Assembly: GCA_002269645.1 (NCBI GenBank) | Contig: NIVC01004999.1 | Span: 1 to 28,868 of the forward strand | Length of the DNA stretch: 28,868 nt | Direction: 5' to 3' | Source of the DNA: Macrostomum lignano | Lineage: Eukaryota | Translations under genes and position numbers: made by a program | Shown: positions 1-28,868 of the stretch, piece by piece | How the letters are laid out: each line of letters begins with the position of its first letter | How positions within the stretch are numbered: position 1 is the first letter of the stretch | Notes under the pieces: model-generated | Seen by the model: only the letters and a program-made list of their open reading frames with translations | The model's database searches: none | Told to the model about the DNA's origin: nothing

Positions 1-34
1 ACATCCAATCCATCAATCATCCAATCTATCTATA

Positions 35-116
<82 letters not shown>

Positions 117-154
117 ATCTATCTATCATCTATCTATCTATCATCTATCTATCC

Positions 155-193
<39 letters not shown>

Positions 194-227
194 CATCTAT
201 CTATCTATCATCTATCATCTATCTATC

Positions 228-297
<70 letters not shown>

Positions 298-304
298 CTA
301 ATCA
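1..304. repeat. (TATC)n / GATA-type microsatellite in an ERCC6 intron
   Basis: Near-continuous tatc/atct tetramers with occasional tcc/atc variants, ending just before the acceptor caaacag at 311-317. Confidence 0.97.
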
Positions 305-317
305 ATCACTCAAACAG

Positions 318-696
318 GCCCGAGAGCGTGCCTGGCGCATCGGGCAGCAGAGAGACGTGGTGATCTACCGCCTGCTGTCCTCCGGCACAATCGAAGAGAA
401 AGTTTACCACCGCCAGATCTTCAAGCAGTTTCCTGGCCAACAGAATCCTTCGCGATCCTCGACAGCGCCGCTTCTTCAAGGCCAACAATTTGGACGAGCT
501 GTTCGCTCTGAAAGACGACGTCGAAGGCACGGAGACCAGGGCGCTGTTCACCGGCACGGGGGCCAGCACCAACAGGTTCGACGCCTTGCGACAGCGTCAA
601 GAAGCTGCCGGAGTCGATCTGGGCGCAGCGTCGACAGCGAAGCTGAGATGGCCTCCACCGATGTGGACGCGATGAGCGAGTCGTCCGCTAGTGATG
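318..696 (+). CDS. ERCC6: ERCC6/CSB exon: end of SNF2 helicase C-terminal domain (contains an apparent +1 and a compensating -1 frameshift)
   Basis: After AG at 316-317 it reads [38 protein letters not shown], then in the +1 frame [39 protein letters not shown]. This matches the CSB/Rad26 signature [13 protein letters not shown]...[32 protein letters not shown]. Donor g|gtttgt at 697 (phase 1). Confidence 0.9.
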
Positions 697-758
697 GTTT
701 GTGTTGGGTTGTTTGTTGGACTTTGTTGCTTGACTTCGTGTCTTGTCAGTTTTTTTAG

Positions 759-1520
759 TCTGCACCCCAAAGTTGTTTAGTTTAGACCCTAAAGTTGTTT
801 AGTTTGACCCTAAAGTTTTTTAGTTTGACCCTAAAGTTTTTTAGTTAGACCCTAAAGTTTTTTAGTTTGACCCTAAAGTTTTTTAGTTAGACCCTAAAGT
901 TTTTTAGTTTGACCCTAAAGTTGTTCAGTTTGGACCCTAAAGTTTTTTAGTTTGGACCCTAAAGTTTTTTAGTTTAGACCCTAAAGTTTTTTAGTTAGAC
1001 CCTAAAGTTTTTTAGTTTGACCCTAAAGTTGTTTAGTCTGCACCCCAAAGTTGTTTAGTTTAGACCCTAAAGTTGTTTAGTTTGACCCTAAAGTTTTTTA
1101 GTTTAGACCCTAAAGTTTTTTAGTTAGACCCTAAAGTTTTTTAGTTTGACCCTAAAGTTTTTTAGTTAGACCCTAAAGTTTTTTAGTTTGACCCTAAAGT
1201 TGTTCAGTTTGGACCCTAAAGTTTTTTAGTTTGGACCCTAAAGTTTTTTAGTTTAGACCCTAAAGTTTTTTAGTTAGACCCTAAAGTTTTTTAGTTTGAC
1301 CCTAAAGTTGTTTAGTTTGGACCCTAAAGTTTTTTAGTTTAGACCCTAAAGTTGTTTAGTTTGACCCTAAAGTTTTTTAGTTTAGACCCTAAAGTTTTTT
1401 AGTTAGACCCTAAAGTTTTTTAGTTTGACCCTAAAGTTGTTTAGTTTGGACCCTAAAGTTTTTTAGTTTAGACCCTAAAGTTTTTTAGTTTGGACCCTAA
1501 TGTTTTTTAGTTTGACCCTA
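759..1520. repeat. 21-22 bp minisatellite (gaccctaaagttttttagtt(t/a)), ~35 copies
   Basis: gaccc recurs at 848, 869, 890 (period 21). A variant block starting tctgcaccccaaag occurs at ~759 and ~1037. Confidence 0.95.
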
Positions 1521-1529
1521 AAGTTTTTT

Positions 1530-1817
1530 AGTTGGATCCTTAAGTTTAGCTGGATCCTAAAGTCTAGTTGGATCCTGAAGTTTAGTTGGATCCTGAAGTT
1601 TAGCTGGATCCTGAAGTTTAGTTGGATCCTGAAGTTTAGCTGGATCCTGAAGTCTAGTTGGATCCTGAAAATTAGTTGGATCCTGAAGTCTAGCTGGATC
1701 CTGAAGTTTAGTTGGATCCTGAAGTTTAGCTGGCTCCTGAAGTTTAGCTGGATCCTGAAGTTTAGCTGGATCCTGAAGTCTATTTGGATCCTGAAGTTTA
1801 GCTGGATCCTGAAGTTA
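1530..1817. repeat. 18 bp minisatellite (ggatcctgaagtttagct), ~16 copies
   Basis: ggatcc at 1570, 1588 and onward (period 18). It gives the spurious WILKFS repeat in ORF 1500-2255. Confidence 0.95.
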
Positions 1818-1899
1818 ATTCTAGCTAAATTGCATTCTGCACCTTACAGTTTTCTGGAAAATGATATTTATTACTTAATCTTCATCGCACCACCCCCAG

Positions 1900-2226
1900 C
1901 AGCGCCGGCCGCAGCGGCCCAGTTGACCGACAGCAGACGCGCAGAATTGCGCGAATTGGCGCGCAAGTTAAGCGCCAAAGTGGCGCGCGAATTTAGCGCC
2001 CCGTCAGGCGCCGATGCCGAGCCGGCCGAGGCCAGAGGGCCGGCTCAAGAGAAATCCCGTCGTAAAGAGAAGAAGCAGAAGAAAAAGAAGAAGAAAAGCA
2101 AAGACAAGAGCGGCGGTGACAGGAAACGCGCTCGCGGCGCCAAGCGCCAGGAAGTCGACGGCCATCGAATCGAGTTTGTGGTGAAGCAGGCCGCGTTCGA
2201 CTATGGTGATGGACAGCGGGGTTCGG
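1900..2226 (+). CDS. ERCC6: ERCC6/CSB exon (basic linker region)
   Basis: Acceptor cccccag|cag (tandem NAGNAG at 1897-1902) is phase 1, matching the previous donor. It reads ...ELRELARKLSAKVARE...KKKKKK...EVDGHRIEFVVKQ, similar to CSB KFEGTRIPHLVKK. Donor g|gtgaga at 2227 (phase 1). Confidence 0.8.
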
Positions 2227-2304
2227 GTGAGACCACTGTTCAAGATTTTAAATAATCCAAAGCACTTTAATTTATCAGATTTTATACTTGTTCAGTCGAA
2301 TAAC

Positions 2305-2965
2305 TTTTGGGATTTCATATTTCGATCCAGGTAAATTTTGATCCTATTGGGAAAGATTTTGGGATTTCATAATTTTATCCAGGTAAATCTTAATCTCATT
2401 GGGAAGAATAGTTGGGATTTCATAATTTTATCTAGGTAAATCTTGATCTCATTGAGAAGAATAGTTGGGATTTCATATTTTGATCCAGGTAGATTTTTAT
2501 CCTATTGGGAAGAATAGTTGGAATTTCATATTTTGATCCAGGTAAATTTTTATCCTATTGGGAAGAATAGTTGGAATTTCATAATTTGATCCAGGTAAAT
2601 CTTGATCTCATTGGGAAGAATTGTTGGGATTTCATAATTTGATCCAGGTAAATCTTGATCTCATTGGGAAGAATTGTTGGGATTTCATAATTTGATCCAG
2701 GTAAATCTTGATCTCATTGGGAAGAATTGTTGGGATTTCATAATTTGATCCAGGTAAATCTTGATCCCATTGGGAAGAATCTTTGGGATTTCATAATTTG
2801 ATACAGGTAAATCTTGATCTCATTGGGAAGAATCTTTGGGATTTCATAATTTGATCCAGGTAAATCTTGATCTCATTGGGAAGAATCGTTGGGATTTCAT
2901 AATCATCCAGGTAAATCTTGATCCCATTGGGAAGAATAGTTGGGATTTCATTATGCTCCAGGTAT
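2305..2965. repeat. 53 bp minisatellite (gggatttcataatttgatccaggtaaatcttgatctcattgggaagaattgtt), ~12 copies
   Basis: ccaggtaaat at 2591 and 2644 (period 53); the array fills most of the intron 2227-3000. Confidence 0.95.
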
Positions 2966-3000
2966 GAATCAAAGCCATAATTCCCTTCTCAATTAACCAG

Positions 3001-3594
3001 ACAAAACCGGCGCCGGGCCGTCGACCTCCAGAGATGCAGCGGACTCTGCGGACCCCCTGGTGTCGGCCCTGGTGCCGCGAGCCAGTCAGCACCGGCTTGA
3101 GGCAGCGGAACGCTCAAATCCTCAAATTGACGCTGAAGTTCGTCGAGTACTTCGCAAAGCCCGTCTGGATGCCTCACCGGCCAAGCGGAAGCCGCCGGCG
3201 GCTCTCGATGGCAAAGCAAAGAAATTGAAATCGAAAATAGCAAAGATACCAAAGTTGCAGACAGAATCAAAGGCTGCATCTACTACTGCCGGTCCGTCTA
3301 GCGGCAGTAGTATAATAGCCAGCGGTGCAAATAATAAACTGGAGAGGGCGTTGATTCGTTGCGGCGTGCAAGACGCCGTATTGCAGGAGGTGATCGAAGC
3401 TCCCGGACCAGCGGATGTGGATCTGGTCGAATGGCAGGCCAGTGAGACTGCGACTGCGGCGGTTGCAGCGCTGCGAGATCGACTGGCTGCCTCTGCTGCT
3501 GCTGCCGCTGCCGCTGGGCCGGTCAAGCAGTTTGGTCGGGTGCGCCGCTGCTGGCTCTGGTGTCGGCTGGATGATTCAACAGCTCAGGGCCAAG
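3001..3594 (+). CDS. ERCC6: ERCC6/CSB exon (C-terminal region)
   Basis: Acceptor ttaaccag|ac is phase 1 and in frame with ORF 3060-3611. KLERALIRCGVQDAVLQEVIEAPGPADVDLVEWQASETATAAVAALR resembles CSB VLEKLFKKS.GVHSVMKHDAIM....[21 protein letters not shown]. Donor caag|gtaaaa at 3595 (phase 1). Confidence 0.8.
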
Positions 3595-3619
3595 GTAAAA
3601 ATGTTGCTTGATGTTATAG

Positions 3620-4915
3620 ACACTTCCGGTGTGTTACCTCAAGTGACAACCAAATAGTACTTCCGGTGTTGCTTCAAGTGATATTCAAATAGTATTTCCG
3701 GTGTTCCTTTAAGTGATAACCAATTTTACTTCCGGTGTTGCTTTAAGTGATAACCAAATAGTACTTCCAGTGTTGCTTTAAGTGATAACCAAATAGTACT
3801 TCCGGTGTTGCTTTAAGTGATAACTAAATAGTACTTCCAGTGTTGCTTTAAGTGATAACCAAATAGTACTTCCGGTGTTGCTTCAAGTGACAACCAAATA
3901 GTACTTCCGGTGTTGCTTCAAGTGACAACCAAATAGTACTTCCGGTGTTGCTTCAAGTGACAACCAAATAGTACTTCCGGTGTTGCTTCAAGTGACAACC
4001 AAATAGTACTTCCGGTGTTGCTTTAAGTGATAACTAAATAGTACTTCCAGTGTTGCTTTAAGTAATAACCAAATAGTACTTCCGGTGTTGCTTTAAGTGA
4101 TAACTAAATAGTACTTCCGGTGTTGCTTCAAGTGACAACCAAATAGTACTTCCGGTGTTGCTTCAAGTGACAACCAAATAGTACTTCCGGTGTTGCTTTA
4201 AGTGATAACTAAATAGTACTTCCAGTGTTGCTTTAAGTAATAACCAAATAGTACTTCCAGTGTTGCTTTAAGTGACAACCAAATAGTACTTCCGGTGTTG
4301 CTTCAAGTGACAACCAAATAGTACTTCCGGTGTTGCTTCAAGTGACAACCAAATAGTACTTCCGGTGTTGCTTTAAGTGATAACTAAATAGTACTTCCAG
4401 TGTTGCTTTAAGTAATAACCAAATAGTACTTCCGGTGTTGCTTTAAGTGATAACCAAATAGTACTTCCAGTATTGCTTTAAGTGATAACCAAATAGTACT
4501 TCCGGTGTTGCTTCAAGTGACAACCAAATAGTACTTCCGGTGTTGCTTTAAGTGATAACCAAATAGTACTTCCGGTGTTGCTTTAAGTGATAACTAAATA
4601 GTACTTCCGGTGTTGCTTTAAGTGATAACCAAATAGTACTTCCGGTGTTGCTTCAAGTGATAACCAAATAGTACTTCCGGTGTTGCTTCAAGTGACAACC
4701 AAATAGTACTTCCGGTGTTGCTTTAAGTGATAACTAAATAGTACTTCCGGTGTTGCTTTAAGTGATAACCAATGGTACTTCCGGTGTTGCTTCAAGTGAC
4801 AACCAAATAGTACTTCCGGTGTTGCTTTAAGTGATAACTAAATAGTACTTCCGGTGTTGCTTTAAGTGACAACCAATGGTACTTCCGGTGTTGCTATCAA
4901 GTGACAACCAAATAC
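3620..4915. repeat. 35 bp minisatellite (gtacttccggtgttgctttaagtgataaccaaata), ~37 copies
   Basis: gtactt at 3796 and 3831 (period 35); units differ only by a few recurring substitutions and there are no unique spacers. Confidence 0.96.
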
Positions 4916-4949
4916 TGTATGTTTGGTGTTGTCTGAAGCAACATTTAAC

Positions 4950-5740
4950 GTAATTTCCGGTGTTGATTTTGGGGATATTTTATGACACTCCCGGTGTTGC
5001 TTTTAGGGATATTTTATGACACTCCCGGTGTTGCTTTTAGGGATATTTTATGACACTCCCGGTGTTGCTTTTAGGGATATTTTATGACACTTCCGGTGTT
5101 GCTTTTAGGGATATTTTATGACACTCCCGGTGTTGCTTTTGGGGATATTTTATGACACTCCCGGTGTTGCTTTTAGGGATATTTTATGACACTCCCGGTG
5201 TTGCTTTTGGGGATATTTTATGACACTCCCGGTGTCACCTTTAGGGATATTTTATGACACTCCCGGTGTTGCTTTTGGGGATATTTTATGACACTCCCGG
5301 TGTCACCTTTAGGGATATTTTATGACACTCCCGGTGTTGCTTTTGGGGATATTTTATGACACTCCCGGTGTTGCTTTTAGGGATATTTTATGACACTCCC
5401 GGTGTTGCTTTTAGGGATATTTTATGACACTTCCGGTGTTGCTTTTAGGGATATTTTATGACACTCCCGGTGTTGCTTTTGGGGATATTTTATGACACTC
5501 CCGGTGTTGCTTTTAGGGATATTTTATGACACTCCCGGTGTTGCTTTTGGGGATATTTTATGACACTCCCGGTGTCACCTTTAGGGATATTTTATGACAC
5601 TCCCGGTGTTGCTTTTGGGGATATTTTATGACACTCCCGGTGTCACCTTTAGGGATATTTTATGACACTCCCGGTGTTGCTTTTGGGGATATTTTATGAC
5701 ACTCCCGGTGTTGCTTTTAGGGATATTTTATGACACTTCT
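4950..5740. repeat. 34 bp minisatellite (gacactcccggtgttgcttttagggatattttat), ~23 copies
   Basis: gacact at 4984 and 5018 (period 34). It shares the core ccggtgttgcttt with the adjacent 35 bp array. Confidence 0.96.
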
Positions 5741-5877
5741 GATGTGGCTTCCAGCCGCAAAATTGTCTTACACGCACAATAAAATACTTGAAGAGTTGAT
5801 TCGGGAGGTGATCAGTCTCCAGAAAACTCCCACTTCCAGACACTTGAGCCTGGGAACAGAATAAGGTGTTCACTTAC

Positions 5878-6431
5878 TGTGGCGGGCTCCTCTTCTGTGT
5901 TGGGCAGGTTCTCCGAGCTCGTTTCTTTAAATCTTCTTCTCCGGAGGAATCTTCTTGAAGTCTAGAATCGGCCGAAAGTGAGAGCGTAACAATCAAGTCT
6001 GGCGACGTCGCAGTATTTCTCGAATGCAAACCAATATAGGCCTTAGGTTCAATAATCAATATCAACAATGCGCCCTAATAACAAGATCAACTTCTGTGAT
6101 AATAACGAGGTCCTCCAAGAAAGGCGTCTTCTTCTAGAAATAACGGAATCGGAGTGGTGTGCTCCTATCGGTTAATCTAGGATAACCAAAATCAATCAAC
6201 TCGATAATCCTCTAAGGGTATCGGAATCGGTCCGCAGATCCCATCCAATCCCTTAGGAAAATGGGAGGCCTCAAATTCAATGAACTCAGTTGAATAAACT
6301 GATCAATAACGGCCGGCAATAAAATCGCTCTCAGTAATCCAAATAACAAAGGCTCGAACAAAGGCTTACCGAACGGTATTTATTTCCTCAGAGATGTAGC
6401 CTCGCTTAGCTGTTCCAGCAAGCTTCAACAT
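5878..6431 (-). other. Possible nested antisense spliced mini-ORF or gene fragment (exons 6431-6370 and 5961-5878)
   Basis: On the minus strand: TATAAAT at 6487-6481, ATG at 6431, donor cg|gtaagc, acceptor ctttcggccgattctag|a, and a second donor ca|gtaagt. Phases agree (2/2). Peptide MLKLAGTAKRGYISEEINTVRLQEDSSGEEDLKKRARRTCPTQKRSPP. No homology recognised. Confidence 0.3.
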
Positions 6432-6768
6432 CTTTGGAGGCAGGTCCGAGTCTGAGATTTTGACTCGGATTTTGGCTTGTATTTATAGTAAACTTTTGGG
6501 GTAAACAGGTTATTTTGGGAAGGTGACTCATTTGCGTTTTGGAATTTTGACCTCTCGAAAATTGCATAGAATAAACTATATAGGTTTTGCGCGTCAATTC
6601 TATTTTTAGAAATGTTGCATAAGATGATCACTCGTTGTTTCGTGGTCTTCTAAAAATGGAGTATGATCACTTGATATTTTTAGATTCTAAAATTAAGTTT
6701 TCGCATTTTTATGTTACTACTTATAGTAGTTCACTTTGTACCGTATTTGGAGATCTCTACATACTTAG

Positions 6769-7187
6769 CTCGTAGTTCCACCCGCCGCTGCCCCAACTCA
6801 GTCGAGAGCCACTTCTCCGGTGCCGCCCTGCTGTCAACTGGCCGAGTTCGCTACTCATCTGACGACCTGTTCCTACTCATCGACCTCCGGCTCCGCCGTC
6901 AGCAGCAACAGTCGGCTGGCCTCGGCCAGGCGGGCGGTCTGAACCGGCGCGCCGTGGATCTGGCCAGCAGCATTCGAGTGTTTCACACGCTGGTGCAGGA
7001 CTGCCGCAGGGACAGCTCCGAGATTGCTAGGCATTTCAGCTTTTCTACTTCAAGTAGTATGAGTAGCGACGTAGTTGGCGAGATTTTGCGACCAGACGAG
7101 GGCCACCTGCTTCGAGCTCTGCTGCGACAGATGTGCGACTTCGATCGGCCCAGCGGGATGTGGACTCTGAAGCCGGAGTTTCGCTAG
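6769..7187 (+). CDS. ERCC6: ERCC6/CSB terminal exon (C-terminal winged-helix/ubiquitin-binding region)
   Basis: Acceptor acttag|ct is phase 1. SVESHFSG...SSDDL and LLRALLRQMCDFDRPSGMWTLKPEFR* match the CSB C-terminus (PEHFSG...; VFRELLRNLCTF....GIWKLKPEY). Confidence 0.88.
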
Positions 7188-7571
7188 GAATATAACTTAC
7201 TACTCACAGTAGCAGGGACATCTTTTTCAAGAGCTTTGTCTAACTAATACTGGTATTCCGCGTAAAGTTTTTATTCTATAATGTATTACCTGTAATGTAT
7301 TTGTTTTTTGAAAAATATTCTTCCTGCAATAATGTTTAGTTAATTTGATCTGTAGAAGTACGAGTATAGCTCGTACTGAAGTTTAAATATATTACCTTTT
7401 TGACCAAATTGACCTGTTAAGCTGTCGGTTGAATATTTTAATAATTTTGTGCCAAAACTATAAGTTATAAAGTTATAAAGTTACTTAGCTACTTTTTTTT
7501 TAAACTTACCAATCTAAATTCAGGGTGCCAAATAAGGTGTTAATGAGATCTTATTCTCTTGCAAAGGTGCT

Positions 7572-8010
7572 AAATCAGGTGTCTAAGGGATCTAGTTGGC
7601 TCACCAAATCAGGTGTCTAAGGGATCTAGTTGGCTCACCAAATCAGGTGTCTAAGTGATCTAATTGGCTCACCAAATCAGGTGTCTATGGGATCTAATTG
7701 GCTCACCAAATCAGGTGTCTAAGTGATCTAATTGGCTCACCAAATCAGGTGTCTAAGTGATCTAATTGGCTCACCAAATCAGGTGTCTAAGTGATCTAAT
7801 TGGCTCACCAAATCAGGTGTCTATGGGATCTAATTGGCTCACCAAATCAGGTGTCTAAGGGATCTAATTGGCTCACCAAATCAGGTGTCTAAGGGATCTA
7901 GTTGGCTCACCAAATCAGGTGTCTAAGTGATCTAATTGGCTCACCAAATCAGGTGTCTATGGGATCTAATTGGCTGACACATATCAAATGTCTATGGGAT
8001 CTAATTAGCT
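7572..8010. repeat. 34 bp minisatellite (caaatcaggtgtctaagggatctaattggctcac), ~13 copies
   Basis: gtgtct at 7681 and 7715 (period 34). Confidence 0.95.
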
Positions 8011-8339
8011 TGCTCAAAATTACGAGTACTTACTTATAATAAAGGCTGTGGTGTCCTTGAAGGCTATGTATCTGTGACTACATAACTAAGACATAGCTCG
8101 TTCCAATCCTTAGGTAGACCACCCTCTGGTACCTATTGTTTCTATCGTTAGCACGGTTAATTAGATGTTAGTGATGGAAGTACCTTGATGCTATGATCAA
8201 GCTTTTTACGGAACAGGAAGCTAGTGTCAACTCTCAAAGTTTTTTCCTGGACTGTTTGAATCAATAAAATATCAATTCTAGTGACAATTTATTCAGTTTT
8301 AATGTGGTGGTGTTGTTAACTTAATGTTTTTCGCACTGA

Positions 8340-8790
8340 GAAGCCTTGCCATCGATCTGTCAGCAGATTGAAATACCGTGTCGTCTACCAATTGATTTGC
8401 TCTGAGAACCAGTGCACCACCTATGCTGGAGAAAACTTAACGACAGTTGTATATGAGGGCTAAGGAGCATTAGGTTCAGAACTCTTCAGGACAAGATTAT
8501 GAATTGACCGTACGTGACATGAGTGGTTGCACTTTCCTGTACGCCCCTTGGCTTGCCCACTGGACTGGCTCATCAAAACTACTACAAGTACCAAAGCATA
8601 ATTTACCTCATTCCAGTGTTTCCTGTCTTATCAACCCAAGTATCTGATATATGTATATATATATACAATTAATGTTGTTTGTTCACTCTTTCGTTTCAAG
8701 TTAAAATCTACCCTGACGAAGTGCTACTTAGGACGAAAAGCTCCCGGTAGCTACATGTATATACACTGCATGTACGAGCGTATGTTGCTT
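8340..8790 (+). mobile_element. Decayed Penelope-like element: GIY-YIG endonuclease relic plus terminal (pLTR-like) region
   Basis: 8377-8433 reads RVVYQLICSENQCTTYAGE, then after a frameshift RQLYMRAKEH (8441-8470). This fits the PLE pattern VVY.I.C..C...YIG.T.R.L..R..EH. A hammerhead-like motif follows ~240 nt downstream. Confidence 0.7.
8708..8750 (+). ncRNA. Minimal type I hammerhead ribozyme-like motif (degenerate)
   Basis: CTACC-CTGACGA-A-GTGCT-actt-AGGAC-GAAA-AGCT-C-cc-GGTAG: stem I CTACC/GGTAG, core CUGANGA and GAAA, stem II with one mismatch, palindromic AGCU mini stem III. Confidence 0.6.
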
Positions 8791-9173
8791 ATAACTTTTC
8801 TTGCTTCTCTTATCATGCCAGCTTGGAATTCAGTTTATATCAGTTTGTTCAGTTTGAAATAAACGTGGATCCAGAATCCTGGCTTCTGTAATGAAGTTTT
8901 GATATATAAGGATCCAGGCCCTTCCTAGGGTTAGAATTTTGCATATAAGTGAGTTTCCTAATATGGAATAAGGAAATGCAGCTTGCCAATAGGGTTTCTC
9001 TCTTAGTTAGGTTTGCCGTTGGGCAGCGTTTACTGTCTACGAGCTAGTTAAATTGTATGGGTGCTGTGATAGAATACCTATTTTTAAGAGCCTAGGCTTT
9101 TGTATAAATATAATAAAGCTGGACTCGGCTGCGGAGGTCAGAAATAACGCCTTTAAAGTTTATCTGACTGACA

Positions 9174-10439
9174 ATGCCTCGCTATCTTGTGTCTCTAGCC
9201 CTGCCTCTGCTGCTTCTCAGCAGCTGCTGTTTGCACGGTGAATCTTCTTTGCCGAGCTATGTCGATTTTCTTCACGACTACAGCCGCACGTACGACTGTC
9301 GATGTCATACGGTTTCTTCGGAATACGACTTCTTGTGCGAGATCGTTAAAAAAGGATTAACGGCAGCAAATAGCAGCATCAGCTGCTCCAACCTGCCTAC
9401 AAAAGTGATTGCTCACCTAAACATCAGCTGCTCCGGTTGCAGCAACTGCGTCTCAGTGAACATGCACGAGATGACTCGAGCTCATTATGACGATGACCAG
9501 CAGATAAACTTTTATCCGCCGTCGGAGATTTCACTGAACGATTGTCGGGTCAACAGTCTCAATATTAGAATGATGCAGTTGAGAGCTGAGAATGTCAGCG
9601 TCACTGAAGGCATGGAGATAGCACAGTTCGGTGTGCCACAACATCCGGGTGTTGGTGGCTACTACACCGTGAATGTCACCTACCCGACTGATTTCAACGC
9701 GTCCGATTGTTGGCTGACTTACCTGCACATCAGACGGAGCAGTATGTGGTACTTGCCCGCCTATGTTCTACACAAATGCCAGTACATTCGTAGTGTAAGC
9801 ATCGTTGAGTCGCCGATCACGTGGGTATCGATGACTGACCTACTGGCCCTTCGGTCAATCGATAGCTTGACCCTGCGCAACTGCAGCGTGAGAACGTTTG
9901 CCGATGACGCTTTGTCGAAAGCGCTGACGGCTCTAGATGAATATCTGCAACGAGTTGGTCCGCAGCCAGTCACTGAGAATCCTCAAGTAGCAGAGGCTAT
10001 TAAACGACTGCGTAAGATGAGGCAGGACTCCGGCAAACTGAACTTGGTAATCAATCTGTACGACATGATGGACTCATTCAACATCAGCTTTTCGCTGCTA
10101 TTCGGCTACCGAACCATCAGCCTGGGCAGTGGCTTTTCTCCCTCCGACATTCCGTTCGACGTAGCTCTCAGTTACTTGAACTTGCAATACAATGAGCTGA
10201 CCGAGATCCCTTTTTCTATCAGCATGTTTGGCAATTTAAATGCAATTGACCTTAGTCACAACAAAATACGCAGGCTGTATCACAGCTGGCTGTGCTGGTA
10301 CCCTCCTATACGCGAGGAAGACAAGGCAAACTCTACCAGACACTGCTATTGGTTCAGAGGATCCAGGCAGACTCTGAAAGTGCTGAACCTTTCTTACAAT
10401 CGAATCAAACAAATTGGCGAAATTCAACCTTGGCACGGG
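9174..10439 (+). CDS. Toll-like receptor-like gene A, exon 1 (signal peptide, Cys-rich N-terminus, LRRs)
   Basis: Hydrophobic leader MPRYLVSLALPLLLLSSCC, and LRR motifs LSYLNLQYNELTEIP, LNAIDLSHNKIRRL, LKVLNLSYNRIKQI. Donor ggg|gtaagg at 10440 (phase 0). Confidence 0.9.
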
Positions 10440-10502
10440 GTAAGGTGCATTGAAAAAATATTATTCATATTTTCATTCGCAGGATGGCTGTAGGCACGTC
10501 TT

Positions 10503-10801
10503 CGGCGACATTGTCCCACAACCAACGCTGAGGCCATTCTGTTCATTCCACTGACTCCACAAGCGCTCCAATACTGTACGCAGGCACTCACTCATGCACT
10601 CGCTCACACAGGGTGTGAAGTGCACAAACCCCCCCCCCCCAACCATTTTTCGTGCACACAAGCCCCAAATGTATGAGGCCGCGCGCGGAATCGAACCAGG
10701 GGTCGTTGCGCGAGAGTCAGACGGGCTTACCGCTAGTTCTCTTGATAGCCTCGTATTGGGGTTTTATAATAAAACCTGTTGACAACCCACAATGTCTTTA
10801 A
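10503..10801. mobile_element. Short interspersed element (MITE-like ends) carrying a tRNA-derived Pol III head on the minus strand
   Basis: Minus strand 10750-10675 has an A-box-like TAGCGGTAAG and a B-box GGTTCGATTCC (10697-10687) with a broken acceptor stem. Ends are gacattgtc (10507-10515) and acaatgtct-ttaa (10789-10801). The left part is homologous to the element at 14417. Confidence 0.55.
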
Positions 10802-10926
10802 ACGGACATTGTTCTAAATTCTACTAGCTGTTTCTATCTTCTCGGATACCTTTAAATGACGCCGCGACAATTGTTCTAGTAAAAAAAGATACCCAGCAAG
10901 TTTAAAACCCAACTCGTCACATCTAG

Positions 10927-12405
10927 GTGGCACTGGCCGAGCTGTACCTGCAGAATAATTTTATTGTGAGCATCAATTCGGACGCATTCAGCTATTCGCT
11001 GCTGTCAAAGAGCCTGCTGGCGCTTAACCTCGACGACAACCAACTGCCCTACATTCATTTAAAGTGCTTGAGCCGCCTGGAGACTCTGAGCATTCGAAAT
11101 GGTGGCCTGGCAAATATCGAGCTCAGTTCCATTCCCCAGTCGGAAAGGCTTAGGTGGATCAATCTGACCAACAATTCAATCAGCTCGATTTCCTACAACG
11201 CTTTCAACAATCGTCCAGCCTTGGAGACAATAGATCTAAGGAACAATAGCTTAGAAAATATGTATGCATACAGCTTCAACATGTCGGAGCGTCCAACCTT
11301 AAGCTCTCGTGTTGTCTTGTTAATAAGCGGGCAAAAGGTTAAAACGGTCTGCAACTGCTATCACGTCTACGCTTACATAACAGAGGAAGAGACCGACTTG
11401 GAAAGGACTAACTACCACTATCCAGCGATCCCTAAGCACGAATTGGAAATTACGTCATGCCTATTCTTCTTGAAGGACGGTGCTAACTCAACTAGAAAAC
11501 TAAGTGGTGCATCGTACCGCGAGTTCTTATGTGCCTTCAGTGGCGACTATGAACAGAAATTACCGAAAAAATACTGCGAACAACCCCCACAATCTCAGTA
11601 TGCGTCGTACGCAAATGAACCAATCCCCATAACAGGCCTGACTAACAGCACGTTTGAGTGTTGGGAGACTTGCGTACCCGACTGCAGCTGCTACCACACG
11701 GCCAAGTGGGAGTTGTCCGACCTCAACTGTACCAATATTGATGTAAACATGGTCAGCATACTGCTGCGCATCCCTGTAAAGTACATGTACTTTTCCGGAA
11801 TCAGGGAGTCCGACTATTTCCACAGAATAACAAATTCCACACTGAAATGGGAAACACCAAAACTCCGCGATGCCTTAGTAGTTTTGTTTTTCAACAATAG
11901 CAACATTCGCTACATCGAAGAGAATGCGTTCGTAGATAAAACTTCGATAAAGTTTCTATACTTGGACGACAACAGGCTTGAAAAAGTACCGGCAAAAGCT
12001 TTCTGCTCACCGAATTCAGATCTGATTCGGCTAAGTCTATTGAGAAACAACCTAACTTGGATTGACCCCTATTTGTTAAATTCTAGCTGTCTTCCAAATT
12101 TAAACGAACTCAAGATCAGCAGCAATCCGTGGCACTGTCAGTGTAACGAAATGTGGACAAGTCTTCACAAATCTCTAATTAGTGTGGCGCGCACAACGCA
12201 AGTTGTCCCAGATTTCGAAAGTATGCGTTGCCAAGTGGATCCGGCAATTATTGAAGCCTGCGAATTGAACAGATGGAATGATGCCTGGCGACTTGATTGC
12301 CAAAAAATTCTTTTAAGCAATGGATCTCGCGACTATCCAGTGAGCGATGAGGGCGGACTCGTCAGGGTGTGCGAGCTTATAGCGGACTCGGCAGCACAGC
12401 AGTGA
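10927..12405 (+). CDS. TLR-like gene A, exon 2 up to an in-frame TGA (LRRs, LRRCT, LRRNT, LRRs, LRRCT)
   Basis: Acceptor catctag|gtg is phase 0. Multiple LxxLxLxxN repeats, an internal Cys cluster (CNCYH...CWETCVPDCSCYH...LNC) and a juxtamembrane NPWHCQC. TGA at 12403-12405. Confidence 0.9.
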   Translation: MALAELYLQNNFIVSINSDAFSYSLLSKSLLALNLDDNQLPYIHLKCLSRLETLSIRNGGLANIELSSIPQSERLRWINLTNNSISSISYNAFNNRPALETIDLRNNSLENMYAYSFNMSERPTLSSRVVLLISGQKVKTVCNCYHVYAYITEEETDLERTNYHYPAIPKHELEITSCLFFLKDGANSTRKLSGASYREFLCAFSGDYEQKLPKKYCEQPPQSQYASYANEPIPITGLTNSTFECWETCVPDCSCYHTAKWELSDLNCTNIDVNMVSILLRIPVKYMYFSGIRESDYFHRITNSTLKWETPKLRDALVVLFFNNSNIRYIEENAFVDKTSIKFLYLDDNRLEKVPAKAFCSPNSDLIRLSLLRNNLTWIDPYLLNSSCLPNLNELKISSNPWHCQCNEMWTSLHKSLISVARTTQVVPDFESMRCQVDPAIIEACELNRWNDAWRLDCQKILLSNGSRDYPVSDEGGLVRVCELIADSAAQQ

Positions 12406-13231
12406 AGGCAGATCGTCCTGATCATTCTGTCCTCATTATTCGGTCTCGCGCTGCTCGGTTTCGCGGTGCTCGCTGTCCGCCGTCGACACCGACTGCTGGC
12501 CGTGGTTCGAGTCCTCATCCTCCTCAAGTACCAGAGCAGTCGGCGACTGCAGCAGCAGACATCTCGGGACTCGCTGCCGTACGACGCGATGCTGTGGGCG
12601 TCGGACAGAGACCAGGACTGTCTGGTCGACGTGCTGAACTGCGTGCGCAGCGCCTCGGGCGGAGACGAGCTCGAGCTGTGCGTTCCGGAGAGCTTCCTCT
12701 ACTCGGACCTGTGCTCCTGTCCGCTCACCTACTTTGACTGTCCGGCTGAGGGAGCCAAGTTCAGCGGCAAGGTGGTGGTGGCTTTGTCCGAGAGGTTTCT
12801 CGACACCCAGTACCTGGCTCTGTGTCAGGTGATTCGAGATCTCGACAGCTTAGGTCGGAATCCGTTCAAGGACATCGTGTTTCTGCGCCTGAGCTCGCGC
12901 AGAGTGTCGCTTCAGCGCCAGAGACAGCTCGGACCTGAGGACGTGGAGGCGTTCCACACTCTGCAGAGAATCCTCGCAGGGAGCGACATCGAATACAAGT
13001 CCGTTGACTGGGAATACAGACTCATCGAGCGCATTCGGAACCGAGATCCGGCCGCCGTTCTCGTGTTTGACTCGTCTGTTCCGCCAGAGACTTCAGCGGC
13101 GGCCACGCCCGCGGTAGCTGACCGCCTTGATATTACCGTCGGGACCGCATCGGAGCCTGAAGAGCTATTAGACCTTCCAGGCGAGGGGCAGCCATTAATT
13201 GTGGACGTTGAGCAGACAATAGATTTTATAA
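12406..13231 (+). CDS. TLR-like gene A, exon 2 continuation beyond the premature stop (TM helix, TIR-like domain 1)
   Basis: Same frame as 10927. RQIVLIILSSLFGLALLGFAVLAVRRRHR is a TM with a basic stop-transfer; PYDAMLWASDRD is box-1-like; KVVVALSERFL. Donor a|gtaagt at 13232 (phase 1). Translated only if the stop is read through, absent in vivo, or bypassed. Confidence 0.7.
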
Positions 13232-13339
13232 GTAAGTACACAAATTATTGCGGCACTGTTCTGAAATCGGCTTCAAAACGATGAGCTCGGAATTTCCACC
13301 ATTACCCGTATAATATATTATCATATAACCAATATAAAG

Positions 13340-13752
13340 GAAGCCGCACCATCCTGAGCACGATTCGGGACTGGCCGCCGTTCCACTCGGACAAAGTGCC
13401 GGAGGTCTTCATCCTGTCTGCTCCTGAGTCCGCCTCTGACTCCGAGTCCCGAGCCGACCCAGATTCGAGCTCGAACACCGTCGTCGAGCTCATCGTTCGT
13501 CGCCTCCAAGGCGTTCGGCTCGGCACCAACGACGCGGCCCTGACTGCTCGCTGGCCTGACAACTTCGAGGGCGCCTCGCCAGCCGGCCGCATCAACAGCT
13601 TCCTGATGAAGCGAACTCGCCAGTTCGTGCTGCTGCTCAGCAACGGCCTGCTCAGTTGGCTCAGAGACGAGGCCGAGCTGCAGTGCGAGTTCCAAGCCTT
13701 CCTCGCTGCGAACTCGTTCAGACGCCGCCTGCTGGTAGTTCAGGTTGGACAG
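13340..13752 (+). CDS. TLR-like gene A, exon 3 (second TIR-like domain)
   Basis: Acceptor tataaag|ga is phase 1. EVFILSA...VVELIVRRLQGVRL...DNFEGASPAGRINSFLMKRTRQFVLLLSNGLLSWLRDE..CEFQAF...RRLLVV follows TIR secondary-structure order. Donor cag|gtgaga at 13753. Confidence 0.7.
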
Positions 13753-13857
13753 GTGAGACTCTCGCAATCAGCTGAGTGTGCAGGTCTGAGTTTTGAGTAG
13801 CTTTGCCTCACTGCTGTGTGAGTGAGACATACAGTATCGATCTTTATTCACTCGCAG

Positions 13858-14016
13858 GTGGACAGCCGGTCGAGAGCTCGCTACCGGGCGCTGGCGAATC
13901 AGCGACTGGACGGCGGGGAGTCCGGGCCGGCGACGAACTGGTTCGACATGAGCGCCGAGGACCGCAACGTCGAGGCACTGGGGCTGTGGCTGGATGGCGT
14001 GCTGTACAAGAAGTGA
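13858..14016 (+). CDS. TLR-like gene A, terminal exon
   Basis: Acceptor attcactcgcag|gtg is phase 0. It reads VDSRSRARYRALANQRL...LGLWLDGVLYKK* and is conserved in paralog B. Confidence 0.7.
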   Translation: MDSRSRARYRALANQRLDGGESGPATNWFDMSAEDRNVEALGLWLDGVLYKK

Positions 14017-14416
14017 CTCCTGAGCATGAAACTTTGATGAAGCGCACGAAAAAATTGATAGACAGTAAGAATGTTATCCCAGTTCGACATGTAGAATTTA
14101 AATATTGAAAAATTAAAAGTGCAATAAATTGCAACCGAACATCACTTTTTCATCGTAAAGATCCACCTTAAAAATATACAACATGTGAATTCGAGTGGTT
14201 GCTTCACGTCGACTAAGAGCCACTGGCCGAAAAGAAGAAAGTGCTGGGACTTCCTGCTGAACACAGGCAAAGAGCCGCAAGGCCGCTATCACCCTGGAAG
14301 GAAACCGTTAGCCATCAGATTACTCCTTGGTCAAGCGTCCATCAGCACTGACCTACTGTACACTGGGACCTTATTGTGTTAGTTATAGGCAGGGGCTGTG
14401 TGTACCCTGACGCACT

Positions 14417-14830
14417 TTAAGCGACATTGTCACACAACCGGCGAGAGTCATTACTGCCCATTTCGCCGATTCCCCTGAGCAGGCATACAAGCTCGCGGAT
14501 GCGCACGCAGTCATACGCACAGGCACACACTCACACAGGAGTGCACAGCAGCCCTAACTTCATTTATTGTTAGGCATGTACACTTCACTATGCCTTGTGA
14601 GTTGGCCCTCAATGACGTTAATTACACGAGCAGAGCCAAGCCGAAATTCCAATTTAGCTCCAAAAATGTGACTGCACTTGTGAATCGAGACTGGGCTGCT
14701 GGCACTGCCAGGACCTCAGCGCCAATGAAGCTGCTCAGCAAGTCCTCCCGCCATCACGCCAATCACGGAACAAAAAGATACCCTTTGAAGTGCGCCTTGC
14801 ATAGTGAAAACAGGCGACAATGTCTCTTAA
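14417..14830. mobile_element. TTAA-bounded MITE-like element related to the one at 10503-10801
   Basis: ttaagcgacattgtc (14417-14431) and gacaatgtctcttaa (14816-14830) are 14/15 inverted repeats. It shares gcgacattgtc.cacaacc and ctcacacagg..agtgcaca with the 10503 element. Confidence 0.5.
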
Positions 14831-15049
14831 GCTATCATCCTGAAAGTGCACAAAGTGCATGACATTTGCAAGGGGTCTTGGATGCAACAGTCCCGGCCGT
14901 TAAATGTGTTAAATTGGGTTTCCAATTAAAAGGAGCAATGAACTGACCTACCAACTAGTGTCTCTTTGTTGTCAATATCGAAGTAATAGCCTATTAAAAG
15001 GACAATGATGCAACTGGGGATCGCACGTCCTTCTTTACTAACTCATTCA

Positions 15050-15695
15050 AGCAATCCCCAGACTAACCTTCAAGCAATCCCCAGACTAACCTTCAAGCGA
15101 TCCACAGACTAGCCTTCAAGCGATCCACAGACTAACCTTCAAGCGATCCCCAGACTAACCTTCAAGCGAGCCCCAGACTAACTTTCAACCAATCCACAGA
15201 CTATCAAGCGATCCCCAGACTAACCTTCAAGCAATCCCCAGACTAACCTTCAAGCGAGCCCCAGCCTAACCTTCAACCAATCCACAGACTAGCCTTCAAG
15301 CGATCCCCAGACTAACCTTCAAGCAATCCCCAGACTAACCTTCAAGCAATCCCCAGACTAACCTTCAAGCAATCCCCAGACTAACCTTCAAGCAATCCCC
15401 AGACTAACATTCAAGCGAGCCCCAGACTAACCTTCAAGCGATCCCCAGACTAACCTTCAAGCAATCCCCAGAATAACCTTCAAGCAATCCCCAGACTAAC
15501 CTTCAAGCAATCCCCAGACTAACCTTCAAGCAATCCCAGAATAACCTTCAAGCAATCCCCAGACTAACCTTCAAGCAATCCCAGACTAACCTTCAAGCGA
15601 TCCCCAGACTAACCTTCAAGTGATCCCCAGACTAGCCTTCAAGTGATCCCTACACTAACTAACCTTCAAGCGATCCACAGACTAACCTTCAAGCG
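15050..15695. repeat. 23 bp minisatellite (caagcaatccccagactaacctt), ~28 copies
   Basis: Direct tandem units with small variants (gcga/gcaa, ccac/cccc). Confidence 0.95.
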
Positions 15696-18231
15696 AATCG
15701 GAGTTGATTAAACGCTCATAAGAGCAAAGCGTGACTATGTCAGGGGCAGATGAAAGCTGGTACATGTAGCTCGTAGATGCAGCTATATCAAGTATCACAA
15801 AGTCAAAGGTTAGTGTTGGCGCCAGCGTTCTTGATAGCTATAGCTTTTAAACTTCGTTTTACAACCTAAATCTGACAAATCTGACAATAAATTAATCGGT
15901 GGTAATTACGACATATGAAATTTTAAATATTTTAAAGTCTGGGGATTGCTTGAATGAGTTAGTGAAGGAAGGACGTGCGATCCCCAGTTGCATCATTGTC
16001 CCTTTAATCGGCTTTAAACCAACTGTTTTTACGATTGCACGATGCAAACTTTGTTTTAGATTGTTTTCGCTATCAACCCGTTTGTATTGCTAAAGTCTAT
16101 GCATTTGCCAGCAAGGATAGAGCCTGTGTCAGTTCGGAATTTCAACCTTTGCCAACCGGTTTGTTGTCAGCCTTCTCTCATGACACAAAAAACTGCAGAA
16201 ATTTTTCTCTCTTCGACTGGATACTATCCGAAAAATAGTTGCATACTAGATGACAAAAATAGTTTAGAAGAAAGCATCTATGCTTCCTAACCCTCGTTTT
16301 GCAGTATGTTAATAAAAAAGTGTTCTGAAAACGCCACTAGCTGTACGATATTATGAAGCAGAATGTATGCGCACGAGCTGTGCAGACACAAGAAACGGCT
16401 GAAAGTTCCTTTTTTGTTTTTTATTTAAATCTACCCTGTCTGCAGGGTACTGGCAGACTGGCCAGTACCCTAGGAAGGAAACTGGCAGGGGGTATACTCG
16501 TATTATACTGCAATTGTCTCTTAGACTGCACTGTCTATATATAATTTTCAACCATTATAGAACTAGCATAATAAGAATATGTAATTACATGTACTTGTAT
16601 TCGGATTGGCTCTTCTCCAACTGCTGCATGAACTCGATATGCATGTAAAATCTGAGATGGAGTTTAAATCTGACCTGCTAAATTCAAGCCTGATATTGTA
16701 ATGGACATTATGTATCCTGTGCGACAACATTATCACAATATAAGTTAATTTAGTGCTTCAATTATGCTAGCACGACTCAGCGGGTATGATGTTGCCCCAG
16801 GCGTCAGGTCACTTGCGCGGGTGATAAGCATGCAGCCCATAATCAAACGAAGCTTGCTTTCTGGTTCACAAGGACAGGTAGTGCTGCTGGAAGAAGACTT
16901 CAGCCTCATCAGGCATTGTGGTGAAGGGCGTTGTCCGCGCAGAATAGGGAATCTAGCTACTGCTTCAGATACTCTAACGGCCTCGTTGCTCCCTGGATGT
17001 GTGCAAATGTATTTAGTACATGTTGAAGGCCCAAGTTCTCTCTGTGAAGTGTCTGCATTGTTCTCCGTTGATGAACATTGCAGCTTGAGATCCAGGCTCT
17101 ATGTACGAGTTGGACATAGCCAACAAGAAGATTCAAGTCCATTTAGACTTAACTTGTACATGTACGTCATTCTCGCGTGACACCACGGCATGGTTGTACA
17201 TATTTTTCATCAAGTTGTACCTCGTTAGGATTTCGTCAGATGTCGCAGACTCAGTGGAGTGGTTCGATGGCTTAATTCTGTAGATGCTATTACGGTCGTA
17301 CTCTTGATTCCAAAAGTAAGTAGACCACGATTTATCGTTCAATATCTGTAATGTTTATTAGCTAAATACAGCTTTTCATAGTCTTCTATTGGCTATCGAA
17401 TGTACAATAGATCTGCATCTGCGCCAGAAATATTTAATGACGCTAGCTACAAACTGTTCGATTGTTGACCTGCCCGAGACCTACTGAGCTGTTTTTGCCA
17501 TCGCTCAGGCTGCAGCTATTTTTGCGTAGAACGCTTGTTTTTTCAGGAAATTGTCTACGGAGCAGTAGGAGCAGTAATTGTGCGTACATATTCGAGCAGG
17601 GTTTTTTTAAGACGAGCCTGTCCTCCGCAGGCACGCAATGACTGTACAGTTCCGTGCATGCACAAGAGAGATTAATAGCTAGTGTCTGTCGTGATGTGCT
17701 CAGGTGTGCTCAGGTTTATTATATAGGCTCTCCAACGCATTGCTACGCATACTTAATGATAAATAATATGCAGGAAAGCGAAAAATAAATTCTGCAATAA
17801 GTGTCTGCTATACGAGTAATTAACTTTTTCCAGGTAAGTACGAGTATTTTGTCTGAAACGTTTGGATAGATAAGCGAACAGAAAAATATTTAATCTTGAA
17901 ACATGCCTCGTTTAGTGTTTTCCTTAGCATGATGCAGCTATGCAAATTGTCAAGTCAAGAATCTTCCCGCTTGGTCATTACTTATTATCCATATGCTGAC
18001 GGCTTTTGATGGTTAGTGAAACGGTTTTTACAAGCTCAAAATTTGAAATCGTCGAAAAAGTGTTGCTAAGCTAGCTCCAAGATTCGAGACTTCGATGTTG
18101 TTTCTTCGATTTGATGTTTCGATGTTGTCAAAAATTTTGTCTGGAATGATGTGAAATTCATGTCTACCCGACAATTGACTGCCACAGATTGACTGCCAAC
18201 CCTAACTTAAAAGCAAGCCAAAATTGGCACT

Positions 18232-18430
18232 GGCAGCCAAATGTCACTGACAGTCAAATGTCACTGACAGTCAAATGTCACTGACAGTCAAATGTCACTG
18301 ACAGTCAAATGTCACTGACAGTCAAATGTCACTGACAGTCAAATGTCACTGACAGTCAAATGTCACTGACAGTCAAATGTCACTGACAGTCAAATGTCAC
18401 TGACAGTCAAATGTCACTGACAGTCAAATG
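18232..18430. repeat. 17 bp minisatellite (cagtcaaatgtcactga), ~11 copies
   Basis: cagtc at 18251 and 18268 (period 17); near-perfect units. Confidence 0.96.
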
Positions 18431-19229
18431 ACGATGTTCCGTGAAATTTCGAGCTTGTGAAAGATTTCAAATTCTTGTGATTCCGAAACTTGTGTGGAGG
18501 GCAAAACATCGAGATAACTTTACTTTATGCGACTTAAGCTTGAATGAAAACATTTAATAAAAATGAAACATATAATTTTAATACTGTTAACAAGGACCAC
18601 TGTAGTAGAAGGACTCGGCACTCACGAACCATGGAAAAAGTTTTGAAGGCTGATTTTTAAAGTTTGATGCTGTCTCTTCAGAAACAGATATTAAGATGAT
18701 GAGTTTGCATCCCTACTGCTCATTTGTCTGCCTGTTGCTTTCTTCTGTGATGCATTTGGAGTTCGCAGTAGGCGATTAACTATTTCCAGGTGAATATTAG
18801 AGCAGCAGGTACTTAGCCCCTATAACACAGTATCCATATCTGTACATACTGCCTGTACAGATGTTACAGACATACGCGTGGTAAATTTTGAAAAATCATT
18901 AAGGTTTATAAGCAAATTTTAAAACAATTATGGCATTGTACGAGATAGATGTCTCGTAGTTGAAAAGTCTTACGTTTAATTAGTCTGTGGTACTGGGTAG
19001 CCATTTATTGGAAATAGCTAAGTGTACTAGAAAAAATTGACAGTAAAATGCATGAAAATGAGCAAAGCAGAAATAAAAGGCAAAATGTGAGATCAGTAGA
19101 AACTTGGTATCAAAAATGCGACATTCTGGAAAACAAACATAAATTGACTGAACTCTGAAACAATGCAGAAAAGGTAACTGTAAGGCTATTTATAACTAAT
19201 ACGGTAACACAATAATCATCTTTCTAAAT

Positions 19230-19488
19230 CTGACTAAATTGCTAAATTAGGAATTGCACACCAACAAATAGATTGTGGCTGTACTGACACGGTGTGGAAT
19301 TTCATTTTACTGGTGCGGAAGCCAGTGAGGAGGGGAGTGAGGGGATGGTGGGAAGGAAGGTTGAGAGTAGTAGTGTAGAGTGAGGGGATAGTTAGGAGGG
19401 GAAATGTTACCTGACTGCGCGCGTGCAACTATGTTGATGAAATGAAAACAGGTCGAACGGACCAAACTAATAAATAAATAATAATAAA
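19230..19488 (+). mobile_element. Possible 3' UTR remnant of a non-LTR retrotransposon
   Basis: A purine-rich tract, then a small hairpin ggtc-gaacg-gacc followed by the tail aaactaataaataaataataataaa. Confidence 0.3.
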
Positions 19489-20217
19489 TGGATTAAGAGC
19501 TGAGCTTAGCATCAAACTCAAATTCCTTCAATCTGTAGTGCATAGATATAGTCTACAGATACAGCAAATTTAAGTACTTAAGTACTTATTAAAATTTTCA
19601 CAGAATATTATAATGAGTTGTAAATATTTCCTATCACTACATATAGGCCCTAGTTGTGTTGAACTGCAATTGTTTAGGCTAGGCTATGTTTAGTTGAGAG
19701 AACTAGGACTACAATCATTACAATCAACACAACTTATTAAACCATTAATTTCCAATAAGCAATAAACTGAAGAGATACAAGTTATTTATAAAGCAAAATT
19801 GCATTATACTTAGTGATCTAGGTCAATTAATAGAGTATTCTAAGCTAACATCTGGCTGATTATAGTTCTGGTTTCATTCTGACAAATCAAAACATTAGTT
19901 TTGTTGGTACTAAGCAATAACATTCAATACACGATTATTACAATGCTGTGAAATATAATTAAACCCTCAAAACGCATACAAAGTTTGAATATGGCTACAT
20001 ATTATTGGCTTAGTGAAGAAAGCGAGTAGCAGAGAATTAAAAAATATGGTCGCACAAACAGACACAAAGCGTACGGAAAATCAGCCTTCAATTTTTTTCC
20101 GTGGTTCGTGAGTGCCGAGTCCTTCTACTACAGTGGTCCTTGATCAAAAACACACAAAAAATGACTGTTAACTTCTCCTTCGATTTACAATACCTTGTCA
20201 TAGTACACAGCCAAGCG

Positions 20218-21528
20218 ATGCAAGCACCGACAGAAAGTCTCATACTGCTACTGGCGTGCACTCTGACGGCGCTCCTGCCGGCTGCTGCAGCTGCTCAGCC
20301 TCAGTTGGATGACGATCTGAACAAATACATTCTACTGCCGAAAAACTTCAGTCTAACGCACGAGTGCTGCTGCGAGAACATGATGAACTCGCCCAGGTTT
20401 GACTACTTCTGCCAGGTGTCTGAAAAACCCTACCCGAATGCCAGCTGCATGACTGGTCTGGTAGACTGCTCCGATCTGCCGGGCAGAATCGTGTACAGCT
20501 TGACGATAAACTGTACATCTTACCCATCTGTGACTGTCAATCTGCGAGCTCTCACCGTGGCTCACAACTCAAGCAGCATCGAGAACAAAATCAGCTATCC
20601 GCCACAGCTGGTACATCTAGTGAACTGCAACGTAAACGGTTTCGAAGTTGGAATCCTTGAGCTGCCAGCTGAAAATGTCTCCCTCGATTACGGCATGGAA
20701 GTTGCACCGTTTGGAAGTCCGGATAGGCCGGGCGTTGGCGGTTACTACACTGTTAACGTCACTTATCCGCGTGAATTCCGCCAGGCTGACTGTTGGATGG
20801 TGGAATTGAACATTGAAAATGCAAGCACTCTTTGGTATCTGCCGTCCTACCTGTGTCACAAGTGCAACTCGCTCAAGAACATCTTTATATCTAATTCGTC
20901 AATCGAATGGATCTCGATTCGCGATGTTCTCTCTTTGCATAACGTACGAAGTTTTTCTCTGACCCACAGCCGCCTAAAGTACTTTGCAAGCGACGCTCTG
21001 AGCACAGCTATCAATCTATTAGATAGATACCTGGAAGCTGGAGTGCAAACCGGCTGCATCAATGACACTGAAGCCGCGATCAAAGCTCTAAACTCAATAC
21101 GCAGCCGCACAGGACGGTTGAGTAGCCCCACCCAGCTATACGACACGATGGACACCGCCAATATCGACTTCACCATGCTATTTGGCTACAGATTGAGAAG
21201 CGCTTTCTCGGGCAATAAAACCGAGCCCGCCTGCGACATGCCTGGCAAGATGGCCCTAACCGATCTCGATTTGTCTTTCAACGCTTTGACGGATATACCT
21301 TTCTCAATTAGCATGTTCGATCAGCTGAACCGGGTCAATCTTAGCCACAACAGAATCCGCAGTTTGTACCACGGCTGGATGTGCTGGTATCCGCCAATTC
21401 CCGAAGACCAGAAGAACACTTCAAACCGGCACTGCTATTGGTTCAGAGCGGCTCGAGCTAGTCTGAAGGTCCTGGACTTGTCATTTAACGAAATCAATAT
21501 GATCGGAGAGATACAGCCTTGGCACCAG
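20218..21528 (+). CDS. Toll-like receptor-like gene B, exon 1
   Basis: Leader MQAPTESLILLLACTLTALLPAAAAA. It is colinear with gene A exon 1 (shared PGVGGYYTVNVTYP, IPFSISMF, CWYPPI, HCYWFR, IGEIQPWH). Donor cag|gtgagc at 21529 (phase 0). Confidence 0.9.
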
Positions 21529-22370
21529 GTGAGCTAATTATTAATACTAAATTGTTGGTTATCATTATACAAAGCAATTGAAAGGGAGTCATTGAAGTTT
21601 GGGTTGGTTGTGGCCGTTTCAAGACCCCGCATTCGTAAAGTGTTGGAACACGATGACACTGATATCGCTCACTCTGCGATCCTATCGATATGAGTAATAG
21701 TCGAACCGGTCGATAAATTGAACCTTCGCAGTAATCAGACACCGTTTTATGGCTCAATTATCTTTTCATTTAGCTCTTAGCCGACTACGTAAAAAATTGT
21801 TACAGAATGATCAAACAGATTTTTAGAAACCCATGAGTCGGGCTGTGTCATTTTAATGGTTTTAAGCAAATACTCATTTAAGTAAAAAAGATATAAGCAA
21901 AACAATTTTTGTCTCGAAAAAAGGAAAAAAGTGTTTTTCCCTACTTTTTTCGGTTAATTCTGCCGTCTAATATTTTCAAAGAAACGCAATTGCTTCCCCA
22001 CACTTGGCTGGGCCGTGTCTGTCTACGGTTAAATGCTTTTTCATTTCCTTGGCCAGGCCAAAGAAATGATTGGCTAGGCCAAAGAAATGAGCTCTCAGCT
22101 GGAGAATTCGGCCCAGAGAAGGGAAGAAGCGGAAAGTAAAGCTCTAAACCAAACTGACTGCAATCGATAGCTTTTCGGGCCGGTGGACTAGAAACGCCGA
22201 GACATCTTATCCAGGTTTTTGCATGGGGCTTCCAGTTGATAAAATGAGGATTTCAGGTTAACATCAGTCTCTAGAATGAAGCTTTGCTGTGGGCTCCAAT
22301 CATATGCATGTTTAACTTGAAAAAAATCAGTTAGTTAAGTGTCTCAAAGAATTTTAATATGATTTTTCAG

Positions 22371-24569
22371 AAAAAAATGTTTTCTTAAATTCACCTCTCG
22401 GCTTAGCGTTGCTGAATTTATATCTGGATGAAAATCTTTTGTCGTATTTTCACCTGGAATGCCTGACCCGACTGGAAGTCCTGAGTCTCGAGGGCTGTCG
22501 AATCGCGAATATCGAGCAGGAATCGCTGCCCAAGTCGAAATCGCTCAGGGAAATCAATCTCGATAGCAACAGAATTTTCGCCATCGCTCCGGGCGTTTTT
22601 GAACAGCTTGAAAAGCTTGAGTTTGTTCGGCTACATCATAACAGGCTGATGCACTTTTATGCGAACAGTTTCAAAACGCCCCCAAGATCGACCTTGGCGT
22701 CCAGAGTCATCATACACATTGCCAACCAGAGCGATATACCCATATGCGACTGCAGCCACGTATATAAGAAGATACTGCAGGATGAGGAGTTTGGAAATCC
22801 CCAAAAAAGCTACGTTTATCCGAGGATTTTGCCAGAAGATATGTCCACCGAGTGCCAGTTCTTCTCCAGATTCAGCTCAACCAGAGTGGTAAAGAAACTA
22901 AGCGAATCAAATCAAAGTGAGTTTCTATGTGAATTCCAGGACAATCAAAAGCACAAGCTGCCCTGGAATTACTGTAACGAAAACGTCACTATTATGGGTC
23001 GAGAAAAGTGCTTTGTGAAGTGCATCTACGGCTGCCGGTGTTACCACGATGACGGATGGGATATTTCTGACCTGGACTGCACCCCGGGCAATTCCACAGT
23101 CACCACCGACCTGGTTAAGATGCGATTCGAATTCCCAATCAAGTACATGTTCATGGCCGGACTTAAGGACTCGGAGTTCTTCCGGCACGTCTCCAAGGGA
23201 TCATTTAAATGGTTGAACGAAAGCGATTCAAATGAATTACTGTTCTTGCAGCTGAATAATAGCAACGTCAAATATGTTGAGAAAGATGCGTTCGCAAATT
23301 TTGAGAACATAGTTGTTATTTACCTGCACGACAACAATATTACCAGCATTAATCCGAGCCCTTTTATTGGAAACTGCTTTTTAAATAAAAATCTAAACCA
23401 GATCACGCTGCATAACAACAGAATGAACTACATCGACCCGGCAATAATTAATGGAACGTGTCCTGTGGGCCTTTCAGGTGTGAGCTTAAGCGGCAATCCG
23501 TGGCACTGCTCCTGCCATGGAAAATGGATCGAGCTCCACAAAACACTCATCCAGGACTCTAGAAAAACACAAACAGTATCGGACTTCCGAAATATGTATT
23601 GCACAATTGACGCGTCTATAGTTGGTGCATGCACGGAGAACCGTGAAAATCTGCAATGGAGTGACGTATGCCAAAATGCAAATGATACGGCTAATTACCC
23701 AGTTGCCGACGAAGGCAGACTTGTCAAAGTTTGCGAGCTCATAGCGGACTCGGCAGTGCAGCAGCGAAGGCAGATCGTCCGGATGATTCTAACCTCAGTA
23801 TTCGGTCTCGCGCTGCTCGGTGTCGCGATGCTCGCCGTCCGCCGTCGACACCGACTGCTGGCCGTGGTTCGAGTCCTCATCCTCCTCAAGTACCAGAGCA
23901 GTCGGCGACTGCAGCAGCAGGCATCTCGGGACTCGCTGCCGTACGACGCGATGCTGTGGGCGTCGGACAGAGACCAGGACTGTCTGGTCGACGTGCTGAA
24001 CTGCGTGCGCAGCGCCTCGGGCGGAGACGAGCTCGAGCTGTGCGTTCCGGAGAGCTTCCTCTACTCGGACCTGTGCTCCTGTCCACTCACCTACTTTGAC
24101 TGTCCGGCTGAGGGAGCCAAGTTCAGCGGCAAGGTGGTGGTGGCTTTGTCCGAGAGGTTTCTCGACACCCAGTACCTGGCTCTGTGTCAGGTGATTCGAG
24201 AGCTCGACAGCTTAGGTCGGAATCCGTTCAAGGACATCGTGTTTCTGCGCCTGAGCTCGCGCAGAGTGTCGCTTCAGCGCCAGAGACAGCTCGGACCTGA
24301 GGACGTGGAGGCGTTCCACACTCTGCAGAGAATCCTCGCAGAGAGCGACATCGAATACAAGTCCGTGGACTGGGAGTACAGACTCATCGAGCGCATTCGG
24401 AACCGAGATCCGGCCGCTGTTCTCCTGTTGGACCGAACAGCGGAACTGGAGTTACCGACGGCAGCTGCTGGCGGTTCGGAAAGACCAGCCGCTACAGCAA
24501 CTGCGGAGCTTCCTGATCTTCCTGACGATGAGCAGGCGCTGATTGTCGACGTTGAGCAGCCAGTTACGA
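22371..24569 (+). CDS. TLR-like gene B, exon 2 (LRRs, Cys clusters, TM, TIR-like domain 1); 5' boundary uncertain
   Basis: The frame is open from 22358 through ORF 22409-24598. Homology to gene A starts at EKNVF after the acceptor tttttcag (22370). NPWHCSC, TM IVRMILTSVFGLALLGVAMLAV, YDAMLWAS. Donor a|gtaagt at 24570 (phase 1). Confidence 0.85.
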
Positions 24570-24792
24570 GTAAGTATAACTGCCAGAGCTTTTTGTAGTC
24601 TCACTTGCCCCTTTAGTTGTTAATTTCGTTCCGAAAATTAAACTCTGATACGCAACTCTAGAGTACTACACGTAGCTCGTACATTGAGTTGAATTAGACA
24701 TTTTCTTATCTCGAGAAACTCATGATGCATCTAAAGAAACAATTTTTATTTGTAAAGCTCCAAGCTAACGTTTTAATCAACATATTCAAAAG

Positions 24793-25211
24793 TTCGAGCC
24801 GCCGCCGCTCCCGGTGCGGCTGTCAGTGACTGGCCACCGTTCCACTCGGACAAAGTGCCGGAGGTCTTCATCCTGTCTGCTCCTGAGTCCGCCTCTGACT
24901 CCGAGTCCCGAGCCGACCCAGATTCGAGCTCAAACACCGTCGTCGAGCTCATCGTTCGTCGCCTCCAAGGCGTTCGGCTCGGCACCAATGACGCGGCCCT
25001 GGCTGCTCGCTGGCCTGACAACTTCGAGGGCGCCTCGCCAGCCGGCCGCATCAACAGCTTCCTGATGAAGCGAACTCGCCAGTTCGTGCTGCTGCTCAGC
25101 AACGGCCTGCTCAGTTGGCTCAGAGACGAGGCCGAGCTGCAGTGCGAGTTCCAAGCCTTCCTCGCTGCGAACTCGTTCAGACGCCGCCTGCTGGTAGTTC
25201 AGGTTGGACAG
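24793..25211 (+). CDS. TLR-like gene B, exon 3 (second TIR-like domain)
   Basis: Acceptor aaaag|tt is phase 1. From 24828 it is nearly identical to gene A exon 3. Donor cag|gtgaga at 25212. Confidence 0.7.
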
Positions 25212-25252
25212 GTGAGACTGAGTGAGCAGGTGTGAGTTTTGAGTAGCTTTGC

Positions 25253-25424
25253 CTCACTGCTGTGTGAGTGAGACAGCTCTCCCTCACTGCTGTGTGTGAG
25301 TGAGACAGCTCTCCCTCCCTGCTGTGTGAGTGAGACAGCTCTCTCTCACTGCTTTGTGAGTGAGACAGCTCTCCCTCACTGCTGTGTGAGTGAGACAGCT
25401 CTCCCTCACTGCTGTTTGAGTGAG
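25253..25424. repeat. 30 bp intronic minisatellite (ctcactgctgtgtgagtgagacagctctcc), 5 full copies plus 1 partial
   Basis: Units start at 25253, 25283, 25315, 25345, 25375 and 25405. Confidence 0.93.
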
Positions 25425-25447
25425 TATCGATCTTTATTCACTCGCAG

Positions 25448-25621
25448 GTGGACAGCCGGTCGAGAGCTCGCTACCGGGCGCTGGCGAATCAGCGATTGGA
25501 CGGCGGGGAGTCCGGGTCGGCGACGAACTGGTACGACATGAGCGCCGAGGACTGCGACGTCGAGGCGCTGGGGTTGTGGCTGGACGGAGTGCTGTACAAA
25601 AAGGCTGATTTACGTAAATAA
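25448..25621 (+). CDS. TLR-like gene B, terminal exon
   Basis: Acceptor ctcgcag|gtg. It reads VDSRSRARYRALANQRL...LGLWLDGVLYKKADLRK*, with TAA at 25619-25621. Confidence 0.7.
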   Translation: MDSRSRARYRALANQRLDGGESGSATNWYDMSAEDCDVEALGLWLDGVLYKKADLRK

Positions 25622-26329
25622 TATTTAATTTTAAATTGGACATCCATGGCACATTTTGACTTGAATAGCTCGTACACTCTAAGAAACTAGAAAACGTAGA
25701 CTTAAATTCTGAAGTGTCATATAGACAATTTATATGTACTTATCCGTATATGGTATACGTACTTTAGTTGTTGAGGATTCAAACCTAGGCTACTATTAGT
25801 AGCTAGTATAAATCTTCTCCACGAAGAAGTAGAAGAATTTATGCAGCGAATCTGTGCCATAGACCTATTTTTCGTATTTTGTACTTTATTTCCAGCTTTT
25901 TGACAGCGGTTTCTGGCAGACGTATCCGGAAGACGTTTGTCTTACTGTTTATTTGGTCGTGAGCTTTTTGGTCTTTTCGATTTCTTCATCGTGCGCCTAT
26001 TTTTGTTTTGGAAAAAATCTTTAATCTTTTTTTAAGTTTTAATGCCTTCAGGTTGTTGCTGTCTTATTGTAGAGATCATCACTCGAAAACTTTTATAGCG
26101 AGCGTGTGAATTGGTTATAATTTTCTGGTAACTCTGCCATTTTTTTTCTTAGCTAAAGTACTAATCTTAGTTAGCTTAAAAATATGTACTTCCCTAAATT
26201 TTTAAATATCTGTATTAACAGAGTGTTTTTCATCGTTATCTATCGACAAATTATCCAAAAAGGTCGTGAGAACTTTTAACTTACGCCTGTGTACTTCTGA
26301 ATGATACATGCAGCATATGAAGGAAGGTC

Positions 26330-26939
26330 TCAGTAGTCTATGGCTCTGAGCTGGCAGAGATTCTCGGACCTGAAAACGTCGGAGAGGTCCGCGTTTGGGC
26401 CGAGGTAGGTGAGCCTGTCCGTAGGTGAGCCTGTCCGTAGGTGAGCCTGTCCGTAGGTGAGCCTGTCCGTAGGTGAGCCTGTCCGTAGGTGAGCCTGTCC
26501 GTAGGTGAGCCTGTCCGTAGGTGAGCCTGTCCGTAGGTGAGCCTGTCCGTAGGTGAGCCTGTCCGTAGGTGAGCCTGTCCGTAGGTGAGCCTGTCCGTAG
26601 GTGAGCCTGTCCGTAGGTGAGCCTGTCCGTAGCTGAGCCTGTCCGTAGGTGAGCCTGTCCGTAGGTGAGCCTGTCCGTAGGTGAGCCTGTCCGTAGGTGC
26701 GCATGTCCGTAGGTGAGCCTGGGGCGTTCACAGATGAAGTGCTCCGCATTCTCAACACCGGAGAGGCAGAATGGGCATTCCTCATTGCAGATTTTCCTCT
26801 TGAGGTAACAACCGTGACCCGAGAGAGTCATGGTCACCGCCCTGATGTCCCTGCGGTTGAGTCCAAGTAGGGCCCCTCGAAGGGCGGTGGTAAGACAGGG
26901 GCCAGCCGCAGGCATTGCCGGTAGTCTGTGGCGTTAGAG
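26330..26939 (-). mobile_element. 3' end of ORF2 of an RNase H-containing non-LTR retrotransposon (Cys/His knuckle region), interrupted by a 16 bp array
   Basis: LLGLNRRDIRAVTMTLSGHG...CPFCLSGVENAEHFICERP, resuming after the array as RLTYLGPNADLS. This is the C-terminal motif typical of I/R1/LOA-group LINEs. Confidence 0.8.
26405..26720. repeat. 16 bp minisatellite (gtaggtgagcctgtcc), ~19 copies
   Basis: gtaggt at 26405 and 26421 (period 16); nearly perfect. Confidence 0.96.
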
Positions 26940-27128
26940 GCATGCAATAGTGGGCTCAGCACCAGGCTTACGAGCTACGGTCTGCGATCCTACACACCTG
27001 CACCCCCCCCCTTTATTCATGGTGCAGGAATGGCAGGAGAACTCTCTCCAAGCTGACTCACAAGCCGACCCAGGGGTTCACGTTCCGCATGTGTTCAAGG
27101 CAGCTCTAGGGCTGCTGGACTGACTGGG
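26940..27128 (+). ncRNA. HDV/CPEB3-like self-cleaving ribozyme candidate
   Basis: P1 GCATGC (26940-45)/GCATGT (27087-92) with G1.U wobble; P2 CCCAG (27069-73)/CTGGG (27124-28); P3 GGG/TCC; L3 TTCACGT, identical to the CPEB3 L3; J1/4 GT; P4 hairpin 27095-27119; J4/2 CTGA. Confidence 0.65.
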
Positions 27129-27947
27129 CTCCGGCGGTGGCAACCCATCCGTGGGCTTGGCCGCTTTGGGTACGGGCTCCGCCCGGAAGTGAACCTGTGC
27201 GTATCAGGTACCTCTGGCCACGGCTCTGAGGAACAGGTATCACCCTCTGACCTTAACAGGCTATGCGGCCAGTCCGCAGGCTCCGGGGACAGCCTTTTGT
27301 TCCCTCAAGGGCCCAGTGTACCACCGTGCTGATGCTCTTTTGGTTTGGCCTCTGGTTTTTCCAAGCCGGGCTCTTAGCCGGGGAGTTTCTCGGTTGCTAG
27401 CGGTCGGGCCGGTAAGGGCTTAAGCTACCCCCCGATCGCTACCTCTTGGCCTGGCTGTTGGGTTTGGGGTCACGGCGCAGCGTCTTCTCATCTCTAGCCC
27501 CCACTCGCCTTTCAGCGACTCATGGAGTATTCATTTACCTCCGCCACGTCCGAGGCTGCTGGAGCACCAAACAAGGTTGGTACCGGGCTTAGCCGGACAT
27601 TCGCAACACCGGAACCTTGGGTGACTCTTAGTCAGCCCCTTCCGCCACTCAGGACAATACCGAAGTAGCTGGACAACAGGACGGCGGACCTCAGACCTCT
27701 AAAAAGAAGGCCCGTAGCATTGCTCGCTACAAAGCTTTTCTCCAGCCCAAAGCGGAGGAACGGAGGAGTGCGAAAGCCGCCTCTCCGGCCACCTCTGAGG
27801 AGGGTGCCGGTAACTCTGCGAATCTCGGAGAGAGGAGCCGACATCCGACAAGGCCCCTCCCGTGGTGGGACCTCTGCCCGTGTGGAAACTCCCACGGCCG
27901 CGGAGAGATCCAAAGCGGGGGACGCTGGCCAACTCTCCGGAGGAGCA
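26940..27947 (+). mobile_element. Inserted fragment resembling the 5' end (5' UTR plus degenerate ORF1 N-terminus) of a LINE, antisense to the host LINE
   Basis: It begins with a ribozyme-like fold. Frameshifted basic, low-complexity coding from ~27522 (MEYSFTS... / QTSKKKARSIARYKAFLQPKAEERRSAKA). Flanked by gca at 26940-26942 and 27945-27947; removing it rejoins the host ORF2 in frame. Confidence 0.55.
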
Positions 27948-28868
27948 CCTCTCCGGTTCTTTGATGCCACCCACAGGTTGATCCGAGTCGTGACAACGGG
28001 GCCACAGACAGGGGACCAGTAAAAGAACCGGTCGAGCCAGCCTTGGCCAGGCGATCGGCCAGCTTGTTGTCGGGGAGGTCCGAGTACCCCGGGATCCACC
28101 TTAGGGACACATTGTAGGAGGCGCTGAAGAGGTTAGGCTGCGCGATGCAGTCGAGGACTGTACGGAAGCTGGTGGTGGTACGTTCAAGTGGATAGGCGCT
28201 TGACTGTCTGAGTGGAGGATAATCTCCTTCCCCCGAACACGCTGATTGTACGGCTCCATGGCGCAGGAGCTGATGTCGAGAACTTCGTTCTGGAAGAAAA
28301 CGGTAGAGCAGGTGCCGATTTGCTGGAGAAGGTCTTCGCGGTTCTCCCTCCAGACACGATGCAGTAGCCGTAACCAGAGGCGGAGTTGATTTGGGACCCG
28401 TCAGTGAAGCAGTGAGTTTCACGGGCTTTCCAGTTGTCCCTTGTTTCGTGACGTGGTGGAATGCTGGTTTTGAATTTGAGCGAAGGACAGAGCGAGAACG
28501 GGATTCCATCCGAGAGGTCGACAGGCTCCCACTGCTTTGATGTACGGCCGGAGGTTCCGCTTTCTGAAGGCGAGCAGACGGCGGGTGGTCTTCATTGCCT
28601 CCCTTCTGACAAAGAGGTCAAGGGGGAAGGTCCAGGAAGGTGCTCATTGCTGATAAGGGCGTCATGATAGCTCGACAAGCCCGGCCCTGCACCCTGTTAA
28701 GAGCTTCATGAACCCTTTCACCTTCAGGGCACTGTTCGAATGAAGCTGGCAAAAGAGATGCCGGTCTCATAATGGAAGTGTAATCCACCAGAGGCGGGGG
28801 TGAAGCCACAGCTATAGCGCGAGCAAACCCAGGAAGACTTTGAGCCGGCGAAGTGGACTGCAAGATTT
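27948..28868 (-). mobile_element. Degenerate LINE ORF2: end of RT thumb plus RNase H
   Basis: LNRVQGRACRAIMTPLSAMSTFLDLPP (RT C-terminal region) and TTSFRTVLDC...VSLRWIPGYSDLPDNKLADRLAKAG..FTGP (RNase H motif WxPGH...GNE.AD.LAK), with several frameshifts. Confidence 0.82.

Follow-up and report, generated by a model that had tools for sequence, protein, structure and literature searches.

In our opinion, the region analysed here is, on balance, best explained as a tandem pair of very divergent P-type/mcc Toll-type receptor genes, each with a predicted cytoplasmic tail of two TIR-like alpha/beta modules. It lies in a stretch of 28,868 nucleotides of Macrostomum lignano DNA (the window). The parts of this reading differ in strength. 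That the genes form a divergent TLR-like pair is probable, that they are twin-TIR receptors is possible, and the whole is interesting rather than proven. The two paralogous receptor genes lie in tandem, both on the + strand, gene A at 9174-14016 and gene B at 20218-25621. The initial annotation of this DNA had proposed a pair of twin-TIR TLRs; the tandem mcc-type LRR-transmembrane pair it described stands and its second module, TIR2, matches a TIR profile, but the first, TIR1, is marginal as a TIR and both genes carry defects. Its guess of a flatworm host was correct, gene B matching an M. lignano UniProt entry, and the neighbouring ERCC6 gene that it claimed is real.

Gene A was modelled in four exons. 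Exon 1 (9174-10439) opens with an ATG, encodes the signal peptide (MPRYLVSLALPLLLLSSCCLHG) and an N-terminal LRR block with Pfam LRR matches, and ends at a phase 0 donor, GTAAGG. Exon 2 (10927-13231; acceptor ...ctag|G, phase 1 donor A|GTAAGT) encodes in order LRRs, LRRCT/LRRNT cysteine clusters, LRRs again, a final LRRCT, the transmembrane segment (IVLIILSSLFGLALLGFAVLAV, 12412-12477, Kyte-Doolittle peak 2.71, then RRRHR), the TIR1-like module (12580-13041, from YDAMLWAS to VDWEYRLIERIRN) and a linker, in a frame that is broken by a stop. Exon 3 (13340-13752) holds the core of the TIR2-like module, from betaA to betaD, and exon 4 (13858-14016; pN/pS 0.21 against gene B) its C-terminal part, ending in ...ALGLWLDGVLYKK and a TGA stop. 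Gene B has an equivalent layout: exon 1 (20218-21528) encodes the signal peptide and N-terminal LRR block, exon 2 (22371-24569) the LRRs, cysteine clusters, transmembrane segment (23774-23839), TIR1 (23942-24403) and linker, exon 3 (24793-25211) the core of the TIR2-like module, and exon 4 (25448-25621) the C-terminus of TIR2, closed by a TAA stop (25619-25621). In each gene the cytoplasmic tail comes to about 440 residues.

The ectodomain has the features of a Toll-type receptor. LRRs are recognized by Pfam in both genes (LRR_8, E=7.6e-31 for gene A and 1.9e-23 for gene B, plus LRR_4 and LRR_1); the Pfam LRRNT and LRRCT models matched neither product. Only two hydropathy peaks above 1.6 occur in each gene model, at residues 4-27 (4-22 in gene A) and 904-941, the second followed by RRRHR, and the ectodomain has 21 N-glycosylation sequons. 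The first peak most simply corresponds to a signal peptide at the N-terminus and the second to a single transmembrane segment, predicting a type I topology. When gene B is aligned by BLASTP with P0003, an mcc TLR that bears a Pfam TIR, the two are collinear and all cysteine clusters are covered (E=3e-17). ICDCSHVY pairs with VCDCTTEW, GNPWHCSC of the last LRRCT with GNPWHCDC, and CFVKCIYGCRCYHDDGWDISDLDC of gene B with a 24-letter segment of P0003; the LRRNT signature is CxCYHDxxW..DC. The multiple-cysteine-cluster ectodomain described earlier is thus borne out by an internal LRRCT-LRRNT pair and a second LRRCT in this alignment. A Toll-type 'TIR domain-containing protein' in the PDB (8suf) matches the LRRNT-LRR-LRRCT module as well. 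Among the features by which TLRs were counted in one survey (TIR, TM and at least one LRR; PMC8609888), LRRs and a single transmembrane helix are both present, and so is the mark of P-type/mcc TLRs, namely at least two LRRCTs and, internally, a cysteine-cluster pair of LRRCT and LRRNT.

The likeness to P-type/mcc TLRs (the Drosophila Toll family; P0003 and P0004, both with a Pfam TIR) extends over the signal peptide, the N-terminal LRR block, the internal LRRCT followed by LRRNT, the second LRR block, the GNPWHCxC LRRCT and the one transmembrane segment, and in both groups the TIR or TIR-like module begins about 35-40 residues past the membrane. The M. lignano pair differs in that identity is only about 20%, in that Pfam TIR and TIR_2 do not recognize its tail, and in having a predicted extra C-terminal module.

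The halves of the two genes have evolved differently. Their signalling halves are 96-99% identical in DNA; their ectodomains share about 40% amino-acid identity. One homogenised tract (12345-13071, + strand, 96% DNA identity to 23707-24433) spans the juxtamembrane region, transmembrane segment and TIR1, and two more (within 13369-14013, + strand) match 24828-25275 and 25423-25603 at 94-96% identity and take in exons 3 and 4 with part of intron 3. Intron 3 of gene B is expanded by a 30-bp tandem repeat of about six copies (25245-25424), which is absent in gene A. Uniform signalling halves joined to diverged ectodomains suggest either gene conversion or the recent duplication of one part of the gene. 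If the proteins work as established TLRs do, a ligand bound to the LRR ectodomain would make the receptor dimerise, the TIR modules would then meet as a platform for TIR adaptors, and these would feed cascades of the TRAF6/p38/JNK type. Through gene conversion or recent partial duplication, a shared signalling module would be combined with ligand-binding surfaces that are free to diversify.

It could be argued that both genes are pseudogenes in decay, left over from the loss of TLRs in flatworms and with no present function. Both copies in the window do look compromised in the present haplotype or assembly. The splice model first given for gene A is sound at its junctions, all of which are GT..AG with consistent phases, but it overlooked an in-frame TGA in exon 2 (12403-12405, + strand), three codons before the transmembrane helix, where gene B has CGA (23765-23767). 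Because this stop precedes the transmembrane segment, gene A as written codes for no transmembrane-TIR protein; in the present haplotype or assembly the change from CGA to TGA would yield either a secreted LRR-only product or a transcript targeted by nonsense-mediated decay. A spliced model had been claimed for gene B too, and an equivalent four-exon layout was indeed found there, but with its exon 1/2 junction out of frame. The sole good donor of exon 1 (21528|GTGAGC) is in phase 0, the usable acceptors at 22371 and 22407 both need phase 1, and no in-frame canonical exon 1/2 junction was found in the window. Further, about 17 LRR residues that are present in gene A and in the UniProt protein A0A1I8HBV3 are missing at the 5' end of gene B exon 2. 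In the present haplotype or assembly, the start of exon 2 and an in-frame acceptor appear to have been lost from gene B.

These defects, with the retroelement and the tandem-repeat expansions around the genes, speak for decay. However, none of the other exons is interrupted, and they are long (exon 1 has 422-437 codons, exon 2 of gene B has 729), and the tail as a whole has a pN/pS of 0.25 between the genes (p=0.001). A single-base homopolymer error in the A7 run (22371-22377) could account for the junction defect of gene B. Moreover, A0A1I8HBV3 (A0A1I8HBV3_9PLAT; P0001), a B-type copy elsewhere in the M. lignano genome that is 95% identical to exon 1 of gene B and 100% identical to its exon 2 over 22409-24568, is intact at both defect sites. 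On this evidence we find it rather doubtful that the genes are functionless relics.

Our preferred reading, of receptor genes with two TIR-like modules, further requires that exons 3-4 belong to the receptor. Alternatively, it has a single TIR, transcripts end at exon 2, and exons 3-4 are duplicated partial copies of a separate TIR2 gene, unspliced to the receptor or unexpressed. The UniProt model A0A1I8HBV3 does read through the exon 2 donor, ends there and lacks exons 3-4, which is also what the initial annotation had anticipated in saying that automated annotation could miss TIR2. A third copy of TIR2, 97% identical, is found inverted just beyond the 3' end of the window with other upstream sequence (A0A1I8HAL1; P0007). 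With this module in another gene context, a duplicated fragment is one possible origin of exons 3-4. The A0A1I8HAL1 model has its exon 3/4 junction at the same point, but it is obviously chimeric and includes antisense ORFs, so that its upstream context is unreliable. TIR1 and TIR2 are also mutually dissimilar, BLASTP between them returning no similarity beyond a 16-residue match (E=0.81).

On the other hand, exon 3 has an in-frame stop just upstream and no in-frame ATG before mid-domain, so with no usable start it needs an upstream coding exon. In both genes the frame stays open across the linker, although this has diverged, as far as an A|GTAAGT donor, the acceptor phases match (phase 1), and the distance from the exon 2 donor to exon 3 is 108 nt in gene A and 223 nt in gene B, the linker and intron having diverged. 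Across exons 3-4 the genes differ at 9 synonymous and 5 non-synonymous positions (pN/pS 0.19, binomial p=0.002), and judging from this pattern these exons are under purifying selection. We infer that they join exon 2 by splicing via the conserved phase-1 GTAAGT donors, and we consider a receptor ending at exon 2 unlikely.

The nature of the modules themselves was assessed with our own TIR profile, built from 8-11 sequences, of which 8 were tool-derived or PDB-verified; the version made of these 8 gave the same result as that with 11. For TIR2 the match is significant. By hmmsearch it scores 8.5 bits, and none of 2000 shuffles does as well. Among the 151 six-frame ORF segments of the window, exon 3 of gene B ranks first (8.3-8.5 bits) and exon 3 of gene A second (7.9-8.3), the next best reaching 2.9 bits. 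By hhalign, gene B exon 3 aligns in register over 81 columns, from alphaA to betaD (P=0.0018), with a score of 25.7; its shuffles have a mean of 13.1 (sd 2.8, maximum 20.2, 0 of 60 reaching the real score) and its reversed sequence scores 13.9. The alignment keeps the correct register from box 1 to betaE. PEVFILS compares with PDVFISY of SARM1, FVLLLSNGLLSWLRDEAEL with VLSxNFxxSEWCxxEL, and the C-terminal LWLDGVL with box 3, FWxxL. By eye, SWLRDEAEL can also be aligned with DWVHKEI of SARM1 and EWCKYEL of TLRs, where the fourth residue after the W is E; this Glu does not mark TIR2 as a catalytic, NAD-cleaving TIR of the SARM1 type, because non-catalytic TLR TIRs share it.

For TIR1 the profile support is marginal. 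Its hhalign P against the same profile is 0.055-0.066, and its score is reached by 118 of 2000 shuffles with hmmsearch and by 7 of 60 with hhalign, which is not significant. It is collinear with all TIR elements, and its box-1 motif YDAMLWAS lies about 38 residues past the transmembrane segment; box 2 (RDxxPG) is not conserved in it. The automatic UniProt name 'TIR domain-containing protein' belongs to A0A1I8HBV3, a model with TIR1 only. The name probably rests on a PROSITE or SMART profile and, as far as such a profile can be trusted, supports TIR1 as a TIR.

Searches of curated libraries went the other way. The initial annotation had proposed running Pfam TIR and TIR_2 on each domain; neither module matched these or any other Pfam, NCBIfam or PADLOC model, even at E<=10. 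Its claim that the exon 3/4 peptide is a TIR holds as a significant and specific profile match, but not as a Pfam match. Nor did phmmer against the PDB give a TIR. AlphaFold2 single-sequence models of the two modules have pLDDT values of 39.6 and 36.4, too low for use, and Foldseek found no TIR with the low-pLDDT model of TIR1. Outside M. lignano no homologue of either module was detected, a search of 1.84 billion representatives returning P0007 only. We regard it as quite improbable that these results reveal an LRR transmembrane receptor with a non-TIR, lineage-specific tail, for which the UniProt name would be a false positive and the TIR2 match a generic beta-alpha-beta pattern, given that TIR2 outscores all shuffles, its own reversed sequence and all other ORFs of the window in correct register, that the TIR1 box-1 motif stands at the canonical distance from the membrane, that the ectodomain aligns collinearly with mcc TLRs that bear a TIR, and that the UniProt name probably derives from a curated profile.

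Twin-TIR TLRs of bivalves have reportedly been described by Gerdol et al. in 2017 and, as HcToll-2, by Ren et al. in 2014. In these twin-TIR/SPP-2TIR TLRs an mcc ectodomain is followed by two tandem TIRs (PMC8181103, PMC5845394), an arrangement resembled by the mcc-type ectodomain and the two predicted tandem TIR-like modules in M. lignano. However, the two bivalve TIRs are canonical and group with each other, a pattern that speaks for tandem duplication (Saco et al. 2023, PMC10279657), whereas TIR1 and TIR2 of M. lignano are not close paralogues, TIR2 has exons of its own, and M. lignano carries a near-identical TIR2 in another gene context. If the M. lignano twin-TIR receptors are real, they are more likely to have arisen independently than to be orthologues of those of bivalves. 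LRR-only and TIR-only 'TLR-like' proteins, e.g. HyLRR and HyTRR of Hydra (summarised in PMC8609888 and PMC7958881), offer another comparison. Gene A read literally would give a secreted LRR-only protein, and the third copy of TIR2 may be part of a protein of the TIR-only type. Unlike in HyLRR/HyTRR, one contiguous frame spans the LRR, transmembrane and TIR-like parts in gene B and in A0A1I8HBV3.

A MyD88 homologue and a SARM homologue have been reported in planarians. According to a review of planarian immunity, the TIR proteins of flatworms have never been linked to LRRs (PMC7958881). Two surveys found Platyhelminthes to be without TLRs (PMC8609888, with an explicit count of 0 for M. lignano, and PMC10279657), in agreement with what the initial annotation had stated, and one of the two used M. 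lignano to date the loss early in flatworms. We tentatively propose, with slightly less than even confidence, that M. lignano, from an early-branching flatworm lineage, keeps genuine Toll-family receptors whose TIRs lie beyond Pfam detection, and that the published loss at the base of Platyhelminthes, which rests on the count of 0 for M. lignano, is an artefact caused by truncated gene models and by the sensitivity of the profiles. By the same proposal a second, unrelated TIR was gained independently of bivalves, and the signalling half was kept uniform by gene conversion.

If this is true, the inferred loss of TLRs in flatworms would shift or vanish, and strongly divergent members of the family would be escaping censuses based on TIR profiles. 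The orphan MyD88/TRAF6/p38 components of flatworms would gain a candidate upstream receptor, and this in a species that serves as a genetically tractable model of regeneration. How immune receptor families diversify is a further question, on which both the two-module tail and the concerted evolution seen in the signalling half may bear.

The paralogues that stand in tandem on the plus strand, gene A (9174-14016) and gene B (20218-25621), are almost certainly a pair of leucine-rich repeat (LRR) transmembrane receptors. The window is of eukaryotic character: its exons are rich in GC, its introns in AT, and minisatellites are numerous. The initial annotation gave gene A four exons (9174-10439, 10927-13231, 13340-13752 and 13858-14016), and this model holds, with GT..AG at all three introns and phases in agreement. 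A parallel model of gene B places exon 1 at 20218-21528, the end of exon 2 at 24569, exon 3 at 24793-25211 and exon 4 at 25448-25621, all on the plus strand; its TAA stop (25619-25621) coincides with the end previously assigned to the pair, 25621. In each model hydropathy reveals exactly two hydrophobic segments: a signal peptide at the N-terminus and a single transmembrane helix with RRRHR after it. Pfam LRR families match both ectodomains strongly (LRR_8, E=1.9e-23 and 7.6e-31), and each ectodomain bears 21 N-glycosylation sequons.

The open reading frame of gene B exon 2 is 100% identical to UniRef A0A1I8HBV3_9PLAT, a 'TIR domain-containing protein' of Macrostomum lignano, so the earlier guess that the host is a flatworm was right. 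Exon 1 of A0A1I8HBV3 is ~95% identical to that of gene B and the record is intact at both sites where the copies of the window are defective; judged by sequence, the record is another copy or allele of gene B. Its C-terminus (...VEQPVTSKYNCQSFL) comes from reading through the exon 2 donor, and for that reason it lacks exons 3-4, just as the initial annotation had forecast in saying that automated annotation may miss the second TIR-like module. The Pfam domains precomputed for it are all LRR.

Upstream of the pair lies an ERCC6/CSB orthologue, a neighbour already named from the sequence and now recovered by protein match: a C-terminal helicase exon at ~312-431 (plus strand) aligns to residues 942-981 of human ERCC6 (E=2.5e-16), and further fragments extend to ~3600, the 3' part being interspersed with large minisatellite arrays. 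Such arrays are unusually dense here; their periods range from 4 to 53 bp, their copy numbers reach 37, and they occupy several kb of the window (24-300, 751-1816, 2307-2951, 3641-5737, 7572-8010, 15037-15699, 18228-18430 and 26405-26721). A GC-skew dip at 15037-15699 is accounted for by the array at that place.

Among animal proteins the best relatives found were P0003 and P0004 (E about 1e-13), each with a Pfam TIR domain. Aligned by BLASTP (E=3e-17), A0A1I8HBV3 and P0003 are collinear from the first LRRCT, where ICDCSHVY pairs with VCDCTTEW, through the LRRNT signature CFVKCIYGCRCYHDDGWDISDLDC with its P0003 counterpart and the second LRR block, to the last LRRCT, where GNPWHCSC pairs with GNPWHCDC. 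The membrane-proximal module of the ectodomain is matched by PDB 8suf, a Toll-type 'TIR domain-containing protein'; the remaining PDB matches to the ectodomain are generic LRR proteins. The collinear cysteine clusters and the 8suf match support the multiple-cysteine-cluster (P-type, Drosophila Toll-like) architecture that had been proposed, and homology of the ectodomain with the Toll type is, in our opinion, highly probable.

Membership of the TLR family by the usual definition rests on the TIR call in the cytoplasmic tail, which statistics support for TIR2, the module encoded by exons 3-4, and which is suggestive for TIR1, the module within exon 2. Standard profiles do not help: neither the whole tail nor TIR1 or TIR2 in isolation had a match at E<=10 in Pfam (including the TIR and TIR_2 models to which the initial annotation had pointed), PADLOC or NCBIfam, and phmmer against PDB found no TIR. 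Single-sequence AlphaFold2 models had a pLDDT of 39.6 (TIR1) and 36.4 (TIR2), too low to be informative on fold, and Foldseek with that TIR1 model returned uninformative weak alpha/beta-barrel matches only (E>0.1); we do not count either outcome against a TIR fold. We also discarded the -glob mode of hhalign, whose end-to-end alignments were meaningless.

We thus refer to a small TIR profile of our own, built from three TLR TIRs of the homologue search, TLR1 and TLR2 from PDB alignments, and MyD88, MAL and SARM1, the last three confirmed as full-length PDB matches (about 320-330 bits). With hmmsearch TIR2 scored 8.5 bits against it, a value reached by 0 of 2000 shuffles. Among the 151 six-frame stop-to-stop segments of at least 60 residues, exon 3 of gene B came first (8.3 bits) and exon 3 of gene A second (7.9), the next-best segment of the window scoring 2.9. 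In hhalign TIR2 aligned over 81 columns, from alphaA to betaD and in the correct register (P=0.0018); its score of 25.7 compares with a mean of 13.1 for shuffles (sd 2.8, maximum 20.2, 0 of 60 as good) and 13.9 for the reversed sequence. By eye one can recognize PEVFILS (PDVFISY in SARM1), FVLLLSNGLLSWLRDEAEL as the VLSxNFxxSEWCxxEL motif, and a C-terminal LWLDGVL that resembles box 3. TIR2 is thus probably a TIR domain.

TIR1 is the marginal case. It scored 0.4-2.8 bits in hmmsearch, with 118 and 14 of 2000 shuffles as high for two versions of the profile, and P=0.055-0.066 in hhalign, where 7 of 60 shuffles did as well. A box 1, YDAMLWAS, stands ~38 residues past the membrane and is followed by LELCV, KVVVALSERFL, IVFLRL and VDWEYRL, so that every TIR element is collinear. 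TIR1 is also the sole candidate region for the TIR call that underlies the UniProt name of A0A1I8HBV3. We lean towards TIR1 being a TIR as well, slightly less firmly than for TIR2; of the twin TIRs claimed in the initial annotation, the second has gained statistical support and the first stays at the level of a suggestion.

Do exons 3-4 belong to the receptor at all? The linker between TIR1 and the exon 2 donor has diverged beyond BLAST detection, and its frame is open in both genes. In both it continues to a ..LIVDVEQ.. motif, which is conserved, and to a phase-1 donor, A|GTAAGT, whose phase the exon 3 acceptors match. Exon 3 itself cannot start a protein: a stop in its own frame lies immediately 5' of it, and the frame offers no ATG until mid-domain. 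Differences between A and B in exons 3-4 are 9 synonymous and 5 non-synonymous (pN/pS 0.19, p=0.002), and in the whole tail 13 and 10 (pN/pS 0.25, p=0.001). The frame and phase of the linker, the missing start and the low pN/pS all favour exons 3-4 being part of the receptor.

What complicates this, or counts against it, comes from A0A1I8HAL1, the one real relative returned by an exhaustive HMMER search with exon 3 (1.84 billion representatives), a search that added no alignment depth; three low-complexity repeat proteins in its output were rejected as spurious. A0A1I8HAL1 is a chimeric M. lignano model of 2297 residues in which the exon 3+4 module is 97% identical and spliced at the same exon 3/4 point, while upstream of it stands a different sequence (..DEDRLFERKFKAELVQAILSAIRDWPPF). 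The record maps to the minus strand of the window, where it crosses the retroelement (26.2-28.6 kb) and runs antisense to the gene B tail, so a third TIR2 copy must sit just past the 3' end (>28868) in inverted orientation. The TIR2 module thus occurs in more than one context. Even so, we consider it likely that exon 2 is spliced to exon 3.

Other parts of A0A1I8HAL1 are C2H2 zinc fingers, retroelement ORFs and antisense ORFs of gene B. Long antisense ORFs lie over the GC-rich tail exons (13321-13767, 12912-13241 and 24773-25102, all minus strand); they were built into A0A1I8HAL1, an annotation artefact and no gene. The retroelement is a degenerate remnant (26202-28622, minus strand) whose RNase H match is weak (E=0.009), tail-to-tail with gene B on its downstream side, and its ORF contains a TDRLTYGQAHLRTGSP array encoded by a 16-bp repeat.

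Genes A and B form a mosaic. The transmembrane segment and TIR1 (12345-13071 in A, 23707-24433 in B) share 96% DNA identity, and exon 3, part of intron 3 and exon 4 share 94-96%, whereas the ectodomains share 39.7% protein identity and no alignment is possible for the linker and intron 2. Such a pattern suggests gene conversion or a recent partial duplication of the signalling half, with the ligand-binding half diversifying. Intron 3 of gene B is expanded by a 30-bp tandem repeat (~6 copies, 25245-25424), of which intron 3 of gene A has a single copy-like stretch.

Both copies in the window are apparently compromised. In gene A the frame is interrupted by a TGA at 12403-12405, three codons upstream of the transmembrane helix, which the initial annotation overlooked. 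The predicted product of A would be a secreted 914-residue LRR ectodomain, not a membrane receptor, or else its transcript would be subject to nonsense-mediated decay. Selenocysteine or other recoding is unsupported and was rejected, since the homologous codon of gene B is CGA (23765-23767, Arg) and CGA>TGA is a CpG transition. The tail 3' of the stop is 97-99% identical to B with low pN/pS, so the stop must be of very recent origin, or confined to one allele, or removed and formed anew by conversion.

Gene B has a single good donor for exon 1, 21528|GTGAGC, and it is of phase 0; each of the two usable acceptors ahead of the exon 2 ORF (22371 and 22407) requires a phase-1 donor. A search for an in-frame canonical splice at this junction found none; the frame could be regained only with a GC donor at 21532, which is poor, or with a single additional A in the A7 run (22371-22377). 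The splice phases described for the two genes agree at the junctions of A and the 3' exons of B, and disagree at exon 1/2 of B, a second defect that the initial annotation did not notice. Gene B also lacks ~17 residues (ALSYLILRGNRIMSVNP) of one LRR present in gene A and A0A1I8HBV3, and no hidden exon with them was found in any frame of intron 1. The loss of ~17 codons, along with the in-frame acceptor, falls within 21529-22408, a stretch of intron 1 and the beginning of exon 2. The 11 codons directly before 22409 are unusually diverged (NVFLNSPLGLA versus DAFAYSPLATS), pointing to a complex indel or to the edge of a recombination tract. The defects could be real alleles or, for gene B, an assembly error.

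Twin-TIR (SPP-2TIR) multiple-cysteine-cluster TLRs are an established bivalve subtype (PMC8181103; PMC10279657; PMC5845394, with reference to Gerdol 2017 and Ren 2014), in line with the initial annotation. In bivalves both TIRs are canonical and cluster together, whereas comparison of TIR1 with TIR2 in M. lignano found no similarity between them; orthology is thus unlikely. The initial annotation was also correct that the literature describes Platyhelminthes as lacking TLRs: Orús-Alcalde et al. counted 0 TLRs in the M. lignano genome and argued for early loss (PMC8609888), and Saco et al. likewise report absence (PMC10279657). A planarian review describes flatworm TIR proteins as never joined to LRRs, with MyD88 and SARM homologues present (PMC7958881), and we found no paper that mentions A0A1I8HBV3. 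A true twin-TIR TLR, needing the receptor pair, Toll ectodomain, both TIRs and exon 2-3 splicing all at once, we put at a little short of an even chance; for these sequences a TLR-like reading is nevertheless the best one, and the anatomy is real. The screen of Orús-Alcalde et al. used a TIR hmmsearch as its first filter (PMC8609888), and a screen of that kind would miss genes A and B because Pfam-type TIR models give them no score. Given the premature stop in A and the broken exon 1/2 junction in B, the intact paralogue or allele would be the place to seek the function of these receptors.

What the first reader, a model, noticed from the sequence alone, without database searches (positions are those of the whole stretch)
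12372..12480. Single CGA>TGA change just before the TM helix: a soluble decoy paired with a signalling receptor?
Gene A reads cag cag TGA agg cag atc; gene B reads cag cag CGA agg cag atc. The stop falls after the last LRRCT and four codons before the TM, which would give a clean 914 aa secreted ectodomain. Everything downstream (TM, TIR1, TIR2, splice sites) remains open, so the change is recent, polymorphic, read through, or an error. It is a CpG transition, so chance is plausible. Two downstream introns make the mRNA an NMD candidate. A soluble/membrane receptor pair would parallel soluble TLR5 in fish.
Basis: partly seen in the sequence, partly recalled or inferred. Interest (0 to 1): 0.72.

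Follow-up and report, generated by a model that had tools for sequence, protein, structure and literature searches.

The report
Young nonsense allele in flatworm Toll-like receptor
One copy of a Toll-like receptor gene in the recently genome-duplicated flatworm Macrostomum lignano carries a real C-to-T stop just before its membrane anchor, but a nearly identical intact copy sits elsewhere in the same genome, so this is most likely a very young, tolerated knockout and not an evolved soluble decoy.

Summary
Gene A (9174-14016, + strand) has an in-frame TGA at 12403-12405, codon 915, two residues before the TM helix. Gene B has CGA at 23765-23767.

The window is a whole contig of the Macrostomum lignano assembly GCA_002269645.1, a neopolyploid with three subgenome copies of most loci. 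I recovered all three copies of gene A. Two contigs carry TGA (the window and NIVC01002037.1). The third (NIVC01000178.1) carries CGA and encodes an uninterrupted 1380-aa receptor. Over 4.2 kb (exon 1, intron 1, exon 2) the copies differ at only two bases, so the stop is extremely young.

- The A and B ectodomains are only 42% identical.
- Only the 3' TM and cytoplasmic module is 96-99% identical, introns included, which indicates gene conversion.
- There is no SECIS, no read-through structure and no early poly(A) signal.
- The in-frame 45-nt GT..AG that bypasses the stop occurs only in ab initio models.
- "TIR1" is at best a very divergent TIR, and "TIR2" is unsupported.

Most likely this is early loss of redundant copies after genome duplication. 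A soluble/membrane pair made from the A alleles themselves remains possible but untested.

The parts
12403..12405 (+). In-frame TGA, codon 915 of gene A. The homologous codon is CGA (Arg) in the third gene A copy, in all gene B copies, and aligns with Arg in paralogue P0062.
9174..10439 (+). Gene A exon 1: signal peptide and N-terminal LRR ectodomain. Donor GTAAGG, phase 0.
   Evidence: identical to GenBank PAA61380.1 (P0064)
10927..13231 (+). Gene A exon 2. It holds the LRRs with internal and C-terminal cysteine clusters (to 12402), the stop, the TM helix, the TIR-like region and a linker.
12412..12477 (+). Predicted TM helix IVLIILSSLFGLALLGFAVLAV (residues 918-939), followed by RRRHR.
   Evidence: Kyte-Doolittle 19-residue mean peaks at 2.71
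12523..13071 (+). It is a very divergent TIR-like sequence: box 1 YDAMLWAS and the betaC motif VVVALSERFL are in register with Toll TIRs, but there is no BB-loop motif.
   Evidence: no Pfam hit; hhalign probability 70%, E 4e-5; fold search inconclusive
13340..13752 (+). It is conserved in paralogue P0062 but has no detectable TIR similarity.
13858..14016 (+). Gene A exon 4 with the normal stop at 14014-16. The first poly(A)-like signals are at 14112 and 14123.
12367..12411 (+). A 45-nt in-frame GT..AG segment (VCELIADSAAQQ*RQ) that the UniProt ab initio models A0A1I8HAC1 and A0A1I8JIR6 splice out to bypass the stop. The RNA-guided GenBank models do not splice it.
12345..13071 (+). First tract of the 3' module homogenised between gene A and gene B (equivalent to 23707-24433): 96% identity overall and 98.6% from 12501 onward. 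The ectodomain DNA upstream is about 50% identical.
13369..14013 (+). Second homogenised tract (equivalent to 24828-25603). It covers exon 3, intron 3 and exon 4 at 94-99% identity, with a 30-nt minisatellite expanded in intron 3.
20218..25621 (+). Gene B: E1 20218-21528, E2 about 22409-24569, E3 24793-25211, E4 25448-25621. CGA is at 23765-67. Sister contigs encode 1383 aa.
22404..22408 (+). Lesion in the window's gene B. Ninety-one nt are replaced by AGCG (net loss 87 nt), which removes the intron-1 acceptor and the first 29 codons of exon 2 (VALSYLILRGNRIMSVNPDAFAYSPLATS).

Best explanation
Gene A is one of three subgenome copies (S, L1, L2) of a Toll-like LRR-TM receptor gene in the neopolyploid flatworm Macrostomum lignano, line DV1. 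A single C-to-T substitution turned Arg915 (CGA) into TGA in the allele carried by the window and by contig NIVC01002037.1. The copy on NIVC01000178.1 keeps CGA and encodes the complete 1380-aa receptor. The truncated and intact alleles differ at only 2 of about 4200 bases, so the stop arose very recently, and that alone explains why the TM and cytoplasmic exons and the splice sites are still perfect. The most likely reading is a young loss-of-function or truncation allele that is tolerated because redundant copies exist, that is, the first step of gene loss after genome duplication. Its mRNA has the normal 3' end and two exon junctions after the stop, so it would probably be reduced by nonsense-mediated decay. 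Any secreted 914-aa ectodomain would be a by-product.

Shown here: the stop, its distribution among contigs, the near-identity of the copies, and the intact sister copy. Inferred: neutrality, decay of the mRNA, and the absence of a selected soluble function.
For: - The window is a whole 28,868-nt contig of GCA_002269645.1. The gene B model PAA46199.1 lies on a contig of exactly that length.
- The diagnostic 18-mer carries T in the window and in L002 (NIVC01002037.1). It carries C in L003 (NIVC01000178.1), where the flanks are of A type, and in all B copies.
- A three-way alignment over window 9100-13300 shows only two substitutions: 12403 (T,T,C) and the synonymous 13018 (A,A,C).
- L003 encodes an uninterrupted 1380-aa ORF. 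L002, like the window, has only the codon-915 stop.
- GenBank already carries the 914-aa product (PAA61380.1) and a model that reads through Arg (PAA88685.1).
- DV1 holds three subgenomes diverged by 1.4-2.4%, all represented in this assembly (PMC10733133). The assembly has 180 Mb of duplicated blocks (PMC5730564).
- No SECIS or other Rfam family is present. There is no unusual structure after the stop (z = -0.78), and no poly(A) signal before 14112.
- The tail exons of the TGA copies carry no more private nonsynonymous changes than those of the CGA copy.
Against: - No reads were inspected, so a consensus error cannot be formally excluded.
- The window may be a haplotype-switch chimera. It is identical to L002 up to about 13300 and identical to L004 afterwards, and 36% of this assembly's length lies in chimeric scaffolds. 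The number of independent TGA copies is therefore 1 or 2.
- If TGA truly sits on two distinct subgenomes, it was copied between them by gene conversion or homeologous exchange. That fits neutral homogenisation but also fits selection for the truncated form.
- The copies are too similar for any dN/dS test, so neutrality is assumed, not shown.
- The locus is transcribed, but RNA-seq reads cannot be assigned among identical copies.
Confidence: 0.65

Rival explanations
1. A functional soluble/membrane pair built from gene A itself. The TGA allele or alleles secrete a 914-aa ectodomain identical to that of the membrane receptor encoded by the CGA copy. The soluble form would act as a decoy or, like trout TLR5S, as an amplifier. 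The two forms would be held together as fixed heterozygosity between subgenomes.
For: The TGA and CGA copies have 100% identical ectodomains. The stop lies cleanly between the C-terminal cysteine flank and the TM helix. TGA appears on two contigs whose downstream flanks differ by 1.6-2%. DV1 keeps L1 and L2 as permanently different chromosome copies.
Against: There is no dedicated 3' end or poly(A) signal for a short transcript, and two exon junctions follow the stop. No time has passed for selection to leave a signature, because the alleles differ by 2 nt in 4.2 kb. The second TGA contig may not be independent. There are no expression or protein data specific to the T allele.
Confidence: 0.12
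2. One reading: gene A's soluble ectodomain acts as a decoy for the neighbouring signalling receptor gene B, in parallel with fish TLR5S and TLR5M.
For: The two genes are in tandem and share a nearly identical TM and cytoplasmic module. B reads CGA.
Against: The ectodomains are only 42% identical, with indels. The shared part is exactly the part a truncated A would lack. An intact A exists. B in this window carries its own lesion. TLR5S is an old gene fixed across teleosts (PMC9857387).
Confidence: 0.03
3. Assembly or consensus error: the true base at 12403 is C in all copies.
For: The assembly comes from PacBio reads and has clear indel errors (the L004 copy of A exon 4 is frameshifted). Only 64% of its bases are error-free by REAPR. 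The window and L002 may derive from the same reads.
Against: T occurs in two contigs after Pilon polishing with Illumina and RNA-seq data. It co-segregates with a second substitution 615 nt away. Two gene models from the older ML2 assembly excise exactly the 15 codons around the stop. Substitution errors in a high-coverage consensus are rare (general knowledge).
Confidence: 0.08
4. The stop is bypassed in the mRNA, either by splicing out the in-frame 45-nt GT..AG segment 12367-12411 or by UGA read-through or Sec recoding, so a membrane receptor is still made.
For: A GT..AG of 45 nt (a multiple of 3) spans the stop, and UniProt models use it.
Against: The donor AGG|GTGTGC is poor and there is no polypyrimidine tract. 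The RNA-guided models of the TGA, CGA and B copies all retain the segment. The same ab initio models also skip 105 nt of open frame, so they are prone to spurious mini-introns. There is no SECIS and no downstream structure. The UGA-A context is not a known leaky one (general knowledge).
Confidence: 0.04

Closest known systems
Nonsense alleles and nascent pseudogenes of redundant duplicates after whole-genome duplication (fractionation)
   Same: A single premature stop in one or two of three near-identical subgenome copies, an intact sister copy, and no other lesion. The genome is a documented neopolyploid (PMC10733133).
   Different: It is caught extremely early, at 0.05% divergence from the intact copy. 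It lies in a tract that is homogenised among subgenomes, whereas the flanks differ by 1.6-2%. The truncation point would leave a cleanly secretable ectodomain.
Teleost soluble TLR5 (TLR5S) paired with membrane TLR5M
   Same: An LRR ectodomain without TM or TIR, encoded beside or alongside a full-length receptor after genome duplication.
   Different: TLR5S is an old gene conserved across teleosts, and in trout it is reported to amplify TLR5M signalling (PMC9857387). Here the TM and cytoplasmic exons are still intact behind the stop, the difference is one SNP, and conservation cannot be shown.
Toll / Toll-like receptors of the multiple-cysteine-cluster (P-type) kind
   Same: Signal peptide, long LRR ectodomain with internal and C-terminal cysteine clusters, single TM helix, and a cytoplasmic domain that aligns in register with Toll TIR box 1 and betaC. 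UniProt names the family 'TIR domain-containing' or 'Protein toll'.
   Different: There is no Pfam TIR hit and the fold search does not recover TIR. A second conserved cytoplasmic domain of unknown fold is present. A published survey counts zero TLRs in M. lignano (PMC8609888).
Concerted evolution of signalling modules between tandem receptor paralogues by gene conversion
   Same: The A and B 3' modules are 96-99% identical, introns included, while the ectodomains are 42% identical.
   Different: This is context for the finding and not the finding itself. The direction and timing of conversion were not determined.

Membership tests
Toll-like receptor (LRR-TM-TIR) | Extracellular leucine-rich repeats with cysteine-rich flanks | tested here: met
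   Pfam LRR_8 E 7.6e-31, LRR_4 E 5.6e-16. NPWHCQC...C...C flank before the stop. UniProt names the product 'LRRCT domain-containing'.
Toll-like receptor (LRR-TM-TIR) | Single transmembrane helix after the ectodomain | tested here: met
   Residues 918-939, hydropathy peak 2.71, followed by RRRHR. In the window copy it lies behind the stop.
Toll-like receptor (LRR-TM-TIR) | Cytoplasmic TIR domain | tested here: inconclusive
   No Pfam TIR hit for A or B; paralogue P0062 gives E 0.14, below the cut-off. hhalign against arthropod Toll TIRs: probability 70%, E 4e-5, 99 columns in register. PDB sequence search found nothing relevant. The AF2 model has pLDDT 60.5 and Foldseek finds no TIR.
   hhalign against the TIR profile gives probability 0.9%, and against domain 1 gives 0.07%. 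No Pfam hit.
Soluble decoy/co-receptor TLR (TLR5S-like) | ORF ends after the ectodomain, with no TM or TIR in the product | tested here: met
   914-aa ORF that ends 2 residues before the TM helix.
Soluble decoy/co-receptor TLR (TLR5S-like) | Ectodomain closely related to that of the membrane partner | tested here: not met
Against the intact gene A copy the feature is met: the ectodomains are identical.
Soluble decoy/co-receptor TLR (TLR5S-like) | The truncated form is evolutionarily maintained (fixed, conserved across lines or species) | not testable with these tools
   Only one inbred line is available, and the alleles differ by 2 nt in 4.2 kb. No other Macrostomum relative exists in the protein libraries.
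Soluble decoy/co-receptor TLR (TLR5S-like) | Stable transcript and secreted protein | not testable with these tools
   The locus is in an RNA-guided annotation, but reads cannot be assigned among identical copies. There is no early poly(A) signal.
Young pseudogene / null allele of a duplicated gene | Premature stop in an otherwise conserved ORF, with an intact duplicate elsewhere | tested here: met
Young pseudogene / null allele of a duplicated gene | Relaxed constraint or reduced expression of the disabled copy | not testable with these tools
   There are too few substitutions, and no allele-specific expression data.
Recoded UGA (selenocysteine or programmed read-through) | SECIS element, or a stimulatory context or structure | tested here: not met
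   No Rfam match in the window. Downstream fold z = -0.78.

The most novel reading that the evidence does not exclude
A soluble/membrane receptor pair caught at birth. In a neopolyploid whose subgenomes are permanently heterozygous, one SNP gives a secreted ectodomain from one or two subgenome copies and the identical ectodomain on a signalling receptor from the third. The truncating allele may have spread between subgenomes by gene conversion. This would sit in a phylum reported to have no Toll-like receptors at all.
Probability: 0.1. Interest if true: 0.7.

Novelty: new member of a known kind. Interest (0 to 1): 0.3.

Why it matters
As a stop codon it is ordinary: a redundant gene copy starts to die after genome duplication, and GenBank already lists the 914-aa product. 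Its value lies in the context.
- It is a dated example, about 0.05% divergence, of the first lesion in post-duplication gene loss, inside a tract that is being homogenised among subgenomes.
- The truncation would release a complete ectodomain identical to that of a still-intact receptor. That is the raw material from which soluble receptor genes such as TLR5S could arise, and M. lignano has transgenesis and RNAi with which to test it.
- The gene family has a Toll-like architecture with a barely recognisable TIR. This bears on the published statement that flatworms lack TLRs.

Tried and rejected
- **Word-indexed homologue search with the B tail:** it found nothing. This was a false negative, because proteins holding that exact tail are in the collection.
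- **Single-sequence AF2 of the tail:** pLDDT 42, unusable.
- **AF2 with a 4-sequence alignment plus Foldseek against PDB:** no significant hit, so the fold test of TIR failed to decide.
- **Profile search of PDB sequences:** only two chance hits at E 0.18-0.32 to a bacterial kinase. I did not follow them.
- **P0063 from the exhaustive search:** a repetitive protein, so a spurious hit.
- **Contig L001:** it starts too far downstream to show the gene A stop site.
- **P0001:** it has no contig on record.
- **First gene B model:** it lacked an in-phase acceptor. This turned out to be a real 87-nt deficit in the window.
- **Exon 3 table:** I used a wrong anchor for L002 and redid it.
- **dN/dS of the ectodomain:** rejected as impossible. 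A against B is saturated, and A against A has 1 synonymous site.
- **CpG hypermutability as an explanation:** not supported by CpG observed/expected.
- **Literature search for the locus tags:** nothing found.
Full report
**1. The observation**

The two strings exist exactly as described: CAGCAGTGAAGGCAGATC at 12397-12414 and CAGCAGCGAAGGCAGATC at 23759-23776, with none expected by chance. From six-frame translations and splice-site inspection gene A has four exons: 9174-10439, 10927-13231, 13340-13752 and 13858-14016. RNA-guided GenBank models of sister copies use the same junctions. The hydrophobic helix spans residues 918-939 (12412-12477) and is followed by RRRHR, so the stop lies two residues, not four codons, before it. 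The frame behind the stop is open to the normal terminator, and two introns follow it (13232-13339 and 13753-13857).

**2. What the genes are**

Pfam finds only LRR families in both proteins and nothing in the 465-aa cytoplasmic part. The best non-self relatives of the ectodomain are chaoptin and insect or spider Toll/TLR proteins.

The cytoplasmic part has two conserved segments, both shared with a 29-35% identical paralogue, P0062.
- **Segment 1.** It aligns in register with arthropod Toll TIR domains: YDAMLWAS against FDAFISYS, and VVVALSERFL against TIIVLSEQFL. hhalign gives probability 70% and E 4e-5. Pfam TIR, however, is absent or sub-threshold (E 0.14 for P0062). An AF2 model of moderate quality (pLDDT 60.5) recovers no TIR by Foldseek. 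I call it TIR-like and unproven.
- **Segment 2.**

UniProt labels these proteins 'TIR domain-containing' or 'Protein toll'. A published survey, in contrast, reports zero TLRs in M. lignano and in flatworms generally (PMC8609888).

**3. A and B are old paralogues with a recently shared 3' module**

blastn aligns A to B at 96% only from 12345/23707 onward: 12345-13071, 13369-13829 and 13833-14013. The ectodomain-coding DNA is about 50% identical, and the ectodomain proteins are 42% identical. Intron 3 is inside the high-identity block, so this is gene conversion or concerted evolution and not purifying selection. Within the first tract the TM part (12346-12500) has 19 fixed A/B differences, and 12501-13071 has only 8. 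The stop lies 58 nt inside the tract. Its immediate flanks carry A-specific bases at 12395/96 and 12419 in all A copies.

**4. Where the window comes from, and the other copies**

The ectodomain search identified Macrostomum lignano. Cluster look-up showed that the window is a whole 28,868-nt contig of GCA_002269645.1 and revealed sister models. I fetched four further loci.
- **L002** (NIVC01002037.1) carries a gene A copy annotated as a 914-aa protein (PAA61380.1), followed by a 1383-aa gene B.
- **L003** (NIVC01000178.1) carries a gene A copy whose model reads ...AAQQRRQIV... through the TM helix and tail (PAA88685.1).
- **L001 and L004** carry gene B copies.

L003 and L001 overlap by 2.6 kb with no mismatch, so they form one haplotype. 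L004 has a scaffold gap and then equals the window from 13304 onward, with 2 mismatches in 14 kb. That leaves three haplotypes:
- H1: window plus L004.
- H2: L002.
- H3: L003 plus L001.

This matches the published structure of the DV1 genome: three subgenomes S, L1 and L2 (SSL1L2), 1.4-2.4% apart, all present in this assembly (PMC10733133; PMC5730564).

**5. The decisive comparison**

The 18-mer has T in H1 and H2 and C in H3, with identical A-type flanks. A three-way alignment of window 9100-13300 (exon 1, intron 1, exon 2) shows only two substitutions: 12403 (T,T,C) and 13018 (A,A,C), the latter a synonymous AGA/CGA Arg change. Polarised by gene B, T at 12403 is derived in H1/H2 and C at 13018 is derived in H3. 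H3 encodes an uninterrupted 1380-aa protein. H2, like the window, has no lesion other than codon 915.

The stop is therefore real in the assembly and very young, and an intact, otherwise identical copy of gene A is present in the same genome. Downstream of about 13300 H1 differs from H2 and H3 by 16-20 substitutions per kb. The gene A region is therefore itself homogenised among the subgenomes.

**6. Caveats on copy number and error**

The window is identical to H2 up to about 13300 and identical to L004 afterwards. It is either a true bridging contig, with assembly breaks where the haplotypes become identical, or a haplotype-switch chimera. Thirty-six percent of the assembly's length lies in chimeric scaffolds. 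TGA is thus certain in at least one subgenome copy and probable in two.

Two UniProt models from the older ML2 assembly (A0A1I8HAC1 and A0A1I8JIR6) excise exactly the 15 codons VCELIADSAAQQ*RQ. One of them has an H1-type exon 4 (RN), which suggests that the stop is linked to an H1-type tail there too. ML2, however, shares its PacBio reads with this assembly.

A consensus error is unlikely. T survives Pilon polishing with Illumina and RNA-seq data in two contigs, and it co-segregates with a second substitution. I could not inspect reads.

**7.

- **Read-through or Sec.** There is no SECIS or any other Rfam family in the window, and the 118 nt after the stop fold no better than shuffles (z = -0.78).
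- **Splicing bypass.** The 45-nt GT..AG at 12367-12411 is in frame. Its donor GTGTGC is poor and it has no pyrimidine tract. The same segment is retained in the RNA-guided models of the TGA, CGA and B copies. The ab initio models that use it also skip 105 nt of open frame elsewhere.
- **Dedicated short transcript.** There is no AATAAA or ATTAAA between the stop and 14112, so the T-allele mRNA would carry about 1.4 kb of 3' UTR with two junctions and is a plausible target of nonsense-mediated decay.
- **CpG hotspot.** CpG observed/expected is 0.86 for the window and 1.03 for the gene A CDS, so there is no evidence of methylation-driven decay.
- **Decay of the tail in TGA copies.** Each copy has 1-3 private nonsynonymous changes in exons 3-4, the CGA copy included. 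This is not informative.

**8. Interpretation**

The best-supported reading (confidence 0.65) is a young nonsense allele in one or two of three redundant subgenome copies, that is, incipient gene loss after genome duplication. The 'decoy for gene B' idea fails on the ectodomain comparison. The better version of the idea, soluble A with membrane A from different subgenomes, is not excluded (about 0.1) and is testable. The TLR5S analogy is loose, because TLR5S is an old gene fixed across teleosts and is reported as an amplifier in trout (PMC9857387).

**9. Gene B in this window**

Relative to L001 and L004, the window has 91 nt replaced by AGCG at 22404-22408. This removes the intron-1 acceptor and 29 codons, and both remaining AGs are out of phase. 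GenBank marks this CDS as partial. The window and L004 are otherwise identical, so this is either an assembly discrepancy or a rare allele. Either way, 'gene B is the intact receptor' holds for the sister contigs and not for the window as given.

**10. Verdict**

The feature is a new member of a known kind, and GenBank already lists the truncated product. Interest is 0.3. Most of the value lies in the context: the neopolyploid genome, the homogenised tracts, and a Toll-like family in a phylum said to lack TLRs.

Noticed in passing
window 12345-13071 and 13369-14013 (equivalent to 23707-24433 and 24828-25603): The TM and cytoplasmic module of genes A and B is 96-99% identical at the DNA level, intron 3 included, while the ectodomains are 42% identical. 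This indicates gene conversion or concerted evolution of the signalling half of two old tandem paralogues.
   Followed up: partly
window 22404-22408: The window's gene B has 91 nt replaced by AGCG (net loss 87 nt), which removes the intron-1 acceptor and 29 codons of exon 2. Contig L004, otherwise identical, has the intact version. This is an assembly discrepancy or a rare allele.
   Followed up: yes
window about 8000-13300 against L002 and L003: The three subgenome copies are virtually identical across gene A exons 1-2 and 1 kb upstream (0-4 substitutions in 5 kb). They differ by 1.6-2% immediately downstream. This points to recent homogenisation among subgenomes, or to a haplotype switch in the window contig.
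   Followed up: partly
genes A and B, and paralogue P0062 (PAA67356.1): M. lignano has a small family of LRR-TM receptors with Toll-like architecture and a barely detectable TIR-like domain. A published survey (PMC8609888) counts zero TLRs in this species and in flatworms.
   Followed up: partly
window 13340-14016 and 24793-25621: A second conserved cytoplasmic domain (WPP...TRQFV(L/I)LL...RR(L/I)LV) is shared with P0062. It has no Pfam, TIR or other detectable relative, so it is a lineage-specific domain of unknown fold.
   Followed up: partly
window 13799-13829 and 25245-25428; L002 about 9440-9880: A 30-32-nt minisatellite (AGCTCTCCCTCACTGCTGTGTGAGTGAGAC) lies in intron 3. Each unit contains GTGAG donor-like motifs. 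It has 1 unit in the window's gene A, about 6 in gene B, and a much larger expansion in L002's gene A.
   Followed up: no
window 1-310, 774-1885, 2253-2994, 3582-5870, 7470-8046, 14978-15709, 18171-18476, 26341-26801: The window is unusually dense in tandem minisatellites, with periods of 4/8, 21-22, 18, 53, 35, 34, 34, 23, 17 and 16 nt. This fits the reported 15% simple and tandem repeat content of the genome and the assembly breaks at these sites.
   Followed up: no
window 6711-7187 (+): This 158-aa ORF equals a gene called in L002 with a WHD_Rad26_CSB Pfam hit. In L003 the upstream neighbour is a 1333-aa SNF2/CSB-like helicase gene, so the window holds its 3' part.
   Followed up: no
L004 2412-2666 and 3216-3370: Scaffold NIVC01000230.1 has an N gap that ends inside gene A intron 2. 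The window is probably the unmerged contig that fills it. L004's copy of gene A exon 4 is frameshifted by single-base indels, which illustrates residual indel errors in the assembly.
   Followed up: partly
UniProt A0A1I8HAC1 / A0A1I8JIR6 (P0001, P0066) against window 12367-12411 and about 11740-11845: Ab initio gene models hide the stop behind a 45-nt pseudo-intron and also skip 105 nt of open frame (AFSGDY...IPITG). Database users would therefore see a 'full-length' receptor for a truncated locus.
   Followed up: yes

Follow-up and report, generated by a model that had tools for sequence, protein, structure and literature searches.

Gene conversion between Toll-like receptor (TLR) genes is known for TLR1 and TLR6 in mammals (Kruithof et al., 2007; PMC2077338), and vertebrate cases in the TLR1 family, including avian TLR1A/B and TLR2A/B, have been reviewed (PMC3125219). 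In TLR1/6, independent and repeated conversion preserves near identity over a block that runs from LRR16-19 across the C-terminal cap and membrane span to include most of the TIR domain; in the published interpretation, common partners are retained while ligand binding diversifies (PMC2077338). In bivalves, mccTLRs carrying two TIR domains (SPP-2TIR) have been described (Saco et al., 2023; PMC10279657). TLRs have been reported by two surveys to be absent from Platyhelminthes, including Macrostomum lignano (PMC8609888; PMC10279657).

A pair of M. lignano genes, located in a 28,868-nt stretch of genomic DNA that was analysed as a whole (the window), probably adds a new example to the known phenomenon of TLR1/TLR6-type conversion. 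As in TLR1/TLR6, tandem paralogues, here of putative LRR-TM-TIR type, combine a diverged N-terminal sensor with a near-identical C-terminal part. Unlike in TLR1/TLR6, where it begins in the last LRRs, the converted region begins within the membrane span and is split in two by an unconverted linker and intron. Other differences are that the signalling domains are barely recognizable as TIR, that the host is a flatworm and that one copy has a premature stop.

The overall architecture resembles that of protostome P-type/mcc Tolls (arthropod Toll-6/7-like, e.g., P0003): a signal peptide, LRR blocks and an internal LRRCT are followed by a cysteine cluster (C..C...C.CYH...W....C), further LRRs, a terminal LRRCT (NPWHCxC), one membrane span and a cytoplasmic domain opening with a YDA/FDV motif. 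However, this cytoplasmic domain fails every curated TIR model, and the M. lignano genes add a domain of ~130 residues and a tail; their identity to real Tolls is about 21-24%, in the ectodomain only. Like the bivalve SPP-2TIR receptors, they join an mcc-type ectodomain to two successive intracellular globular domains, but the bivalve TIRs cluster together, as internal duplicates would, whereas M. lignano domain 2 has no detectable similarity to domain 1 or TIR.

Gene models and receptor architecture

Copy 1, a Toll-like receptor gene at 9174-14016, was delimited using ORFs, directly read splice sites, Pfam LRR matches and the partial UniRef model P0014; copy 2, its tandem paralogue at 20218-25621, was delimited using ORFs, splice sites and the M. 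lignano protein UniRef A0A1I8HBV3 (P0001). Both of these linked paralogues, and all features described below, are on the + strand; the gene starts are 11.0 kb apart, with copy 2 11.4 kb downstream. The exons of copy 1 are 9174-10439, 10927-13231, 13340-13752 and 13858-14016, and those of copy 2 are 20218-21528, about 22371/22376-24569, 24793-25211 and 25448-25621; intron 2, as defined by its splice sites, occupies 13232-13339 and 24570-24792, respectively. P0014 is 99-100% identical to copy 1 and supports the exon 1/exon 2 junction, and P0001 matches copy 2 exon 2 at 100% from LLNLYL onward; P0001 also contains the sequence of the spliced cytoplasmic protein, which comprises 465 aa. Copy 1 encodes, in order, an LRR ectodomain, a membrane span, domain 1, the linker, domain 2 and a tail.

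The ectodomain has Pfam LRR_8/LRR_4 matches and can be aligned colinearly with that of P0003, a Toll in which Pfam detects a TIR domain, the CxC-YH-W cluster and NPWHCxC included; the extracellular LRRs bear the cysteine-cluster caps that characterize the Toll type. A single transmembrane segment is predicted, consisting of hydrophobic IVRMILTSVFGLALLGVAMLAV followed by RRRHR, and AlphaFold models this stretch as a helix with pLDDT dropping from 94 to 78 along it. In this family, a single membrane span joins a Toll-type LRR ectodomain to a cytoplasmic part made up of two domains.

The initial annotation named the two cytoplasmic domains TIR1 and TIR2, but these labels are not established. No Pfam TIR was detected in copy 1, copy 2 or P0001, and domain 1 of a third paralogue, P0007, matched Pfam TIR with an E of 0.11 (12.7 bits), below the cut-off of 21.3. 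A PDB profile search with domain 1 yielded no TIR, and PDB sequences searched by phmmer/hmmsearch with either domain gave chance matches only. Alignment of domain 1 with TIR profiles by hhalign gave probabilities of 74% and 84% and brought box 1 and the S..VVV.LS..FL motif into register with TIR, and UniRef labels these proteins 'TIR domain-containing'. Domain 1 is probably a TIR, though a very divergent one. Domain 2 gave hhalign probabilities of 7.8% and 2% with TIR, and domain 1 aligned with domain 2 at 0.1%, so a second TIR related to the first, as in a twin-TIR receptor, was not found. Searches of Pfam, PDB and Foldseek with domain 2 returned nothing (best Foldseek E not below 0.39). Structure modelling and representative searches used exon-wise translations; AlphaFold gave a pLDDT of 43 for domain 1 from a single sequence, which is unusable, and of 46 for domain 2 from a 3-row alignment. 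The beta-alpha pattern of domain 2 fits a TIR-like fold but does not count as evidence for one.

Near-identical tracts within diverged genes

Self-BLAST of the whole window, used for long-range similarities, returned four copy 1/copy 2 pairs and no others: 10198-10444 versus 21287-21533 (69% identity), 12334-13071 versus 23696-24433 (95.7%, gapless), 13369-13829 versus 24828-25275 (95.9%, a single 13-nt indel) and 13799-14013 versus 25397-25603 (90%). Within them lie two tracts of near identity, their offsets ranging from 11362 to 11459 nt. Tract 1 (12475-13055 versus 23837-24417, fixed offset 11362) takes in the last part of the membrane span, the juxtamembrane segment and domain 1 in full, and differs at 6 of 581 nt (12559, 12723, 12840, 12980, 13005 and 13014), with a seventh mismatch just outside at 13056. 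Tract 2 (13369-13758 versus 24828-25217) differs at 4 of 390 nt and covers domain 2 from 29 nt into exon 3 and runs 6 nt into the last intron. Divergence is thereby near-equal in the two tracts (1.03-1.04%). The initial annotation had counted seven differences in ~590 nt between 12481-13072 and 23843-24424, and about four between 13368-13758 and 24828-25217; both counts agree with ours, and only the copy 2 end of the first stretch, given as 24424, should be placed at about 24417-24433. Against ~55% background identity, such matches would arise by chance with probabilities of ~1e-138 (tract 1) and ~1e-91 (tract 2), by which chance identity can be regarded as excluded.

Outside the tracts, identity is about 50% or the copies are unalignable, and the flanks share no similarity. 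At the protein level, the ectodomains are 46% identical across exon 1 and 39% across the part encoded by exon 2; an earlier estimate by eye was roughly 35-45%. Upstream of tract 1, a 5' intermediate zone (12334-12474 versus 23696-23836; about 89% identical without gaps, about 11% divergent) takes in the last part of the ectodomain stalk together with most of the membrane span, and is interpreted as what is left of an earlier and broader tract. Downstream of tract 2, a 3' intermediate zone (13759-14013 versus 25218-25603; 90-94%) comprises the last intron and the tail exon; the latter is about 6% divergent, and the stop codon is the limit of similarity. The last-intron flanks are common to both copies, as first annotated (13753-13857/25212-25447), and enclose a 30-nt minisatellite located some 30-45 nt beyond the 3' end of tract 2 (13758/25217), with 5.9 units in copy 2 (25245-25424) and a single unit in copy 1 (about 13803-13832). 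Between the tracts, an unconverted island (13056-13368 versus 24418-24827) consists of the linker, intron 2 and the first 29 nt of exon 3. The linkers are 31-38% identical in protein and, consistent with the earlier description of this region as largely unalignable, only the ...DLP..LIVDVEQ motif and the GTAAGT donor can be aligned (77% over 48 nt).

Synonymous divergence is not uniform along the genes, uniformity being the pattern named beforehand as incompatible with conversion. It is very low in tract 1 (dS 0.029, dN 0.007) and tract 2 (dS 0.032, dN 0.003), intermediate in the membrane-span zone (dS 0.39) and the tail exon (dS 0.15), and about 1.5 in the linker; the ectodomains are saturated (pS 0.78-0.81). 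Along a single gene, values span about 50-fold or more. The in-tract differences are 4 nonsynonymous and 7 synonymous; this bias to synonymous change (P = 0.007) indicates that the intracellular module has recently been under constraint. All are substitutions, mostly transitions, with no coding indels, and they look more like true mutations than like long-read errors. GC3 is 0.77-0.88 in the tracts, 0.55-0.60 in the ectodomain and 0.80 in P0007. As a signature of GC-biased conversion the rise does not discriminate; it is non-specific and equal in P0007, for which the 10-kb flanks examined contain no tandem partner. A reading in which an overlapping antisense gene imposes the selection was rejected, as antisense ORFs are expected by chance in G+C-rich DNA and the domains are only ~32-34% identical in protein to P0007.

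The third paralogue provides a measure of rate. P0007 shows 30-34% identity to each of the copies whether the ectodomain, domain 1 or domain 2 is compared, indicating that the cytoplasmic domains do not evolve more slowly than the ectodomain and that constraint does not account for the tracts; under uniform divergence, a copy-to-copy identity of about 40-46% would be expected, versus 99% observed. No phylogenetic incongruence with P0007 was found, the copies being nearest to each other in every domain, so that the rate argument alone remains. The P0007 locus is duplicated in the public assembly with 98-99.2% identity between its copies; the tract divergence of ~1% equals this value, indicating that the last event was recent. 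Only P0007/P0009, about 32% identical, was found as a further family member. An exhaustive HMMER search with domain 1 against 1.8 billion representatives returned only P0001, P0007 and P0008, the last rejected as a repeat-protein artefact. Only two sequences bear the tracts, and protein searches retrieved no orthologue or further close paralogue.

Probable gene conversion and its alternatives

Patchy, probably repeated ectopic gene conversion between old tandem paralogues is the best explanation of this pattern, and we hold it with considerable confidence. It is supported by the linkage of the paralogues, by bounded tracts of ~99% identity set in diverged sequence and by the extension of tract 2 into an intron. 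The duplication itself is old, because the synonymous sites of the ectodomains are saturated and introns and flanks are unalignable. P0001 reproduces the mosaic of copy 2 exactly, with its own ectodomain, domain 1 and its own linker; this protein-level confirmation concerns copy 2, as P0014, the model for copy 1, ends within the ectodomain. The history first proposed, an old duplication followed by recent domain-restricted conversion, is supported by the contrast in dS, but the TIR labels and the adaptive reading attached to it fare less well.

After the old duplication, sequence would have been copied non-reciprocally between the genes in at least two patches, probably more than once. Domain 1 (12475-13055) and domain 2 (13369-13758) would form the youngest layer, for which a single discontinuous event is as possible as two that followed each other closely; the membrane span and the tail exon, with divergences of about 11% and about 6%, respectively, would represent an older layer, and the linker and intron 2 between the patches would never have been converted. 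We infer conversion as the mechanism, its recurrence, and that tracts stop where homology has decayed, namely in the indel-rich linker/intron and in the minisatellite-bearing intron. The functional effect would be two different ectodomains sharing a common intracellular module, as in TLR1/TLR6.

Movement of the 3' half by unequal crossover, partial duplication or exon shuffling, with the linker and intron 2 replaced later, e.g., from a third paralogue, would accommodate the equal tract divergence (1.03%, 1.04%) as a single event across 12475-13758, and the abundant minisatellites could promote such rearrangement. However, similarity is lost at the stop codon and does not reach upstream of 12334, which argues against unequal crossover or recent segmental duplication since these carry flanks, and neither the 3' flank nor intergenic DNA has the similarity that a crossover product would need. 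This route is unlikely: the diverged island demands an extra event, linker identity is near that of the ectodomain, as if never exchanged, and no third donor is present among the protein search matches.

An assembly or polishing artefact, in which multi-mapped-read consensus or partial collapse homogenized domains 1 and 2 that truly differ more, is less probable still. Read mis-assignment is plausible given the near-identical duplicate loci in the public M. lignano assembly, the copy 1 cytoplasmic exons lack independent confirmation, and the TGA at 12403 and the A7 run at the copy 2 exon 2 acceptor are possible sequence errors; multi-mapping short-read polishing might also sharpen a similarity already present. 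Yet polishing is unable to turn roughly 50% identity into 99%, so that the tracts must have been very similar beforehand; ten substitutions, mostly transitions and without indels, still separate the copies, the tract edges are graded rather than abrupt, and the independent model P0001 is identical for the copy 2 mosaic. Very strong purifying selection since the old duplication, acting on synonymous sites as well and with no transfer between the copies, is highly improbable, although the synonymous bias points to a constrained protein and the tract limits lie near domain limits rather than exon limits. A dS of 0.03 beside saturated dS is unlike protein-level selection, and the tract includes intron sequence; moreover, these domains share only 32-34% identity with P0007, which is no higher than in the ectodomain, and those of copy 1 lie downstream of a stop codon.

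Apparent lesions in this haplotype, and flatworm receptors

Copy 1 contains an in-frame TGA at 12403-12405, one codon ahead of the membrane span, where copy 2 has CGA (23765-23767); an intron removing this TGA was rejected, there being no usable donor and acceptor pair. Copy 2 lacks the exon 2 start that is present in P0001, its exon 1 is not spliceable in frame to the best acceptor, and an A7 run lies at the exon 2 acceptor. Because P0001 departs from the window both in exon 1 and where exon 2 begins, it stems from a different assembly or haplotype. In the present haplotype, copy 1 at least has the look of a recent null allele. The proposal that different sensors are plugged into an identical output module is weakened here by the copy 1 TGA and the unspliceable exon 1 of copy 2, and draws some support from the synonymous bias and recent constraint of the module. 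As a mechanism, conversion alone does not demonstrate design.

The genes look like Toll-type receptors in a phylum reported to be without TLRs. They may belong to a true flatworm TLR lineage that was missed by the surveys, its TIR having diverged beyond Pfam-type models and a second signalling domain having been gained, with the module kept uniform behind differently tuned ectodomains by recurrent patchy conversion; we put this forward tentatively, as somewhat less than an even prospect. If confirmed, the locus would extend domain-restricted concerted evolution of innate immune receptors beyond vertebrate TLR1/6 and TLR2 to a distant spiralian, with two patches around an unconverted island that marks the points at which tracts end. 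It further highlights LRR-TM-(cryptic TIR) genes in M. lignano, a genetically manipulable species.

Two paralogous genes and their state in the window

Two paralogous Toll-like genes, copy 1 and copy 2, lie in tandem in the window, both on the + strand. Gene models were built from ORFs, splice sites visible in the sequence and UniRef models. The exons of copy 1 are at 9174–10439, 10927–13231, 13340–13752 and 13858–14016, and those of copy 2 at 20218–21528, ~22371/22376–24569, 24793–25211 and 25448–25621. In both genes, exon 1 encodes the signal peptide and LRRs, exon 2 encodes LRRs, the membrane span, cytoplasmic domain 1 and the linker, exon 3 encodes domain 2, and exon 4 encodes the tail. 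Copy 1 is partly covered by UniRef model A0A1I8F6C6 (P0014). UniRef A0A1I8HBV3 (P0001; 'TIR domain-containing protein', M. lignano) is 100% identical to copy 2 exon 2 from LLNLYL onward. As exon 1 (20218–21528) differs from P0001 at 7 residues and the start of exon 2 differs too, with the remainder of exon 2 being identical, P0001 derives from another haplotype or a duplicate locus. The identity switch point between P0001 and copy 2 is located near the intron 1/exon 2 boundary. A word-indexed protein search using the cytoplasmic region, capped at 8000 candidates and so able to miss even exact matches, gave no match, though P0001 in that database contains domain 1 and the linker exactly.

Each copy carries an apparent lesion in the window. 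Copy 1 has an in-frame TGA at 12403–12405, where copy 2 has CGA (23765–23767; a CpG transition). This TGA, one codon ahead of the membrane span, is the sole lesion in an otherwise open frame, and could indicate that copy 1 has only very recently become a pseudogene or null allele, that it encodes a secreted form of the ectodomain, or that the base is wrong. The ~20 codons that open exon 2 in P0001 (VALSYLILRGNRIMSVN...; one LRR) are absent from copy 2 (region 21529–22410). Joining the conserved phase 0 exon 1 donor of copy 2 (21528) to its only strong acceptor, at 22371, would break the reading frame; this acceptor reads TTTTTCAG before the boundary and A7 (22371–22377) after it. In-frame alternatives are poor sites inside exon 2, and a run longer by one A would bring the exons back into frame. 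The lesions of both copies may reflect true null alleles or errors of single bases in the assembly. In either case, the haplotype in the window does not demonstrate the initial annotation's proposal of different sensors sharing one output module.

The window is rich in minisatellites, with very dense arrays at 24–8010, 15037–15699, 18228–18430 and 26405–26721 (periods of 4, 16, 17, 18, 21, 23, 34, 35 and 53 nt). Upstream of copy 1, most of the 9 kb consists of such arrays, which also occupy parts of the intergenic DNA. Decayed retroelement-like ORFs are present on the minus strand at 26202–28509; one has a weak, sub-threshold match to the RNase H end (E 0.009), and another includes a C..C....H....C motif and is partly a 16-nt tandem repeat.

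Identity and divergence along the copies

Whole-window self-comparison detects only four long-range similarities, every one between copy 1 and copy 2. In the domain 1 tract (12475–13055 versus 23837–24417), there are six mismatches at a fixed offset of 11362, and 13056 is the seventh; in the domain 2 tract (13369–13758 versus 24828–25217), there are four. Relative to ~55% background identity, the chance probabilities are ~1e-138 and ~1e-91, respectively. Both flanks of the last intron are common to the copies, surrounding a 30-nt minisatellite which has one unit in copy 1 and approximately six in copy 2. In 60-nt windows, identity is ~50% or the sequences are unalignable upstream of 12334, within 13056–13368 and past the stop codons. 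The initial annotation had counted 7 differences in ~590 nt and about 4 in the second pair, and had noted the shared intron flanks; these figures agree with the present counts, apart from one end coordinate that was off by 10 nt.

Codon alignment of the two copies analyzed by the Nei–Gojobori method indicates that dS is far from uniform along the genes, contrary to the uniform dS that would have refuted the reading of the initial annotation. Values are dS 0.029 and dN 0.007 in the domain 1 tract, and dS 0.032 and dN 0.003 in the domain 2 tract, compared with dS ~1.5 and dN 0.518 in the linker and saturation in the ectodomain (pS 0.78–0.81; dN 0.51–0.59). Intermediate values are found in the stalk end and membrane span (12334–12474; dS 0.39, dN 0.117) and in the tail exon (dS 0.15, dN 0.036).

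Origin of the near-identical tracts

With domain 1 as the query, exhaustive HMMER searching revealed one further family member, P0007 (PAA67356.1, BOX15_Mlig015932g1, M. lignano), which has the same architecture as copies 1 and 2. The position of the linker/domain 2 intron is conserved between P0007 and the window genes. In P0007, domain 1 is interrupted after about residue 960 by an intron (13139–13226 of its locus L001) that is absent from the window genes, and domain 2 continues into the tail without an intron (L001 14445–15035).

Constraint alone might be thought to keep the tracts nearly identical, as the eleven within-tract differences lean synonymous (4 nonsynonymous, 7 synonymous; P = 0.007 versus neutrality), and purifying selection has therefore acted on the cytoplasmic module after the most recent exchange. 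However, constraint as the sole cause is rejected: P0007 is 30–34% identical to either copy, whichever of the ectodomain, domain 1 or domain 2 is compared, the tract takes in intron sequence, and a stop codon precedes the cytoplasmic exons of copy 1. In this family, the cytoplasmic domains evolve no slower than the ectodomain. Unequal crossover or recent partial duplication is also argued against, because the 3' flank would come along and the linker and intron 2 would not stay at ectodomain-like divergence. Short-tract ectopic gene conversion fits the pattern, because the tracts are bounded, their flanks lack similarity, an unconverted island lies between them, the edges are graded, and the paralogues are linked on the same strand. 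Homology is poor at the tract ends, which fall in the linker and intron 2, both rich in indels, and close to the last-intron minisatellite, as predicted for a homology-dependent process.

GC3 is 0.77–0.88 in the tracts, 0.55–0.60 in the ectodomain and 0.48–0.52 in the linker. The raised tract GC3 was set aside as evidence for conversion, because a like contrast is seen in P0007, for which the 10-kb flanks examined contain no tandem partner.

The three divergence levels, ~1% (tracts), ~6% (tail) and ~11% (membrane span), suggest repeated conversion events differing in extent. The two young tracts are equally divergent (1.03% and 1.04%) and might derive from one discontinuous event or two events. 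The P0007 locus is present twice in GCA_002269645.1 (L001 and L002), with common neighbours (XPG-like, PH-domain and MFS transporter genes), 98–99.2% nucleotide identity and 4/1357 differing residues; these are duplicated loci or unmerged haplotypes. As the two P0007 loci diverge about as much as the tracts (~1%), the last exchange is about as recent as the split of duplicated loci or haplotypes in the M. lignano genome.

Nature of the domains and relation to known Toll-like receptors

The ectodomain is colinear with that of P0003, a P-type Toll carrying a Pfam TIR, including the internal cysteine cluster and the terminal NPWHCxC cap. Both cytoplasmic domains had been termed TIR in the initial annotation. 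For domain 1, Pfam TIR has no match in copy 1, copy 2 or P0001 and a sub-threshold match in P0007 (E 0.11), and a domain 1 profile finds no TIR in PDB, where a three-sequence TIR control profile finds TIRs at E 4e-29. As hhalign gives 74% and 84% probability against TIR profiles, with box 1 (YDA/FDV) and the S..VVV.LS..FL strand-helix motif both in register, domain 1 is a probable, very divergent TIR. The TIR label for domain 2 is unproven: its hhalign probabilities are 7.8% and 2% with TIR profiles and 0.1% with domain 1. Foldseek with a domain 2 model found nothing; AlphaFold models of domains 1 and 2 were too poor for use.

Two surveys reported that TLRs are absent from M. lignano or Platyhelminthes (PMC8609888, PMC10279657). 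M. lignano genes that combine a Toll-type LRR ectodomain with a membrane span and a cryptic TIR are located at 9174–14016 and 20218–25621 in the window and at L001 10001–15038, and UniRef already labels family proteins 'TIR domain-containing protein' or 'Protein toll'. Both surveys reportedly required a recognisable TIR domain, and this requirement would explain how the family went unnoticed; Pfam TIR models miss domain 1.

In many mammals, the tandem paralogues TLR1 and TLR6 have independently undergone conversion of their C-terminal part, membrane span and TIR included, and the rationale proposed for it is the same as that put forward for the M. lignano pair (PMC2077338). Similar conversions are seen more widely among vertebrate TLR1 family members (PMC3125219). 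The M. lignano pair is a probable new example of TLR1/TLR6-type conversion in a distant phylum.
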